Part shown: positions 1-64,000 of the stretch, one piece after another
Position numbering within the stretch: position 1 is the first letter of the stretch
Layout of the letters: every line of letters begins with the position of its first letter
Source of the DNA: Paragordius varius
Lineage: Eukaryota > Animalia > Nematomorpha
Length of the DNA stretch: 64,000 nucleotides
Reading direction: 5' to 3'
Assembly (NCBI GenBank): GCA_964247055.1
Contig: OZ176050.1
Location: 11,532,001-11,596,000, forward strand
The notes under the pieces: model-generated
The model's input: the letters and a program-made list of their open reading frames with translations, nothing else
Told to the model about the DNA's origin: nothing
The model's database searches: none
Made by a program: the position numbers and the translations under genes

Positions 1-2465
1 ATAAATTATTCCAAGTCGCAAATGTATTTCATTAGCGCGTTCAAAGTTGGGATCTACATAGAGCGTTTGTAGGAAAGCATTGGTCGCTCTTGAAAAGTCA
101 TAAAATAAAAATAATATAAAGTTGTAAACTTTTAAACATTAGTTTGTTAAATTTTAAAATGCTACTCTACAAACGGAAGAGTAATAAAATTTCAAGTTCA
201 TGATTGCTGCTAATATATATAAAAAATTCAAAGAAATTTTGATTTTATGTTAGTTGCATAATAAAAAAGCAATTAACAGTTATCAAAGTAAATTAAGTGT
301 TAATATCTAGCCTTTAAAATTTATATCTATAGAAGTTATTTTGTAAGGCCAATGTCAGAAATTAATTTTTACGACTAGAACAATGGGTTAATTTTAAGGA
401 CATTCCTTGATTATACTTCTAAAACAGACATTTTTTCAAGACAAATAGTATCATATAACCTTATATAAATCCAATTAATTAATTAGATAAGAGATATTAA
501 TTAGTAAATTAATTAATGGGAGATTTTGAAACAAATTTAATTACCTAGAAAAGATATCTATTGAACATTAAAAAATCTTCAGAACAGAGCACAGATAAAA
601 AATTTTGCCCCATAAAATGTTAAAAAAAAATTATAAAGACACCTTAACCTGAAATCTTAATTCTTCAATAGTTTTAATTGATTTTCAGTAAAGAGCGTAA
701 TTAATGGATTTCTAACTGTCATCACAAAATTAGCGCAATTATGATTAAAAGCTATTGGAAATAATTATTTTGTAATTTATATCTCCAAAAATAATTCATG
801 TTTTACCCAAAAACGGATAAAAAATAAAAAAAAATGCGGTATATTTATCCTCACTTCTTTGTTGTTCTTTCTCCCAATGTTAACATTCCATAAGGAATAT
901 GGCAAAAGATTAAAGTTCATGTAATCCAAATTTATATTAACAATAATTATTGAAAACAATTAGATACATTTGTAATTCATATAAAAACGCTCCCAAAAGC
1001 ACACAACAAAGATAATTAACTGTGAAAATTAAACAACATTATATATTTAATATAATTTCTAAAAAATGAACCCAATATGGTAAAATTAAGTAACTGAAAA
1101 AAAAGCATAATTTGTTGGAAAACCCTTAATATTTATACCATTACTAAATAAAAAAAATTGTAAAGGAAAGGGGGGTTTTAGTGCTTTTATCGTATTAAAT
1201 GATGTCTTAATAACATATAATAGTATAAGAGTAATGGGTAGTTGGTTGTCTGATGACAAAAATTATTTCACTTTAGGCGATAATTTGGTGTCAAAATTTC
1301 TCTCAAATTAATTAAATATATATATATATTTTTATATCTATCTACTTATGTAAGGCAATAAATATTTTGTAACATAGTTTATCTTATGTAATTATATAAT
1401 TACGACAAAAATGGTTAACGTTCAATAGTATAAAAAAATAAAAAAATTGTTAAAAAATAAAAATCATTATTAAGTAAAAATTTTTTAATCATTAAACATA
1501 CTGTATAAAAATTTCAATGCCAACCAATTCAGCAGATATTTTTTTCATGAACAAGAGGAGGTTAACAATAAAATAAACCATAAATATTTGTGAGAAAGAT
1601 CGTAAAATAAATTTTTAACATTAGTATTTATAATTTAAAGGGGTTATATACAAGCCTCTAAATTTGTCAAAAATAGTTTTTTACCTTAAACTAGTTGTTA
1701 AGCTCTTTTTTTAGTCATGTAGTAATAAAAAAAGTGCCCATAAAACTGTTTAAAAAGTAAAGGGAAGGGCACAAAAAATATTGTTTGGATAACTTAGTTA
1801 AAATATACCTCCTCTACCAAAAATATATGTTGAGGGATGTAATGTAGTAGAATAAAATATTTGGAAGAATAAAACTAATGAGATATATTAAGAGATATGG
1901 AATGATGGTAATTAATATATTTCAAGTTTTTCAACAAAATATTGGATTGAAAATAGCTAGAATACTCTAAAGGGACATGAAATGATAAATAACCTTTGCC
2001 AATACAAATATACTATTAAATTGGAAAAGGATGTGTTATATAAGTGAACAAAAATAAATATACAGCTCTCTGTAGAATCTTAAAACAATAATAATTTTGT
2101 TATTTTTATAATTATTATACTATATATGATAAAAATGATCGCGGAAGCAAATATTTACTTAATAAGGCAAATAATTTGCAAAAATATTATTGTTGTTAAT
2201 TATATATTATCAGAAGAGGTATGTAACATAGTCACAATATTAATCTAAAACTGCCAATTTTTTGAAGTGTTAAAATTTAAAACAATACATGCTGTTTGAT
2301 GATACAATTATTATGCAATATTTGAATAGTTGTATTATTGAGATATCAAAATGTAAAATTAATTGGATAGTGTTGCCATGTCTTAAATTAAGTATAATTT
2401 ATACGTTTTTTTTGTATGGGAGATAATACAAACATATAGAAACAAATCTTATGTAATTAGCGGTA

Positions 2466-2468
<3 letters not shown>

Positions 2469-2496
<28 letters not shown>
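2469..2496. repeat. (CA)n microsatellite
   Basis: Perfect CA dinucleotide run read directly from the sequence. Confidence 0.95.
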
Positions 2497-3270
2497 AAGA
2501 AAAATTAAAGATCATTGTACAGGTAAGATAAAGGTGAATCAATTGAACCAAAGCCAACGGAGATTTGTGTAATTTATGCAATATATATACATTACGGTAA
2601 TATTGATATTAGCACATAAATGATTGTGGTCAGATATTATAAAAAATAAAATAAATTATTATTTTACTAGGTGAAACAAAGATAAAATGTTATGTATAAA
2701 AGATTCCAAACACCAACCAGCATGAGGTATGAATTGTATATATTAGAGGGAATAAGGAATGTTTATTTGATTAATATACCTCTCCATGAGAGATATATCT
2801 ATAATCAGTTATTTGATAATCGTGTTTAAAAACAACAAAAATGGCAATACTATATTCCACGTTGTAAAAAAATAAATATGTACAGAGTTAGAGTAATTTT
2901 CATACCATTTTTAAATGGTAAATAATGTATTAGTTATATAGTTAATTATGTAATATTTTTGTTATCTAAAACAGTATTGATTGATTTTATTGCGTATATG
3001 CACACAAATACAGAAATAATAAATAAAGGGAAAATCTAAATATTAAATTAAATATATATATAAATACGAAAATATAAAACAACAATGTATTTTATGTTAT
3101 TTATATATATATATATGAATTTAAATAGAGTAGAATAATTATATTTATTTTATTGTATGGGTTTATGTATGAATACTTAGTCTTAGTAATATCGTAAAAA
3201 ATCTAAAACAACCACAATATTAACCCTATTTCCCCAGTATATATTGATTTATACTAATGCTATACGCATA

Positions 3271-3375
3271 CAGTAGTGTATGTTTGTCCATAATTAAATA
3301 TACAAAATTAATGTTATAAACTAGGAAAAAATGTAAAATTTTAACCTCTTTGTTAATTTTTACCATACGCTACTG
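3271..3375. mobile_element. Mini MITE, Tc1/mariner-like (TA target), copy 1
   Basis: TA|CAGTAGTGTATG ... CATACGCTACTG|TA inverted ends. The internal tttgtccataat..aaattaatgt is shared with the copy at 4143-4252. Confidence 0.65.
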
Positions 3376-4142
3376 TATGTAAAGAAGATACATTAGCAAA
3401 AAGACAAAAAAAGCATCTATATATTTTTTGTCCTACTACACCAAACCACCACAATTTTGGGACCATATAGTAGTATTAATATTAAAAATAATTTTATGCG
3501 TCCAACAAAAGTCCTATAAACAGTAAAATATGTAAAAAACTTAAATGAAACAAACACCCACCTGCAATAGATTACCACAAACAATTTTAATAAATACACA
3601 TAACTTGACTTTAAACTTTATTTTTTGGTCCCGTGATAACTTTTAATAAAGCATTAATGTGTAAAAAAATATGTAAACAGGTAGATACACATTCAAAGTT
3701 TTGTTTAAATAAACCCTTTACATTAATACAATATGCCTTTACAAATTTGTTGTAAAAATAGTAGTGTATGTATAATTAAGGTCATCTCATCTTTTCACTA
3801 TATTAGAAATTACAGTACATCTTTATTTATATTTTCAACATTCTCAATGTCAACATTATCCATGAAAATTATGTGAAACATTACAAACTAGAGTGAGATA
3901 ACGATGACTTTATTGCAGAAATAAATTAATATATACAAAACTGAGATCTCTCCAAGCAGAAAATAGAAAAAAATTGGTAAACTTGAAAAAAATATAAAAA
4001 TGATAATTTTGGTCACGTAGTAAGTGCATTATTTAGTTATCCAATAATTTTTTCTATATATGGAGGTACTAGTTGAAAAACACAAATACAGTATGTACAT
4101 TAATGATGCTCAATTGAAATTATTGTTTACTGATTGTTAATA

Positions 4143-4252
4143 GAGTTGCGTATGATATTAAACAAATTTTGTCCATAATAAAAAAATTAATGTGTTAAGG
4201 CAGGAACAAATTTAATTTTAATTAATTGTTGTTTTTTAGCCATACGGTACTG
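4143..4252. mobile_element. Mini MITE, Tc1/mariner-like, copy 2
   Basis: TA|GAGTTGCGTATG ... CATACGGTACTG|TA. Degenerate sister of 3271-3375. Confidence 0.55.
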
Positions 4253-7200
4253 TATTGCCAATTGGCCGAAAATAAAGTGAACTGACCAACATTAATGTGC
4301 ATACTCTAAAATATCGTACCCTATATTTTAGCAAAAAAAGTTATAAAGATAGAAGCAATTTTACGGAAAACTATAATTCGATTTAGATGGCCGGTGCGCA
4401 GACGATAGCAGGACAAATTTCAAACATGGCATCCGTTTTATTGGTCATTATAATGGGCACAGTAATTATTTCCAGGATTACAAAAATAATTTGTAAGAAT
4501 ATACATATTAAATGAGGTTCACTTTCTATGATAAATTTTATCGTAGCTTAAAAATTTTTAAATGCTCCCAAAAATAACATTAATACAGAATAAATCAGTA
4601 TATTTTATATTCTTATATAAATTTTGAAAGCCACCAATCTTTGGTCACCCCATATTATTTTCCAAATATCTCGAAAATTAAAGCATATAGCGTATTTCTA
4701 AATGTTGTCAAAAATATGGTGAAGCGCCATAAAACATCTTTCTAACAAAGTTAAAAAAACAGTATTATCGAGACAAAAAATTTTAATTAATTGAAAAAAA
4801 AACATAGTAAAAATATAAACATAGACAAAAATAAGAGATGTACGCTTTGCTACATAGCGTCCTTTTTCCCTTTAACATGCTTGCCACGATTTCACCCAAA
4901 GATGAAAATCATAAAAATATGAATAAATAAATTAAAATCTGAACAAAAATAATTAATCATAATTTTTTGTGCAATGCGCGTGCTTTTGTATAAATTACCG
5001 CAATCAATATCTTACTGAACCAGCCAGCGTTTCACGAAAAGCATTCCCATAAATATATATCAATATTTAAAATCGTTTTTTAAAACTGTGAGACAAAAAT
5101 GGCGTCATGAAAATAAATTATTGAAAGAGCTGAAAATCCAAAAATGTTATTGGGCATCAGCCAAGAATTTTCAAAATTTCTTAAATTTTATGCGCAATGT
5201 AATTTAAATATTTTAAAGTGAGTATACCAACTTTAAAAATCCCAAAAAGGGTCGATTGGATTTGGAGACCCCAAAACTGATTTTTAGTAACCAGCTGTTA
5301 TTGAAAAGTTTTAAATAATTTAAATTTAAGTTTGGCAAAGAGTTGATTTATAAAATTTCTTTGCCTTATGGGTGGTTGACGATGACAAAAAGAATAAAAA
5401 ATTAATTATTTATTAAACAAATCCAATTGAATAAAAACTATAGCGTTTTTTTAAGCGTGTTTTTAAAAATCTTGATAGTTGAAATTGTAATATAAATTTA
5501 TCCGAAACCTTTTTCCGTCAAATAATTTTAATATTGAAATAAATAATAATAAATATATTTTAAAAAAAATTATGATCTTTAAAGAGTAGGCATGTTGAAA
5601 AAGTTTACCATTTATTGTTAATGAAGTGGTAAAAAAGTTGAGTTGCATTCGTAAAAGAAATGATAACCTTTTTCCGCGTTGGAAATGGAAAAAAAACTTA
5701 AAATTATTTCTGGCACCGAACAAGCTAAAAATTTAGATTAAAATATTAACGTGCTGAAGCGAGATATCTAGATTATACTTGATAAAAAATTAGTTATCTG
5801 ATGGGATGCTTCAATTATCAAACAAACCTATACAATATGCTAGATATCTAAATTCAATTATATATAAAAACTTCATTTTGTAACTGACTTCTAAAAGACA
5901 AATTTATATCGCTCCAAATGCAATATTGCCCCCATTTTAAATTCTGGCGATTTCCATATCCTGGAACACCGAAATTTCAAAACTACATTTTTGACCAAAA
6001 TCTTGATACGTCGAAAATGGACATACTAAACGTGCACCTTTATAAAGCCTTTTTATCAGTTTACATGCTTTACTAAAAACTAATTTTGTCTAAAATATAT
6101 CCTTTTAATCAGTCTTCTGACTGTTAAAAGTTACATGAAAAAAATTCTTGCTGGGCCAAATGTATCCCTTAAAAATATATTTTGTATAATGTTTTTAAGG
6201 GTATTTATTCACTTAAAGTTAACTTTAATTGTCAAAAATTTATTAGATGCCCGTCAATGCAATGTGATTTATTCCATTGGACACATGGTATATATCACTA
6301 CTAAAACCAAATATTTATGTAGGAATTGCACCTATATGGGAGATATATCATCAAGAAAAAAAAACAAGATTTGAGACATTATTAATAAGTTCGTGATATT
6401 GTTTTGGTTATAATATTCATGAAGCGACAACATGTCCAATAATATTATTTGAACAAACCCTTACCAGATAAAAGAAAACTTGGGGCATCAAACTAAAAAA
6501 ATGATTAAAACAAAAACTAAAATATAGTTTTGAATCTTGAATACAGATTAATGAGTATAAGGCGACAATAATGTTTAACCACAAAAATGATATGTAGGTA
6601 CACAAATGTTAACCATTAATATTTGTCTAAATCTATTGTATGTGACATAAGTCGTATTTTAAAGATATACCCACTAAATAATTTATAGGGTCATTTAACT
6701 TTACCTTTTGTAAAAAAAGAAACTTTCGCGCTACTAAAAATTTAATCAATGCAAACAAGAAAAAAATCAATTTAAACACCATTATAAACTTAAAACAGTG
6801 CTATTAATTAAAGATGATCAGAATAATTTTCCAAAAACTCTAAGACAAAATATTAATAACTCATTTGAAAACCACAGATGTGTGATCGTCTGAAAAAAAT
6901 ATTTTTCATTGCAAAGCAAAAGATATAAAAAAAAATCAAAAACCAACCTCTCAGAGTGACAAATTATTGAATTATATTTCATATTTTAAAATTTTAAATA
7001 ATGCTGAATGCAACCTTTAAAATAACGTGAATAATATATGTTGCCATCGAATCGCCAAAACACATCTTAAAGATTTTTCCAAATAATTGCAAAAGTGTAT
7101 TGGGTACCTATCTCAAATTATAGGGTCTTAATGGTCAAAGATATTATTAATGCGTTAAAAATGATGATATGTACATTTTTTTGATCAATATTTATATAAA

Positions 7201-7707
7201 TTTTTAATCCGCATACTAGAATTTTTTGAGGTAAACATATAAAGTGAAGACTTATAATAAATTAATTAGAAAAAACGGATAAAACTAAATGATATTTATT
7301 CAAAACAGTGGAATCGCAAACAGCATCAATATGCAATTTTTATTTTTAACTGCAATATAGGATATTGTAATGATTTAAGTCCGTATTTTTTTATTTTTTT
7401 AAGCAAAAATTTCCAGGTCGCATTTTGAACATCTTTTTTAAAACAATATTTCAACATCTTATGTTTATCCTAATAAATAGTAAAAAATTGTAATCGCATA
7501 ATACTCAAAATTAGGTCATTAAAATAATAATATACCCTATTTTTCGCAAAAAATTTGGGATTCCTACGATATACAATATATACAAATACTAAAAAGCTAA
7601 TTATTAAAATTTTTAGATTCATAAAACTAAAACACTATTGGCGCTTAAATTTATTAAATTAGGTTAAATGCGTTAATAAAGTTATTTTACATTTTGATAT
7701 TTTAAAT

Positions 7708-9859
7708 CAGTGATACTCAAACCGCGGCCCGCGGGCCGCATGCGGCCCTAAGAGTGCTTTAAAATTGCCCTATGACCATATTGATACTTAAATTATTTTT
7801 TTTAATTTTTAAAATACACATAAACGAATTTTCGCTTATTTTAATATTAATTTATTTTCTTTAGATTTAATTTTGGTAATTTTTATTTTTTACCCAATAT
7901 GTAAAATTTCCCTATTATATAAGTTAAAAATTTTGGCACACGTTTTTGTTTCTATATGCTATTTTCTTTTCATTTTGAAATTTTTATTGCATTCTTTTTT
8001 TGTTTTTTAGTCTTTCACCCAAGCTTGCACATACATATTCTTTGCTATCCTGCATCATAACTCATATTCATAAAATATTTTTAAAATAAACATCATTAAA
8101 TTTCAACCTGTTTTTTTATATCATAATTTAAATTTTATTCCTATTTTTGAAAAAATTTATATAATATTTTAACATAAATTCAAGATGTCATCTAAAGCTA
8201 AACTTAAATTATACGAAAATCACTCCTTTAAAAAGGAATGGGAAGAAAAATTTAAAATTATAATGTTGTTAAATGCCTTATATAAGGACAACATAATTAA
8301 AAAAATACAATATTGAATGATTTACAATCCAAATTTCTCCCAAATTAACTGAATGCGGAAAACGAAAAATACAAAAAGAATTATACCAGAAAGAAAAATC
8401 TATTATGCCCATGACAACCAGGGAAAAGCTTTAACATTAGCTTTGTATGAAATATGCTATTTTCTAGGAAAAAATATAAAACCCATTCCCAACTAATAAA
8501 AGAATATTTAATAAATGGTTGCACTTTTTCATTTGATTAATTCCATAATCATGAGGCAAATTAAAAAACATATGATTTAATAGACGCATTGAAGATATCA
8601 GAAAACTTTTTGGCGGAAGGCGCCATCTCCTTCTAAGTTTTAAATATATTTTTAACACTCTGGAAAACTGCAAATATTTTAGTGTTGGTATTGATTACAG
8701 CACTGATATTAGTTCAACACCTCAATGTGCGCTAATCGTGCTATTTTGCAACGAAAACAAAATCAACGAGGAATATATTAAATTTTTACCAATGTATAAC
8801 GAAAGGAAGTTTTCACGAAAGCACATATTTTCTTCGATAATAATGGTATATTTAAGAAAAAATTGGTTTCACTCTGCTAGCTCTCCCTCAATGATAGGAA
8901 CAAACAAAGGATTTATATTTCTTTTTGAAAAACAAATAATTTGCAAAATATTATATGCTTTCACTGCGTTATTCATCAGCAAAACTTGATTTCGTGTGTA
9001 AAAAATGACTTCTTCAGTTATTAAAACGGTTGTGTATATAGTTTATCACATTCGTTGCATAGAATTCAACCGCTGTTTGAAAGATCTCCACAGTGGTTTG
9101 ATGATATTCTTTTGTACACCGCTGTGAGATGGCTATGCCTTAGCATAAAACACTCCTATATTTTCCAAATTCATGAAGAAAATATGGAATCTACAGCGGA
9201 GATTAATTTAATAATAGACATTCATTTATCATTTTTATTTAATAAAATGAAGTTCAGATTTCAAAAGAAATATTAAATTACTTAAAACTCGTTAAAAATA
9301 CATGGCATATGGATATCCAATATTAAGTTGAGTATTTCGGTATAGGCGCTTTTTGTTGAAGAATTCGTAGATTTTAAATGATTCCAATTTGGGGCTATAT
9401 TCAAGGAGAATCGTAGAAAAAGATATGCAGAGTTTCGGCAAGACCAAATAAATATGAAAATATAAAAAAATGTGCTCAAGTTATCTTAACTGTTTTTCCC
9501 ACCACAACTTACAGGTGTGAGAGGGCATATTTAACAATGAAGTAGGTAAGGAATACATACAGAAATCGCTTAATCGATGATTATATGAAGGACTTTGTGA
9601 AATTGGCATGTCATGAGGTGAAACCAAATTTGTCAAAAATTATTGGTTAATGTCCAATACTGTTGTTATCAAAATATTTTAATTTTTTAAACTAAATGGT
9701 ACCAAACGGGTTTTTAGCTGGATTATGCTATCCTCAAAAACCATTGTGCTTAGAGTAGAAATATGTGTCAAATAATGGAAGATTTGCCATTAAAAGCTTC
9801 ATGGCCCTCGAAAAAAAAATATAATTTGGCCCGTCAAATTTTTTTGGTGAGTACCACTG
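7708..9859 (+). mobile_element. Decayed hAT DNA transposon, Buster/Charlie/GTF2IRD2-type
   Basis: TIRs CAGTGATACTCA / TGAGTACCACTG and a perfect 8-bp TSD TTTTAAAT (7700-7707, 9860-9867). Broken transposase motifs EWEEKF, TDISSTPQC, HCVIH, VRWL and TYRCE are interrupted by stops and frameshifts. Confidence 0.92.
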
Positions 9860-11822
9860 TTTTAAATTATTGAAAAAGTTTGAGTCAAATCAAATTAGAT
9901 AAATTCATTACAAGATTGTGTAAATTTTACTAGTTTTAGTTTTCCCCACAAATTGTTCTGACCGATTCTGAATGCACTAATGAATGCATTATGACAGTAA
10001 CTGCGACCGCTTATAAAAATGGTCAGTCAAATATAATTACGTGTTCATCTTAAGTTTTTATAGAATTTTTAATTTTATTAAAAAAATGTAAAAAATATTA
10101 AAAATTTTAAGGGCTTGTAATTTATAATTATATCATTAAAAAGCGATTTGGTTGATAAATTAAATTTTATAATTTATAGACAATATAAATTTCGAAAGGG
10201 TAGTATAAATTGACGGGTTATGAACATAAATAGCTACATTTCTAATCAGTCTTCACAGTAGTTATTTTTGGGTAAAAACTCCCCCAATTACTCCCAGCCA
10301 GCTACCACTATACAAATGCACAGGGTATAATTTCAATATATTTCTTTATTAAGTTAACATTTAATTATATACATTTAAAATTAATTACCGTAGATTCGTT
10401 AATTAATTTGTATATATATATATAAAGTAATTAATAAAATTTGGGTACAAACAATAATTTAAGCATAAATTCAATTTTTAATAAATTGACCAAGGTTCCA
10501 ACACTATGTCAAAATTTGGGAAAACCACAAAGAACGCGTTGATTATACTATTAGGTTAAACCCTGTAGGTCCAAAAGTATTTTAATATACATTTTAAAGT
10601 TTATTAAGTAATAATAAGCTTTTTTACGGATATTTTGATTTTAGGTATTTTTATTTCTAAGCGTAAATCCTGACTTATTCTAAAATGCTAATATTTACTC
10701 TCTTTAATAAAATTAATTAATATATCCATCTTTGATATAATTGATGTAATCGCGTATTTATAACAAATGTTAGCTAGTAATTTTAAAAACTCGCTTGTTA
10801 CAAAAATTCCGTTTTGTCTTTATAAATATTTTTTTATTGTTTAGTATATTTATTATAGTTAGAAAAGACTTACAAATCAAAGGCTCCAAAATGGAAGTAT
10901 ACCAAAGCTAGTCCATACAAAAATATTGAATCCTGTATAATAAAAAATTTAGGAATTTGAAAATTACTTTCCAATAACTTTCGTCTAATTGGCAACATTG
11001 TTGATATGCTGATAAGGCTAAACGAAATATAAAATGTTTTACATTTAGCAATTAAATAAAACAGCATTCATATAAATCATTTAATGATATTTAAAATTAG
11101 ATATAATCCATTATAATAAGTCCTAATTTCTTCACGATGGTTATCCAAAATATATTTGTCCAAAATTGATAAAACAAAACATAATGAAAGAGCTAATTTT
11201 ACAGGAAAAAAGGATGTTCACCAATCTTTTATAAATAAGAATTTTTCATTGGTTTAAATAAGAAATAAAAAAATACAATATTGTCAACTCTTAAACAATT
11301 AGCATGGTAGGATGACCTTTACGCAGGCGTATATATTAGTACTGATATTTATAAAAAAATATAAATATCCAGATTATGCGATCAAATGAATTACCTATGT
11401 AACTTTTGATAAATTAATATATTATAAACCCTGAGGATATTGTTCTGTTAAAAGATGAAGATGACCCAAATGGAGATACAATTTGGATTCGGTAAATAAA
11501 TGAATGTTTTCAAAATTCAAGGGCAGCTTGTCCAAATGACTTTCGTTACGTTTCGCAAATAATAGGGATTCAAATAACTCGATACCCTGAATTTATTATT
11601 AGTTTACCTCAACAATATGTTTAAAATGTATGTTGTTCGGTTCTTTAAAATTTATCAAACCATAATCACGACTATTATTTATAATTAAGATAAATACCTA
11701 TCGTAGCTTAAAGAAATATCGTATTCTTTGCTTCCACAATTTTCGGATTCTAGTATCATATGAAAAACAAATTTGGCATATGATTAACTTTTTTTAAAAA
11801 TTAAAAAAAGAATCATTTTTAA

Positions 11823-12393
11823 CACTTGGATAGAACACACTCATTTTATTCCGTCGAGTCGAATTAGGGTAGTTAAATACCCCAGGCCTGTTTAAAATTA
11901 TATTATTTAAAAAATATGGAGGGAATCGAAACCAAGCCAAAATTTTGCACTTATATGACATTAATAAACCGAAATATATAAAACTTTATTCAAAAATACT
12001 TGATATTAGTTATTTTAAGCTAAAATCGAAAGGTAAAAATTTATTCAATATGACATGTGTAGGCTGGTAAAATTGAAAAATAATACAAAACAACCGCTTT
12101 TTCTATTTCTATCAATGTTAGATGTAATTTATATAAAAAATTAGCTTTAATTTTACCCTTAAATTTAAATGACGGCGATAATTTGCAAAAAAATAGTAAA
12201 ATAAAAATTTCAAAGTAGTTTGACATATAATTTTTTTTCAAAACAAAATTTTATTTAGATATTTTGGCCTATATATATATTTTATATTAGGATAGAAGCA
12301 TAAATATAAATTTACACCGTTTCCGTCAGGAGTTTTTTAAAAATTCTAAGTCAAATTTAGTCTATGGTATCTAGATCCAATTTAATCAAAGTG
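11823..12393. mobile_element. piggyBac-like MITE (TTAA target)
   Basis: TTAA|CACTTGGAT ... ATCAAAGTG|TTAA. Related sequence occurs at ~20666-21070, 54719 and 56300-56368. Confidence 0.7.
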
Positions 12394-12406
12394 TTAATTA
12401 TGATAA

Positions 12407-14190
12407 TCTATATATTTATAAAAATGGAAATGCTGCCTTTGTTATCTGTTTCCCGAAAACCGGTGGACCCATTAAAATCCAAATGTCGAAAAAATATAAT
12501 CATTAATAATGTCTCTAGAAAGCTTCACCCTTTTTTGAATTAAGTCCACATTTCGGGCCCACCCCGTGTAAGAAACGGGTTTTTTCGAAAAAAGTCCACA
12601 AAAATCGTGGCTTTGGGACAATTTGCCGGAAAACGTGGACCATTTGATTTAACATATAATTTATTTTACTTATTTTTTGCGCCGAACATGCTGACTTTTT
12701 ATTTTTAGGCCTTCTTTTTTTCAAAAAAACTAATTTTTTTAATCTATTTTTAGCCCAAGTTTTGAGACCGTCAAAATTCAATAAGGATTCCTGGTATTTC
12801 CTGTTAAATGGAAAAAATTTTAGTCGTGCGTTTCTTTTTTATTGGCTACTGGGTAAGGAGATACCCCCTAAAAACTACCCTAACATATGCAAATAGCGTG
12901 CCTTTGGGGCCAATCAGAAAACCTATCAGGCCATATCGATAGGTGCTTAAAATATTACCCGTAACAAAACAAAAAATTAGGTCGTACGGTTTTTTTTATA
13001 TAGCCGTTATTTAGGCCCTTCACGCCCTGAAAATCGCGCCACCATAGAATGATTATTTAGTTTTGGGGCAATTTTTTCAAAAATAACATATGGAATCAAT
13101 CATGAGGTTTTCTCCGTAAAAAGGTAAAAATTTTAATCAAGCGCTTTATCAGCCTTTGGGTAGGGAACTAGCCGCCTTAAACTGCCCCGCAATATCGAAA
13201 TTGCGTTGTTTAGGATTTAATTTTCAGAAAACTTATCAGGCCACATAAATTTAATAAGGGCTTGAAATATTACCGTAAAATGGCATTGAAGTCGGTTAAC
13301 CGTTAATTAGGCCCTTTACTCCCTAAAATATGCGTTATCATTGAACTACTATTTAATTTTGAAGCCATTCTTCCAAAAACTATTAAGAACATAAGGAATG
13401 AATGATGATTCCAGATATTCCCCTATAAAAGTAAAATTTTTTGCGAACCTCTTTTTATATTAGCTGCTGGGTAAGGTGATACTCGCTTAAAACTGCCCCG
13501 TCATATCGAAATAGCGTGCCTTTGGAACTAAATTTTAGAAAACCCATCAGGTTATATGAATTTAATAGCTCTTAAAATATTATCCGTAACAAGGCTTAGG
13601 TCGTGCGGTTTCTTAAAATTGGCCGTTAATTAGGCCCTACAAGCCCTGAAAAACGCTCCACCATAGAATGATTAGTTTTGAGGCAATTTTTCCGAAAACT
13701 AATCATAAATGTAGAATCAATCATAAATCAAGGTATTCTCCGTAAAAAGGCAAAAATTCTAATCAAGGGCTTTTTTTGTATCAGCCTCTGGGTAGTGAGC
13801 TACCCGCCAACTGCGCCACCATATCGAAATTGCGTTCTTTACGATTTAATTCTCAGATATCAGGCCATATAAGTTTAATAAGGGCCTGAAATATTACCAG
13901 TAAAAAGGCAAAAATTAAAGTCCTGCGGTTTTTTAAAATAGCCGTTAATTAGTCCTTACCCCTGAAAAATGCGCTATTTTTTAACTATTTAGTTTTAAAG
14001 CCATTCTTTAAAAACTATTAAGAAATATGGAGTGAATGATGATTCCAGTCCCTTATAAAGCCAAAATTTTTTATCGAACGTCTTTCTTATATTGGCCTCT
14101 GGGTAAGGGGCTACCCGCGTAAAACTAGGTCACCACTACAGCACGCTTTTGGAGTCAACGGGAAACCTATGAGCCTATGTCAGTTCAATA
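12407..14190 (+). mobile_element. Non-autonomous Helitron with internal ~310-bp tandem array, 3'-truncated
   Basis: 5' end A|TCTATATATTTATAAAAATGGAA matches the copies at 47266 and 63519(-). GGGTA(A/G)G unit anchors at ~12851, 13158, 13469, 13790 and 14101. No CTAG/hairpin 3' end seen. Confidence 0.75.
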
Positions 14191-16619
14191 AGGGCCGATA
14201 ATATTATTATTATAAATAAAATACTACTTAATTTAGGCAGAATTTTAATTGAAAATATTTTGTTTTTTCATATCAGATTAGTATCGAATTTTACAGTCAG
14301 GCGATTTCGCAAATTTTTAAAGGATAACTATTTTATGGTCTTTTTTAATTTACGACTATTTTTACTAAATACTGTAGTGCGCAAAAGTATGACACTTTGC
14401 CCGTATACCCTCTAATATCTTTATATTGTCAGGGGTGTAGCTTATATACCAGCGTTCATAAAAAATGGTGTGGTCCTATCAAATATTTCCATATTAATTG
14501 TAATCTAATTTCATCACTTTGCTTTCATTTCTTTGGCTATAGAACATAAATGATTGAATATTAGATCATAATAATCAAATATATTAAAAAATTAAATTTA
14601 AATTAATAACCTTAAACTTTTATCAATACAGTGTGCAGATTGATGGTTAAGGCATATTGTAAATAATAAAAATCCTATAGATTAGTGAAACAATATGTTT
14701 TGTTTAATGTATAACAAGTGACTATAATTGTATCTTTAGTTAAACGCTCTTATACGATGGCCCGAGTCGCAAAAATTATAATTCTATAAAAATAACGGAG
14801 ATTCGATTTTTCGTATAAATGCAATTACTTTGTTTTAGATTAGTTCAGCAAAGGGTTAAACGAGCGGCTGGCAATTTTGTGTAAAAATCCGATAACTATT
14901 ATAATGTATCCGACAGTAAATGCCAAATCAATTTGACACATATTAAAACAATTTAAAATAATTTATAATACCATAATAATTATTCATAACTCAAGCGTTG
15001 TGATTAGTAATATCGTTAAGTAGTATAACATATATTATATTTGTTTAAGTTTTAAATTATTAATTTATAGGAACATTAATTTAAATACTCTTATCTTTTT
15101 TTACCAATATCTAGTAATCCTTCCAGACAGATCTACGCCTCATAAAAACGTACACTATCGACTAAATATATATCTGGACAGGGTTATCTGAGACTTTTCA
15201 CTTTTCGAAGGTGCTCTTTATATAAAAGTCATTTATTGTGTCTGTCCTGTCTTAAGAACTCGTCAATGCATCCTTATGACCGGTTACCCAAAGAATCTTA
15301 CATACCCTAATAAACAATATAAACGATTATATTTTAAATAAAATATTTTATATTTCATTAAGGCATTACTATAAATAACAATATGCAAATGGAGACGATT
15401 CATCATTGAAATAAAAAAAAGCTAAATCGCCACCTATACATATTCATGAATGTTTTTACAGATTAATTACTATGTGGTTTGAAATACGGTTTTTCTAATG
15501 AGTAATTTTATAGAAAAATCGTCTTTATTTCTTGATTTGAAGACTTAACAACAACTTATTATGGAATTGCAAGTTAATAATTTATTTCAAAACCATCATT
15601 TTTTCTATAATATATATAATGAATAAACTGTAATATATGCCAATTATACATAGGAATATATGGTTTTGTTTAGCAATAATTAAGTGATTATTAATCGCCT
15701 ATTTAAAAAAATGATTTAAGTTTTATAACAAATAAATGTAAATTTCAAAAAGACGCGATATATTAATCTAAAATGGTCGTAACAAATAATTTTGAAAATC
15801 CACGGCATAATTAGCCACATTTTTATAACCGCTGGCCATAATTTTGCTAAAACCTTATTTTTAAGCGGTTAAATGAAGTAATACAAGTTACCAGAGGTGT
15901 CCAGTGTGTGTCCCTTTTTGTATTCGCGCGAATAAACATTATATAAAGATAAGATCTATAATTTTCAAAAATATTATTTTTACATTTCTTTAAAATTTAT
16001 CGATAATTTAACATTCGATATGCGCACTGGTTTTTTAAGTCTAAAAATGGGGGCTTTACTGACGATAGGACGCTTGTCAAATGGTGTATATTATCATAGA
16101 TTGTACTGGGTTATATAGCATTGCGTAATTACAGACAAATAGTTGTGTTCAACTATTTCCAGTATTTATATTACTGTGCCCTGATCACAAATCTCAAAAC
16201 AAGTCCCGATGTTAATATAATTGAAAAATATTAAATACTATCAGCCACCTTCTAAGTGCCTATAATAATTATTTTCATTTATAACTTAATATTTAATAAA
16301 TATTATATATGGCTTAGATATTAAAGAAGCCTCCAAAGTTTTTATCATAACATCGTTGGAAGTTTAATATTGGTCGTTTGCCGTTTTGTAAATATTATGT
16401 TACATCATAAATTTAATTAATTATTTAGACATTAATCAATAAAAATTTAATTTAAATAATAAATTTTACTGACAATTTAAATGTTTAGTCGTAAAATTTC
16501 ACCCAAAAGGAAATCACTATACAGAAGAATCAAAGTCTTTAAATCTTTTGGCTGTTGGAAACGGAAAATGTAACCTGGGTTGTCTTAACTAAAAATGTAA
16601 CTTGTCCCTAAAATTTCGG

Positions 16620-17210
16620 ACACGGTACAGAAAGTGTGCAAATGGAACCGCAACCGGGTTAATTCCCTAAATTTAACGTTTTGGAACCGGTTCTTTGTTG
16701 AAACCGGCTTAATTGTGGTTCCAGACTTTTCATGCATTTTTATTATAAACCAAAATATCAACAACTTGAATTTGTCATAGTTTCCCTTTCCCTATGAGAC
16801 CCAATTTATATTTTATGGTTTTTTCACCAGACGTTTATTTTATTAATTAATAAGATAAATGTTTCTAATATATAAATAAAAAAGGTTACGTAATAATATG
16901 TCTGTGGTTTTTAGTTAATGGTAGATAATTATTAAAAAATTGTCAGCATTGTTATTTCATCCCAATCGGATAAGAGAATATAATTATCATATAAACAATA
17001 TTTGATGGTCATTGGATTGACCGGAAAAATGTTAGTACACAATTAAATTTAATAATTTAGACATATTTTATTTTATAAATATATAAACATATAGAAACCA
17101 TTTATTTTGGACTGAACTGGAACCGAGTTGGTTTTAACTCACAGAAACCGGTTCCTGGTAAAATCTCAAGAACCGGGTTCCGGATTCATGTGGTTATCAG
17201 AGCTCTCCTT
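16620..17210. repeat. MITE-like remnant with repeated GGAACCG/CGGTTCC motifs at both ends
   Basis: GAACCG motifs cluster at 16645-16720 and 17110-17190, with related motifs in opposite orientation at ~58080-58265. TIR and TSD not resolved. Confidence 0.4.
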
Positions 17211-17529
17211 TAAAATATCACCCCTCGTAAAAATTTTAATTATACATTTCCTTAATTATAAGGTTACTTTCGCAAAAAATTATGATAATCTTCAGTGACT
17301 TTACCCAAAATTTTAATATTTGTACAAGTTTCAATTACATTTATTTGAAAATTATTATAGCCTACAGACAGTGCCCGAAATCGGGATCATAAAAATATTG
17401 ATACTTATTTTTACAAAAAATATTATAGGATTCTCTCTGTGCTTCTGCTTTTCCGGCTTATCAGTCATTTTACTAAATAATGGCACATTTGCAGCATATG
17501 GAAAATTAATTTTTGATTAGATCCTAAAT

Positions 17530-20500
17530 CAGTGATACTCAAACCGCTGCCCGCGGGCCGCATGCGGCCCTAAGAGTGCTTTAAAATTTCCCTATGACCA
17601 TATTGAACTTATGTTATTTTTTTAACACAAACGAATTTTCAATTATTTTAATATTAATTTATTTTCTTTGGATTTGAATTTTGGTAGTTTTTATTTTTTA
17701 CCCAATTCGAAGTTTAGAAAAATTTCCTTACATTTCAAAATTTTGGCACACGTTGTTTCTGTATTCTATTTCTTCTCTATTTTGAAATTTTTACTGCATT
17801 CCTTTTTTTTATAAGCAAGCCTTTCACCCAAACTTGCATATACATATTCTATTTAATGCTATCCTGCATCATTTTTTATAACTCATACCCATAAAATATT
17901 TTTCAAATAAACATCATTAAATTTCAACTTGTTTTTTTACAGTGTAATTCAAATTATATTCCTATTTTTGGAAAAAATTTACATAATATTTAAACATGAA
18001 TTCAAAGGATGACATCTAATGCTAAAAAACGTAAATTATCCGATGAAAATCGCCCTTTAAAAAAGAATGGGAAGAAAAATTTGTCGTTTAAAATAAAAAT
18101 GTTGTTACCTGCCTTATATGTAAGGACAACATAAAAAAATACAATATTGAAAGAATTTTACAATCCATTTTTCCCTAAAATACCAGAAAATTACGAGGAA
18201 AAACGAAAAATCTAAAAAGATTAAGGAAACCAGAAAGGAAAATCTATTATGTCCATAGCTTTCTCCCAGGAAAAAGTTGTATAATTAGCTTCATATGAAA
18301 TTTGTTATATTTTAGAAGAAAATATGAAACCGTTTACTGATTTTCCAACTAAAAGAATGTCTAATAAATGGTTCCACTTTTTTATTTGATAAATTCCGAT
18401 CAAATCATGAGGAAAATAAAAAAACTGCAACTTTCTGCAACATGTGCTCGACGCATTGAGATATGTCTAAATATAATTTTAACAATACATTATTGGCTTT
18501 TAAAAACGGCAAATTTAATAATGCTATTAATTTTAGTACTGATATTAGTACAACACCTCAATGTGCGCTCTTCGTAAGATTTACGACAACATAATCAACG
18601 ATAAATATTTAAAATTTTTACCAATGAATAATACCACTAGGAAGTGATTTTCTCGAAATAATTAGCACTTTTTCGATAATAATGGTATATCTAGGGTTGG
18701 GCTGACCAAGTCATGACCAGGTCAGTGACTATTTATTTTTTGACCATGGTCATTTCAGCTGATTTTGAAAAATTGCTGGTAATTTTTTTTGGAAGAAAAA
18801 TAGTAAGTAATATATTTTAAAAAAAATATATAAATATTTAAATTTGCTTATTTAAATTTAAAATGTTAAACATGTATCCTTAATACATTAGCATTTAAGC
18901 ATATCCAGTTATTTTGAAAAAGAAAACAATCCAACTTTTTATAAAATATTCAATTATTCCATATATGTAAACTAATAAAATGAAAAAACATATTATAATT
19001 GGAAGTTTCAATGATCAAAGAAAGTGTAAAATAAACAGGAAAAATTTTATTTGAAATATCCAGTATTAAAAGCGAGGTATTTGAAAATTCAGAAGTAATT
19101 TCATAATCCAATATCGCATGGTATTTACTTAGGTAAAGTGGTCATGAGACCATGGTCTGACCACGGTCTGACCGGACTTTTTTGAAAAAGCAGTCAAATG
19201 CACAACCCTAGGTATATCTGTGAAAAATTGGTTTCGATCTACACAGATGGCTCTCCCTCTATTGAAATAAACAAAGGATTTATTCCTCTTTTGAAAAACA
19301 TATATAATTTACAAAATATTTTATCCTTTCACTGCTTTATTCATCAAACTCGGTTTCGCGTCTAAAAGATTAATCATTAAATTTAGTAATTAACACGGTT
19401 ATGGATATAGTTAACCACATCCGTGGCAGAAAATTTAACCGCCGTAAATCTAAAAACCTTCTGAAAGATATTTACAGTGAGTTTGATGATATTCTTTTGT
19501 AGACAGCTGTATGATGGCTAAGCCCTATCAAAGCATTAAATATTTTTGTTTTAAGACATGAAATTGTATAATTTTAAGATAACAAAAGGTTTGAATAAAA
19601 AATTAATACTGTGAAATGGTGGGTTTTCTTAGCCTACCTCTGCGACATTAGTTATAATTAGTATTTTTAATACAAGTCTTCAAGGGAGCAAACTAATAAC
19701 CCAATTTGCTAATCAAATATTACTTTTAAAGAAAAATTAATACTATTATATAAAGAGATATCATAAATAAAACACTCCTATATTTTACAACACTTATAAC
19801 GATTCACATAGAAAATATGGAATTTACCGCGGAGATAAATTTAATAACAGACATCATTTAACATTTTTATTTAATGAGATGAAATTCAGATTTTATGATT
19901 TAAGAAATATTGAAAATTACTTAAAACTCGTTGAAAATCCATGGCACATGGATATATCCAATATCAAGCAACTTGAGCATTTCGGTTTTGATCAGGCACA
20001 TATCATTAAAGAATTCGTAGATTTTAAAAAGGATTCCGATTTGGAGGTTATATTCAATTAGAATCGTATAGAGAAAGATTATACAGTTTTGGCAAGATGT
20101 GCTAAATAAATATGAAATATAAAAAATGTGCTCAAGTTATCCTAACTGTTTTTCCCTCAACTTACACGCGTATGACGATATTCAAAAATGAAGTATGTTA
20201 AGAATACATACAGATATCGCTTAACCGATGATTATTTGGACGACGTAATAAGATTGGCCTGTCAGGAGGCGAAACCAAATTTGTCAAAAATTATTGGTTA
20301 ATATAAAAACAAATGTTGTAAAATAGTTTAATTTCTTAAACTAAATAATGAAAAACGAGTTTTTGCTAGATTTGCATGCGATCCGCAAAAATTTATTGCG
20401 CTATTTTAGAGTATAAATATGTGCATATATGTGAAATCACTATGGAATATTTGCAATTATAAGGTTTATGGCCCTTGAAAAAAATATATATTTAATCTGG

Positions 20501-20530
20501 CCCGTCAAATTTTTTTGGTGAGTAACACTG
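17530..20530 (+). mobile_element. Decayed hAT DNA transposon, second copy of the 7708 family, with a nested insertion
   Basis: TIRs CAGTGATACTCA / TGAGTAACACTG and a perfect TSD TCCTAAAT (17522-17529, 20531-20538). Colinear with 7708-9859. Motifs TDGSPS, HCFIH and AVxWL. Confidence 0.92.
18692..19210. mobile_element. hAT-type MITE nested in the 17530 element
   Basis: TIR TAGGGTTG ... CAACCCTA with 8-bp TSD GGTATATC (18684-18691, 19211-19218). Absent at the equivalent site of the 7708 copy. Repeated TGACC subterminal motifs. Confidence 0.88.
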
Positions 20531-20665
20531 TCCTAAATGGTCGCGCCAAATCATTATATTGTTAAAATGACGACAAAAATACAATATGTTTTCAGAATTT
20601 GGCTAAATTTATAATAGAATCTACATATTTCAAAAATAACGTTTATATTTTCAATTTATTTTTAC

Positions 20666-21070
20666 TACTTGGATACAACACATTCATTTCAGTCATCCAA
20701 TTCAAATTGGGGTCTTTCGGGTTCTCAGGCGTATTTATAATAAAATATTTGTTATATATGAAACAAATCTAAGCCAATGCAAAATTTTGCACTTTAATTA
20801 TTACCTAAATATAATAAGATTTATTTAAAAAACTTGATATTACATATTTTATTGATAAAGCTCAAGAAAATTAAGTCAACATGACATGTGGGACCCTAAA
20901 TATAAAAATGCAACATATACCACTTTTTCTGCCGATGTCAATGTTAGTTGTTATTTAAATAAAAATCCTTTTTAGGGTCAGATCAAAACAAGATTGGTTG
21001 ATAAAAATTGAAATATAAATTGTAACTAAATTTTATTTAGATTTTTTGGCTTTATTATATATTTTTTATT
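20666..21070 (+). mobile_element. Degenerate fragment of the 11823 piggyBac-like MITE family
   Basis: Shares cttggatacaacacattcattt, aagccaa..aaattttgcactt, atgacatgtg and ttttatttaga..ttttggc with 11823-12393. Confidence 0.6.
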
Positions 21071-21654
21071 GGAATAAAAGGAAAAAATTAATTGTTACTA
21101 TATCTTTTATCAGTTATGGAACCGTAAAATAAAAAAATGATTGGTGATAAGAATTTATTACATAGCAAATTGCGACATTAAAAATATTATATTTGAAATT
21201 ATGGATGCTAATGTGGGATTTTTGTACCCAAAGTATTTTGAGGCTTACATATATTTTTAATATAAAAGTAGGAAATTTTATACCTGCGATGCTGCTAAAG
21301 ATACCTATCAGTTCAAAATTTTAATGATGTTTTCCAAAATATTTTGTCAAAAAAATCAAATAATTTTATTGAAAAAAATTCCAATGATATTTTTTATAAA
21401 AGTATGCTTAAAATATTAAAGGAATTTTAGATAATAACGATCTTGATATTAGAAACTCAAATTTTTCCCGCACCCTATCGGATCCTTTACATTTGTTATG
21501 CAGACGAACAAATTCATTCCAATTTAATTTGTTATTAGCTATTAAATATTTACACTATATTCTCCCATATATTTTTAACATCTGACTAAATTTACATCTG
21601 TTTTGTGGATAATAAAAATCAAGGTAATTTTACCTTTACTATGAAAACGTGAAA

Positions 21655-23365
21655 ATGCATTATTTAATATATGGTATATTTTTGGCCATATATTATGTAA
21701 ACGCCCAAGAATCTTACGTACCCGAAATGTTTGGGTATGTTGGAGATCCCTACATCCTTGTCTGTAATATCGCTATGGAGAAATTTGATAATTCTACGGT
21801 AAGAATTTTTTTATCCTATATTATAGTCATATTGGACTTTCAATGACACAAACATTCCATTCAACTCCACAAAATATGGATTGGAGTTTGAAGAAAGTAT
21901 ATTCACTAAAACTATTCTGTTGAATTTTTTTATATTTTCTAGATATTGTATTGTATTGCAAAATATTATTATATTATTGTAAAAATAGTCGCATAAACAT
22001 AATTATTAGTTGATTATATTAAAACCAAAAACTCTAACCCGACCTGTTTTTTAATTTTTTTGTTTGAATATTTCAATTTAAGATAGTTTCATAAATTATT
22101 TTTTGAATTACTTTGTTTAGGACCTTTCTTCTCTAAAATTTTACAAATGTTTGGATTTTTACTGGAAATAAAAAATCTCACAAAATCCGATTCTGGTACA
22201 TACACTTGCTTTCATGCCAACAAAACTATAACATCCACAAAACTAACTGTAAATGGTATGTTATTTTATCAAATTAAATTTTAAGATTCAGTTTTTTTTT
22301 AAAAAGTTTTTAGGTCTTTTTAAGGATCATTTGACAAAATACGTTTCTAAATTGGCTATTATATGTGTACACAGGAAAAAGATTATTAATATTTTTTGCA
22401 CTTATGTGCTATATCAAATTATATGTTCCGATATTTAAAACCTTATATGCTACATTTTTATACATATATAACCTGTATTTTATAGCATAATAAAATTTTT
22501 GAAAGCATATAAAATAATTTTTTATTCTTAATTTTATTCCCTAATTACTGACTTAGGTGTGTAAAATTTGTATGTAAATATAATTTTGTTGTTTTTAAAT
22601 AATGCATTTATCACCTTATCTTTGTGACATGAACCTTTATTCAGAAAATGTTAAAAACAATATAAAAAATAAGCAACATCATTGTAGAAAATTAGGAGTT
22701 TCCAAAGAAAATTACTATTTGATATTACAAAAATATTGTTATATATCTTATAAATTTTAGTGTTTATAGATATAAATAATATAAACACCGGTAAAAATTT
22801 TAATTCTTGCAATATAAGATTTGCAAATACTATGTATGGCCGTTTTAATTGTAAAATGTATTTAATTTGTGTGTAGCTTTAGAAATTATATTTGAGATTA
22901 GATGTAATCCAGTTAATATTAATTGATATTATTATTATTTTGCATTCCTTATACATTTTGAAAAACAAATGTGATTATAAATTGTTTATAGAATCTACAA
23001 AAGTAATTTTTAACCAATTGGTCATTATATTTAAAAAAGATTTAATTCGGGGGATATAATAAGTATTTACCTTTTTAGCTAATAGTTTGAAAAAAAGTGT
23101 TAAAAAGTTGGTAAAATATTTTATTGACAAATTTTACACATAATTTAAATATTTTATAATTTTATGACATCTCGCATAAGAATTCATTTTTTAGATAAAT
23201 CAATATTCAATACATCCGATTTCTCTTATGATGTACCTACGTCTAAACCTGTGACCAATGATAATTTCGCTATAACTCACACAATAAATATAAATGTTAC
23301 CGGTAACATTATAATTTTAAATAATATCCTTAAATTTGTAATATTTGTAGGTATTAAGGTTTTTT

Positions 23366-23398
<33 letters not shown>

Positions 23399-24600
23399 TA
23401 AAAATAATCGTACAATATAAACATGATAATCTAAGTCGGACTATTGTAAAATTATTAATTCTTTCTATTCGTTTTCATTATAATCGTTTTACTTTTATCT
23501 TAAAAAGTTTTAGTTTTTTGGGGGAAAATATGTAATACATTTCATTTTATCTATATATTAGACTGTTGCGGAAATCAATCAGTTCCTGTTGAATGTCATG
23601 ACCCCTGTTTGGGTAAAATGGGCATTCCAGATCACTGTTTAGACCACAAAGATAAAATTGATGCTTGCATTATTAGTATATTTTTTTTGATAAAACATTC
23701 TTACATGAATTTATTAATTGATTTTGAAACAACTTTATTGAGTTAAAGGAGCAAATATGCTGTTTTTGAAAATGATATTTTACATGAATTAAAAATTTAT
23801 ATTAGAGTGTTTAGCCTTATACTTTTTTATGTAGTAAATTGAATTTGTAGTTTTATAAAACTCGAATGTAATACATAAATCTTCACACAATTTTCACATT
23901 TTTTATCAATAATAGCTATGTGATTTATATTCAATAAAGCATAATGGTCTTTGAAAAAGCACAAATCATTATGTATGAGATTTCAAGGTTAATAATTTTT
24001 TGAAACACACTTAACATTGGATAACCATTATATTCCAATTTGAGATATAATGATGTTAAATGTATTATAGGATTTAAAATATTAAAATGAATTAAATAAT
24101 GTCATAACTTAATTCGAAAATAATTGGAAAACATTTTTATAGTCTTAAATTACATAAGGATTATTTTGAATATTATTTTAAGAATGGATTTAAAAAATAT
24201 TACATACATATACTTTTCAAATCTCGAAAATTGTAATATAATTATTGATGTTGGGATTAGTAAATCCTATTTTTGTTTTTATCAATATTGATTTTGGATA
24301 TGTTTGAGGTTTAATAATTTAATATGTTATCATATAATTTTAATAAATATTCTAGAAATTAATATATGGTTAAGGACCTTTCAGACTTTTTATGGTCTTA
24401 TTCCCATTTTGGCGATTTTTAAAACTAAAAATAAGAAATTTTTTCAAAACACTCTTTACACTTTGATTTTATTGATTTATTTTGAATAGACACCACTACA
24501 TACGTAATATATTTTGTTAATGGTTGCCGCATTTTCCCCCTTTAAATATGCTGCTTTTATATCTATATCTAGAAAATAATTAAAAAATCTATCGCTAAGT

Positions 24601-24645
<45 letters not shown>

Positions 24646-27600
24646 ATATACCTAATATTTTGCCCCTCTAAATTTTGTACAATGATATATCCTAATACAT
24701 TTATCTTAATTTAAGTAAAAAACTCTATATTACCAATTTTTTTAGGCATCGAGGTTTCCTCGTTGATATTTAGTTTAGCCAAAAATAGTTTAGGTTATCT
24801 AAAATTTACCACGTTAAGTTATTTTTTCAAATACTGCTTTTTCAATCTAGTATATATATACATACATATATGTATAGCCCTTTCAATATCATTTACCACT
24901 CAGACCAAGATCATCCTATTATTATTATCGAAATATACTTTTTATTAACAAATATATTATAATTCAAGTTTATAAGTTTACTAAGTCCATTTTATCATGC
25001 GAAATCACGTTTATGAAATCCGTAAATTATAAAATTATGATAATATATTGTCATTTAGATGGGAAAGATCATCGTGATTGCTGCAAACGAAGACTTATTA
25101 CTGGGCATTGTTTAGATTTATGTACACATTCTTCATCCGATCAAGCCATGTTGAAATCGTGCAAAGAATACTTATCTGACATTTATCAGTGTATTGAACA
25201 AGGACACTGTACGAATTATTTCTTTATTTAAACTTAAATGCAGAAATTTGGAATAACTTCTTTTGTTTAAAACTCATTTTTCATTTTTTTGCCTTTGATT
25301 TTGGTATATCCATACATAAAAAAAGGATTTTTTGCTTGAAATTATTTGGTTCGGTTTATATTTCAATATTTATCATGCAATTTTTTATTTTTATTTTATT
25401 TTTATTTAAAATTTAAATCATTAGCCAATTAACATTAACTGCAAAAATTTATTCTGTCCTACTTTTATTGGTTTTCTCAAAAAATAATTTTATTGTCACA
25501 TAAAGAGTGTAAAAACAACGTTGAATTGTATTAAAAAAAATTGAAATAACACTCTTTTTAATTCTAATATGGTTATAAACCCTTAATGTAAAATATTTTA
25601 GATTTTCTGTATTTTAATTTTTAATTCGGTGTCTCTATGTTTAATTATTATAACAACAATTCTTAAATACGGGTTTATAAATTCTACAATATAATAGAAA
25701 AAGTTACCTTAAGATTTTTTTATCTAATTACCATCATTTCAAGTATTCAATTAGGTGACCCCTATTTATATTTTTATTTTGAATTTTGAATGCCCCTTTT
25801 CTATTAAAAATTTTAATTTTTATAATTATTTATTTTACTCCATCATTTATTTAATTTTACCCATATTTTTAATTTTAATCAAATCGCCTATGCTTTTATA
25901 TTAAAAATATTAAATTTTTATATATTAAATTTATCTGTAATTCATTTTTTAGGTTTAATTGAGTATCCTATCCTTACTTATTGGTAATTTTAACGTAAAC
26001 AATTTATTTTCATATTTTAAGTATCTTATTGCGTATGCTTGTTTATTGTTAAACTTAAAATATATTTCTATATGCTATATTTTTATTCACATTACCATTT
26101 ACAATTCAAATTTAACTTTGAACAATTCAAGTTCACCCTCGAACAATTCAAATTCACCCTAAAAATAAATTATGTCTTTTCGATCTATTATAACTCATCA
26201 TTAAAAAGAAATATATTCTTATGGCATAGTTTATTATTTTTTTAGTATTTATTAAATTTACCCGTAATTTTAGTCTTTAAAAATATAAAAAAATATAGGT
26301 AATTTTTAGTTTTGAAAAATACTTAATTGATTTTAGGGTAAATTTGAATTGTTCAAGGGTGAATTTGAACGGTAAATGGTATACTATAACAAAAAACCTT
26401 TTGTCCTTAAGTTTAATTATTTAATTATTCATCATTTTTAGATATTTTGCCCAGTTCTCCGTTATACGTTAAAGCTAAACCCATAAATTCAACAGCGATC
26501 GAAGTTGCTTGGTCACCCCCAAACTCTAATCCACATCTTGTTAAAAGCTATCGCATAATATATTATAGACTAGTTTTACCTGCCACATATACGCATAATT
26601 TGAATAATGATAACTCAGATACAAAGCTATTAACTAATAAAACAGGTATTTGTTTGTAAATTATTAAAAGATAACCTTATTATTTTTAATAAGCAAGTTA
26701 AACCTATCGGAGTTTGGATAATTACTTAATTGTGGATTATTATTTTTATGTTATCATGAATATCGTTTATTCTTTTAAATTATTTATATTGATAGATTTT
26801 GTAGTTTTTCGCGATGCTATTTGTTACAATAAATTTTATTATACATTATTACATAGTTCGAACTCAAGATACTCATGAGTCAATATTTGGAACAGGAAAT
26901 TCCCCTAGAACGCAAACAATTAATACGGGGCATCATGATGGTTTATCCTATGAAACATTTGATCCAAATAATGCATTGAATAATGAAAAAATTGGCAGCG
27001 CCATAACAACTAGTCTTGCTCCTGTCAAAGTACACGTTTTCCATGATCCAGGTAATTTTTTACATGAAAATTAATATATATTTTTTAATCTTTTTGAAGG
27101 GGTTGAATGTTTGTTTTATATAGAAAATTGGATTCAATAAATTTAATGAAATAGTTTTTTGCAACATACAATATTTTTTAAATGTTAGTGTTTGATTTGG
27201 AAATGTTATTTTTTATTGAAAATTTAAGGCTTGGTATACATTAATATATACTGATTTTAACAATAGATTTTTGCAGCATAAAATATTTTTGAAATGTTTC
27301 TATTCAATTATGAAGATACTAAAAATTAATATGTGTCAATTAATAATATCCATATTATTGTATATCGTGTATCAAAAATCATGATTGTCTACATATTAAA
27401 TAATTTGTTATGAATATTAATATGATTGATAATTTTAGTCAGATACTTATATAATGAAAATATAAAAGTATCAATTATAGGGGAAAAATGCTAAATTACC
27501 ATATTAGTAAATTTTATCATGCAATTATCTATAATAAAGATCATAATTTTAATTTGACTTAATAAATTTTATATTTTTTTATAGATTCAATTATACTGGA

Positions 27601-29035
27601 TGGTGCTGACTCTGCACGTGTGCCTTCTGAAAAAATGTTTATGATTATTCGGAATGAATCATCGGTATATATATATATATATATATATTAACAAAGGTAT
27701 TGCGAATTATATAATTTTATCTAAGCATTATTTTAATTGTTCTAAAAACTTTAGTAGTCAAATAAAATAAATAAATAATTTATATTTTGAATTTATTTAG
27801 GTGTCAGTACCTTCAAATAAATTGGTGCATATATTAGACAATTTAATTCCGTCAAGTTCCTACGAAATCTATGTTCAATCTGTTGGAGAGTAAATATTGC
27901 ATTTATATTATCTTAAAATTTATGAATTCCAAATTGTCAATTGGTTTAATGAGAAAGCCTTATTGGAATATATCTATAAAATTATTTTTTTAATTTTTAA
28001 TTCACATAAGTTTTAGACGAGTTACATGTCATTATTTAAGTTCTTACGTAAAAATAATTTGAAATAATTTTACTTATTGCACATTGTTAGTATTGTGTCA
28101 TAATATCTCGATTGTTTAAATATTCTGTTGAGTTTTCAGCCATAATATAAAGAAGAATTAAGAATTGTTTGGGCAATATAAAGGTAAAATTCTAGTTTTT
28201 TTTTAAATATATAATTTAAAATTTTTTTATATTTATATTAGTCATGGGTCAAGTTTATTCAGTGATGTGGTAGAAATTTATACTAAAAGCGATGAAGTAT
28301 CAGTTAAACCGACCTCAAATATTCAAGAATCTCTTAATTCCATTCAAGGTAAGAATTACTTAATTTTTTTTGAATACATTTTAATCATTTTTGGGCCGAA
28401 TTTTAGATTATGCAAAAAATGGTTTTGATTACATATAATTAATTTAAAATATTAAAATTGAAAAGTATTAGACAATGGCTATAAACACGTTAAAAAGCCG
28501 CATTTTTGATTTTGTTAAATAAATACAAGTGAGCTTTGTTTTTTTAATTTTAGAGTTATCGATTAAACGATGATAACTGTATAAAGGAGCTTTAATGATT
28601 ATTCCTATTTTGGCAATAAATTGCACAAAATGTAACATCTATTTTTAGCAAAAAAAGATAAAAAATGAATTATTGCGCAAAAGGGCGTTAATTTTATTTT
28701 CAAATTAAACCTATAAATGCATGAACAACATACAAAAAAAGAATTTTAAAGAATAAAGTAAAATAAAAACAGCCATACTTTTTAAACATTTGTTTTTTTA
28801 CCTTTTAACGTTTTGTCTGTATTATTTATTTTTTACTGTATTTTTGAATTAGATTGTTGCAAAACTAACCATGTTTCTGATAAATGTTTACCCCTTCTGT
28901 GTCAACCGCATACATTCCGAAGCAATGCTTCTCGCATAATTCTTGAATGCACTGATTATTTTAACACTGCCATGAATTGTATAGTTGGAATAGGTATGCA
29001 TTTTGAACATTTAATATTTTTAGTTTTTTTAGAAA

Positions 29036-29066
<31 letters not shown>

Positions 29067-32000
29067 CTATATATCAACTAAATTTTATTGACATAAATTT
29101 ATAATCTAAAAATTTAATTAAAATTCATAATTATATTTGTTTTCTGTCAAAAAGTAAATGGCTAACATTTGGGATCAATACTATTGTTTTCCTAAAAATA
29201 ATTAAATATATATATAAGGCTATTGCACATTGTTTTAAGTTTTTGGGGGAATTTATGAGATAAAATATAAATTATTATTTTAGATAAACATAATCACACT
29301 GATTGTTGCATTCAAAATCGAATACCCAAAGTATGTTATGGATTTTGTGATGGATCGAGTCCCACTGTTAAAACGCTGCAACAAGTCTCTTGCATTAATC
29401 ACATTGATGCCATATTATCATGTGTTACCGATGATTACAGTATTATGATTATAAACATTAACACTTTACTAATAATAAGAAGTTTATGTGAAATAATGCT
29501 CTATTCATATAAAATTATTGAAGCAAACAGCTGACATTTATAAACAAATAATACATAAACATTCGCTGCTAATTTTTAAGCAAAAGCATTGTTAAATCAG
29601 TTCAATATTTTGTAGGATTCAATTGATTATTGATAAAATTAAGTAATATTGGCCGCAAACACAGTTTCGAAATGAGAGTATTTTATTTTAATTTTTTATT
29701 ATGCGCATAAAAGCCCATAAAAATATATAGTACTATTGGCCTAATGTTATCGATATCTCTTTGAAAAATTATATAAATTTGCATTACTATTTAGGATTTA
29801 TTTTCAATGATTGCTAATAATTTAATTATTTATTAAATTGATTAAATTTATTAAATTAACCAGATTACTGATGATATTTCAATTTTATGAAATATTAATT
29901 AAGAGAAAAACACTTTAAATTTTAAATTATATTTCCTAAATTATCATTTTATCTAATTGAAAAAGGATCAGTATGATGCGATTTATTTTAATAAATATAG
30001 TTATTAATCAATTTACCTATAAATGACAACTCTTCTTCAACATCATAAATTAATTATCTATTATTTTTTTAAAAGAGCGTTTCTTTTTGAAAAAAACTCA
30101 AATGTGTATGCTTTAAATTCAAAAATAGCAATGCTTCCTGGATCTCCGGTGAATGTTAAAACGCTGTACAAAGGCTCAACCCTTGTTACCTTGGATTGGG
30201 ATGCGCCTATCAATAATACTCATCTCATAATCTCATATACCATTTATTACAGGCAAATCGATAATTTTGATAATAATAATGATAATGAAGATAATTCTGG
30301 AACGTTGGAAAAAACAATCGAGAAAGGTGATATTAACATTGATTTAGGCGACGTGGATCAATATGAAACGGTAAAATATTGGATTTATTGGAAATATTTT
30401 TGAAAAAAAAGTCTTAAAACGAATGCTTTTGTCATATGTTAAAGTGATTTAAACATAAATATAATGTTATAATAAATGAATAAAAGTTAGAATTCAACTT
30501 TAACCACTATGTTAAATATTTATCTTGTAAAATAATGTGTTCGATTAATTAGGTTATTAATAATAGCGAAGTGTTACGCATAAAAAAATATAATGGTTGT
30601 CCCAATAATTAAAGTTTTGTGGGCTATTAAAATTATACTATTCTTTCACTAGCCCCCCAGTATGAGACCATGCATCAACATTAAAAACCCTTTTAAAAAT
30701 TATCATTAAATTTTAAAGTTGATTTTACCTATTTTTTAGTTTCTAAAATACATATAATATATTTTAAATCTAAAAAATTCATTGTTTAGAGTTAGACTAT
30801 AGTACAATTTTCTTAAAGTTTTTACTACTTTTTTATATTTTCTTAAAATTTTATCATAGATTTTATTTAATGTGTCTCATGGGCCACCCTTTACCCTAAC
30901 GAATTTGTCACCGGACACTTGGTATGAATTATTCGTCGTTTCTAATGCCATTAATGGATCATCCCTACCCTCAAATGGATTGCGCATTTTAACACGCCCC
31001 CGAATTAATGATTATGTACATAGCGTAATTACTCCATATCCTACTACAATGCTACCTAATGCAACTTCAACTAAATCAGAATCTATTGATGATCAAGATT
31101 TTCTGGATGATGAGAATGAAAAGTAATTTTTTTATACTCAATTATAGATTTATTCGTATTAAAAGTTTTTTTTGAGGGGGGGGGGGGGTATGGGGGTGGT
31201 TACTTGATAAAGTCAGCCTATAATTTCTTAAATGAATTAATATTAGGGATATCATCCATCCCTGTGTTTTAGGTCCCAGGGTATCTGAAGTTACCATGCA
31301 CTAGCTTTCTGAACAATGTTCTATCAAAGACTTGTTCGTGTTCAATATTGAATTGTACTTAGCTGTTTGCATCATGTGATCAATTAAAATATATTAACTA
31401 ATAAAATATCAAGTTGATTCATAAGATAAGATAAGATTTACAAAATAGAAATAAGACCAGCTATGACATACCCTACAAAAACCTGGGCCCTTACAGCAAA
31501 AAACAAATAAACCTACTAGAGCTGAAAATCACATGCTAAAAACTACAACAATAATCTTGATAATATTATAAAAGAAGTAGAATATCTATGTTCATTCAGC
31601 GCAACCGATTGCTATATTATGGGCATAATCAACGTATGAATTCCGATAATTGGGTACAAATACAGTATTTAAACATACCCGGCCCAAATAGAAAAGGCCG
31701 CCCTAAACTCACATGGTCCAAACAGCTAACCCAAGATCTCTTACAATTCAATAGGGATGAGATCCTATATTAATATATATATATATATATATATTGTATG
31801 ATTTATTGTTTGAATACAAAATACCAATTATTACATATGTTGATGCGTAGGAAAATCTTATTAATTCTATTACAATGGGTGTTAAGACAAAACATCAAAA
31901 GTTAAAGACTAATTCATATTGGGATTATAAAACAAAAATTAAATTAATTCTTTAAAATCAGTTTTTGAATACTACAGGGATCTTTGTCAAACGTAAAAAT

Positions 32001-35000
32001 AAAATTAAAACATTATTTTTTGTTGCCCTTTTTTATTTCATTTTAATATTTATATATTTTTTGTAACTTTAGATTGGAAGATATTAATCTGCGACCACAA
32101 AACTGTTGTATACGACACAATTTGGATTCCAAATGTTTACCGTTGTGTCGATATGATATGGATTTCAGTCCCGATTCTCAATTAATAAATCTAACTGTGC
32201 AATGTTTTGTTCATTTCGCGGATATTTTGACATGTCTTGCTGGTATGTTTTTGTTTAAAAAAACCTAATAAACGATAACTCGAAAGTAAATCCGAATTAT
32301 TGCTAAATCTACCTTCATTTAGTTATGATTTAACAGTTATTATTAATTACCTTTTTATGATATATTGTAAAAAGGTATTTAATAGATCCTTATCTAAAAT
32401 ATGCTATTTTTGGTTATTTCCATAAAATACATTTGAAATTATAATATATATAATGTTCAATTAATTGTGTTATAAAATAAATAAACTTATCCTGCTGTTA
32501 AAAATTTTCTCAAAACTATTTTTATATGTCTCCATTTTCATAACCTAAAATAAAAACTTTTTGTTTCAAACATGCTATTTAGATGGGAGGTATAATACCC
32601 CATGTTGTAGGGATAGAGGTGTCAGTGCGACATGTTCGCTACTATGCAGTTCTCGACTACCCTTCGACGCTAAACAGGGCTTACAAAATCCCGCGGTGGC
32701 CCAATTCCTACCCTGCATAAATAGCACGGTTCAAATTTTGGAGTGTTTTGAGAAGGGCATTCGTAAGATTTTATTCACTATAAAATATTTTGAAACAAAT
32801 GATAATCGTGTTTATATATAGAGTAAAGTTTTTGTGGTATTTATTAAATAATCAACAACCTTTTGAATCGTTTTTCCCGGTAAAAATTGATAATGGTTTT
32901 TGTAACTTTATTTATATAGTTTTTTGCTGGATAAAGTTTACTTTTCATAACCGAAGTTTATATATTAAAAATGAAACATATTTACAAACCCGGTAAATAG
33001 TAGATTCTAAATTTACATAATGCTAATTAAAAAAATTTATATCCAAATCTATCCAATAATTTACTATTCTCTTTTTAATTATCCTGGCAGGTGAGATATT
33101 TAGTACACCATATAATTTTGTAACTATGATAGAAAAACTACCTTCACAACCTACAAACCTTATTCTTGCGGGCAAAAATGAAACAGCCTTACTGTATGAA
33201 TGGCAAGCCCCCTCAGTTCCCAATTTATCCAAAGATTCTAATGGTGTGCCAGATAAAATATATTATACCGTTGTTTATATTAAAGATGAATTCCCGTTCC
33301 CTGCTCCAAGCCAGGTATGTGGGTTTTTAATGAAAACATATTTATGGTATGGATTATGAAAAAAAGTATTGGTTTCAAGCACACTTTGCTTCATTGAATT
33401 TTAAAGTGGTATTTTCTGTCAAGCATCTTAATTTTATGTAAATATATTATATTGTTATTGATATTTTGTCTGTTTAACGGCTTTTTAAACATATCTACAA
33501 CCTTTAAACCAAAAATCTTTTTATCACACCATAATTTATCTCAAATGTGGATTTTGTGCTATAAATATTATTTTCACCTTCTTATCCTTATTGTCAAACA
33601 TTTTTTAGTCTCAATTTTTCGTTGATTTATATGTGCATTTTATCAAAAAAATATAATGTAAGTCAAATCACTACTTTTTCTAACCTATTTATATCCGAAC
33701 CATTTTAGTGTCAAAATTAATTAATTAATTAAATTAATAATGTACATTTATCATCATAAATTTAGATTAAGGTAGATGAGCCCAGGGTATACATTACAAA
33801 TCTTCAGAGTAATACCTCATATCGAATGTTTGTGACAGCAAACAATAAGCATGGATCCAGTTTACCCTCTTACACTATGATTGGCAAAACTGATGAATCC
33901 AGCGCGTCTTTAATCACAATACCATCTGTCCTAAATCCAACTACTAGTAAAAAAATTATATTAGTTTTTTTTCATAAATCTTAACCTTTTTTACTTAATT
34001 TTGCCTTAAATTTAATGTACAGTATTAATTAAGTGAAAATTTTGTATAAAGGACATCTAGTTTCGTATACAATTTGAGTTTTTATGTTCTTTGAATGTAA
34101 ATCATAATTGATATTACATCTCTATTCCATAATCAACCCAAAACGATAGAATATATCATAGTTAGAAAAGTTTAAAAAAGTATGGTTGTCTTTACTAAAA
34201 TATTTGTCTTAGTATCAAATTTTTTCTTTATAGTTTTAATTTTAGGTGTATTAGTTAAGTTTTTTTATGATTTTTTACAGCCCACATTAATATAATGTTA
34301 CTGTAATTTAGATACGGTTATATCACCGCCAAAACCTTATGAAATTGAAATTTCAGACGTCGGTGTAGATTACATTAGCTTGAAATGGCGAATTAAGTCT
34401 GCATCTTCACAATCCGATAATAGAGATTCGTTACCATTGGGCCCACCCTTTCATTACAACGTTTATTTTGCTAAAGTCTCTGATACGCTTGACCCATACT
34501 TGGATGAATCGTATCATTCTGTAAATTATGTTTAGTTTTACTTTAATTCACACCCCTAACTATTTTCAAAAAAACTTTAATGATTTGGTGTTACTGTTGA
34601 TTATGTTAGTAAAGTATCTGAAATTAAATTACCATATTTAACAGGAAAAAACGGGATTTCAATAAATTGTGTTTTCTTTTCTAACTTTATTGTATATTGC
34701 AACATATAGATAAATCTAAGGGAATCTCTTTAAAAACATTTTTATGTATTTTAAACATCTGATGTTATTATTTAATCTGATGTTATAAAAATGTTAATAA
34801 TATTTAGCACGATTGTTTGATAACTATTGCTAAAACTTAAAATTATAAAATTCATTGAAATTTATACTCAACTTATTTATGTTATATAGAATTTTTTTAC
34901 CAAAAATCTATTTACTTTTAGATCAATGTTTCAAAATCGCATTATACCATAACCAATTTGGATTCCAATACGCGTTACAAAATTTTCGTTACAAGCGCTG

Positions 35001-38000
35001 ACCGTTTAAGAGAAAGCTTACCATCTGAAAAGATTATAGTACGCACGGCAGACAAATGTAAAGATCTACTGAATTTTATATTTTATCACGAGGGTTACAG
35101 TAATTCAAAAAGTAAAAGACTAATATTCGTAAATTCAACCATGTTTCCTATCCTTGATTTTTTTCTATACAATAAGTTGTTATGATCACTATGAAATATA
35201 AATTTGAATCCATAACAATTTACATCTATAAACCTTATTTCGCATTCTAAAACGATATGTTAGAAGGTTTAATGAAAAAAATAGTCTTTTATTTAATGTT
35301 TTGCCTTTATAAACTTAACTAAATTTTTCCGTATAAATTTTATGATTCATAATACTTAAATTATAATAGCCAACCCAACTGCTTTAATTGAAGTCATTCA
35401 AGGGGATGAAATGGTGCTCACCAATCAACCACATTATGTTCCAGGTACCAGTATACAATTACGTTGTTTAACTACTGGAACACCAAAACCATCAATTACC
35501 TGGTATAATAGGTATGTAACTCAGAATTATTCATTACATTTATTTGCAATAAGTTTTTCAACCAAGTGTCTAATTTATAACCCTACCGAAAAATTAGTCG
35601 AATTTTTCTATAAATATGATTATGAGATTACTTAAAATTAATGAAGAAATAAAATATAATCATATATTAATGTAAAGTTTAATAACCATCAATTACCTGG
35701 TATAATAGGTAAGTAACTTAGAATTATTCATTATATTTATTTGCAATAAATTTTTGAACCGAGTCTCTATCATTTATACCCTACCAAAATATCAGTCGAA
35801 TTTTTTAAAAATATGTTTATGAAATTATATAAAATTAATGTAAGAAATTAAATATAATCATATATAACTTAAATTTAATGTAAAATATCGTTTAGTATAA
35901 AATTTTATCATTTTTTTGTTTTTTACTTCTTTAATGTGATATAACTACGATAAAAAACAGTTTCATTGGTTAATATTTTCATCAATCTTCATTGCGGTAC
36001 TAAATTGTTATGCCCATAAAACTGCATTTATAAGCATTACGACCGGATTTTTTTATTTAATTGGTCAAGATATGATATTTTTAAGCTTCTAATAAAAAAA
36101 CAAAAAATAAGAATTTACAATGTTATACCCAAATTTTATCTTAGAATGGATGATTTTAAAGAGCCAATCTGGCACGGTGAAAACTATACGATTGATCATC
36201 TGGATAAATCAAACATTGGTCAATACAAATGTATGGCAAGGAATAAAATTTTACCGAATGGGAAAGCATTTTATTACCTTCGTGTAGGATGTAAGTTTTT
36301 AGCAGGAAATATTTTATTTTTTGTGTAATTCAGCTTAAATTATTTTAATAGTGATTAATTACATACATTTAATTTTGTTATGATACATTAGGAGTAACTA
36401 TACATTGCTTATTCAATAACAAAGCATTATTATTGTTGAATACTGAATATATAGCGAAAAAAATAACTTTAAGCCAATATATCTCTTTGCTGCTGTGTGT
36501 GCTCTCTTGCAATTACAGTATGAGTAAGTATAATACATTGCTAGAAAGTTATTAATTATTACCAAATAGCATATACAACAAAGGGCAGTATTATTAGCTT
36601 ATAATTATTTTTTTATTTATATGCTATTTGGCAATAAAAATTCTCTTTGATGCATATGCTATTTAGCAAAAAGTAATAACTTTCAAGCAATATATACTAA
36701 CTCATTCTGTATTATTGAACTATCAATGTAGTGTCGTTTATTTCTTAAACTATATGTATACAGTTGGTCCGAAAGTGTCATCTGAATCTAGACTAAATTT
36801 TGCAAGCAGTGGCGATAATGTTACCCTTTCTTGTACGGTTGAAGCTTTGCCTTTTACCCAAACCAATGTTACATGGTTTAAAGATGATAGAGAAATAACT
36901 TTGGGTAAAATTTTAATGCTTTAAATGTTTTTTTCTTGAGTTTGAAATTATGATATCTTTAATTTCTCTATTAAGGTATTTTATTTTCATATTCTTTAAA
37001 AGAAGTTTTGGGCTTTAATTTATTAGTTACTACTTTTTTTAAATATTTTTGATCGCTTCTCTTTTGCCTAAATATATGTATATTGAGAAATATAATTTCA
37101 ATTAATATAGAACGAATTCCTGGTTCCATATCGTATTGTAATAGGAGTTATACACACGCGCCCGTAAAATATACCTATTTCACTCAACTCCACATTTATA
37201 AAGTCAATTATGCCGATTCGGGTACGTATAAATGCGTAGTGAATAATATGTATGGGATGGATAGTTTTAGTTCTGATCTCATTATTGAAAACAATGATGA
37301 ATCCTTTAATCTATCGGGTAAAGTTTCTTTTATTCTCTACAGTAAACATAATAATTATAGGCCATTTAATTAATAGTTAATGTAAACATAACTTTTGTAA
37401 TTAATACAAGTAATATGCGATTCATACTAAAAACCGACAAAAACATAAAGATAACCACAAAATACAATGGTTTTTTGTAAACACATTTATTGACCAAGAT
37501 ATCACAAATATATAAATGTGAGTTGGTTTTTATAACTATATGTTTTTTTTTAACTGACAATAAGATTGATTAAAACGCAAATCATATATGCTCTATTGAT
37601 AATAATTTTTTAACACGCCAAATATGTAGAGTGTTGCGATCGATTAAACGTTAAAACGGATTGTATGCCTGTTTGCAATTACAATGTGAATGTTAGCCAA
37701 TTTTTGTTTGGACTATCTACTTCTGATACTACTTCGCTATCCTACCCAGATCATTTAAATCCTACAGCATCGCAATCCAAGAACCAAAATTTAACCTCAA
37801 TTACTAACAAATTACATTGTTTATCAGAGCTACCAAAGATTGTCCATTGTGCTGCTGGTGAAAATCTAAATTTTGGATAGTTTTTTAATGTTTTTCAGAT
37901 AAATCTATACTAATTTAATCGCTTATGGATTATTAATGTATGATAAATGTTTTTTAAATGCTTGAAAGTTTTTAAAATTGTATTATCTTATGCGTGTTTA

Positions 38001-41000
38001 TTTTGAAATACATTTTTCATTTAAAAAAAAAATAACCTAAATTTGTAAAATTTACTAAAACGCAACTTTTTTTTGTTTTTATGCAATATTTTTTATTAAA
38101 AAACATCACATTTTTTCAATCAAGTGAAAATATTTTAAAATTCAAATTGTACAAACAAATTGTCATTTTATGTTTTTATAATTTAGATGGGAGAAATCAT
38201 GAGCAGTGTTGTAAAAGATCCGGTGTTCCATGGAGGTGTGTTAGGTTTTGTGAAGGGAATATCCCTCATTTGTCGATGCCTAATTTGGATGATTGCTTGG
38301 GTTATGCCCAAACTATCATAACGTGTTATCGCAAAGGAATTGGTACGTATATTGCTTTTATTTTTAAAATAGTGTTTTTTTCATAAATAAATTCATCTAC
38401 TTTCTAATAAGCATATTAATATATCTTAACACAAAATATGTGTAAAACAAGTTCGCACATCGTTTTGATATAAAGGTATTAGTATTAATTAATATACTGA
38501 CGGAAAATTTTGACAATATTAAAGTATATTCATTGTAAATTTATATGCGGTTTCTATTCATTTGTATAAAAGAGGTCAACCCAACAAGTATTTTATTATG
38601 ACACATATTTTTATAAACAAATAATACTTTTTATTGAATACAACTGTAATACTACCAATTTTATTAGCTAATATACCAACTATGCCCGTTAATGTTCGAG
38701 GAGAAGTTATTCATGGCAACATGATCATTTTGAAATGGGATCCACCCATTCACAACTCTGATAAAATCCGTTACTATATCATATATTATAAACCTGCTAA
38801 TCAAATCCGTTGGATATTGGTAATTTACAATTTGCATTTTTTAAATCAGTTTAAAGTGCAGATTTCACATTTTAAAATTATGTATGTCTGGTGGTGTATT
38901 TGGTTCATGGTTAAATTTGTTATGTTTCAAATATATTTATTTAAGTTTATTTCTGAATAGTCTAACTAATTGATTTGAGACAATCTACCTCTTTTGAACT
39001 CTGTATTAAAAATTTGCAAAAAATGTTTTATGTAATAATTTTTTTTATCACCCAATGCATTTTCTATGTTAACTATTAGAATCGAACTTTGGCCACATCT
39101 TTGCGCTTTTCTGATCTGAAACCCAATACAGAATATTTCTTTCAAGTTGTAGCCAGTGGTGCTGATGGTTCTTCACACAAAACATCAATGCTCCGTTTAT
39201 TAACTACGAAACCTACCCTAAATAGTTTGGAAAGTAAGGAGTGTTAATTTGAAACGATATTTTTGACATCCATTTTTACCATATCTATCGATATAAACGT
39301 AAATGTTGGGTGTATCGAATTTATATACACCTTTTCGAGCTCACTGTTGTGTAAAGCTTACTAGAGTCGTTTGAATATTTAATTATATATTATAAATATT
39401 CAAACCAAAAAATTTCAAGAAATATAAATTATTGTTGAAACTATAATATCCAAAAAAATCATTTGATATATGTAATATATAAAAACGAATTATCTATTTT
39501 AGTTTAATGGTTTTTTCGATTAAGCAAACTTCTAGCTTATGAGAAAGGTTTTATAAAAACAGATACATATCGATAAATTAATTCTTTATACACATAATAA
39601 TTATCAACTTACTCTATGTAGCTCAGTGTTATTAACCGTATAAAAATATTTCTGCATATTTCTTAACCTTTTTAAATTGATTTTAATGATATAATTTAGG
39701 CCTAAGTAACTCAGATCAACTAACACATGAAATTGATGCAGAAAAAAGTAAATCCAAACCATCTACCATAGCCCTAACATTTATTGGTTTAATACTCCTT
39801 GTATCCTGCTCAGGACTGGTTGCCTACATTTTTGTCAAGTATGTATTCCACATTTAATTTATCGAATTTTGAAATTTTTACCCACCATTTACAACTCTTA
39901 TCTTTACTATAAAAAATAATTTAGAAAAAAAATTATCAACTTTAAACGGCCCATATCGTTTGATAATCCTGGATATGATAAAGAACATGTCCTACAAGAT
40001 ATAACTGTTAGTAACTATAATTTTGTTGCAAACTATATTTATATATATATATATATTATTGGTTAAAATCCAACTTTTTTCCGTTTTTTAATGCATATAT
40101 TTGATAATAGGTTGGAATTTTTCACATATTTAACATTTATTTTTACAAGTTAAGACGTACAAGTAATAGTTTTAAAAAGAGGAACCATCATATATTTTCC
40201 TTTAAATGGAATTATACGTACATTTTTAATCCAAATTGACATTTTATTAAATAACATCCAAATTTTCCTCAAAAATATACACCTATGATTCCAAATCAAT
40301 ATATATTTATTAAATATTATAGCCTTCATCAGCCTTGTATGCAGGTAGCAATATAAATAATGGGCATAATACCAGCTTTGATCGTATAGGCAGTGTCCGT
40401 AGCGATGATACAATTACATCAAATTATTATAATAATAATACATCTATCATTACTACAACAAATAACAATAGCAACACTTATAATTCACTCCATAATGTTA
40501 AATCTAGCGTGAATTCATCTATTCCAGATAAAACTTATATCAAAAATCATAATCTCTATGATATGAGTAGCCCTTTAACTCCAAATAAAAATGGTTTGAA
40601 TACCAACAATAATAGCAATACTCTTGGCAAAAAACAGCCTACATCAATTTCAATGAAACGACAAAAAAATGAATTGACTACAGCCAGCACACAAGAATCA
40701 TTTAATGGGATTAGCGGGTGGCATTTACCATCCCTTCATGCTGTTCCAACTTCGCTTAACATCACCAATAATAATGCGAAAGAATCTCTCACCCCTAAAA
40801 TACGGGGTAATGATGAGATTAAAACATTGTCATTGTTGGAAGATCCATTTAAAACTGGTATGGTATTATTGTTTTTAAAAAACAAAGATAACAGGGTTGG
40901 AATATTAGAGTTTTTTTAAAGAATGAGTTTAGGAAAATTTATTCCAGATGTAGTATGTGTTGCAATATTATTTTGAAAAAAAAATTTTCCGAACTGTTCA

Positions 41001-41266
41001 AAGAGTCGGTAAAGTTTTGAATAAATTTATCTTTAAAACCAGTTTTTGAGACTTTCTTACCTAAAAAGGCAATATAGTTTTCGATTAATTACCATGCTAA
41101 TAATTAAACAAATACACTTAATTTAGCGGAAAACAATCCTTTACAAAACCAAAATGACATAATCATTATGCCACCACCAAAGTCAACAACGCGAAACAGG
41201 CAAAAAGAAGGTCTTATAACGTTTGATGATGAGGAAAGCCCCAACATTGGGAATCCCATCATGTGA
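21655..41266 (+). CDS. Ig-like, fibronectin type III and DB-module type I membrane protein (multi-exon)
   Basis: Signal peptide MHYLIYGIFLAIYYVNA (exon 21655-21798). Eight Cys-rich DB modules in four pairs (exons starting ~23562, 25059, 28853, 29284, 32073, 32583, 37631, 38187; e.g. DGKDHRDCCKRR, DGRNHEQCCKRSGVP). About five FN3 domains, two clear Ig domains (~35370-37317), a TM helix TIALTFIGLILLVSCSGLVAYIFVK (~39770-39839) and a cytoplasmic FDNPGY motif. Last exon ~41128-41266 ends in TGA. Exons show GT-AG borders with compatible phases, but the exon chain between 21896 and 23195 is unresolved. Confidence 0.88.
24605..24640. repeat. (TA)n microsatellite, intronic
   Basis: Perfect TA run. 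Confidence 0.95.
26095..26379. mobile_element. Foldback-like MITE with TA target in an intron of the Ig/FN3/DB gene
   Basis: TA|CCATTTAC ... GTAAATGG|TA. Long inverted arms are built from ~21-bp subrepeats (TGAACAATTCAAATTCACCCT). Confidence 0.7.
31438..31773 (+). mobile_element. 3' fragment of an RTE-like non-LTR retrotransposon, intronic
   Basis: Translates to YKIEIRPAMTYPTKTWALT and RNRLLYYGHNQRM...NRKGRPKLTW, typical of the C-terminal part of an RTE ORF. Boundaries approximate. Confidence 0.7.
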
Positions 41267-41617
41267 AAAAAATTTAGAAGCGACGAGGAATTGTTTTTGT
41301 GGCGATAAATATTGTATTTATATAAAGCAAATTAGAAGATTCTCATTTTTATACATTCCGTTTTTATACGGCAATACATAAATTTTTCACCAAAATTATT
41401 TTTATAAACAGATATTATGTTATAATCAAGACTAAACAAACATTGTTTAAATCCAAAAAATGTTTCATATTTACAGCTTTATATCACATGCATTACCACC
41501 TATGTTTTTCAAATAATCATGTATAATAAGTGTCGGTGCAGACCAAAATAATTTATATTTCCGTCCTATTAGCACATTATTGTAACTTTAGAAGATTTTT
41601 TTTATTTTTTTTTCAAA

Positions 41618-41622
<5 letters not shown>

Positions 41623-41680
<58 letters not shown>
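41623..41680. repeat. (TA)n microsatellite
   Basis: 58-bp perfect TA run downstream of the Ig/FN3/DB stop codon. Confidence 0.95.
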
Positions 41681-41687
<7 letters not shown>

Positions 41688-42808
41688 TCTTAAATTTTTA
41701 ATTAGACTCATTTGGTAAATAGTTTTTCTCTATTAGCACATATTTAATGAATATGTATATGTTGTATGTATATCGTAACTATAGAAATTTTTAAACATTT
41801 GAAATATGATATATATTTTTCATTTTTACCGTCATAATTTTAGTTAAAAAGACCAATTTTATATAGCGGACCAAATTATTAATTATATATTAATGTGGAT
41901 TATAAACACTAAATAAATTTAAAATTATATTATGACATTTAATAATATTTTTCAATGTTTAATTTTACTATTTAGCAATTTATATTAGGCCACTTAAAAA
42001 ACTAAGTTGTGTAAAATCCCCCATGTATTTTAATTTAATGCATTAAAAATGTTTTATTATTGGGTGATTAAAAACAAGGATCACATAGCTCTAAACGTAC
42101 CTTTGTGTTCACCCTAGTTTCTTTCAAAAGGCATTCTTGAATTTAGATTATACCATATATATAACCTGCTTATTTTTTTTTCATCCAGAATTTATTTTGT
42201 TTAATAAAATTCGAAATTCGGCTATTTTAAAAATTAATAGCGTTTTATCAATTGAAAAATTATTTTGTTTATCCATCAACCCTATTAAAAAATAACAGTT
42301 TACCCATTAAGTAGATATAAGGCTTGATTTTAAAAACAAATTAACCAAAATTATGTCAAAAATTTTTATTTTCTTCGCATTTACCAAAAAATTATGAATG
42401 TACAATATTTTCCCAAATTTTACAATTTTATGGAATAATGCGTGCAATGCCATCTAGCATTTTATATAAAATTGAAAACAATAAGGGTGTTATAATGAGG
42501 AATTTAAATGAGAAATTGGTTAAATATTGTTAAAAGGGGTATATAAGAGGTTTTAACCGTATCTTCATGATGATAATAAGGTATAGGTATAACTGAATTA
42601 TTGGCTTATCCATTGAATGGCCAAAAAGTTGATTTAATTTGTAATTTTAACTCTAGAAACAATATTATTAATGGATGCGTATAAAATATTATAAAACCAT
42701 CTAAATAAATTAATTAACTCAATTTAAGATGTAACAATCATTATATATGGCGGGCGATTGTTAACTAAGGCAAATATATCACTGATTAACTAAGAGTTAA
42801 TATTATTG

Positions 42809-43907
42809 ATGAAGGATGAAACAAGCGAGAAAAAAGATGATATAAAGTTCAATCCAGATAAAAATCTACCACTAAACAATGGTACAAAACCTATTCCTTT
42901 GAATATCAACAATGGTAGTAAGGATTTAAGGCAAACCAATTATGTCAGGGAAGAAATTAATAAGGAAACCGTAACTCACGAACACATACCAATATTCGAA
43001 GCTGTTGAAAATTCTCCACCATTAAACACCAACAATTTGGATAACACAAACAATAAGAAAAATGACCAAATTAAACCTATAACAAACACTACCACAGATA
43101 ATCCTGATATCGCCAAGGATGTTTTCGAAGAACCCCTCAATGCACCAATATTTAAGCTAGGGCGTCTTATTGGTTCTGGGGCCTTTGGTATTTTACGATT
43201 ATGCACTGACGTTTCTACAGAAAAGCTTTACGCTGTAAAGCTTGAAGCGATCGATGCCAAACAGCCTCAACTTCATAAAGAATATCAAACATATTGGAAA
43301 TTACATCACAATCAAGACGTTGAGGGAAAAAATGGCGCCACTGAGAAAGAAATGAAAAGTACGGATAAAAAAGGGAATGAAACAAAAGTAGACGAGAAGA
43401 CAAACAATGAACGATTTTACACAAATTATGAAAAGGGTAAAAAACTCCGTCCAATCGGATTCCCAAAAATCTATTATTTCGGTGAATGTACTAATCGATA
43501 TAATGCATTGGTTATGGATTTATTAGGTAAGAGGAGGATTGGAAACGGAATCATTATAAAATAGTGCAACTTGCTATTCTAAAATCAATGCTATAAAATT
43601 TCCAAATCGATTCAAATTTCGGAACTAAAATCCCAATTTTAATTTTTTCCGCACAATTAAATTTAGAAAAATATATACTTTGTCCTCATCCCTCTAAAAT
43701 TTTTATTAGATCTTGTCCTAATTAAAATCCTTATGTAAGGATAAAAATCGGGGACACAATCGTTAAAGGCACACCCACTAATGTAAACTTAAACCCATTA
43801 TAACTGATTTTTTTTCTATAATTTTGTTAACACTAAGTGCACGTAAGTATACGAAAGCTGGACTAAACATAATTACATTTATATTTGGCTCTTTTAACAA
43901 ATACTTA

Positions 43908-43947
<40 letters not shown>

Positions 43948-45952
43948 GTGCATGCAAACTAATTGAAAATATTAAAATTATATCATTAGGATTGTATATG
44001 TAAGATCGAAATAGTTTTCAATTTAACCCACCAAACTAAATAAACAGTTATATATTCGTGATTATATATGTTAAAAAACAGGACCAAACCTTCAAGAACT
44101 CTTTGTAATGATGGATAAAAAGTTTTCTCTCAAAACTGTACTATTGATAGCCTTTCAAACGTTAGATCGCATAGAATTTTTACACAGGAAAGGCATTATC
44201 TATCGAGATGTAAAACCGCAAAATTTTTTAATCGGCAGAAAAAGTGAAGGAATGGATAACTTAGTTTATTTGTTAGATTTTGGACTCTCGAAAGAATATG
44301 TCATGGAAGACGGTTTGAATAACTCTTTTATAAAATAAAAATTTATATGGGAATTATTTTATTAGATAGTTTATTTCAAAAATATTTTATCCAGGTAAAC
44401 ACATTCCGTTTTTGCTGAAAAAATCTTTGACGGGAACAGCACGATACATTTCCATAAACACCCACGAAGGTGTTGAACAAAGTCGAAGAGATGATATTGA
44501 ATCTCTTTCCTATCTTTATCTGTATTTCCTAAAGGGCTCTTTGCCTTGGCAAAATATGACAGATCATAACCGAGTAACAAACAAGGAAAGGTTTATATAA
44601 TTCTTTTTAAAAGGGAAATATTGATTGAGAAAAACAAATATAAAAAATTATTTTATACTTTTAATATTACATTTGGCAAAATTTGATGATAATTCTGGTT
44701 ATATAGAATACTTTAAGGTAGATGATGTGGTACTGGTTACTATATAAATTGGATATATTTTAGAATTTTAAAGGATGATCAAAACTTTTTTATTTTTACA
44801 GAATTATATATCACAAAAATTATATTATAATAAAAAAATATGCCAGGATAGACCCATTTAATAGAGTAAGTTTTTATATTGACATATTTTCAACACAGCA
44901 TAATCAGTTGCCGCCAAAATTTGGTAAAGTCATGCAAAGTTTTGATTTTTTTAATTTATACCCACAATTAAATTAAATCACAAACACAATGGCGCTTTGA
45001 ACCTTTAAAATCTATTTGTTTATTTTATACTTATTTCTCCAGATATAGATTAATAGGCTTAAAGAAAAGGGATAGTGTTAGCAGCGAAGAATTTTTCATT
45101 AATGTCCCGTCCGAGTTTCGAACCATGTTAACTTATGCTCGTAACATTGCATTTGATGAATGCCCGGATTACGATTTTATCCGTGAATTATTAATGAATC
45201 TTTTTAATCGTTCGGGTTATACCTGCGACAATATTTTTGATTGGAATTCTGGTAATTTTCCGGACAACAGAGATGGTGGATTCATTTGTAAAAAGGGACT
45301 CTTTCAAAACATCCCAATGGTATCACCAAATGCAAAAAAGGATGGAGACCCAACAGCAAAAAATATAAACCAGCAACCACAAAACCGAAAAAATGACATG
45401 AAAAAAGCAAAAAGCCTAGATGAACTCCGTAGGACAGGGGAATTGGAGATTATACGGTATCAAAAATTAAACATTGAACTCATACATCGAGTAGACAAAG
45501 ATAAAAAGCATCCGCTGGGTCGCAATACTCCACAAGTTCAGGGTATGAAGAAAGAAACAAACGACCCAGAAAATGGCGAAGCTAAAAATGTGGTGGATGA
45601 AAAACCGAATAAAACGGATTTCGAGATTGCACGTGAAATTTTAGCCAAGCATCATCCACACAGCCCTGAAGATAATATAGCAGACGAATTTAAAAGTCAT
45701 GAAAAACAAGATAACCCCACTCAACTAACGCAAAATATAGACATGAATGCCAAAAAAAACTGCGATGAAGTCTTTAAATGTAAACGTTTAGAAGAAAAGA
45801 GAGACACATGGGAATCACTGCGAACCAAGTTGGCAGAAGAATATAGCCGAAACGAAAAACAACGCATCTTAAACAAATATTTGAATGAAACATACCCAAT
45901 AGATTTTAACATACGAAATCAAATTATAAAGGTAAATCATGTGATATATTAG
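42809..45952 (+). CDS. CSNK1G: Casein kinase I, gamma/gilgamesh-like
   Basis: Exons 42809-43526, 44082-44312, 44395-44590 and 45043-45952 join in frame. Motifs [67 protein letters not shown] and [11 protein letters not shown]. The C-terminus may extend past 45931 through a 21-nt intron. Confidence 0.93.
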
Positions 45953-47265
45953 GAAGATAATTTTATTAATGCAAGGTTTTTTGAATACCCCTATAAAAAC
46001 AAATGTTTGCATAATGTTTTTTATGGATGATCAAATTTCATCAATATATTTCGTTTTTTGAAAACACTATGTTTAAAAAATTTTATTCCAAGTTCCCAGA
46101 AGCTGATCAAGTAAGTATCCAAACTTTAAATTCTGTCTATATGCTACCACAAGGACCTCTGATTGATCCCAAATTACATGATCACAAAAAACAGATTGCT
46201 GGGTAAAATTTTGTTATTAAAAAAACCAATGTTTCAAATTAATCGAATTAATTATTTTTGAATGCTAAATACAGATTTACCACCAAATCAATGCCATCTG
46301 CCTTAAAGCCATTGAAAAAAACATCTATTCATTTAAAGCTTTTCCCCTGTTTAAAGAGTTGTTTGACAAATAAATGATATTTATAATGATATCAATTATA
46401 ATAATAAATTAACCATTTAGATACACCACATTTAATTCATGTCCGATTGCTGTAAAACTTCATTCCAATTACTAATGGCATTTTGTTTCCCATGCCTGTA
46501 TAAAATTATTCAATATCCGAAAAATCTTAAAGTTACCCTTTACCCTAGGCGTAATATCACGAAACGAATGCGACTGTTTATACACTTGGTTATATAAAAT
46601 TATATATCAAACATTGGTTTTAAAATATAACAAATTAAAATAATTAAATTGTATTAAGGCACCTAAATATATTAAGCAATAAATTATATTTAGGCGATTT
46701 ATTTATTCAAAAAATACTTAACATTTTAAAATAAAAAACGGCAAACCCCAAAGTAAAATAAGAAAAGTCGCAAAATAATCGGGACAGGTGATGTTTTCTA
46801 TAATTTCGTACACTATGAATCGAATATTTCAAAGATATATTGAGTGGACATTGAAAGATTATACCTATTCAGATTGATATATACTATCAAGGATGTTTGT
46901 TGCTAAAATCAATTAAAAAATTAAAAAATTTTAAAGGCTTGGGAATAAAGATGAAAAACTGCCTGTTTATTCGCACCTTAACGTTTAAATAAAAACCTGT
47001 ATTAGTATTTAATAATCGCTTTAAAACCGTTTCATAGATAAAAATATCGTTAAAGGGAAAGACTATTCGAAAAAAACATTCCGGAAAACAAATTCTTAAT
47101 AATAATATTATATTATCAAGATAATAATTTCAGACGATGGCAATCAATATTTATCCTTATTATATTTAATAAAAAACACCCCTAGATGACAACAAACACC
47201 TTATCAGGAAATATCTAAAAAAATTAAAGTTATAAACTAAATTTTCAGATTTTGCCGCATCTAAA

Positions 47266-48271
47266 TCTATATATTTAAATAAATAGAAAATGCTGGCTTT
47301 GTGAACTGTTTTCGGAAAACCGGTAGACCCATTTGAATTCAAATGAAAAAAATCATTATGAATGCCCCGACAATAGCTTCGTTCCTTTTTTGAATAAGCC
47401 CCCCACCCCGTGTGTAAAACGGTTTTTTTAAAAAAACCGAAGTCCACAGAAATCGTGTCTTTGAGACAATTTTCCGGAAAACGTGTTGGACCATTCGATT
47501 TCAAATATGATTTTTTACTTTTTTTCGATTGCGCCGAACATAGTCGGCTCGCTTTTTTAATTTAAATCCTCTTTTTACCTGCTCCCCCTGTAAAATGCCA
47601 TTTTTCCACAAGAATAATTTTTTGAATCTATTTATCGCCCAAGGAGACCAAATTTAATGAGGATTCCGGGTTGGCAAACATTTTAATCGTGCGTTTTATA
47701 TATTGTGGGTAAGGAGATACCCGCTAAAAACTGCCCGGTCATATAAAAATAGCGTGCTTTTGGGGCTAAATTTCAGAAACCTATCAGGCCATATTAGTTC
47801 AAAAGGTGCTTAAAATATTACCCGTAACAAGGCAAAGATTTAGGTCGTGCGGTTTAATCCGTTAATTAGGCCCTTCACGCACTTGCGTCACCATAGAGAG
47901 ATTTTTCAGTTTTTAGGCATTTCGAAAATCCACGAGAGCATATGGAATCAATCATGATTCCAAGTATTACCAGAATTAAGGCAAAAACTTTAATCAAGCG
48001 TTTTTTTTGTTTCACCCCTGGTTAGGGGGGTTACCCGCGTAAAACTGCGTCACCATATCGATACAGCATGCCTTTGGAGCCGAATTCAGAATACCTATGA
48101 GACTAGTTTTGAAAATTCTATGAAGCACCGTTTTGAAAATCAATGAGATCATAACTATTAAATAATAATTCGAAATAATCCACACATATGGATCACAATT
48201 TTGTTGATCCTTTTTTTCAAATAGCCCCCCCCCCCCTCAAGAAGTCCGAAGGACTTCTTCGGGCTGCATAG
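47266..48271 (+). mobile_element. Non-autonomous Helitron, same family as 12407
   Basis: 5' A|TCTATATATTTAAATAAATAGAAAATGCTG and two array units (~47707, ~48020). Candidate 3' hairpin AAGAAGTCC-GAA-GGACTTCTT (48239-48259) is followed by a degenerate CGGGCTGCATAG end. 3' boundary uncertain. Confidence 0.65.
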
Positions 48272-49224
48272 CAACCCGGGATTTTAAATGTTTAATTAAT
48301 TTCAATTATTTGTTGTATTTTACCATACGCACTGTTTTATGATTTTTTGCTTGTTTATTGATAATATCATTTTATCTATGTTAAACCGTTAAAACGGTCC
48401 TTAAAGAGAAAACTGAAACCAACTTTAGTTTCCAAAAACCATTGCGGCAAGCAATTTATATTGAACGTTTGTGTAAAACCCGATCAATTTATCATGATTT
48501 TGACAATATTGACCTTTCTTTCCTTGGCTTTATGGTTATAAAACCCAAATTTTGTATGTAAAAATATTTTTAAAGTCAAAACGATAAAACAATATGGTGC
48601 CATTTAAATTTTAAGCGAAATAATTATCTGTTTTTTTGATTGTGCATATTACAAAAAAACAAGTATGTGACATTATGAAATATAAGCTGAACGAACTATA
48701 ATCAAAGATTTTATTTTATTAGAAAAAATAAAAATACTTGAATATCTAGAACATGGTATATAAATTAATTTTTTAACATAGTTGCGCGTAATTGGGATAT
48801 CGAGATTTAGAACAAAGATAAAAGATCTGTTCTTTTCTCTTATATTCTACCTGTAAAATATCAGTTTTATTTTAACGTACCTATATATATATATGAAACA
48901 ATTTTATCTTTAACCTATCTAACTAGTGTAGAAGTTTATTCGAATACGATCTCATATTGAGTCTTTACGTTTGATTCAAAATGTTATATATTAAATTTTT
49001 TAGCATTATCTTTCAATTATTGGAAAAATTTAACTTTATCTATAATTATTATATATATATATATATAATTATGGGATAAAGTTAAGTGTATTTATTTTTA
49101 ATTTTAAAACTTATAATTACAACAAAACAAACCTATTTCATTTCTTCCCCATACTTTTAGTTTATTTCAATTTTTTATTCGGTAAAAATAAGTCGAATAA
49201 CTCTGTTGTATATCATAGTGCGGG

Positions 49225-50791
49225 ATGGGTTCTATCAACTATTCGTCCAAATTATTTTTCGGTATTTTCATTCTTACCCTTTTTTAAATTAGATTGGGTT
49301 TATACTCAATACAATTATTATAAGTACAATAAATTATATTTTTATTTTTATGGTGTAGTTCTTTGCGGCATAATTTTTGCCAACGCAAATCCTGGGCTCC
49401 CAGTCAGAAAAAGTGATGGCTCTGACACCAATAATTTGTATCGCAGAAATCATTACAGATCACTCTACAATAGTAACAAAAATGAGGATCAATTGATTTC
49501 GGCCAATGCCGCACTCAAAGGTAGGGATGATGAAATATCCTTAGGATCTAACCGGAATGTCAGGCGTGACAGTTTACAAGATAGTAGTAGCAAATCATCC
49601 AGTCATAAAAGAAACAAAGATTCCAGCCTTCAACATCACCGTAAGAAACCAACCAAATCTGATAAAATGATTATGGCAGATAAGAGCGGAGGGCCCCCTA
49701 GCGATTTATACGGACCGGATCCAAACCGTGGTGGCGGCGGCTTACCGCCTCAACATCATATAGATCCGAGTTATGGGCCTATCCCTAGCGGCCTCTTAAA
49801 CAGTTATAACCGACAACAGGCGCCTGAGGATGTCATTCCCAGTGATGTGCTCATGGTCCCCGGATCTATTTGTCAAACTCATGACATTACAGACGGCATT
49901 TTGAGTGACCCCTCAGATTGTTCCAGGTACTTTGTTTGCGCGTTCGGCCAAGAATTTTCGAAGTCATGTCCGTTAGGCTTGTTGTGGAACCAAAAAACGC
50001 ATTCTTGTGATTGGCCCGAAAATGTAACGTGTTCCAACAAAAACCGTAAAATAACTTAAATATATTTGTCCTGCATACTTTTCAATTTGTTATTTGGCTA
50101 AATATTTATGTTTGCATAGATATGATGGAGAATATGGTTGACTTAAGATGTGGTCGCGACAAAATTAGCTGTGCCTCTGGAAACCAATGTATATTCCTTG
50201 ATCAATTATGTGACAAAAAAGTCGATTGCCTAGATACATCCGATGAAATTACTTGCGGTAAAAAAAGTTCTATTTATTTTAACTAATAAGTAAAATGTCT
50301 GATTACAAAAGTTCCTCAATCATTCCTGCTTGTTATGATGTAATGGCCCAAATCTCGTCGGTGTAGCTCTTATTTGTATAGTAAAGGTAACAGTTACAAT
50401 ACACCATCGATCTTTAAAATGTATAAATGGTTTTTAACAACATGATCAATTTTCTTATAATCCAATTTTTACCCTTACTTACAAGAAAAGCGCATCCAAT
50501 ACGTTTTTAAATGAGAGTTTTTGTGGTGGTATGTCGACATAATTTATGCTATTCAACAAATTTAAAGGTTTATTTAATAAATTTTTAGATCCCTACAAGG
50601 TTGGTGTGTTGCCAGGGAAAGTAGTTTCAGTCGATGGGGGTACAATTATACCCTTTTGCGGTTCAGGCCATGCTTTATGCACGAGCCGAACTCAATGCGT
50701 AATAATTTCACAGCTTTGTGATGGTGTCGAAAATTGTCCAGATGGATCAGACGAAGCGGAAGAAATGTGCCTTAAATCACCAAGAAAATAA
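49225..50791 (+). CDS. Secreted protein: low-complexity N-region, CBM14 (peritrophin-A) chitin-binding domain and two LDLa repeats
   Basis: Exons 49225-49261, 49359-50045, 50120-50257 and 50589-50791 join in frame. Signal-like MGSINYSSKLFFVLCGIIFANA; CBM14 DPSDCSRYFVC...CPLGLLWNQKTHSCDWPENVTC; LDLa CGRDKISCASGNQC...CDKKVDCLDTSDEITC and CGSGHALC...CDGVENCPDGSDEAEEMC; stop TAA. Confidence 0.85.
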
Positions 50792-51078
50792 AATATATTT
50801 GCCAATATTTGAGACGAAATCATTTATTACATACATATTTTATTTATTATTTAGTAGATGTCTATTTCAAACAAAATGTCACATAATGACTTTTATTTAT
50901 CAATGCACCACTGATACAGAAGTGTCTTAAATCACCAAGAAAATAAAATTGGCCAACATTTAACACACACATTTATTATATAGTTTATTTATTTAATATC
51001 ATTTTGCATATTATTGCATCATATACTATCTCAAACTAAAATGTTTTTATGATTAATTAATGCACTGCTTAATAATAA

Positions 51079-51856
51079 TTAACTGAAATATTTTTCAAAT
51101 AAAGATTTTAATTTTGAATCTTTGACTGGTTGTTCATGGTACTCAGATTGTGATGAAGGAAATAAAATTTTAGATTTATAGGATAAATCAGGGTCGTCTT
51201 TTGGGTTAGTTCCAACCAAAGTGTTAAACAATTTCGTAAAAAAGCTTTCACGTGGATGCTGCGGTTCATGTAAAGCAATATCATCTTTAACATGACTTAA
51301 TTCATTTTTTATCATTGATTCGATCGGCCTTTGATGCATACTCGAAAAATCTGTATGGTCTTCCGTAACAACAGTGCCATCTGGTTTACGGATAGTTACA
51401 ATTTCTTTTATTTTATCCCCACTGGTTTCAATTACTTTAATTCGCTCATTCCCTAAATGGTCTCGTAATACACTTTTTGAAAAAGAAAACTAAATGGTAA
51501 AAATAAAAATAGTTACTGTGTGAATCTTGGGTGTATCATTATCTTGAAATACAGAATCGGTTTTATTATACTAAAATAAATTGGAATGGTATTACTTCGG
51601 GTTTAAGCATTTGATCTCTTAACGAACTTGGATTATTGGAATTAGAAAATGAAGAAAGACCTATATTTATATATGCTCAAACTTTGTTCTGGTGCTATAT
51701 CAATTTCATTGCTTAGTTGGTCAAATATTTTAAATATATCATTTGTAATTATTTTAATATCATTTCCAAACCAATCGGCTTGTCCAAAGTTTCTATAATT
51801 GATTAATATATAAATTGTTAAAACTTGTCAAAATCTTTTTCAAACCAATCAAACAT
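51079..51856 (-). CDS. HAX1: HAX1-like (HCLS1-associated protein X-1), 223 aa
   Basis: Exons 51856-51825, 51792-51683, 51660-51596, 51570-51517 and 51489-51079 total 672 nt of open frame after removing GT-AG introns of 32, 22, 25 and 27 nt. Motif SLRDQMLKP resembles HAX1 LRDSMLKYP; FSFSKSV and TIRKPDG resemble the HAX1 C-terminal region. Confidence 0.72.
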
Positions 51857-51864
51857 TTTAACAG

Positions 51865-52173
51865 ATGGAGTCTATCTCGCAAGAGTTTATTAGTGCAAAA
51901 AATCCTTTAATAGCTCGGAATTTGCAATTATCATCGGGATTAAAATTTGGCGTTGACTTTTTGGGTTACTTAGGTTTTTTGTTTTTAATATAAGGGGATC
52001 CAAAACACTTTCACTCGCTTTTTATGTTTTTCCTGGAAAAAGAAAAGAATTTACCAGTTTTAGAGCTTATAACTCTTATTCGATTGGCAACTATAGTTAA
52101 AAAAATATTTGTATATGTATATAAGGAAAATGATGAATTTACTTATTTAACATTTAATTATATTGAACTTTAA
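51865..52173 (+). CDS. TSEN34: tRNA-splicing endonuclease catalytic subunit, TSEN34/Sen34-like, catalytic domain only (95 aa as modelled)
   Basis: Exons 51865-51973 and 51995-52173 (288 nt) with a 21-nt intron that contains an in-frame TAA. Gives SGLKFGVDFLGYLGDPKHFHS...RLATIVKK, with the putative Tyr/His/Lys triad present. The 5' end may have additional upstream exons. Confidence 0.85.
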
Positions 52174-52177
52174 TAAA
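52169..52177. terminator. Overlapping candidate poly(A) signals for the convergent TSEN34 and REEP5 genes
   Basis: Plus-strand AATAAA at 52172-52177 overlaps the TSEN34 stop, and minus-strand ATTAAA lies at 52169-52174. Weak evidence in such AT-rich DNA. Confidence 0.35.
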
Positions 52178-52180
52178 TAT

Positions 52181-54436
52181 TCATTCATATAATGTTTTTA
52201 TTGGATCTGCCCTTATTTCACTCATTCTGCATGTAATGGCATTCTTGTATTGGTTCTTGTTAATAACCTTGTATTGGTGCTTTGAGGAAAAAAGAGGTAT
52301 TTGTTTTATAACATATTTGTATAATATGTTTGCTCCATTGTTTTCCATTGGCAAGAGGCACCATACAACAACGCTAATCTAGAATTAAGTTAATTTTAAG
52401 TTAATCGTTTAATTGGGTTATATTTGGCAATGTAAAAGATTATAACTGAGCAATTAAGGATTGGTGCTTAAGTACGTAAATTTTGGCATTGTTTTTATAA
52501 AACATGGAAGAAATTTAACAATTAGCCTTGTGCTGATAGCGATGGTCATAGGCTGGGCCCTTTGTTGGGTACTTGGTTATTTTTTTTTTCAAATTTCCTC
52601 ACCAAAAAATCAAGGGCCAAAACAATAATTATGCATAGCTATGTGACTTTGCAGATATTAATACTCCAAACAAATACATCAAAAAATTAATAAGATATTC
52701 AGTGCCATAAAAAGCACTTTTAGGGCCGTGGATTGAGTATCACTACTTTAAGGGCTATTTGTCTCTTTTAATTAAAACTATTTTTAAATGGAGCCAAATA
52801 ATTTCTGCTTGGTTATAAGATTCAGGCGACTTAAAAAGTTATATCTTACACAACATGTTGTTTGAAATATCAATATTTTTTAGATTTTTTAATATCAAAA
52901 ATAACAAAAAATTACTAAATAAAATTCCGGATTCTATTAACAATCCTTTATATAGAATAGTATCGGGAAAACAAAAAAGTAAATCCTACTGCGAAATTTT
53001 ATATTAGTATTTTAGCATTAGAAAAAAAAGTTTTATTGCAATATTATATTTTTGTTTATCAATATCATTTTTTATTTGAATCCATAACGCTTTACGTATT
53101 TCCTTAAATAGGCATAACATTTTTTAAAAATAATATTTAGATGACATTAATATTTACTTTACCCATAGTTTGTTTCACACGTAAAACCCATATCAAAACA
53201 TGTTAAACATCTCAATGATTGTGGTTGACTAACATTTTATTTAAACTATTTTTAATATAATGTTACCAAATTATTTATACCTTTAAGAGATGATAGACTG
53301 GGAACCAATCTAAAAAATTGGAACATAGATATTCACAAAAGCTAAAAGTTGCGAAAACTATCCAATAAGCCAACCATTGTTTTGATTTGTCAATACTTTC
53401 GCTTTCTATGGAACATATCCTATTCATGCATGCAAATATATATTTTAGCTAATAGTAAGATCGTTAAATATGGATTTCTCTCTTAATTATATTTGCTAAT
53501 TGGCCTATTTATAGCGATTTGTTTACAAACCAATATGATAGATATATCATTATTTTTGTAATATTAAATTAAATAAAACGAAATCGATTCGTGTTTTAAA
53601 GAATACTTCAATAAAATCTAAATAAGCTATCGTAAAAAGAATTTAACATTTTAATCCATATTAAATATTATAAAGCAAATGCATTTTTTAATTTGACTTA
53701 CGAACAATAAACGGGATAGAAAAAGCCGATGAAAGCACTAATGATTGGCGCAGCATGTCCCAACACAATTTGATACACAATGAGAATTGAAATGCAACCT
53801 AAAATAATTATTTTGTTAAAATATTAATTGTATTCAAATTATCATTTATGCTACTGTTATTCGTCCAAATAATATTAGAATTAATTTAAATTATGTGTTA
53901 ATATTTTATTTTATTCATGTATTAATAAAAATTTTATACACTAACCATTTAATTGGTTTAAATGAACAGATCATGTAGTATGTGGAGCCAACACATTGGC
54001 TTGAAAAAAAATCAAGTTGTCTTGAAACCAAATTAAATAAAGATATGATATTTAAAAGAAAAAAATATAAAAAATCTCTTCTCGATTAGGATGATGTTAC
54101 TGCATCCGAAACATTCTAATATTAGTAGTTTAAATGTTGTGGGAATACAGTTTTGGCTTTTTATATCATTGTGTTTTTTAAAAGGAACTCCCACTGTCTT
54201 TTTTTGACGGAATTAATATGAAATATATATTGCCTTAATTTAATTTAACTATTTATGAATATAATTGGAAACAATAAAATAATTTATAGGTAAAAATTTA
54301 TTATTAATGTATTTTTGGCTTAAAATCAGGATCGATTGAATAAAAAAGTTTATGGCTATATTGCAATATACTTTCTTAAATATTGACAAGACATACCTAG
54401 AAACAGAATATTATAATTTAAATTGAAGAGATCCAT
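52181..54436 (-). CDS. REEP5: Receptor expression-enhancing protein 5/6 (TB2/DP1/HVA22, Yop1 family)
   Basis: Exons 54436-54397 (MDLFNLNYNILFLG, tentative first exon), 53798-53702 (...FIGFFYPVYCS), 53419-53281 (IES...QWLAYWIVFATFSFCE...WFPVYHLLK) and 52378-52181 (VWCLLPMENNGANILYKYVI...KHQ) give 474 nt in frame. Confidence 0.88.
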
Positions 54437-54718
54437 AAAAATAAAGAAATAAATTAATTTAAGAAAGATAAATCATTAAATATGAATATGATTGTTACAT
54501 TAAGTTGTAAACAGTAGTGTGTATAATCATGAGTGCAACTTTATTAAATTAAAAAAAACCTAAGTTTATACCCATAGTTAAAAAGATTTATTTTTATAAT
54601 TACCACTCCAATACCGTTTACAATAGTTTTCTACGACAGAGCCATTTCAAATATGAATTGTGAGAAGTCTCTATGATATTGGGCCAAATTTAAAAATGTG
54701 CATATTATTACTCTTTAA

Positions 54719-56368
54719 CACTTCGATTCAAATTGGGGTATCTAAATACCCCAGACCTTTTTCAAATTAGTATTCTTGAAAAACTACCCAATAGAATGGC
54801 CCTAATTTAAATTTATGCTTCTATCTTTATAAAAATTATATAATTAAACCAAAATAACTTAATGAAATTTAGTTTTGAAAAAAGATTCTCATCTCGAATT
54901 GGTTGGCGCCAGAATTATTTTTGAATTTTTTTTACCAGAATACATATTATTGTTAAAGATTGTACAATCCCACCTCCTGTAAACATATCATTTAAAGTAT
55001 TTTCCGTTACGAAGCATTTATTTTGTTGTTATGGAAGATTTTTCAGATAATTTTGATAGTAGCAGAGATTATAATGTGGATGACTCTTCATCTTCGAAGT
55101 CAAGTATAAAATTATTTTATTTAGATTATAATATAATGGAAAATTTAGCAATCCAGTATGATTGGTTTTATCCCCGGGCTCAAATCAAATTTTAGGACCC
55201 ACTTACAACATTTAATTCTATCATAACCTATGACGTAAAAATTTGATTATGAAAATAGGAAAACTATTATCTATATACAAATTTAGGTATCTGGATTGCT
55301 ATGGGCTTGCGCAAATACATGGTCCCTTAAATAATCTTTTTCGGCTTCAGAACGGTTAGCAATTATATTAATGTGCCAAAAAGGTATATATACTTATATA
55401 TTCTACAAGGTCCTATTTGCGTCGAAGATCTGTTTACAAAAAATCTAATATTTTGCCAAGCATGTCAACATATATCCTCTTAAATTGTTTGCACAAATTA
55501 TGAAAATAATCTAAATAAATTATTTGGAAATAAGATTTTAGTATACTATATTTATCGATCATGGATCGAATTTCACACCTATTAAACCAGATAAATTTTG
55601 AAGGGTTTAAAAATGAAAAATTAGCATTATTTTTTAAACAAACACAAAAAAATTATCTAATAATTGGCACTAAAATAGAGCCCGGGCCGCGGTAAGTGTC
55701 ACTGATCTAATAATAAACGATTTACTTCTAGAAGGCAAAAAGCAAGTTTTGATTTATTTTGATCGTAGAATAAATAAAAATACATGATTAGATATAAAGC
55801 ATCAAATATAAGATTATTCGGTAGAACTCTGGGAGATCAAGATTTATATTAATTTTTATGACCTGTTGACAAAACCATCTTGGTGTATATGATTCTGTTT
55901 CTTTCATGATATTACTATTTTATAGTAAACCTAAATGTAAAATTTACTTCAGAAAGTACGTGGAATGATTTCAATTTAAGCAAGTCTCACAAAATTTATA
56001 AGACTAATATTATAGTTGCTTCTCGAGATTCAATAACTGTCCAATATCTTACATAAGGTTATTCATTATGTCTTTATAAGCCTATAAATTAATAAAACTT
56101 ACTTTTAAAGATTTTTTCTTTCTGTTATGGCGATGCTAAACATAAATAATAGATATTTGTAAATCGATTGTCTGAAGTATGTAGAGACTTGAACTAAAAT
56201 GTAAATTTCCTGTTGTATTTAGTTAATTATGCAATAATAAATATAAAATAAGCGATAGAACTTAAAAACAATAGGTGTTTAGTAAATTATTTGCTTTAAA
56301 AAGGCCTGGGGTATCCAACTACCCCAATTTGAATCGAAGGACTAAAATGAATGTGTTGAATCCAAGTG
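54719..56368 (+). mobile_element. Decayed piggyBac-like element
   Basis: TTAA|CACTT ... AAGTG|TTAA ends with inverted subterminal TGGGGTA..TACCCCA hairpins. The interior has an acidic EDFSDNFDSSRD stretch, DPLTTFNSIIT and GIWIAMGLRK fragments loosely resembling a piggyBac transposase, with many stops. Confidence 0.55.
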
Positions 56369-56633
56369 TTAAGTGCATTATTAAAAAAAATGAAAATGTG
56401 TAATTTTATGGTCATACACTTTTGCCGACGAAATATTTTGCTAGATTTCTTTTATTAAACTAAAAGTGGTGAGTAAACTTATATAATGATAACAATTCAG
56501 CGTCAATTCACTTTAAAGCATTTATTTTTAGTAATACCAATTAAATTTTAACTAAAATACTTTTTATTAAATTTTTTTATTAATATATAGGAACACGGAA
56601 TATGGCCAAAATCCATTATTGAATGATTTGAAA

Positions 56634-57836
56634 CAGGGGTGGTCAACATAAATGACTTCGCGGGCCACATTTTAAACTAAAAACTTTCGGCGGGCCGCAT
56701 TAAAAATATACATCGGCAAAAAGCCATAATACAAACCCCGACCGGCAGAACTAATAAATTTTCAATACCGAAAGGTGTTAGACAGGGATGTTGCCTCTTA
56801 CCATACTTGTTTAACATTTGTATAGAAATGATCATAAAAGTAGATGAAGGTACTGAAAGCTTAAGGATAGGGGGAGAATGATTAACAATCTAAGGGTCGC
56901 AAATCATACGACACTGATCGCAGATAATGTAGTTAAAATAATATAATAAGGTTAGTAAGAGAAGAAAGTAAAAGATATGGATTGTACCTCAATCCTAAGA
57001 AAACCAAAGTTATGAGTTTATTAAAAAACGAACCTAATATAAGCATAGACAACACCCCAGTTGAAATAAAAATTTCTTAGTCTCTCTAATTAACGGCTCC
57101 TCCACGCCAGATATTAAACACCCCATAGCATTAGAAAAGTTAGCTTTGAACGTTGACTAAATTATAGAAAAGTAAAGATATCACTATCAAAACTAAAGTA
57201 AGAGTTATGAAATGCATGGTTTTTCCGCTAGCGGCTTATGCTGCATAATGGAAATTAAAACTTTATAATAAATTAAGGATTTCAACTTAATAATGTGGTG
57301 TTGGAGGAGAATGTTGAATGTAAAGTGGTCGTCGGTCTGACAAAGTTAAAAATGAATCGATGAGAAAAAAATTAAATAATGAGAGTAATTAAAATATAAT
57401 AAATGGGAAGTATACGTATATAAGGCACATTTTAAGAAGGACATATCTTGATAAAGATCTAATTTTTAGGTTGAAGGGTAAATAAAAAAGGAAAACGGAT
57501 ATAAGATGGCGGGACATTATAAAGAATGATCTGGTAGAACTATAGGCGAATTAAAATAGAATGGGAAAGAAACAAGAGTCATTTTAATTTTCATGCGTCG
57601 AACCCGACCTAAATAAATACCTAACTACCCTATTATTAAATATTTAATTAGATTTAAAACATAAAACTATATAATGGAAAAACAGTATAACATTTTCTAG
57701 TTCGTTGCCAATTATATAGACTTATTCTGGGAATTTGTTTAAATATCAATCTTCCTGAGACTTTATGAGCCTACTTTTGCAATTTACGGATTTCCAAATT
57801 TTTCGCGGGCCACACATAAGCCGCGTTTTGGACATC
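56634..57836. mobile_element. hAT-type MITE remnant interrupted by a LINE fragment
   Basis: Left end CAGGGGTGGTCAAC with GCGGGCCACA/GCGGGCCGCA motifs. Similar motifs at 57800-57830. Right TIR degraded and no TSD confirmed. Confidence 0.5.
56760..57560 (+). mobile_element. RTE-clade (BovB-like) LINE reverse transcriptase 3' fragment, decayed
   Basis: Fragments read KGVRQGCCLLPYLFNI, IGGRMINNLRVANHTTLIAD, EESKRYGLYLNPKKTKVM, KTKVRVMKCMVF and WCWRRMLNVKW, with frameshifts. Confidence 0.85.
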
Positions 57837-59714
57837 CAAAAGGTAGTGAAGTATTAAGACTGTTAAATATCTTATGAACCAAAAAATCTCGTCCAAAATA
57901 ATGAAATAAATAATTATTTAAAATTCCAAGTGAAGTAGTAAAGGATTTGAGATTCAGTATGTGGAATATGCATTCTATTCCAACTTCTTGATTTAACCGA
58001 AACTATGTCATATCCATGTTTTTGTCGATGGAAAACTAGTGTCATATTTATTTATATCTAATAACTTAATAACATGAATTGAAACCGAAACTTGCTGTGG
58101 TCGGTATTAATTCTCTGGTTCCAGTTTGACATTTAAAAAAGGCGTTTTCGTATAAAATGGTTATATCACCAAATTAAATTTGGTTCCAAATCCAGCGTTT
58201 CTTCTGTAAAAAAAGGGGTTTTTGATTTCGGTCCATTCTTTGCCCAGCGGTTCTAATTTCTGTACATTATAATTTAGAATATTCAAATAAGCTAAAATGA
58301 ATAAATAGCTTAAAATGTACATTATAAGCCACATCTATGGTGGGTTACTTTTTACTAAATGTAAAAAATTTCCGTGTTTCAAAAAGATTAAAATCATACT
58401 TTAATTATTCAAATAAAATATAAAACATAAATAAAACAGGCGAGCATTGCATTAAGTTTTTTCATTAAAAGCTTTGACGCAAAACCCAATGTGTGCTCGT
58501 CTATAAGAATCAAGACTTTATTGCCATTTAAACAAGAAGATAAAATTTTATAAAAGAGCTTTAAAAAAACATAGCGTCCGAAATCAGGGGATATAAAAAA
58601 ATAAATTAGGAAATCATATATATATATATATCCTGATATAAAAATGTATCAGGATTATCATGGTTTTGGTTTTGGCCCCGAGATAATATTGTATAAAAGA
58701 TTTTTTATACCGTTTCTATCATGTCTCAAAATAGTATGAAGTTAACAAATTAAATTAAATATATGAAAAAAGTATTTATGTGTTTGATTTAAGAGGACTA
58801 ACCCATTTTAGATAAGGCAAACTTTTGGAACCTACATCTACAAAAATTTATTTTTTTTTAAATTTTTTTTTTGCTTATGTAGTTTATATATTTTAGTGAA
58901 AATTTTTGGAATAAATCATTTAGCTTTCATAAATAATTTATTCTAAAAAATATGCGCAAATTTTGCCATTATTGAGATGGAAAACCAACACAAAAGCGTA
59001 AATAACTTTCTAAAACTCTTAATGGCCAAAACCAAAAGCACCATGATAATATTGATGTAATATCCTATCAGAAAATATTTCATCAAATTATATTTCTTAG
59101 TGGACACTGTCTTTGATAAATCTTATTATTAAAAGATGTTGTTGTTATATTATATAGAGATAAAATTTTCAGTTTTATTCTAGTTTAAGACTATAGCGCT
59201 TTTACTAAAAACAAACAGCTGATTTTTCAAAAATATAAAATCTATCAAAATATATTCGGGAAAGTTTCAAAATTAATTTAAACAAAATAATATTTTGCAT
59301 TTATGAGCCACCATTTGTTATTCAAAAATTTGCAAAAAGTATATAATTTATTAAATACGATTTACTATCATAATATTATTGATGTTATTTGGAATTTCCC
59401 AGTCGAAGATTTACAAACTTTTTAGATATTTATTTAAAATGATAGTTTCTTAACAATATATGACCTTCAGTTTTCTAAGGGCATTAAATTTAATATTAAA
59501 AATATTTAATTAGGCCTAAGTTCAAATATGTTTTCTTTAACCTTTGCGCATGATACAAAATAATTATTTTAAAAAACAATTTAAACATGCAAACAACTGT
59601 ATATTATTATAGTTGAAAATATAATTTTCGAAAGCTCTCAATGTACATTTCCCCAACCAAATTTATATTTATTGATTAAATTTCAGGTTAGTTTTAACTC
59701 ATCATATGACCTTT

Positions 59715-61990
59715 TCACTTTTTTGTCCTAGCTTACATATGGGGGTAATTTTATATTTCAGAATTTATTAATAAACTATAGTTTTGAAAGTTATTTATTA
59801 AAATATCAGCCATTGTTTAAATAAATTATATAAAAAGCTTATTTTACAGTTTTGTGCCTAAATCTTCAGCTTCAAACAAAATATTTCAACAAACAGCTGA
59901 TTTTAAAATCAAAATATATTTCGTTTTTGCTTGCAAAATGTACCCTAAAAACTGTTTAAAGTTAATTATTTATATTTCCTAATGAAAATATACATTTGTT
60001 TGTCTGTTGCATTAGTGGTTTGAAAAAATTCATACAAAAAATGGCCGCAAAAAAGTTTGGGATGAATATCTTAATCCATATTTTTTATAAAAAAAATTGG
60101 ATATAGAGTCGAGGCTAAGTATATTAAAAATCGGCTAAATACTTTAAATACTTTTTAAGATATTTAAATTAATCGCTCAAGGATTTTTTTACCTATGCAA
60201 GTATTGCAATTTATGTTTTTTGTCTGTATTGGAAATTGTAGTGATGATAATATTTTCATAGACTTATTTATTTTTTTGCATATGCAAATAAGATATCTAT
60301 TAGCTATTTACATATATAGCTTTATAATCATGCAGTGACATCATGGATTGTCCTTAATTTATATTTGTTTTTTTGATACATGTAATATACCTTCAAAAAA
60401 AATTCAATATAGAACCCGATTTTATAATAAATGTATTATCATCTTGTATTATACTAGCGTTGTGGTCGAACCCAACATAACATATATAAAATGACCTCTA
60501 AAGATAATGGAGTGTTAATCGTGTTTTGGAGCTATCTAGGGACTTTAAAAGTTTAAGAGGTGCACAAATTTATTTTTTATCGAGTACAAGAATAAAAATT
60601 GATAATAAAATTTTACCCACAGGCAAAACAGCAGTTTATTGACTATAAATTCCGGGATTCCAAATTGTAATCTCATAATACTATAATAAAGTGTTAAAAC
60701 TAATAAACTTTAAAATAAATTATTATAAAATTTTGCCACATCAAGTGAAAATTTAAACCCATAATTAGATACTAGAAGTTAGCAACCGTTTGACTCATAA
60801 TCAAAAAGCAAATTGTTTATGATGATATTTTAATTTTGATAATCTAAAGTAAACTCCATAATATTAAAGATATTTTATGGTGAACTTACAAGTGTTTCAG
60901 CTGTTTAAAGCATGGCCATAAATTATGTACAAGATCTACCACCAGAAGGTGGTTATAAAATATTTGATGTAGCGAGAAAAAAGTGTGCCTCTAAATACAA
61001 TGGTTTTGCTATAACTATAATGATAGGTTGGTTCTTTTTATCAGTCGCAATATTTCATAGTTTTCTAGCTCTTCATTTTATGAATAGAGAACAAGATTAC
61101 AAACAGTATTTGTTGCTAATATTAGATTTTTATATACGGATTTGAATGATGCGAAAATTGCATTAATGCCATTGTATACTGCAGAAATGGACAGAGTGTA
61201 TGTTAATTTTAATAATTAAGGTTCTTACGACATTTAAAGAATAAGCGCGAAAATGAGCGCATATTAATGAAGGATGTGCCTAATTGGAAAGTTGGGCATG
61301 TATTTTCCGATCCTATATTTAAAACATTACCCGAGGATTACTACTTTTCGCCTTCACACGAAGAATTTTATTCGGCAGCCGCCGGTAAATATGCTATGGA
61401 TAAATTTATTGATTTAATTATGTAATTAATAAATTGTTTGCGTTGTTATCATATAAATATCATATTTTTTAAATATAACCTAAGATAACAGAACCTGATG
61501 AGTTGTTTTTTGACTAGATTGAGCTTTTGTATTCCGTTGGTGGAACAACTTTTTAAGATTTTAAATTATATATTATTACTGTTTGGATATTTCTCGACTT
61601 TACTTTAAAAATCTTCAGTTAATTGGCGCAAAAAGTTTATGATCTCTTAAAATTGCTAAGGGTATTTTATGCTTTTAATTTCAATATAGAGGCGTATAAT
61701 TTGTAAAAGAATAAATATATTGGCACGATTTGGTTAACTTTTTTTATTTCACTATTTTGTCCTAGTTTACATATTGGCGTTGTTTCATATCCCAACAATT
61801 TAATAAACTACAGTTTGGAAAGTTATTTAAAATTTATTTATCAAACATTGTGTTCATGAATTAGATAAAAAAGCTTGTATTTTTTACACTCTTGTGACTT
61901 CAAGAGTCTAAAATTGGACAAAACACGATCGAAACAAACAGCAGTTATTTAAATCAATATATATCAAGTTTTTGCTGGTAAGTTGTCTAT
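59715..61990 (+). repeat. Pair of ~250-bp dispersed direct repeats (~59715-59960 and ~61745-61990) flanking NDUFA13
   Basis: Shared ttttgtcctag(c/t)ttacatat, taataaacta(t/c)agttt(t/g)gaaagttattta, aaaaagctt and aacaaacagc. Family not assigned. Confidence 0.6.
60912..61425 (+). CDS. NDUFA13: NADH dehydrogenase (ubiquinone) 1 alpha subcomplex subunit 13 (GRIM-19), 148 aa
   Basis: Exons 60912-61002, 61027-61105, 61126-61197 and 61221-61425 (447 nt) separated by introns of 24, 20 and 23 nt. Motifs QDLPPEGGY, IALMPLYTAEMDRVFLR, LMKDVPNWKVG and PIFKTLPED. Confidence 0.93.
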
Positions 61991-62025
61991 AAGCCTTTTA
62001 TATTTACAACCATAATATACATTTA

Positions 62026-63519
62026 CTAGCTGGCCCTGTCACGCTTTGCTGTTACGCAGTTTCACCGATAATTATTCTTAATAATTAGCAATAAGGGGTA
62101 ATGGAGATTCATATATAATAAAAAAACATTTAATAAAATTATTCTTTTACGGGTTTTTTGCATAGGCTAAAATATTTACTCGAAATTGACCATATTTAAA
62201 CTCTTCCTTATTAAAATTAATATTCAACTATCATTGGATTTATTTTAAGATTTTCGTTTTACGAAATCATGGTTAAAAGTTTTAGTTTAAAATGTTTATA
62301 CAGCTGGGATCAAAGGATATAAAAAGTAAATCATTTGTGGTCCCTTTTTAAAGGTAAGAATGATATTACACAAATTCCCGAGAAATGTATAACTTAATTC
62401 GTATGGCTTCCCAAGTTTTTTATAAATTAGCTCCAAAACCACGCCATTTTTGTATGGCCTCTCAGTTTAAACCGGTAAACTCCTACCCATATACCTATGT
62501 GGAAAAAGCGCTGAGTTAATTTCTTTGCCTTTATAAGGCAAATATTTGGAATCTTCTTTGATACCATCATAGGTTATTCGAAAAGATACTTTAACGCTAA
62601 ATAATCGTTATATGATGGCGTATTTTTAGAGGCCCTCAATTAACGGCTAATAAAAAACGCCTGACCTTTTTTACCTAGTTACGGGTAATATTTCAAACTT
62701 TTAATGAGCTCACATGGATTCTTAAATTTTCCGAAAATTAGCACCAAAACAACGCAATTTCTATATAGTGGCGCAGTTTTTGGCAGGTACCCCCTAACCC
62801 AGGGGCAGGTAAAAAGTGCTGGGCAAAATTTTTGCCATTATATGGGGAATATCTGGATTTATCATGGATTTCATATGTACTAGATTCATAGGTTTTCTGA
62901 AATTTGGTTCGAAAGGCATGCTATATCGATCACGGGTAGCCCCCTAACCAGGGGCGAAAAAAAATCGCTTATGTTTGCCTTAATTCGGGTAATACCTAGA
63001 ATCATGATTGATTTTATATGCTCTCGTTGGATTTTCGAAAAATTGCCATAAAACCAAAAAGTCATTCTATGATGGTGCAATCAGGGCGTGAAGGGCCTAA
63101 TTAACGGCTAATTTTAAAAAACCGTACAACCTAAATTTTTGCCTTGTTACGGGTAATATTTTAAGCACTTATTGAACTTATATGGCCTGATAGTTTTCTA
63201 AAATTTAGCCCCCAAGGCACGCTATTTCAATATGATAGGGCAGTTTTTAGCAGGTATATCCTTACCCAGCAGCCTATATAAAAAAACGCACGGCTAAAAT
63301 TTTTGCCTTTTAACAGGGAATATCTGGAACCTTCATCAAATTTTTACGGTCTCATACCCTGGGCGAAAAATACACGGGGTGGGCCCGAAGGAACCTTTTA
63401 AAAAAGGGCGAAGCTATTGTCGGAGCATTCATTAATGATTATATTTTTCCGATATTTAGATTAAAATGGGTCTAAAACAGAACACAAACCACGACTTTCC
63501 ATTTTTATAAATTAATAGA
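62026..63519 (-). mobile_element. Complete non-autonomous Helitron
   Basis: On the minus strand: 5' A|TCTATTAATTTATAAAAATGGAA, 3' imperfect hairpin GTAACAGC-AAA-GCGTGAC then AGGGCCAG-CTAG|T. Inserted between A and T with no TSD. Same internal tandem units as 12407 and 47266. Confidence 0.85.
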
Positions 63520-64000
63520 TTTTCCTGTTGAATTAGCGAGTAAAAAATTTATAAAAAATGACGGCAAAAAAGTTTGACAGAGGATTTTTTTACATATTAA
63601 AAAATTTTGTATAATGCTTCTAAAAGGCTAAAGAAAGCCTATTTTATAATTCGACTTAATAACTTAAATAATTTTTAAGATATTTTAATTCAACTCGCTT
63701 TGGGATATAAAATTACCCCAAAAGGTAATGGAATGTTAAATAATGCCAGTATATAACCGTCTAAAAATTAAATCAATGCATCCTGATTTAAAAACCCATC
63801 AATAATCTGGTGGATGCCGATTATTAATAAGCTGTTTATGAACGAATGCATATAGTCTCATTTAAAAAATTGTTTTTGCATGCATTATACCAGATAATTT
63901 TTTTTTGAGGGCTTTGCTTTCTAAATCTTATACAACACACACTTTTAGAACGCAAAAAATTTTTATTTGTTATAAATCCAAATATTTAGCCCACTTAATT

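What the first reader, a model, noticed from the sequence alone, without database searches (positions are those of the whole stretch)
51079..61425. A class of ultra-short (20-32 nt) spliceosomal introns in an animal genome that is not otherwise compact
Seen: at least nine GT-AG segments of 20, 21, 22, 23, 24, 25, 27, 28 and 32 nt restore open frames or conserved spacing in four unrelated genes (NDUFA13, TSEN34, HAX1-like and the Ig/FN3/DB gene at 21799). For eight of the nine, retention gives a stop or frameshift. Known: introns this small are typical of ciliates, microsporidia and nucleomorphs, and among animals of dicyemids; they are far below the usual minimal metazoan intron size (roughly 40-70 nt in model animals). 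Inference: this lineage has a spliceosome adapted to micro-introns even though its genome is TE-rich and has long introns, so genome reduction alone does not explain them. Standard gene predictors would mis-annotate these genes.
Basis: partly seen in the sequence, partly recalled or inferred. Interest (0 to 1): 0.93.

Follow-up and report, generated by a model that had tools for sequence, protein, structure and literature searches.

The report
Ultra-short introns in a hairworm genome
Ordinary genes in this AT-rich, repeat-rich animal genome (a relative of horsehair worms) are interrupted by real introns only 20-32 bases long, a size published for just two other animal groups and one that standard gene finders miss.

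Summary
The nine GT-AG segments (20-32 nt) exist as described. The three in NDUFA13 (24, 20, 23 nt) are true introns with near certainty. They sit at the same codon and phase as the 40-, 40- and 41-nt introns of the annotated Gordionus montsenyensis orthologue, and two of them match 90- and 71-nt introns of an insect orthologue. Independent DNA samples hold them without length change. Variants are denser in them than in exons, where 10 of 12 are synonymous. The 21-nt TSEN34 segment restores exact collinearity with the Pfam endonuclease profile. The four HAX1-like segments rest on an ORF chain (null about 0.5%), and the 28-nt Ig segment on domain spacing only. ORF-joining alone is not above chance in this window. 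Neighbouring genes have 82-902-nt introns and the window holds repeats, so the genome is not compact. The best match and conserved gene order point to Nematomorpha. No RNA data could be laid, so splicing itself is inferred. Introns under 30 nt are published only for dicyemids and myxobolid myxozoans; I found no report for hairworms. This scan already noted and followed up the same class on other DNA of this genome.

The parts
60912..61425 (+). NDUFA13 (GRIM-19) gene. Four exons: 60912-61002, 61027-61105, 61126-61197, 61221-61425. Spliced product 148 aa.
   Evidence: Pfam GRIM-19 hits exon 1 (26.3 bits) and exon 4 (56.2 bits). The spliced protein is 46% identical to Gordionus XP_065316060.1 over 148 aa with one gap, and is collinear with 16 homologues.
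61003..61026 (+). 24-nt micro-intron, phase 1 (GTTTTGCTATAACTATAATGATAG). In frame if retained.
   Evidence: All 16 homologues lack these 8 residues. Same column and phase as the 40-nt Gordionus intron and the 90-nt Planococcus citri intron. Four of the 7 differences between the two sequence versions fall in these 24 nt.
61106..61125 (+). 20-nt micro-intron, phase 2 (GTATTTGTTGCTAATATTAG).
   Evidence: Same column and phase as the second 40-nt Gordionus intron. Retention gives a frameshift and a stop. Two SNPs and no indel in other DNA samples.
61198..61220 (+). 23-nt micro-intron, phase 2 (GTATGTTAATTTTAATAATTAAG).
   Evidence: Same column and phase as the 41-nt Gordionus intron and the 71-nt P. 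citri intron. Present without gaps in contigs of three DNA samples.
51865..52173 (+). Short TSEN34-like tRNA-splicing endonuclease gene. Exons 51865-51973 and 51995-52173; 95 aa.
   Evidence: Pfam tRNA_int_endo matches profile positions 11-31 in exon 1 (14.7 bits) and 35-85 in exon 2 (19.2 bits). Each is under the 27-bit cut-off; together they are collinear.
51974..51994 (+). 21-nt micro-intron, phase 1 (GTTTTTTGTTTTTAATATAAG), inside the Y-x-G-D-P...H motif.
   Evidence: After removal exactly three residues (L, G, D) fill profile positions 32-34. Retention meets an in-frame TAA.
51079..51856 (-). 'HAX1-like' gene (name unverified). Five exons: 51856-51825, 51792-51683, 51660-51596, 51570-51517, 51489-51079. 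223 aa.
   Evidence: Splicing gives one ORF from ATG to stop. From random AG anchors, a chain of at most 4 micro-introns reaches this far in 0.5% of cases. No Pfam family and no homologue found. The Atlas search gave only a weak Mlf1IP lead.
51793..51824 (-). 32-nt micro-intron of the HAX1-like gene.
   Evidence: GT-AG ends; needed for ORF continuity. No orthologue evidence.
51661..51682 (-). 22-nt micro-intron of the HAX1-like gene.
   Evidence: GT-AG ends; needed for ORF continuity. No orthologue evidence.
51571..51595 (-). 25-nt micro-intron of the HAX1-like gene.
   Evidence: GT-AG ends; needed for ORF continuity. No orthologue evidence.
51490..51516 (-). 27-nt micro-intron of the HAX1-like gene.
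   Evidence: GT-AG ends. A multiple of 3, but it ends in an in-frame TAG.
21799..21826 (+). 28-nt candidate micro-intron in the first Ig domain of the Ig/FN3/DB gene.
   Evidence: Joins open frames of 57 and 51 codons in phase 0, giving Cys-x13-Trp. Pfam detects only the downstream half of the Ig domain (22087-22281). This is the weakest of the nine.
52181..54436 (-). REEP5 (TB2/DP1/HVA22) gene, 157 aa, with ordinary introns of 598, 282 and 902 nt. Serves as the contrast class.
   Evidence: Pfam TB2_DP1_HVA22, 47.4 bits. Gene model. Intron 1 is at the same position as a 57-nt intron in Gordionus.
43100..45949 (+). Casein kinase I gamma-like gene with ordinary introns: 43527-44081 (555 nt), 44313-44394 (82 nt), 44591-45042 (452 nt).
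   Evidence: PDB CK1-gamma alignments place the exon pieces at chain residues 80-154 and 158-213. Sequence and coordinates.

Best explanation
The segments are genuine U2-type (GT-AG) spliceosomal introns that have shrunk to a lineage-specific minimum of about 20-30 nt. The host genome is most likely a nematomorph (horsehair worm).

They are removed from the pre-mRNA by intron definition, using only a GTW donor, a WAG acceptor and probably a branch adenosine at a fixed short distance from the acceptor (position -7, counting the G of AG as -1).

Small housekeeping genes (NDUFA13, TSEN34, the HAX1-like gene) carry only such introns. Neighbouring genes (REEP5, CK1-gamma) keep introns of 82-902 nt.

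Shown here:
- Position and phase identity with orthologous introns of normal or near-normal size.
- Presence of the segments in independent DNA samples.
- Non-coding-like variation inside the segments.
- Coexistence with long introns and repeats.

Inferred:
- Actual excision from RNA.
- The branch site.
- Any change in the spliceosome.
For: 1. Removing 24, 20 and 23 nt gives a 148-aa GRIM-19 protein collinear with 16 homologues.
2. The Gordionus montsenyensis orthologue (XP_065316060.1, GCA_954871325.2) has exactly three introns of 40, 40 and 41 nt. They lie at the same alignment columns and phases: residues 31, 57 and 81, phases 1, 2 and 2.
3. The Planococcus citri orthologue has 90- and 71-nt introns at the positions of window introns 1 and 3.
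4. Logan contigs from three DNA samples span all three segments with no gaps and no joined form.
5. There are 6 variants in 67 intron nt against 12 in 447 exon nt, and 10 of the 12 exonic ones are synonymous.
6. TSEN34: Pfam profile positions 11-31 and 35-85 become contiguous only after removal of the 21 nt.
7. HAX1-like chain: null of about 0.5%.
8. The micro-introns have 19% GC against 31% in their exons, and an A at position -7 in 8 of 9.
9. Ordinary introns lie in adjacent genes.
10. Nematomorph origin: Gordionus is by far the best hit (154 bits against 100 for the next). REEP5 lies upstream of NDUFA13 in both genomes. GC is 26% here against 26.9% published for Gordionus (bioRxiv 10.1101/2023.06.26.546503).
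Against: - No RNA evidence. The RNA-labelled runs of the same species label laid nothing at 80% likeness or more. The remaining holders look like DNA: contigs are continuous across the introns and upstream sequence, and depth is even.
- No protein or transcript of this species was found in the protein collections.
- GT-AG ORF-joining is not enriched over other dinucleotide pairs in the window.
- The HAX1-like and Ig introns therefore lack independent support.
- The A at -7 rests on nine introns and a post-hoc choice of position.
Confidence: 0.88

Rival explanations
1. Some of the nine are chance GT-AG joins. The four HAX1-like segments or the 28-nt Ig segment may not be introns: the gene model could be wrong, or the HAX1-like upstream exons could be spurious.
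For: ORF-joining by 18-35-nt GT-AG segments is about as common as for arbitrary dinucleotide pairs. Most other ORF-joining candidates in the window flank low-complexity junk frames. The HAX1-like gene has no homologue and no Pfam hit. The Ig half-domains are not detected.
Against: The HAX1-like chain, from an ATG through four micro-introns, is matched by only 0.5% of random anchors. Its introns share the low GC, and three of the four share the A at -7 seen in the validated ones. Removing the Ig segment gives a canonical Cys...Trp spacing.
Confidence: 0.2
2. The genes are pseudogenes carrying small insertions, or the segments are assembly indel errors.
For: Retention breaks the frame in eight of nine cases. 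No transcript was seen.
Against: The same segments, at the same lengths, occur in contigs of three DNA samples with their own SNPs. Every one starts with GT and ends with AG. The three in NDUFA13 coincide with orthologous introns. Exon variation is 10/12 synonymous.
Confidence: 0.02
3. The true introns are longer (over 50 nt) and use more distant splice sites, so the micro-segments are only parts of them.
For: No RNA data exclude alternative sites. AT-rich sequence offers many GT and AG dinucleotides.
Against: For NDUFA13, any longer intron would delete residues that align without gaps to Gordionus and to 15 other homologues on both sides of each junction. For TSEN34, the alternative 30-nt intron would delete three profile positions, including the conserved Tyr.
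Confidence: 0.03
4. The segments are removed at the DNA level (programmed elimination, IES-like), not by splicing.
For: Tiny precisely bounded elements are excised from DNA in ciliates.
Against: DNA contigs of all samples keep the segments at full depth, and no joined form was seen. The ends are GT-AG, and the positions are those of spliceosomal introns in other animals.
Confidence: 0.01

Closest known systems
Ultra-short introns of Dicyema japonicum (Dicyemida)
   Same: Animal GT-AG introns under 30 nt. Splice signals are reduced to about GTa...AG, with weakly conserved A residues just upstream of the AG. The host is a parasite (PMC13644364; PMC6736024).
   Different: In Dicyema the short class dominates a small, reduced genome. 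Here micro-introns sit beside introns of 82-902 nt and repeats. The lineage also differs: Ecdysozoa here, Spiralia there.
Ultra-short introns of myxobolid myxozoans (Henneguya salminicola, Thelohanellus kitauei, Myxobolus rasmusseni)
   Same: Median intron lengths of 22-27 bp, conserved positions between conserved exons, and short introns clustered within the same genes (PMC13644364). The size range matches the one seen here.
   Different: Those animals are cnidarians with fast-evolving genomes of about 20-200 Mb. That paper surveyed 51 animal genomes and reported no other lineage. Its text does not mention nematomorphs.
Minimal-intron class of Gordionus montsenyensis (Nematomorpha), as annotated in RefSeq
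   Same: NDUFA13 has the same three intron positions and phases, REEP5 is the same neighbour, and the AT-rich GT...TAG style is the same.
   Different: The orthologous introns are 40-41 nt there against 20-24 nt here, a consistent difference of about 17-20 nt. REEP5 intron 1 is 57 nt there and 598 nt here.
Tiny introns of ciliates (Paramecium, Stentor), nucleomorphs and microsporidia
   Same: Introns of 15-30 nt are spliced by a conventional U2-type machinery, with the branch A a few nucleotides from the acceptor (as summarised in PMC13644364).
   Different: These are not animals. In them nearly all introns are tiny, whereas here the distribution is bimodal.

Membership tests
U2-type GT-AG spliceosomal introns | GT at the 5' end and AG at the 3' end | tested here: met
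   All nine segments.
U2-type GT-AG spliceosomal introns | Position and phase shared with introns of orthologous genes | tested here: met
   NDUFA13: 3 of 3 shared with Gordionus and 2 of 3 with Planococcus citri. Not testable for TSEN34, the HAX1-like gene or the Ig exon, because no orthologue was retrieved.
U2-type GT-AG spliceosomal introns | Absent from the mature mRNA | not testable with these tools
   RNA-labelled runs laid nothing, and the other runs behave as DNA.
U2-type GT-AG spliceosomal introns | Branch-point adenosine upstream of the acceptor | tested here: inconclusive
   A at position -7 in 8 of 9 (p = 0.0012 for one pre-chosen position, roughly 0.015 after allowing for the positions inspected). 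A [CT]TAAT motif occurs in several.
Animal ultra-short intron class (dicyemid / myxobolid type) | Intron length under about 30 nt with reduced splice-site motifs | tested here: met
   Eight of the nine are 20-28 nt and one is 32 nt. Donor is GTW with no +5 G preference; acceptor is WAG.
Animal ultra-short intron class (dicyemid / myxobolid type) | The short class is the genome's dominant intron size, in a compact genome | tested here: not met
   In this window REEP5 has introns of 598, 282 and 902 nt, CK1-gamma of 555, 82 and 452 nt, and the Ig/FN3/DB gene of kilobase scale. 16% of the window is repeated within itself. A genome-wide histogram was not possible.
GRIM-19 / NDUFA13 | Pfam PF06212 above its gathering score, full-length collinearity | tested here: met
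   56.2 and 26.3 bits against a cut-off of 25. Alignment.
tRNA-splicing endonuclease catalytic domain (TSEN34-like) | Pfam PF01974 above its gathering score | tested here: inconclusive
   14.7 and 19.2 bits on the two exons, each below the 27-bit cut-off, but collinear. No PDB hit with either piece.
HAX1 | Sequence similarity to HAX1 proteins | tested here: not met
No Pfam family, no homologue at E <= 0.001, and only a weak Atlas lead to Mlf1IP.
Nematomorpha (origin of the genome) | Closest relatives, shared gene order and base composition | tested here: met
   Best NDUFA13 hit is Gordionus (154 bits; the next are arthropods at 100 bits or less). REEP5(-)/NDUFA13(+) adjacency is shared. GC is 26% against the published 26.9%. 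This rests on one gene pair only, so the species is not identified.

The most novel reading that the evidence does not exclude
Horsehair worms would be a third, independent animal lineage with introns under 30 nt. They would be the first in Ecdysozoa and the first in a large, repeat-rich genome. The minimal intron length appears to have been reset within the phylum, from about 40 nt in Gordionus to about 22 nt in this species, at the very same intron positions.

A consequence would follow for gene content. [quoted passage not shown]
Probability: 0.5. Interest if true: 0.8.

Novelty: new member of a known kind. Interest (0 to 1): 0.72.

Why it matters
- **Count and range of origins.** It would raise the number of independent origins of sub-30-nt introns in animals from two to three. 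All three are parasites. This one would be the first in Ecdysozoa.
- **Compaction is not required.** It shows that intron miniaturisation does not need genome compaction.
- **A comparative system.** A sister lineage has 40-nt introns at the same sites. That pairing allows a within-phylum search for what sets the lower size limit of the spliceosome.
- **Annotation and gene loss.** Gene predictors and read aligners with a minimum intron of 20-40 nt will break or miss such genes. The HAX1-like and TSEN34 genes here are examples. Gene-loss claims for this phylum should be rechecked.

Tried and rejected
- **RNA evidence.** Two run searches and two read layings gave only DNA-like contigs. Nothing was laid from the RNA-labelled runs of the same species label, even at 80% likeness. 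X6 is low-depth and does not cover the introns.
- **Own-species transcripts or proteins.** The representative search, a search with the Gordionus protein, and searches with the HAX1-like and TSEN34 pieces found none.
- **Gordionus orthologues of TSEN34 and the HAX1-like gene.** They are not within the 20-kb locus around its NDUFA13 and could not be fetched otherwise.
- **A purely statistical proof.** Comparing GT-AG ORF-joining with the other 255 dinucleotide pairs gave no clear enrichment. I rejected it as a test and report it as a caveat.
- **PDB searches with the TSEN34 pieces.** No hits.
- **CK1-gamma short gap.** The short gap between its ORF pieces turned out to be an ordinary 82-nt intron.
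- **Rfam.** No RNA family in the window.
- **Cunha et al. 2023** (nematomorph genomes) is not held in the library, so I could not check whether it mentions intron sizes.
Full report
**Setting.** The window has 22-33% GC, about 26% overall. The finding names nine GT-AG segments of 20-32 nt in four genes. I read the sequence and confirmed that every segment is there with the stated ends and lengths.

**NDUFA13 (60912-61425, + strand).** Unspliced, the frame breaks after 77 codons. Removing 61106-61125 (20 nt) and 61198-61220 (23 nt) gives an intact GRIM-19 protein. Pfam GRIM-19 matches profile positions 2-39 in the first exon and 79-130 in the last. An alignment with 16 homologues showed no gap at either junction. 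It did show 8 extra residues (GFAITIMI) that no homologue has. These correspond to a third GT-AG segment, 61003-61026 (24 nt), which stays in frame if retained. Another note on this window had listed it. With all three removed the product is 148 aa.

**Orthologous introns.**
- A profile-free search of 1.84 billion representatives with the last exon gave P0002 as the best full-length hit. P0002 is the RefSeq protein XP_065316060.1 of 'Gordionus sp. m RMFG-2023'.
- It is encoded on a 64.4-Mb chromosome of GCA_954871325.2. That length equals the N50 published for Gordionus montsenyensis (bioRxiv 10.1101/2023.06.26.546503).
- An exhaustive search for GT/GC-AG structures that reproduce that protein from its 571-nt gene range found one solution, with introns of 40, 40 and 41 nt.
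- In a codon-level alignment the window's three segments and the three Gordionus introns fall at the same columns and phases: residue 31 phase 1, residue 57 phase 2, residue 81 phase 2.
- The next-best homologue, from the mealybug Planococcus citri, has two introns of 90 and 71 nt. They lie at the columns and phases of window introns 1 and 3.
- Three small segments coinciding exactly with introns of two other species cannot be chance. This also settles the 24-nt in-frame segment as an intron.

**DNA-level checks.**
- Logan contigs of four runs from three samples cover the gene and its upstream flank at even depth, so they are DNA. They span all three segments with no gap and no joined form. 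This excludes assembly indels and DNA-level excision.
- The runs carry SNPs: 6 in the 67 intron nucleotides against 12 in the 447 exon nucleotides. Ten of the 12 exonic ones are synonymous in the spliced frame.
- The gene is therefore under purifying selection, and the segments evolve like non-coding DNA.

**TSEN34 (51865-52173, + strand).** Pfam tRNA_int_endo matches profile positions 11-31 at residues 15-35 of exon 1, and positions 35-85 at residues 2-50 of exon 2. After removal of 51974-51994 (21 nt), exactly three residues fill profile positions 32-34. Retention meets a TAA. An alternative 30-nt intron would delete three profile positions. Each piece scores below the Pfam cut-off, so family membership is likely but not formally met. 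PDB searches with the pieces found nothing.

**HAX1-like gene (51856-51079, minus strand).** Splicing out 32, 22, 25 and 27 nt gives a 223-aa ORF from ATG to stop. I found no homologue and no Pfam family. The Atlas search gave only a weak lead to Mlf1IP, so the name is unverified. As a null, I asked how far upstream an ATG-started chain with at most four 18-35-nt GT-AG introns can reach from random AG anchors. Only 0.5% reach the observed 367 nt.

**Ig exon (21799-21826, 28 nt).** The segment joins open frames of 57 and 51 codons and gives a Cys-x13-Trp spacing. Pfam detects only the downstream half of the domain. This is the weakest case.

**Is it more than chance?** As a control I counted, for all 256 pairs of bounding dinucleotides, the segments of 18-35 nt that join two open frames. 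GT-AG is not a clear outlier, ranking 4th to 38th. Most extra GT-AG candidates flank junk frames. Open-frame restoration alone is therefore weak evidence in this AT-rich DNA. The conclusion rests on the homology, variation and path tests above.

**Not compact.**
- REEP5 (54436-52181, minus strand; Pfam TB2_DP1_HVA22) has introns of 598, 282 and 902 nt.
- Its first intron is at the same position as a 57-nt intron in Gordionus.
- CK1-gamma has introns of 555, 82 and 452 nt, fixed by alignment to solved CK1-gamma chains.
- 16% of the window is repeated within the window, and there is a reverse-transcriptase fragment.
- Micro-introns and long introns largely segregate by gene.

**Signals.** The nine micro-introns have 19% GC against 31% in their exons. 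The donor is GTW without a +5 G preference, and the acceptor is WAG. An A sits at position -7 (G of AG = -1) in 8 of 9. This suggests a branch adenosine at a fixed short distance from the acceptor, but the sample is small and the position was picked after looking.

**Origin of the genome.**
- Gordionus is by far the best NDUFA13 match: 154 bits, against 100 or less for arthropods.
- REEP5(-)/NDUFA13(+) adjacency is shared.
- GC matches the published 26.9%, and that genome is reported as 64% repeats.
- At 46% protein identity this is a different, fairly distant nematomorph. I cannot name the species.

**RNA.** Both run searches listed RNA-labelled runs of the same species label with none of the sampled words. 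Laying three of them at 80% likeness gave nothing. Splicing is therefore inferred, not seen.

**Known or new?** A 2026 survey of 51 animal genomes found introns under 30 bp only in myxobolid myxozoans and in Dicyema japonicum (PMC13644364). Full-text searches that pair hairworms or Nematomorpha with introns returned nothing relevant. The Gordionus genome paper does not mention introns. Cunha et al. 2023 is not held. Earlier agents of this scan reached the same reading on other pieces of this genome. The present work adds three things: orthologous intron positions in two species, population-variation evidence, and the negative control.

**Verdict.** These are real micro-introns, near certain for NDUFA13, likely for TSEN34 and the HAX1-like gene, and possible for the Ig exon. 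They lie in a non-compact nematomorph genome. This is a new member of a known kind. Interest is high for intron and spliceosome evolution and for annotation of this phylum.

Noticed in passing
window 60962-61095 and 61269-61383: All DNA samples hold two versions of NDUFA13 at roughly equal depth. They differ at 7 of 134 and 4 of 115 positions. These may be alleles kept in every sample, a recent duplicate, or an unusual (clonal or polyploid?) genome state.
   Followed up: partly
window 51856-51865 and 52173-52181: Near-zero spacers. The start codons of the HAX1-like gene (-) and TSEN34 (+) are 8 bp apart, and the stop codons of TSEN34 (+) and REEP5 (-) are 7 bp apart. Their UTRs and promoters must therefore overlap neighbouring coding sequence.
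   Followed up: partly
window 51856-51864 and 60888-60911: Acceptor-like motifs lie just upstream of start codons: TTTTAACAG directly before the TSEN34 ATG, and GTGTTTCAG 14 nt before the NDUFA13 ATG. This could mean 5'-UTR introns or spliced-leader trans-splicing. Not tested.
   Followed up: no
L002:1142-1198 vs window 53799-54396: REEP5 intron 1 is at the same codon and phase in both nematomorphs, but is 57 nt in Gordionus and 598 nt here. The size class of an intron is therefore not conserved by position.
   Followed up: yes
window 60932 and 61480: Run X6 (another organism label, low depth) matches the window perfectly but diverges abruptly upstream of 60932, inside the first NDUFA13 codons, and upstream of 61480. 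This may be a structural variant, a second copy or chimeric contigs.
   Followed up: no
window 49046-50788: A gene combines a chitin-binding Peritrophin-A domain (CBM_14) with LDL-receptor class A repeats. Further upstream lies a large Ig/FN3/DB-module gene (about 21.6-39 kb). DB modules fit a nematoid or ecdysozoan origin.
   Followed up: partly
window 7692-9867, 12402-14177, 17511-20965, 47263-48107, 62503-63690: Dispersed repeats with copies inside the window cover 16% of its bases. A weak reverse-transcriptase fragment lies at 56681-56878.
   Followed up: partly
runs X7-X9: RNA-labelled runs with the same species label as the DNA runs hold no sampled words of two window stretches. Nothing from them is 80% or more alike to NDUFA13. 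The label may cover a different (cryptic) species, or the contigs may have been filtered out.
   Followed up: partly

Follow-up and report, generated by a model that had tools for sequence, protein, structure and literature searches.

Divergent gene pairs with overlapping 5' ends are known from mammals and other animals, where housekeeping-type partners stand head to head around a tiny common control region. Tail-to-tail natural antisense pairs converge instead, with the poly(A) signal of each gene in or next to the end of the other, and in microsporidia, nucleomorphs and Oikopleura the spacers are so close to zero that mRNAs must begin or end in neighbouring genes. In the SL2 operons of nematodes, co-directional genes follow one another at about 300 bp, with acceptor-like sequence at the start codon. 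Three genes of the hairworm Paragordius varius resemble each of these arrangements in some respect. Unlike in the described head-to-head pairs, it is the start codons of HAX1 and TSEN34, not just the transcription starts, that lie 8 bp apart, so that a 5' UTR of more than 8 nt is bound to be antisense to a coding exon of the partner. Unlike in tail-to-tail pairs, the stop codons of TSEN34 and REEP5 are just 7 bp apart and both poly(A) signals overlap in one 9-mer, TTTAATAAA, which places the overlap on coding sequence and not on UTRs. Unlike in the compacted genomes, the introns of REEP5 are up to 902 nt long, and repeats and LINE fragments make up the 6 kb that lie beyond this gene; with long introns and transposon debris in the flanks, the squeeze is local, that of a gene islet in a genome that is not compact. 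Unlike in nematode SL2 operons, the space between the two co-directional genes is taken up by an antisense coding gene, a spliced leader is neither known nor seen and there are no other operon signals. The trio is a set of genuine overlapping neighbours, ordinary in kind, whose layout is already known from other genomes.

The genes lie in a 64,000-nucleotide stretch of contig OZ176050.1 (the window), in the order HAX1-like (minus strand), TSEN34 (plus) and REEP5-like (minus), with gaps of only 8 and 7 bp between their coding parts. A sequence-only reading had proposed that the HAX1 start (51856, minus) and the TSEN34 start (51865, plus) are parted by 8 bp only, that the TSEN34 stop (52173) and the REEP5 stop (52181, minus) are 7 bp apart, and that TSEN34 almost fills a 324-bp gap between two minus-strand genes. 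Both spacers proved exact to the base, and 309 of the 324 bp from the HAX1 start to the REEP5 stop are TSEN34 coding sequence. The features are as follows.

50972 to 50997, minus strand: poly(A) signal cluster of the HAX1-like gene, 82-107 nt past its stop
51079 to 51856, minus strand: HAX1-like coding sequence, 223 aa, five exons (51856-51825, 51792-51683, 51660-51596, 51570-51517, 51489-51079)
51807 to 51815, plus strand: TATATAAAT, a speculative candidate TATA box for TSEN34, in HAX1 intron 1, 50-58 nt ahead of the TSEN34 start codon
51857 to 51864, no strand assigned: 8-bp spacer TTTAACAG separating the HAX1 and TSEN34 start codons
51865 to 51973, plus strand: TSEN34 exon 1, codons 1-36 plus base 1 of codon 37, with K27 and catalytic Y35; PF01974
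51974 to 51994, plus strand: TSEN34 intron, 21 nt, GT-AG, containing an in-frame stop, inside the Y-x-G-D-P catalytic motif
51995 to 52173, plus strand: TSEN34 exon 2, with H43, R66, K72, K73, Y92 and the double stop TAATAA; PF01974
52169 to 52177, both strands: TTTAATAAA, two overlapping back-to-back poly(A) signals, AATAAA (plus) and ATTAAA (minus)
52174 to 52180, no strand assigned: 7-bp spacer TAAATAT separating the TSEN34 and REEP5-like stop codons
52181 to 54436, minus strand: REEP5-like (TB2/DP1/HVA22) coding sequence, 193 aa, exons 54436-54397, 54075-53968, 53798-53702, 53419-53281 and 52378-52181

The minus-strand ATG of HAX1 reads as cat at 51854-51856, and the plus-strand ATG of TSEN34 begins at 51865. 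TSEN34 ends in TAA at 52171-52173, directly followed by a second TAA, and the REEP5-like frame ends at a minus-strand TGA, read as tca at 52181-52183. All three spliced open reading frames (223, 95 and 193 aa) are intact. Independent DNA carries both junction regions: the 5' one in run X4 (record 22, 51703-52067) and the 3' one in X4 (record 23, 52163-52352) and X3 (record 12, 52098-52394). Since these contigs come from another sample and another study, the junctions are no assembly artefact. The contigs of other runs, which are DNA-like, span the introns and show no splice joints within the trio. Among the runs found to hold the locus none is recorded as RNA, and presumed RNA runs with the same species label contain no part of the stretch. 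With coding parts 8 and 7 bp apart, neighbouring mRNAs almost certainly overlap. We infer that all three genes are transcribed, that their transcripts start and end at the sites discussed below and that leader exons are absent. The fuller reading, in which HAX1, TSEN34 and REEP5 are three separate genes in a nearly touching islet, each its own transcription unit, with overlapping mRNAs and the signals proposed here, seems to us to have an even chance of being right.

The names given to the three genes by the sequence-only reading fared unequally. That of REEP5 is secured by a Pfam match over threshold: exon 4, within the stop-free stretch 53278-53448, matches PF03134 at 47.4 bits (cut-off 27.2; E 1.9e-12), and the last exon adds a weak collinear match to the same family (profile 54-76 of 77). 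The five exons are separated by introns of 321, 169, 282 and 902 nt, the two 5' exons being the best among several frame-compatible models. Human REEP5 has about 189 aa, similar to the 193 aa found here. TSEN34 also kept its name, through two collinear sub-threshold matches and the retention of key residues. The name HAX1 stood less firmly, with motifs, an intact frame and nine synonymous to three non-synonymous differences as its evidence. The motifs, which we take to be those of HAX1 proteins, are four and collinear (N-terminal MxFDxF, LRDxMLK, a KPDG-containing core and a C-terminal LF..F tail), and the start codon is probably correct, because the N-terminus begins as HAX1 proteins presumably do. 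To our knowledge there is no Pfam model for HAX1, and the gene has no Pfam match. Its last exon found no match in a word-indexed protein search whose range was limited to proteins of 74-234 aa, and nothing usable in the ESM Atlas. Four GT-AG micro-introns of 32, 22, 25 and 27 nt interrupt the coding sequence. Between individuals, the exons differ from run X4 at 12 positions, nine of them synonymous and three non-synonymous, which shows purifying selection acting on the coding sequence; the remaining X4 differences and the indels are confined to introns.

The assignment of TSEN34 rests on the catalytic domain. Exon 1 matches profile 11-31 of 85 in PF01974 (tRNA_int_endo; 14.7 bits, E 0.034) and exon 2 matches profile 35-85 of 85 (19.2 bits, E 0.0013). 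Both are under the 27-bit cut-off, and the two matches are collinear and adjacent, taking out the 21-nt intron joining profile 31 to 35. Exon 2, searched exhaustively with HMMER against 1.84 billion representatives, yielded no relative, only one spurious multi-stretch match, and phmmer with both exons against the PDB found nothing. The C-terminal strand was aligned to the human sequence. That alignment is consistent with the numbering in PMC10539383, in which the functional residues of human TSEN34 are K239, Y247, H255, R279, R285, K286 and W306. Residue spacing agrees with the human protein and each of the seven named residues recurs, either unchanged or as a conservative replacement: the catalytic triad is present as Y35, H43 and K73, at spacings of 8 and 30, where 8 and about 31 are characteristic (human Y247, H255 and K286), the phosphate contact is kept as K27, R66 stands 7 residues ahead of K73 as R279 does ahead of K286, and Y92, close to the C-terminus, sits where the human protein has W306. 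The Arg/aromatic tweezer thus present is a TSEN34 trait, TSEN2 carrying an Arg/Arg pair (PMC10539383). The frame begins about 4 residues ahead of the catalytic domain and is without the N-terminal domain, which in human TSEN34 contacts tRNA (PMC10539383). A search with Pfam of ten open pieces on the plus strand between 50706 and 51795 detected no TSEN34 N-terminal domain, although short or diverged exons could escape such a scan. A 95-aa TSEN34 of this kind is unusual, and the gene model may therefore be incomplete. As a long shot, the gene may have undergone fission, leaving a 95-aa subunit of the catalytic domain only, with the N-terminal domain lost or encoded elsewhere.

The sequence-only reading had further held that all UTRs must overlap antisense coding exons. 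This stood for the tail-to-tail junction, from the positions of the poly(A) signals. The plus-strand AATAAA (52172-77) overlaps the TSEN34 stop and is the sole A[AT]TAAA hexamer on that strand in 52100-52300, and the minus-strand ATTAAA (52174-69) lies 7 nt past the REEP5 stop, with a second minus-strand ATTAAA at 52158-53. TSEN34 and REEP5 would each polyadenylate from the common TTTAATAAA, and each 3' UTR would overlap the final codons of the partner, on the opposite strand, by some 15-50 nt. The poly(A) cluster of HAX1 lies at a distance that implies an ordinary 3' UTR; as this gene, which has free space downstream, carries ordinary 3' signals, short or overlapping UTRs appear specific to the squeezed junctions. 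Poly(A)-like and TATA-like hexamers are very common in this DNA of 27% G+C, and because of that abundance their positions weigh little.

For the head-to-head junction the same claim is less secure, the reading having overlooked an acceptor-like sequence before the TSEN34 ATG. Read on the plus strand, the spacer gives cattttaacag followed by ATG, a 3' splice-site-like sequence abutting the start codon. The good acceptor ttttaacag in this position means that TSEN34 could have an upstream leader exon or receive a spliced leader, and hence a distant promoter. Of the ATGs in the window, 3.8% have an AG immediately 5' of them, a share that falls to 0.9% if a pyrimidine-rich stretch is also required. 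If the start codons do mark the first exons, HAX1 and TSEN34 would be transcribed divergently from starts inside the first exon or micro-intron of the partner, their short 5' UTRs would be antisense to each other's first codons, and the junction would in effect be a bidirectional promoter lying within coding sequence. Bidirectional promoter pairs are defined by divergent transcription starts under 1 kb apart; at this junction it is the divergent start codons that stand 8 bp apart. The candidate TATA box TATATAAAT says little for such a promoter, because TATA-like heptamers run at 11.6 per kb on both strands.

The acceptor-like sequence is also the starting point of the strongest competing explanation, to which we give perhaps half the credence given to separate, directly abutting genes. 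It takes the ttttaacag/ATG boundary (51864/51865) as a real 3' splice site and places upstream a TSEN34 leader exon, which may be non-coding or may encode the missing N-terminal domain, so that promoters would lie at conventional distances; the TSEN34 intron would then span part or all of antisense HAX1, and HAX1 might in turn use a 5' UTR intron spanning TSEN34, with a possible acceptor, gagatag/ACTCC, 18 nt ahead of the HAX1 start codon. Antisense genes that are nested or interleaved occur commonly in animals. The rarity of the acceptor context (0.9-3.8% of window ATGs) and the lack, in a 95-aa protein, of the tRNA-contacting domain of human TSEN34 (PMC10539383) speak for it. The plus-strand open pieces of 50706-51795, however, resemble neither an endonuclease N-domain nor coding sequence, and farther upstream another gene on the plus strand comes to its 3' end (chitin-binding/LDLa, stop 50789-91). 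The sole donor candidate for a short intron, GT at 51827, leads into a frame that a stop at 51800-02 closes and that has no ATG, and an exon that opens exactly at an ATG after an in-frame stop (TAA, 51859-61, just upstream) resembles a true start. The short protein and the missing domain could also be read as signs that the TSEN34-like frame is a non-functional or unexpressed fragment, the 324 bp then serving as HAX1 promoter and 5' UTR and as REEP5 3' UTR. Exon 2 has no relatives in the exhaustive HMMER search and the Pfam matches fall under the curated threshold, which speaks for this reading. We nevertheless regard a remnant as unlikely, since the two exons both read open, GT-AG is retained in the 21-nt intron, the seven named residues are kept or changed conservatively and a poly(A) signal stands exactly at the stop. 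Moreover, runs of 36 and 59 open codons are seldom met here: starting from a random position of the window, the frame stays open for 36 codons or more in 8.4% of cases and for 59 or more in 2.5%.

A different resolution would dispense with promoters in the spacers altogether, as none are required where a polycistron is resolved by trans-splicing. REEP5 and HAX1 would be co-transcribed in the nematode manner and separated by spliced-leader trans-splicing, and TSEN34 would likewise be trans-spliced, at the acceptor next to its start codon. In favour of this, REEP5 and HAX1 run in the same direction with 324 bp between them, a distance within the nematode intercistronic range, and nematodes and hairworms are sister phyla; NDUFA13, a housekeeping gene in the window, likewise has tttcag 11 nt ahead of its ATG. 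The polycistron had been offered by the sequence-only reading as an alternative; its support is limited to orientation and the 324-bp distance, and against it stand the antisense gene that fills the gap and the negative search of the window for an SL RNA. An antisense protein gene in the would-be intercistronic region sets the locus apart from known operons, the roughly 70 nt ahead of the REEP5 ATG hold no AG, and Rfam, blank across the window, shows neither a spliced leader nor an SL RNA gene (Rfam and tRNA scans of the window returned no structured RNAs). REEP5 moreover carries its own poly(A) signals directly past its stop, which counts against a common precursor, although upstream genes of known nematode operons do so too. 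A literature search found no paper tying spliced leaders to Nematomorpha, and two hairworm genome papers are silent on introns, operons and intergenic distances. For this locus we consider the polycistron very improbable. Only marginally better placed, and still a long shot, is the broader proposal that hairworms use spliced-leader trans-splicing, perhaps with operon-like units, the TSEN34 ATG being an acceptor site and REEP5 and HAX1 having a common precursor. Were it true, spacers of almost no length would be tolerable, since promoters and 5' UTRs would come from elsewhere. The acceptor-before-ATG pattern is a concrete spot for asking whether hairworms share trans-splicing with nematodes.

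If RNA confirms three separate, directly abutting genes, promoter, UTR and coding functions would fall on the same bases of both strands in an otherwise roomy animal genome, and the locus would be useful for learning what makes start-site choice and antisense overlap tolerable. Small genes with micro-introns are probably absent from hairworm gene sets, HAX1 and TSEN34 both being unmatched in protein collections. The sequence CTGTT(T)AAA stands before the starts of both HAX1 and NDUFA13; we set it aside as a pre-ATG motif, as its four matches in the window, two of them at real genes, are too few.

The three genes, a HAX1-like gene on the minus strand (51079-51856), a TSEN34-type gene on the plus strand (51865-52173) and a REEP5-like gene on the minus strand (52181-54436), are separated by exactly the distances claimed in the sequence-only reading, 8 bp start-to-start and 7 bp stop-to-stop, as read base by base:

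Landmarks at the two junctions
51854-56, minus strand: HAX1-like start codon (cat, = ATG)
51857-64: start-to-start spacer, TTTAACAG
51865, plus strand: TSEN34-type start codon, ATG
52171-76, plus strand: end of the TSEN34-type frame, TAATAA
52174-80: stop-to-stop spacer, TAAATAT
52181-83, minus strand: REEP5-like stop (tca, = TGA)

The trio with its near-zero spacers is a real feature. An assembly artefact is ruled out by contigs from two other sources, a further sample of the same study and a separate study, which cross both junctions; spacer lengths are identical in the independent contigs at both (sequencing run X4, records 22 and 23, 51703-52067 and 52163-52352; run X3, record 12, 52098-52394). 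Among the runs that turned up as carrying this locus, none is catalogued as RNA, and their contigs look like DNA. A chance open reading frame for TSEN34 was rejected, as open stretches matching its exon lengths follow only 8.4% and 2.5% of window positions and both exons carry one domain in order. G+C is 26-27% in the window and 26.9% in a published gordiid genome.

The TSEN34-type gene is modelled with two exons, a 21-nt GT-AG intron with an in-frame stop, and a 95-aa product. Both exons give collinear matches to the catalytic domain of tRNA-intron endonucleases in Pfam, one at 11-31 and the other at 35-85 of the 85 profile positions; neither match reaches the curated cut-off. All the functional TSEN34 residues named in a cryo-EM study of human TSEN (PMC10539383) are kept or replaced as follows, at about the same spacing:

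Human TSEN34 residues and their counterparts in this protein
K239: K27
Y247: Y35
H255: H43
R279: R66
R285: K72
K286: K73
W306: Y92

The Arg/aromatic pair favours TSEN34 over TSEN2. As modelled, the protein is without the N-terminal domain; 3 nt upstream of the ATG there is an in-frame TAA, and the plus-strand open pieces in 50706-51795 gave no hint of this domain. Exon 2 retrieved no relatives in an exhaustive HMMER search, so the gene appears to be missing from public protein sets.

The HAX1-like gene, as modelled, comprises five exons (223 codons and one stop) and four micro-introns of 32, 22, 25 and 27 nt, all GT-AG. Compared with the diverged individual of run X4, its exons carry 12 differences (9 synonymous, 3 non-synonymous), and all indels and remaining differences are intronic, the pattern expected of a gene under purifying selection. 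Because Pfam gave no match and two database searches with the last exon returned nothing, the name rests on motifs that we take to be those of HAX1 (N-terminal M-FD-F, LRD-MLK, a KPDG core and an LF--F tail). The extreme N-terminus fits this motif set, so ATG 51856 is probably the true start. Its poly(A) signals form an ordinary cluster 82-107 nt past the stop. A convergent, plus-strand chitin-binding/LDLa gene ends 287 bp away, stop to stop. The stop of that gene sits within its own AATAAA (50787-92), and a 28-nt direct repeat (50767-50794 and 50922-50949, 96% identity) copies its last codons, stop and AATAAA 155 bp downstream; the copy may mark an alternative 3' end of the gene or be a small tandem duplication.

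In the REEP5-like gene (five exons, 193 aa; introns of 321, 169, 282 and 902 nt), the stop-free stretch 53278-53448, which contains exon 4, scores 47.4 bits against a TB2/DP1/HVA22 cut-off of 27.2, and the last exon carries the profile onward. For the two 5' exons, the model given is the best of several frame-compatible ones; the predicted stop at 52181-83 is secure unless the unconserved tail has further splicing. Within the 902-nt intron, depth is zero in X4 and X3 and normal in X1 (another run) over 52431-52617, and about five-fold in excess over 52618-52804, which looks like a repeat insertion polymorphic between samples.

On the head-to-head side, a 5' UTR exceeding 8 nt must run antisense to the coding exon of the partner, unless splicing supplies its leader. 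The sequence-only reading, which had every UTR overlapping antisense coding sequence, overlooked that cattttaacag, immediately before the TSEN34 ATG, makes a good 3' splice site as judged by sequence; AG directly precedes 3.8% of window ATGs, and 0.9% have a pyrimidine-rich stretch too. The site could receive a trans-spliced leader, or a leader exon in cis with the genes interleaved, but no upstream exon could be found. Since, moreover, an in-frame stop precedes the ATG, as expected of a true start, we favour, at about an even chance, divergent transcription starts that each lie within the first exon or a micro-intron of the other gene. HAX1 intron 1 holds TATATAAAT, 50-58 nt upstream of the TSEN34 ATG, although such strings are common here. 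Two copies of the 10-mer CAAACCAATC are present on the plus strand (51767-51776 and 51841-51850; 98 and 24 nt before the TSEN34 ATG); both copies contain an NF-Y-type CCAAT box and read on the minus strand as a D-W-F motif in HAX1 exons 1 and 2, which could be a coding coincidence or promoter elements written within coding sequence. Elsewhere (60880-60914), the NDUFA13 start is preceded by gtgtttcag followed by ctgtttaaagcATG; the tttcag, 11 nt before the start, is acceptor-like, and the CTGTTTAAA string resembles CTGTTAAA before the HAX1 ATG, one of four such pre-ATG strings in the window.

On the 3' side, poly(A) signal positions support the predicted overlap. The TSEN34 stop carries the only plus-strand poly(A) hexamer in 52100-52300, AATAAA (52172-77), and this overlaps a minus-strand ATTAAA (52174-69) 7 nt past the REEP5 stop, with a further ATTAAA at 52158-53; a caveat is that such hexamers number about 3 per kb per strand in this DNA. 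As cleavage usually falls 10-30 nt downstream of the signal, each mRNA would end within the last codons of the opposite gene. A REEP5-HAX1 polycistron, also proposed earlier and the reading of greatest consequence should it hold, draws on the co-direction of these genes, 324 bp apart, and on hairworms being the sister group of nematodes. However, REEP5 has poly(A) signals of its own, an antisense protein gene occupies the gap, and no SL RNA was seen in the 64-kb window; the literature searched yielded no account of spliced leaders in Nematomorpha. We consider such an operon very improbable.

Divergent pairs overlapping at their 5' ends and convergent pairs overlapping at their 3' ends are well known, as are transcripts whose starts or ends fall within adjacent genes, best from the compacted genomes of microsporidia, nucleomorphs and Oikopleura. 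The trio, known here from its DNA, is an unusually tight instance of these kinds of overlap in a non-compact genome. Crowding is local: introns in REEP5 are long, HAX1 has the downstream spacing and ordinary signal cluster given above, and the 6 kb beyond its start consists of repeats and a LINE reverse-transcriptase fragment. The latter (56681-57077, plus strand, with a FSIPKGVRQGCCLLPYLFNICIE motif) lies amid other repeat debris in the interval from REEP5 to NDUFA13. Closer to REEP5, some 280 bp before its ATG, 54714-54865 reaches a summed contig depth of ~434,000 in X4 (nearby, ~100) and of about 1.6 million in X1 (nearby, 600-1000), with many alternative joints and loose ends; this very high-copy sequence resembles a short element, either dispersed or tandem.

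X4 contigs, from another sample under the same species label, differ by ~3-7% from the window over 50000-54700, with small indels. This exceeds usual within-species variation and may reflect a cryptic species or a divergent haplotype. Predicted intron sizes in the 3.4-kb islet split by gene, only 21-32 nt in HAX1 and TSEN34 and only 169-902 nt in the abutting REEP5. Published annotation of hairworms relied on STAR and BRAKER; tools of this type may miss introns of 21-32 nt, possibly contributing to low BUSCO scores.

Follow-up and report, generated by a model that had tools for sequence, protein, structure and literature searches.

Positions 51079-51856 of the window (the whole 64,000-nucleotide stretch of DNA analyzed here) likely harbor, on the minus strand, a real protein-coding gene of five exons separated by four consecutive micro-introns. 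The locus is a dense and clean example of micro-introns in a nonconserved gene that was missed by reading based on open reading frames (ORFs). With respect to the encoded protein, the boldest reading, to which we give a probability of roughly 0.45, is that the gene specifies a compacted orthologue of HAX1 in a nonvertebrate, neuron-bearing animal, which is not a myxozoan and apparently not a dicyemid either, and that its expression needs the removal of four consecutive introns of 22-32 nt.

Organization of the locus

The features of the locus, in window coordinates, are as follows.

51825-51856, minus strand: exon 1, 32 nt; ATG at 51856-51854; codons 1-10 and two bases of codon 11; codon LLR +1.6
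51793-51824, minus strand: intron 1, 32 nt; GT..AG; 88% A+T; common to all 115 frame-keeping paths
51683-51792, minus strand: exon 2, 110 nt; codon LLR +3.4; predicted single helix
51661-51682, minus strand: intron 2, 22 nt; GT..AG; 77% A+T
51596-51660, minus strand: exon 3, 65 nt; encodes LRDQMLKP; codon LLR +6.6
51571-51595, minus strand: intron 3, 25 nt; GT..AG; 76% A+T
51517-51570, minus strand: exon 4, 54 nt; codon LLR +4.8
51490-51516, minus strand: intron 4, 27 nt; GT..AG; 81% A+T; in-frame TAG at its end
51079-51489, minus strand: exon 5, 411 nt including the TAA at 51081-51079; 136 codons; codon LLR +23.9
50972-51002, minus strand: candidate poly(A) signals, AATAAA/ATTAAA-type strings 81-101 nt past the stop; pattern matches only

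The five exons (32 + 110 + 65 + 54 + 411 = 672 nt) join into a single ATG-to-TAA frame of 223 codons plus the TAA, the closest in-frame stop upstream of the gene ATG being a TAG at 51874-51872, five codons away. In the program-made ORF list, all that is visible of the gene is a part of exon 5, 86 residues from an ATG, which is the partial view of the last exon that the sequence-only reading had described. That reading had also proposed the four minus-strand introns and a single 223-residue frame containing LRDQMLKP; the introns were verified on the sequence in their coordinates, lengths and GT-AG boundaries, as was the frame, in which the motif is located in exon 3.

The frame of exon 2 reaches an upstream stop without passing any ATG, and a splice is therefore required at intron 1. 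In the case of exon 5, the frame opens exactly at the AG and its first 50 codons precede its first in-frame ATG (51339); this openness upstream of the ATG, taken together with the absence of an ATG from the exon 2 frame, means that splicing is demanded. The lengths of introns 1-4 modulo 3 are 2, 1, 1 and 0, i.e. the first three are not multiples of three, and the 27-nt intron 4 ends in an in-frame TAG, such that retention of any single intron would break the protein, consistent with the frameshift or in-frame TAG that had been anticipated on retention. A search of the genome indicates that the gene is present as a single copy and that exon 5 has neither a paralogue nor a retrocopy.

In the mechanism that we propose, a pre-mRNA would be transcribed from the minus strand of this single-copy gene in an AT-rich, neuron-bearing animal, the ordinary GT-AG spliceosome would remove the four A+T-rich introns (32, 22, 25 and 27 nt) within the first 370 nt, and the spliced product would be an mRNA for a 223-residue protein.

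Conserved genes with micro-introns in this genome

The introns of the five-exon gene have the properties of ultra-short spliceosomal introns, i.e. GT-AG termini, a length of ~32 nt or less, restoration of the frame on removal, and coding flanking exons, and introns of the same class are present in conserved genes of this genome. On the plus strand, a tRNA-splicing-endonuclease domain (PF01974, E 1.8e-7) that begins 8 bp from the ATG of the five-exon gene is split, 110 nt from that gene, by a 21-nt GT-AG intron (51974-51994), which is in-frame, contains a TAA and lies between DFLGYL and GDPKHFH, with the PF01974 match running through it. Matches to GRIM-19/NDUFA13 (PF06212) at 60924-61377 are bridged by introns of 20 and 23 nt. 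On contig 4, homology supports a 28-nt GT-AG intron in an HSP70 gene (about 12482549-12482576), with an ordinary 66-nt intron downstream of it, revealing that tiny and normal introns coexist in one gene. The micro-introns of these conserved genes and the four described here all start with GT[A/T], are at least 75% A+T and end with [A/T]AG.

Animal introns of <30 nt were long thought to be absent, and published cases are confined to myxobolid myxozoans and Dicyema japonicum, where they are backed by Iso-Seq and where short introns are flanked by short neighbors (PMC13644364). The introns described here resemble that set in their GT-AG termini, their length of 20-32 nt, their very high A+T content with little signal beyond GT[A/T] and AG, and their occurrence as runs within a single gene; they differ in that ordinary introns of ~66 nt and longer coexist with them and in that they are predicted from genomic sequence, whereas the published introns are known from Iso-Seq (PMC13644364).

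Identity of the encoded protein

The 223-residue protein is predicted to comprise a short N terminus rich in aromatic and acidic residues, a helix, LRDQMLKP, a small β-meander with KPDG, and a low-confidence tail. Single-sequence AlphaFold2 models give one helix for exon 2 (residues 2-30, pLDDT 79) and, for exon 5, a four-strand β-meander (residues 2-44, pLDDT 65-82) followed by low-confidence helices. HAX1, a protein of ~280 residues that is disordered for the most part, is associated with mitochondria and is a partner of the CLPB disaggregase; its family is, as we take it, that of PANTHER PTHR14938 and InterPro IPR017248. Five collinear motifs are presumably shared with human HAX1, i.e. an N-terminal FD.F, NFG...IF, LRDxMLK, FS.SKS...KPDG, and a C-terminal LF..[WY]F; the third, which we take to define the family, presumably matches the human protein at 6 of 7 positions. 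The KPDG β stretch and the aromatic C-terminal tail presumably also follow in the same order as in the human sequence.

Like HAX1, the predicted protein is small and largely low-confidence or disordered, but it is shorter (223 compared with ~280 residues), it lacks the acidic, Gly-rich stretch between the N terminus and the helix, and exon-wise searches with it reveal no significant similarity. The predicted helix of exon 2 followed by LRDQMLKP is reminiscent of the arrangement in human HAX1, the longest helix of which (residues 79-94) is inside the CLPB-binding region (residues 81-139) (PMC7670567). The overall pattern of motifs makes it plausible, with the odds leaning slightly in its favor, that the protein is a HAX1 orthologue.

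An alternative, which we consider less likely, is that the five-exon gene is real, and that it encodes a fast-evolving, lineage-restricted protein whose HAX1-like motifs are coincidental. In support of this proposal, every search that was run (exon by exon, on separate exon translations) was blank. Pfam and NCBIfam scans of exons 2, 3 and 5 returned sub-threshold noise only, with no HAX1 match for any exon, and sequence searches of the PDB with the same three exons likewise returned noise. With exon 5, phmmer against 1.84 billion representatives gave 0 matches at E <= 1e-3; a word search gave no match at E <= 0.01 or at E <= 10 among proteins of 75-238 residues, a range that excludes most HAX1-sized ones; and Foldseek of the AlphaFold2 model against the PDB gave nothing at E <= 0.001. 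Recognition in the ESM Atlas is low, falling short of what known families typically show, with weak leads only (top score 0.87, to a mollusc cluster).

A blank result is, however, no surprise for a largely disordered piece of 136 residues, which needs ~45-50 bits to pass in a library of 1.84 billion sequences; the blank exon searches thus count only weakly against HAX1, which is itself described as lacking recognizable homologues or domains. Moreover, five motifs in the HAX1 order, with 6 of 7 positions presumably shared in LRDxMLK, would seem jointly unlikely to arise by coincidence. In favor of the lineage-restricted protein, two reports (PMC9564044; PMC7670567) state that HAX1 lacks known homologues and domains, such that weak matches are easily over-read. 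Literature searches on the LRDxMLK motif of HAX1 and on invertebrate HAX1 found nothing usable.

Were the HAX1 assignment correct, it would add a short and divergent member to a family described as lacking homologues, and could make it easier to delimit which residues around the CLPB-binding segment form the conserved core.

Splice junctions and coding signal

When dynamic programming was used to find the longest chain from an ATG to a stop in a 1.8-kb region, with at most four GT-AG introns of 20-35 nt, it returned exactly the five-exon model. When all paths with no more than five introns, each of 18-45 nt, were enumerated, 115 kept the frame; all of these use intron 1 and none has fewer than four introns. 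By codon score, the five-exon model is the top four-intron path (40.4 bits, vs 36.3 bits for the runner-up), and intron 3 is present in 13 of the 15 best-scoring paths, the exceptions being ranks 12 and 14. Junctions 2-4 have frame-compatible alternatives in this enumeration; introns 2-4 as modeled are the best solutions, not the sole ones.

It is improbable, in our judgment, that the same gene employs other junctions, such as an 18-nt intron at 51490-51473 in place of the 27-nt intron 4, with the 27-nt segment being translated, or an intron of 34 or 43 nt from 51660 in place of intron 2. Such paths preserve the frame, but they score lower in codon usage (by 4 bits for the 18-nt intron and by ~7 bits for the replacements of intron 2) and make an 81% A+T stretch coding; an 18-nt intron is, in addition, below the 20-28-nt range of the homology-supported introns found here. 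The exact junctions that we infer are each somewhat less probable than the five-exon gene itself.

More radically, only the last exon might be real, encoding for example an 86-residue protein from the ATG at 51339, with the upstream exons and introns being chance pairings of GT and AG. Pairs of GT..AG separated by 18-45 nt are common in the AT-rich DNA around the locus, and elsewhere in the window the same path search turns up, on both strands, numerous spurious chains that are 330-500 nt long. In none of 300 Markov-generated sequences was there a chain as long as that of the five-exon model, most of which is contributed by the 411-nt exon 5. When exon 5 was kept and the upstream DNA randomized, 3-6 of 400 trials attained the same length; frame compatibility alone is thus worth only P ~0.01, and a conditional chance of ~1% for such an extension is not negligible.

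Codon usage argues against the last-exon-only proposal. Scored with a codon table whose training set was 45 open frames, each 110 codons or longer, in the 264 kb around the locus, exons 1-4 have a combined codon-usage LLR of +16.6 bits, with each exon being positive and with a density (0.19 per codon) close to that of exon 5 (0.175). Open segments of matching length, drawn from the same 264 kb, have a mean of -11 bits, and 16.6 bits was attained in 1 of 10,000 draws (P ~1e-4). Also against a protein that starts at 51339, the first 50 codons of exon 5, which precede its first ATG, are open and coding-like (LLR +8.8, P 0.03), and the introns are markedly richer in A+T than the exons (12-24% vs 25-32% G+C). 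We regard the last-exon-only proposal as a long shot. A training set of introns, built from ORF-bridging GT-AG pairs in the 264 kb, was dropped as too noisy, overlapping frames and repeats giving many candidates.

These results bear out the earlier suggestion that phase-compatible GT-AG pairs of this kind are unlikely by chance (0/300 in Markov sequences, ~1% conditional on exon 5, and P ~1e-4 for codon usage). The proposal of a hidden five-exon gene with four micro-introns is supported by the frame statistics, by codon usage, and by the homology-supported micro-introns in adjacent genes.

Comparison with the myeloid leukemia factor family

Membership of the myeloid leukemia factor (MLF, PF10248) family, in place of that of HAX1, is very improbable for this protein. 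The lead in its favor, a rank 9 Atlas feature match (score 0.78) to a PF10248-bearing cluster, is set against exon Pfam scans with no PF10248 match, BLASTP of exon 5 with both MLF exons, which returned nothing, and a PF10248 search that finds a real MLF gene on contig 6 (E 1e-17) and not this locus, even at E <= 10. Resemblance to the MLF family is limited to small size, low-complexity regions, a β-rich segment and the weak Atlas lead, and does not extend to profile or pairwise similarity; MLF identity was thus rejected, with the family HMM unmatched, the pairwise comparisons empty, and a separate bona fide MLF gene in the genome. The latter gene (contig 6:4009431-4011797) has at least two exons, which are ~2 kb apart and hence separated by an ordinary long intron.

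The host genome and implications for splicing

The assembly comprises 110.6 Mb in 44 contigs, with ~27% G+C, and the window is in a 15.2-Mb contig. The genome encodes LDL-receptor-A and peritrophin-A domains, Cys-loop receptors are found at nine loci or more, and a probable mitochondrial contig (C44:5980-10320) contains a full COX1 with six in-frame TGA codons, TGA being a sense codon, and a piece of COX2 downstream. These domains and receptors, together with the COX1 contig, indicate a neuron-bearing animal; the Cys-loop receptor loci and the COX1, which is a typical one, set it apart from myxosporeans. Nematode-type cuticle-collagen N-domains (Col_cuticle_N) were not found in the genome. The C-terminal 142 residues of COX1 (2548-2973 of C44:5980-10320) have at most 55-62% identity, over most of their length, to similar-length proteins in a collection of 5.8 billion proteins, from which a close relative of the organism appears to be absent in the form of a similar-length COX1 piece. 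Upstream of COX1, at positions 691-1479 of C44:5980-10320, there is a 262-codon open frame of ~21-residue tandem repeats.

The N-terminal third of the protein encoded by the five-exon gene is reachable only via the four micro-introns, which shows how much coding sequence standard ORF and gene finders would miss here. The ~370 nt containing the four introns also represent a compact substrate for testing how the spliceosome handles introns of 22-32 nt. If the reading as a HAX1 orthologue is correct, then few if any animal genes would have sub-32-nt introns in a denser run, and the animal may represent a third lineage in which such introns occur.

Neighboring genes

A gap of 8 bp separates the minus-strand ATG of the five-exon gene from the plus-strand ATG (51865) of the tRNA-endonuclease-like gene (window 51854-51867), and the 5' ends of the two genes must therefore overlap. 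The plus-strand ATG at 51865 is immediately preceded by TTTTAACAG, which resembles a 3' splice acceptor; spliced-leader trans-splicing at the endonuclease-like gene may be one possibility. The stop codon of the endonuclease-like gene (52171-52173, plus strand) is 7 bp from that of the next minus-strand open frame (52181-52183), such that their 3' ends would overlap. Farther along the minus strand, a TB2/DP1/HVA22 (REEP-type) domain is present at 53257-53412. On the other side, a convergent neighbor on the plus strand (49046-50791), with a peritrophin-A chitin-binding domain (E 5e-15) and an LDL-receptor class A domain, ends within ~300 bp of the stop codon of the five-exon gene.

What the first reader, a model, noticed from the sequence alone, without database searches (positions are those of the whole stretch)
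60912..61425. NDUFA13 carries three micro-introns (24, 20, 23 nt); the 20-nt one is the smallest here
Seen: 61003-61026 GTTTTGCTATAACTATAATGATAG, 61106-61125 GTATTTGTTGCTAATATTAG and 61198-61220 GTATGTTAATTTTAATAATTAAG. Removing the first two leaves exactly 40 residues between the YNG glycine and the IALM-P proline, the spacing I recall in human and Drosophila orthologues. Removing the third gives ungapped DRVFLR. The internal exons are 79 and 72 nt, which I recall matches human exons 2 and 3 (needs verification). Inference: these are ancestral introns shrunk to near the physical limit rather than new insertions.
Basis: partly seen in the sequence, partly recalled or inferred. Interest (0 to 1): 0.85.

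Follow-up and report, generated by a model that had tools for sequence, protein, structure and literature searches.

The report
Three tiny ancestral introns in NDUFA13
A hairworm-type animal's gene for a mitochondrial complex I subunit is interrupted by GT-AG segments of only 24, 20 and 23 bases. They lie exactly where a related hairworm, a horseshoe crab, snails and an annelid have ordinary introns, so they are old introns shrunk to about the smallest size known in animals, although no RNA could be obtained to show the cutting.

Summary
60912-61425 (+) is a four-exon NDUFA13/GRIM-19 gene with exons of 91, 79, 72 and 205 nt (447 nt, 148 codons plus TAA). Its GT..AG segments measure 24, 20 and 23 nt at the stated coordinates.

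Each exon peptide aligns without gaps and end to end to NDUFA13 of the hairworm Gordionus. That gene has 40, 40 and 41-nt introns in the same three codons and phases. The same positions, and the same 79 and 72-nt internal exons, occur in Limulus, Biomphalaria and Paralvinella; Lottia shares the positions but has an 82-nt second exon. The introns therefore predate the protostome ancestor.

With introns 1 and 2 removed, the GGY-to-proline spacing is 58 residues, as in 158 of 168 homologues.

A second individual differs by five synonymous changes and one replacement in exon 4. It also has two changes inside the 20-nt intron. One of these destroys the only other frame-restoring donor.

What is missing is RNA. 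No RNA run held the locus, and all four runs laid were genomic DNA. Intron 1 is in-frame and stop-free, so its retention is not excluded. Human exon sizes were not tested.

The scan has already noted 20-28-nt introns many times elsewhere in this genome. Published animal cases are only myxobolids and Dicyema.

The parts
60912..61002 (+). Exon 1 (91 nt): ATG, the QDLPPEGGY motif, ends with the first base of the Gly31 codon
   Evidence: Translation. Pfam GRIM-19 profile 2-22. Aligns to Gordionus P0002 residues 1-30 without gaps. Same length as Gordionus exon 1.
61003..61026 (+). Intron 1, 24 nt, GT..AG, phase 1 in codon 31 (Gly). In-frame and stop-free if retained (it would add 8 hydrophobic residues).
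   Evidence: Sequence. Same codon and phase as introns of Gordionus (40 nt), Limulus (4441 nt), Biomphalaria, Lottia, Paralvinella, Oppia and Drosophila. Its removal is needed for the 58-residue GGY-to-P spacing seen in 158/168 homologues.
61027..61105 (+). Exon 2 (79 nt): hydrophobic membrane-helix segment, ends with two bases of the Gln57 codon
   Evidence: Translation. Aligns to P0002 residues 32-56. The 79-nt exon is shared by Gordionus, Limulus, Biomphalaria and Paralvinella.
61106..61125 (+). Intron 2, 20 nt, GT..AG, phase 2 in codon 57. Contains CTAAT, a branch-site-like motif whose second A lies 6 nt before the 3' end.
   Evidence: Retention shifts the frame onto a TGA. Same position as the Gordionus 40-nt, Limulus 1505-nt, Biomphalaria 478-nt and Hypsibius 73-nt introns. 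The only alternative frame-restoring pair is 14 nt, and its donor is destroyed by the G>A variant at 61112 in run X3. Aligns to the Gordionus intron as a 20-nt internal deletion.
61126..61197 (+). Exon 3 (72 nt): the DAKIALMPLYTAEMDR segment
   Evidence: Translation. 16/22 identical to P0002 residues 59-80. Aligns to mouse NDUFA13 64-81. The 72-nt exon is shared by six other taxa.
61198..61220 (+). Intron 3, 23 nt, GT..AG, phase 2 in codon 81 (the residue after 'DR')
   Evidence: Same position as introns of Gordionus (41 nt), Limulus (504 nt), Biomphalaria (912 nt), Lottia, Paralvinella, Oppia and Hypsibius. Other frame-restoring GT..AG pairs would delete conserved residues.
61221..61425 (+). 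Exon 4 (205 nt including TAA): the FLRHLKNKRE..LMKDVPNWKVG..FKTLPED core and the C-terminal tail
   Evidence: Translation. Pfam GRIM-19, 56.2 bits. Drosophila NDUFA13 chain 8b9z_Z residues 79-134, E 8e-13. P0002 residues 82-148, E 1e-22. Five of six variants in another individual are synonymous third-position changes.
61428..61433 (+). AATAAA, a candidate polyadenylation signal 3 nt after the stop codon
   Evidence: Read directly. It could be chance in DNA this AT-rich. Not tested.

Best explanation
This is the single, functional NDUFA13 (GRIM-19, B16.6) gene of a hairworm-type animal (Nematomorpha, related to but distinct from Gordionus montsenyensis). It encodes a 148-residue accessory subunit of mitochondrial complex I.

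The pre-mRNA carries three ordinary-type (U2, GT-AG) spliceosomal introns of 24, 20 and 23 nt. They are the orthologues of introns already present in the protostome ancestor. They measure 0.5-4.4 kb in horseshoe crab and snail and 40-41 nt in Gordionus. In this lineage they have lost almost all internal sequence. What remains is essentially a GT(A/T)T donor, a TAAT-like branch region with an A six bases from the 3' end, and the AG.

Shown: the sequence, the frames, the collinear homology, the shared positions and phases, and the polymorphism pattern. Inferred: that the spliceosome actually removes them, and where the branch point lies.
For: - Family: the exon peptides are NDUFA13 by Pfam and by solved structures, in collinear order.
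- Alignment: they abut without gaps on Gordionus NDUFA13 at residues 1-30, 32-56, 59-80 and 82-148. The missing residues 31, 57 and 81 are the split codons.
- Intron positions: exact exon chains of annotated orthologues place introns at the same three codon/phase positions in Gordionus, Limulus, Biomphalaria, Lottia and Paralvinella, with partial retention in Oppia, Hypsibius and Drosophila.
- Spacing: the GGY-to-P distance is 58 in 158/168 homologues, and equals 58 here only if introns 1 and 2 are both removed at these sites.
- Frame: introns 2 and 3 are 3n+2, and read-through runs into stops.
- Polymorphism: in another individual's contig (X3) there are no indels across 61066-61469. Five of six exon-4 changes are synonymous (P about 0.018 for 5 or more of 6 at third positions). 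There are two changes inside intron 2, and one of them removes the alternative 14-nt donor.
- DNA form: four DNA runs from three studies carry the segments collinearly, and no joint at these sites was listed. So this is not an assembly error, and no DNA form lacking the segments was seen.
- Copy number: one copy in the window.
- Intron homology: the intron-2 and intron-3 sequences align to parts of the Gordionus introns.
Against: - No RNA evidence at all. No listed run holding the locus is on record as RNA, and the four runs laid were genomic-type contigs.
- No protein of this species is in the protein libraries. The best full-length hit is 47% identical.
- Intron 1 is a multiple of three with no in-frame stop, so a retained form would still encode a plausible protein with a longer hydrophobic segment.
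- The branch-site proposal rests on three introns here plus three unverified neighbours.
- The Gordionus model is an annotation (RefSeq XP_065316060.1), not a cDNA that I inspected.
Confidence: 0.85

Rival explanations
1. Only introns 2 and 3 are spliced. The 24-nt segment 61003-61026 is coding, constitutively or in a substantial share of mRNAs, and adds eight hydrophobic residues just before the membrane helix.
For: It is 3n long and has no in-frame stop. tblastn reads straight through it. The inserted residues are hydrophobic and adjoin the helix. Very short introns are reported to splice inefficiently in some lineages, for example microsporidia as cited in PMC13644364.
Against: It starts with GT and ends with AG exactly at the phase-1 Gly codon where seven other taxa have an intron. 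Retention would give a GGY-to-P spacing of 66, which is seen in none of 168 homologues. Gordionus has no such insertion.
Confidence: 0.1
2. The locus is a decaying pseudogene, and the three segments are small insertions or frameshifting junk rather than introns.
For: No expression data were obtained. The gene lies between very high-copy repeats.
Against: All three interruptions coincide with ancestral intron positions and carry GT..AG. Removing them gives an uninterrupted 148-codon frame with every conserved motif. Polymorphism in exon 4 is five synonymous changes to one replacement. No other copy was seen in the window.
Confidence: 0.03
3. The segments are removed by something other than the major spliceosome (DNA-level excision in somatic cells, or a non-canonical RNA process), or they are assembly artefacts.
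For: Nothing positive. This is considered only because 20 nt is shorter than the spliceosome is classically thought to accept.
Against: Four runs from three studies contain the segments collinearly, and no joint at these sites was listed. The boundaries are canonical GT-AG at conserved intron sites. Introns of 20-27 nt are documented as spliced in other animals (PMC13644364).
Confidence: 0.02

Closest known systems
NDUFA13 gene of Gordionus montsenyensis (XP_065316060.1, assembly GCA_954871325.2, locus L001)
   Same: Same protein family and nearly the same length (149 vs 148 residues). Identical exon sizes of 91/79/72. Introns in the same three codons and phases. The same AAACA|GTATTT donor at intron 2.
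   Different: Its introns are 40, 40 and 41 nt, against 24, 20 and 23 nt here. The proteins are only about 46% identical, so this is a different, fairly distant hairworm.
Ultra-short introns of myxobolid Myxozoa and Dicyema japonicum (Hadjez et al. 2026, PMC13644364)
   Same: Animal GT-AG introns under 30 nt that sit at conserved positions between conserved exons. They have reduced splice-site motifs ('GTa', plain 'AG') and a few A residues shortly before the AG. Length classes of 20-27 nt are common there.
   Different: Those are compact genomes of highly reduced parasites in which the median intron is 22-27 nt. This is an ecdysozoan with abundant high-copy repeats, and the phylum is not mentioned in that paper. 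Splicing there was supported by long RNA reads; here it was not.
Tiny introns of ciliates (Stentor 15-16 nt; other ciliates), as cited in PMC13644364
   Same: Spliceosomal introns at or below 20-25 nt with a branch A a few bases from the 3' end. (The ciliate branch position is from my own knowledge and was not tested.)
   Different: These are unicellular eukaryotes, and the size class is genome-wide there. Their existence shows that 20 nt is not the absolute limit for a spliceosome.
NDUFA13 / B16.6 in solved complex I structures (Drosophila 8b9z, 8esw; mouse 6g2j)
   Same: Exon 4 aligns to Drosophila residues 79-134 at E 8e-13. Exons 1 and 3 align to the expected collinear stretches.
   Different: Drosophila keeps only the first of the three introns (73 nt). 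The membrane-helix exon is too divergent to match by sequence.

Membership tests
NDUFA13 / GRIM-19 (Pfam PF06212) | Significant match to the family profile | tested here: met
   Exon 4 alone scores 56.2 bits against a cut-off of 25 (profile 79-130/132). Exon 1 matches profile 2-22 at 22.2 bits.
NDUFA13 / GRIM-19 (Pfam PF06212) | Conserved motifs in order: QD(M/L)PPxGGY, then a hydrophobic helix, then PxxxAExDR, then LMKxVPxWxVG | tested here: met
   All are present in exons 1-4. They correspond to the invariant columns Q7, P10, G13, G14, P72, A76, E77, R80, M97, W103 and G106 of alignment A1.
NDUFA13 / GRIM-19 (Pfam PF06212) | Fixed spacing between the N-terminal GGY and the PxxxAE motif | tested here: met
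   The spacing is 58 residues in 158/168 homologues. It is 58 here with introns 1 and 2 removed, 66 with intron 1 retained, and 60 with the 14-nt alternative for intron 2.
NDUFA13 / GRIM-19 (Pfam PF06212) | Incorporation into mitochondrial complex I | not testable with these tools
   Needs proteomics or a structure of this animal's complex I.
U2-type GT-AG spliceosomal intron | GT at the 5' end and AG at the 3' end, with removal restoring one open frame | tested here: met
   The exons sum to 447 nt, and no stop occurs until the TAA at 61423-61425.
U2-type GT-AG spliceosomal intron | Position and phase shared with introns of orthologous genes | tested here: met
   Codon 31 phase 1, codon 57 phase 2 and codon 81 phase 2 are matched in Gordionus, Limulus, Biomphalaria, Lottia and Paralvinella.
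U2-type GT-AG spliceosomal intron | Branch-point adenosine upstream of the 3' splice site | tested here: inconclusive
   Each intron has a TAAT (CTAAT in intron 2) with an A 6 nt before the terminal G. Three further candidate micro-introns in the window show the same A. The sample is small, the pattern was found after the fact, and the DNA is 75-87% A+T.
U2-type GT-AG spliceosomal intron | Absence of the segment from mature mRNA | not testable with these tools
   No run holding the locus is on record as RNA. The four runs laid are genomic-type contigs that are collinear across the introns.
Animal ultra-short (<30 nt) intron class (Myxobolidae, Dicyema; PMC13644364) | Length under 30 nt at conserved exon junctions | tested here: met
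   24, 20 and 23 nt at conserved junctions.
Animal ultra-short (<30 nt) intron class (Myxobolidae, Dicyema; PMC13644364) | Reduced splice-site motifs (GTa.. / ..AG, no polypyrimidine tract) | tested here: met
   The donors are GTTTTG, GTATTT and GTATGT. The acceptors are GATAG, ATTAG and TTAAG, with no pyrimidine tract. Only three introns were examined.
Animal ultra-short (<30 nt) intron class (Myxobolidae, Dicyema; PMC13644364) | Junctions supported by transcript reads | not testable with these tools
I did not check it.

The most novel reading that the evidence does not exclude
Hairworms would be a third, independent animal lineage with a discrete class of 20-28-nt spliceosomal introns, after myxobolids and dicyemids. 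Unlike the other two, this lineage is an ecdysozoan with a repeat-rich, non-compact genome that also keeps long introns. The shrinkage would be recent, because a related hairworm (Gordionus) still has 40-41 nt at the same sites. It would proceed by internal deletion down to a floor of about 20 nt, set by a donor plus a branch site 6 nt from the AG. That would separate intron miniaturisation from genome compaction. It would also give a close species pair for asking which spliceosome changes allow it.
Probability: 0.7. Interest if true: 0.65.

Novelty: new member of a known kind. Interest (0 to 1): 0.55.

Why it matters
Introns under 30 nt were long held to be absent from animals. A September 2026 paper (PMC13644364) documents them only in myxobolid cnidarians and Dicyema, and predicts that more lineages will turn up.

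This gene is a clean, self-contained example from another phylum. It has three consecutive micro-introns, each anchored to an intron position shared across protostomes. A sister-lineage gene has the same introns at twice the length.

The 20-nt intron is at the bottom of the size range noted for this genome. It is therefore a good substrate for asking how little sequence an animal spliceosome needs.

In practice, gene finders with a minimum intron length of 30-40 nt will break genes like this one in hairworm genomes. That may contribute to apparent gene losses and low BUSCO scores; 71.6% is reported for Gordionus in 10.1101/2023.06.26.546503.

Tried and rejected
- RNA evidence. The look-up of sequencing runs listed no run on record as RNA that holds the locus. 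The RNA-guessed runs of the same species label held next to none of the words. Read laying on X1, X3, X5 and X6 gave only genomic-type contigs. X5 and X6 cover intergenic DNA at the same low depth as the gene, so I read them as DNA, not as unspliced RNA.
- Own-species protein. The exhaustive search with exon 4 found no protein of this species, so no annotated or transcript-derived product confirms the junctions.
- Deeper orthologues. The word-index search with P0002 found only itself. The profile search and the Biomphalaria query returned only protostomes. Cluster look-ups gave no deuterostome or cnidarian. I therefore could not test the positions beyond protostomes, and I did not touch human DNA.
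- Human exon boundaries via the literature. A search for HGVS splice names gave nothing relevant.
- De novo census of micro-introns in the window by ORF-joining. GT..AG candidates were no more frequent than decoy dinucleotide pairs, so the method has no power in this AT-rich DNA. I use it only as a list in which introns 2 and 3 and some neighbours reappear.
- Synteny with Gordionus. tblastn of ORF pieces from the Gordionus flanks against the window gave only noise.
- Rfam on the whole window: no family.
- The repeat finder on 59400-62600: nothing of 40 nt or more. The 2-kb 'skips' are probably cross-joins of dispersed repeats.
- Rejected alternative junctions. The 14-nt alternative for intron 2 gives the wrong spacing, and its donor is absent in another haplotype. 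The alternative pairs for intron 3 would delete conserved residues.
Every search was exon by exon, by reference.

Full report
**What is there**

Three segments begin with GT and end with AG: 61003-61026 (24 nt), 61106-61125 (20 nt) and 61198-61220 (23 nt). They split four open pieces of 91, 79, 72 and 205 nt, which sum to 447 nt, or 148 codons plus TAA.

Read straight through, the frame survives the 24-nt segment. It is lost at the 20-nt segment and runs into a TGA. An AATAAA follows the stop codon by 3 nt.

**What the gene is**

I never assembled, searched or folded a joined sequence.

- Exon 1 matches Pfam GRIM-19 at profile positions 2-22.
- Exon 4 matches positions 79-130 of 132 with 56 bits, against a cut-off of 25.
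- Against solved structures, exon 4 aligns to Drosophila NDUFA13 residues 79-134 (E 8e-13) and to mammalian chains from about residue 83.
- Exon 3 aligns to mouse residues 64-81, and exon 1 to residues 6-23.
- Exon 2, the membrane helix, is too divergent to match.

So the pieces are collinear parts of NDUFA13, the B16.6 accessory subunit of mitochondrial complex I. The best structural match being an insect showed that the genome is an animal's. Notes from earlier stages of this scan call it hairworm-like.

**The closest relative and its gene structure**

An exhaustive search with exon 4 found no protein of this species. The best full-length hit is P0002, a 149-residue protein of Gordionus sp. 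m RMFG-2023 (G. montsenyensis), RefSeq XP_065316060.1.

The four exon peptides align to it without gaps and end to end, at residues 1-30, 32-56, 59-80 and 82-148. The residues left over (31, 57, 81) are the three split codons.

The Gordionus locus (L001) has exons of 91, 79, 72 and 208 nt. Its introns of 40, 40 and 41 nt lie in codon 31 phase 1, codon 57 phase 2 and codon 81 phase 2. These are the same places as in the window.

Intron 2 starts with the same AAACA|GTATTT in both species. In a pairwise alignment the window's intron corresponds to the first 16 and last 4 bases of the Gordionus intron, with 20 internal bases missing. Intron 3 aligns to the 3' part of its counterpart. In DNA this AT-rich, that similarity is suggestive rather than proof.

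**How old the introns are**

I fetched the loci of annotated NDUFA13 proteins and found the exact exon chain for each.

| Taxon | Coding exon sizes (nt) | Sizes of the three shared introns (nt) | Which of the three positions are kept |
|---|---|---|---|
| This window | 91/79/72/205 | 24/20/23 | 1, 2, 3 |
| Gordionus (hairworm) | 91/79/72/208 | 40/40/41 | 1, 2, 3 |
| Limulus (horseshoe crab) | 94/79/72/208 | 4441/1505/504 | 1, 2, 3 |
| Biomphalaria (snail) | 88/79/72/208 | 2732/478/912 | 1, 2, 3 |
| Lottia (limpet) | 94/82/72/211 | 1962/405/831 | 1, 2, 3 |
| Paralvinella (annelid) | consistent with 91/79/72/205 | ambiguous (see note) | 1, 2, 3 |
| Oppia (mite) | 103/151/208 | 79/-/69 | 1, 3 |
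| Hypsibius (tardigrade) | six exons | -/73/668 | 2, 3 (plus introns of its own) |
| Drosophila | 106/359 | 73/-/- | 1 |
| Macrostomum (flatworm) | 462 | none | none |

Note on Paralvinella: my script split its second intron artificially, but the exon sums are unambiguous.

Positions shared between ecdysozoans and spiralians mean that all three introns were present in the protostome ancestor. I could not obtain any deuterostome or cnidarian locus, and I did not examine the human gene.

**Further support for these exact junctions**

- Spacing. In 158 of 168 fetched homologues, the distance from the second G of GGY to the P of PxxxAE is exactly 58 residues. The window gives 58 only if introns 1 and 2 are both removed at the proposed sites. 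Retaining intron 1 gives 66, a value not seen in any homologue.
- Alternatives for intron 2. Only two frame-restoring GT..AG pairs exist, of 20 nt and 14 nt. The 14-nt one gives a spacing of 60.
- Alternatives for intron 3. The other frame-restoring pairs would delete conserved residues.
The 40-residue Gly-to-Pro spacing is also true of Drosophila P0101.

**Population evidence**

No run on record as RNA holds the locus. The four runs I laid, from three studies, are genomic-type contigs that cover genes and intergenic DNA alike. They are collinear across all three segments, and no joint at these sites was listed. This rules out an assembly artefact. It also gives no sign of a DNA form that lacks the segments.

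One contig from a different individual (X3, 61066-61469) has no indel and eight substitutions:

- Five are synonymous third-position changes in exon 4.
- One is a Met-to-Lys change in the poorly conserved tail.
- Two lie inside intron 2, at 61112 and 61114.

The probability of five or more of six falling at third positions by chance is about 0.018. That is the signature of a gene under purifying selection in this frame. The G>A change at 61112 destroys the GT of the 14-nt alternative. In that haplotype the 20-nt intron is therefore the only frame-restoring GT-AG choice.

**How it most likely works**

These are ordinary U2-type introns recognised across the intron. Almost everything dispensable has been deleted.

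- The donors are GTTTTG, GTATTT and GTATGT.
- There is no pyrimidine tract.
- Each intron has a TAAT (CTAAT in the 20-nt intron) whose A lies six bases before the terminal G.
- Three further candidate micro-introns of neighbouring genes in this window also have an A at that position (these were not verified by me).

This fits the published description for myxobolids and Dicyema of a few A residues shortly before the AG (PMC13644364). Even so, the branch-site assignment is an inference from very few cases.

Intron 1 is a multiple of three with no in-frame stop. A retained form would escape nonsense surveillance and add eight hydrophobic residues. Of the three, it is the intron whose splicing most needs RNA proof.

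**Comparison with what is known**

Hadjez et al. (Mol Biol Evol, September 2026, PMC13644364) state the following:

- Introns under about 30 bp were considered absent from animals.
- Among 51 genomes, they occur only in myxobolid Myxozoa (medians 22-27 bp) and Dicyema japonicum.
- Length classes from 20 to 27 bp are abundant there.
- More lineages are to be expected.

Nematomorpha are not mentioned in that paper. The Gordionus genome paper says nothing about introns, and my literature searches found no report for hairworms.

So the kind is known. The lineage appears to be new, and 20 nt is at the bottom of the known animal range. It is not the bottom for eukaryotes, since that paper cites 15-16-nt introns in Stentor.

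Within this scan the phenomenon is not new. Many notes and follow-ups on other pieces of this same genome describe 20-28-nt introns. They include a 20-nt intron in MCCC1, and one report claims RNA support nearby. I treated these as leads only.

**Verdict**

The reading 'ancestral introns that shrank' is supported by orthologous positions across protostomes and by a sister-lineage gene with the same introns at twice the size. The missing piece is direct RNA evidence. My confidence that all three are spliced as proposed is 0.85. It is higher for introns 2 and 3 and lower for the in-frame intron 1.

Noticed in passing
window 59700-60200 and 61720-62500: Very high-copy repeats flank the gene. Summed contig depth reaches about 1.3e4-3.4e5 there, against about 300-450 over NDUFA13 in run X1. 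Several contigs 'skip' about 2,046-2,050 nt between about 59.91 kb and 61.96 kb, with only 20-29 matching bases on the shorter side. These are probably cross-joins of dispersed repeat copies rather than a deletion of the gene. The repeat finder saw no repeat of 40 nt or more between the two sides.
   Followed up: partly
window 59500-62500 (runs X5, X6): Runs filed under two other organism labels hold this DNA at low depth, including intergenic parts, and some contigs are identical to the window. This could be parasite DNA inside host samples, or mislabelled or mixed samples.
   Followed up: no
window 60962-61469: Nucleotide diversity is high. There are 8 differences in 404 nt between the window and another individual's contig (X3). 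Two contigs in run X6 cover 60962-61095, one identical to the window and one with 7 differences in 134 nt. None has an indel in an intron.
   Followed up: partly
window 51571-51595 (-), 51661-51682 (-), 51974-51994 (+): Candidate micro-introns of 25, 22 and 21 nt in the neighbouring genes (HAX1-like and TSEN34-like according to first-reader notes) reappear in my ORF-joining list. Like the three NDUFA13 introns, each has an A six bases before the terminal G. I did not verify these by homology.
   Followed up: no
L001 1-2461 (-) and 3001-3571 (+): In Gordionus a TB2/DP1/HVA22 (REEP5-like) gene lies about 540 nt upstream of NDUFA13 on the opposite strand. First-reader notes place a REEP5 gene on the minus strand, ending at about 54.4 kb of this window. 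The neighbourhood may therefore be conserved, with about 6.5 kb of repeat-rich spacer added here. My tblastn attempt to confirm this was uninformative.
   Followed up: partly
protein P0001 (not in the window): The top-scoring hit of exon 4 in the exhaustive protein search is a 2,291-residue bacterial 'calcium-binding protein' of Nitrincola. It matches in eight short repeated stretches, the best being query residues 11-36. It is probably a repeat-driven chance similarity. I did not examine it.
   Followed up: no
window 1-64000: No Rfam family reaches its gathering score anywhere in the 64-kb window.
   Followed up: yes
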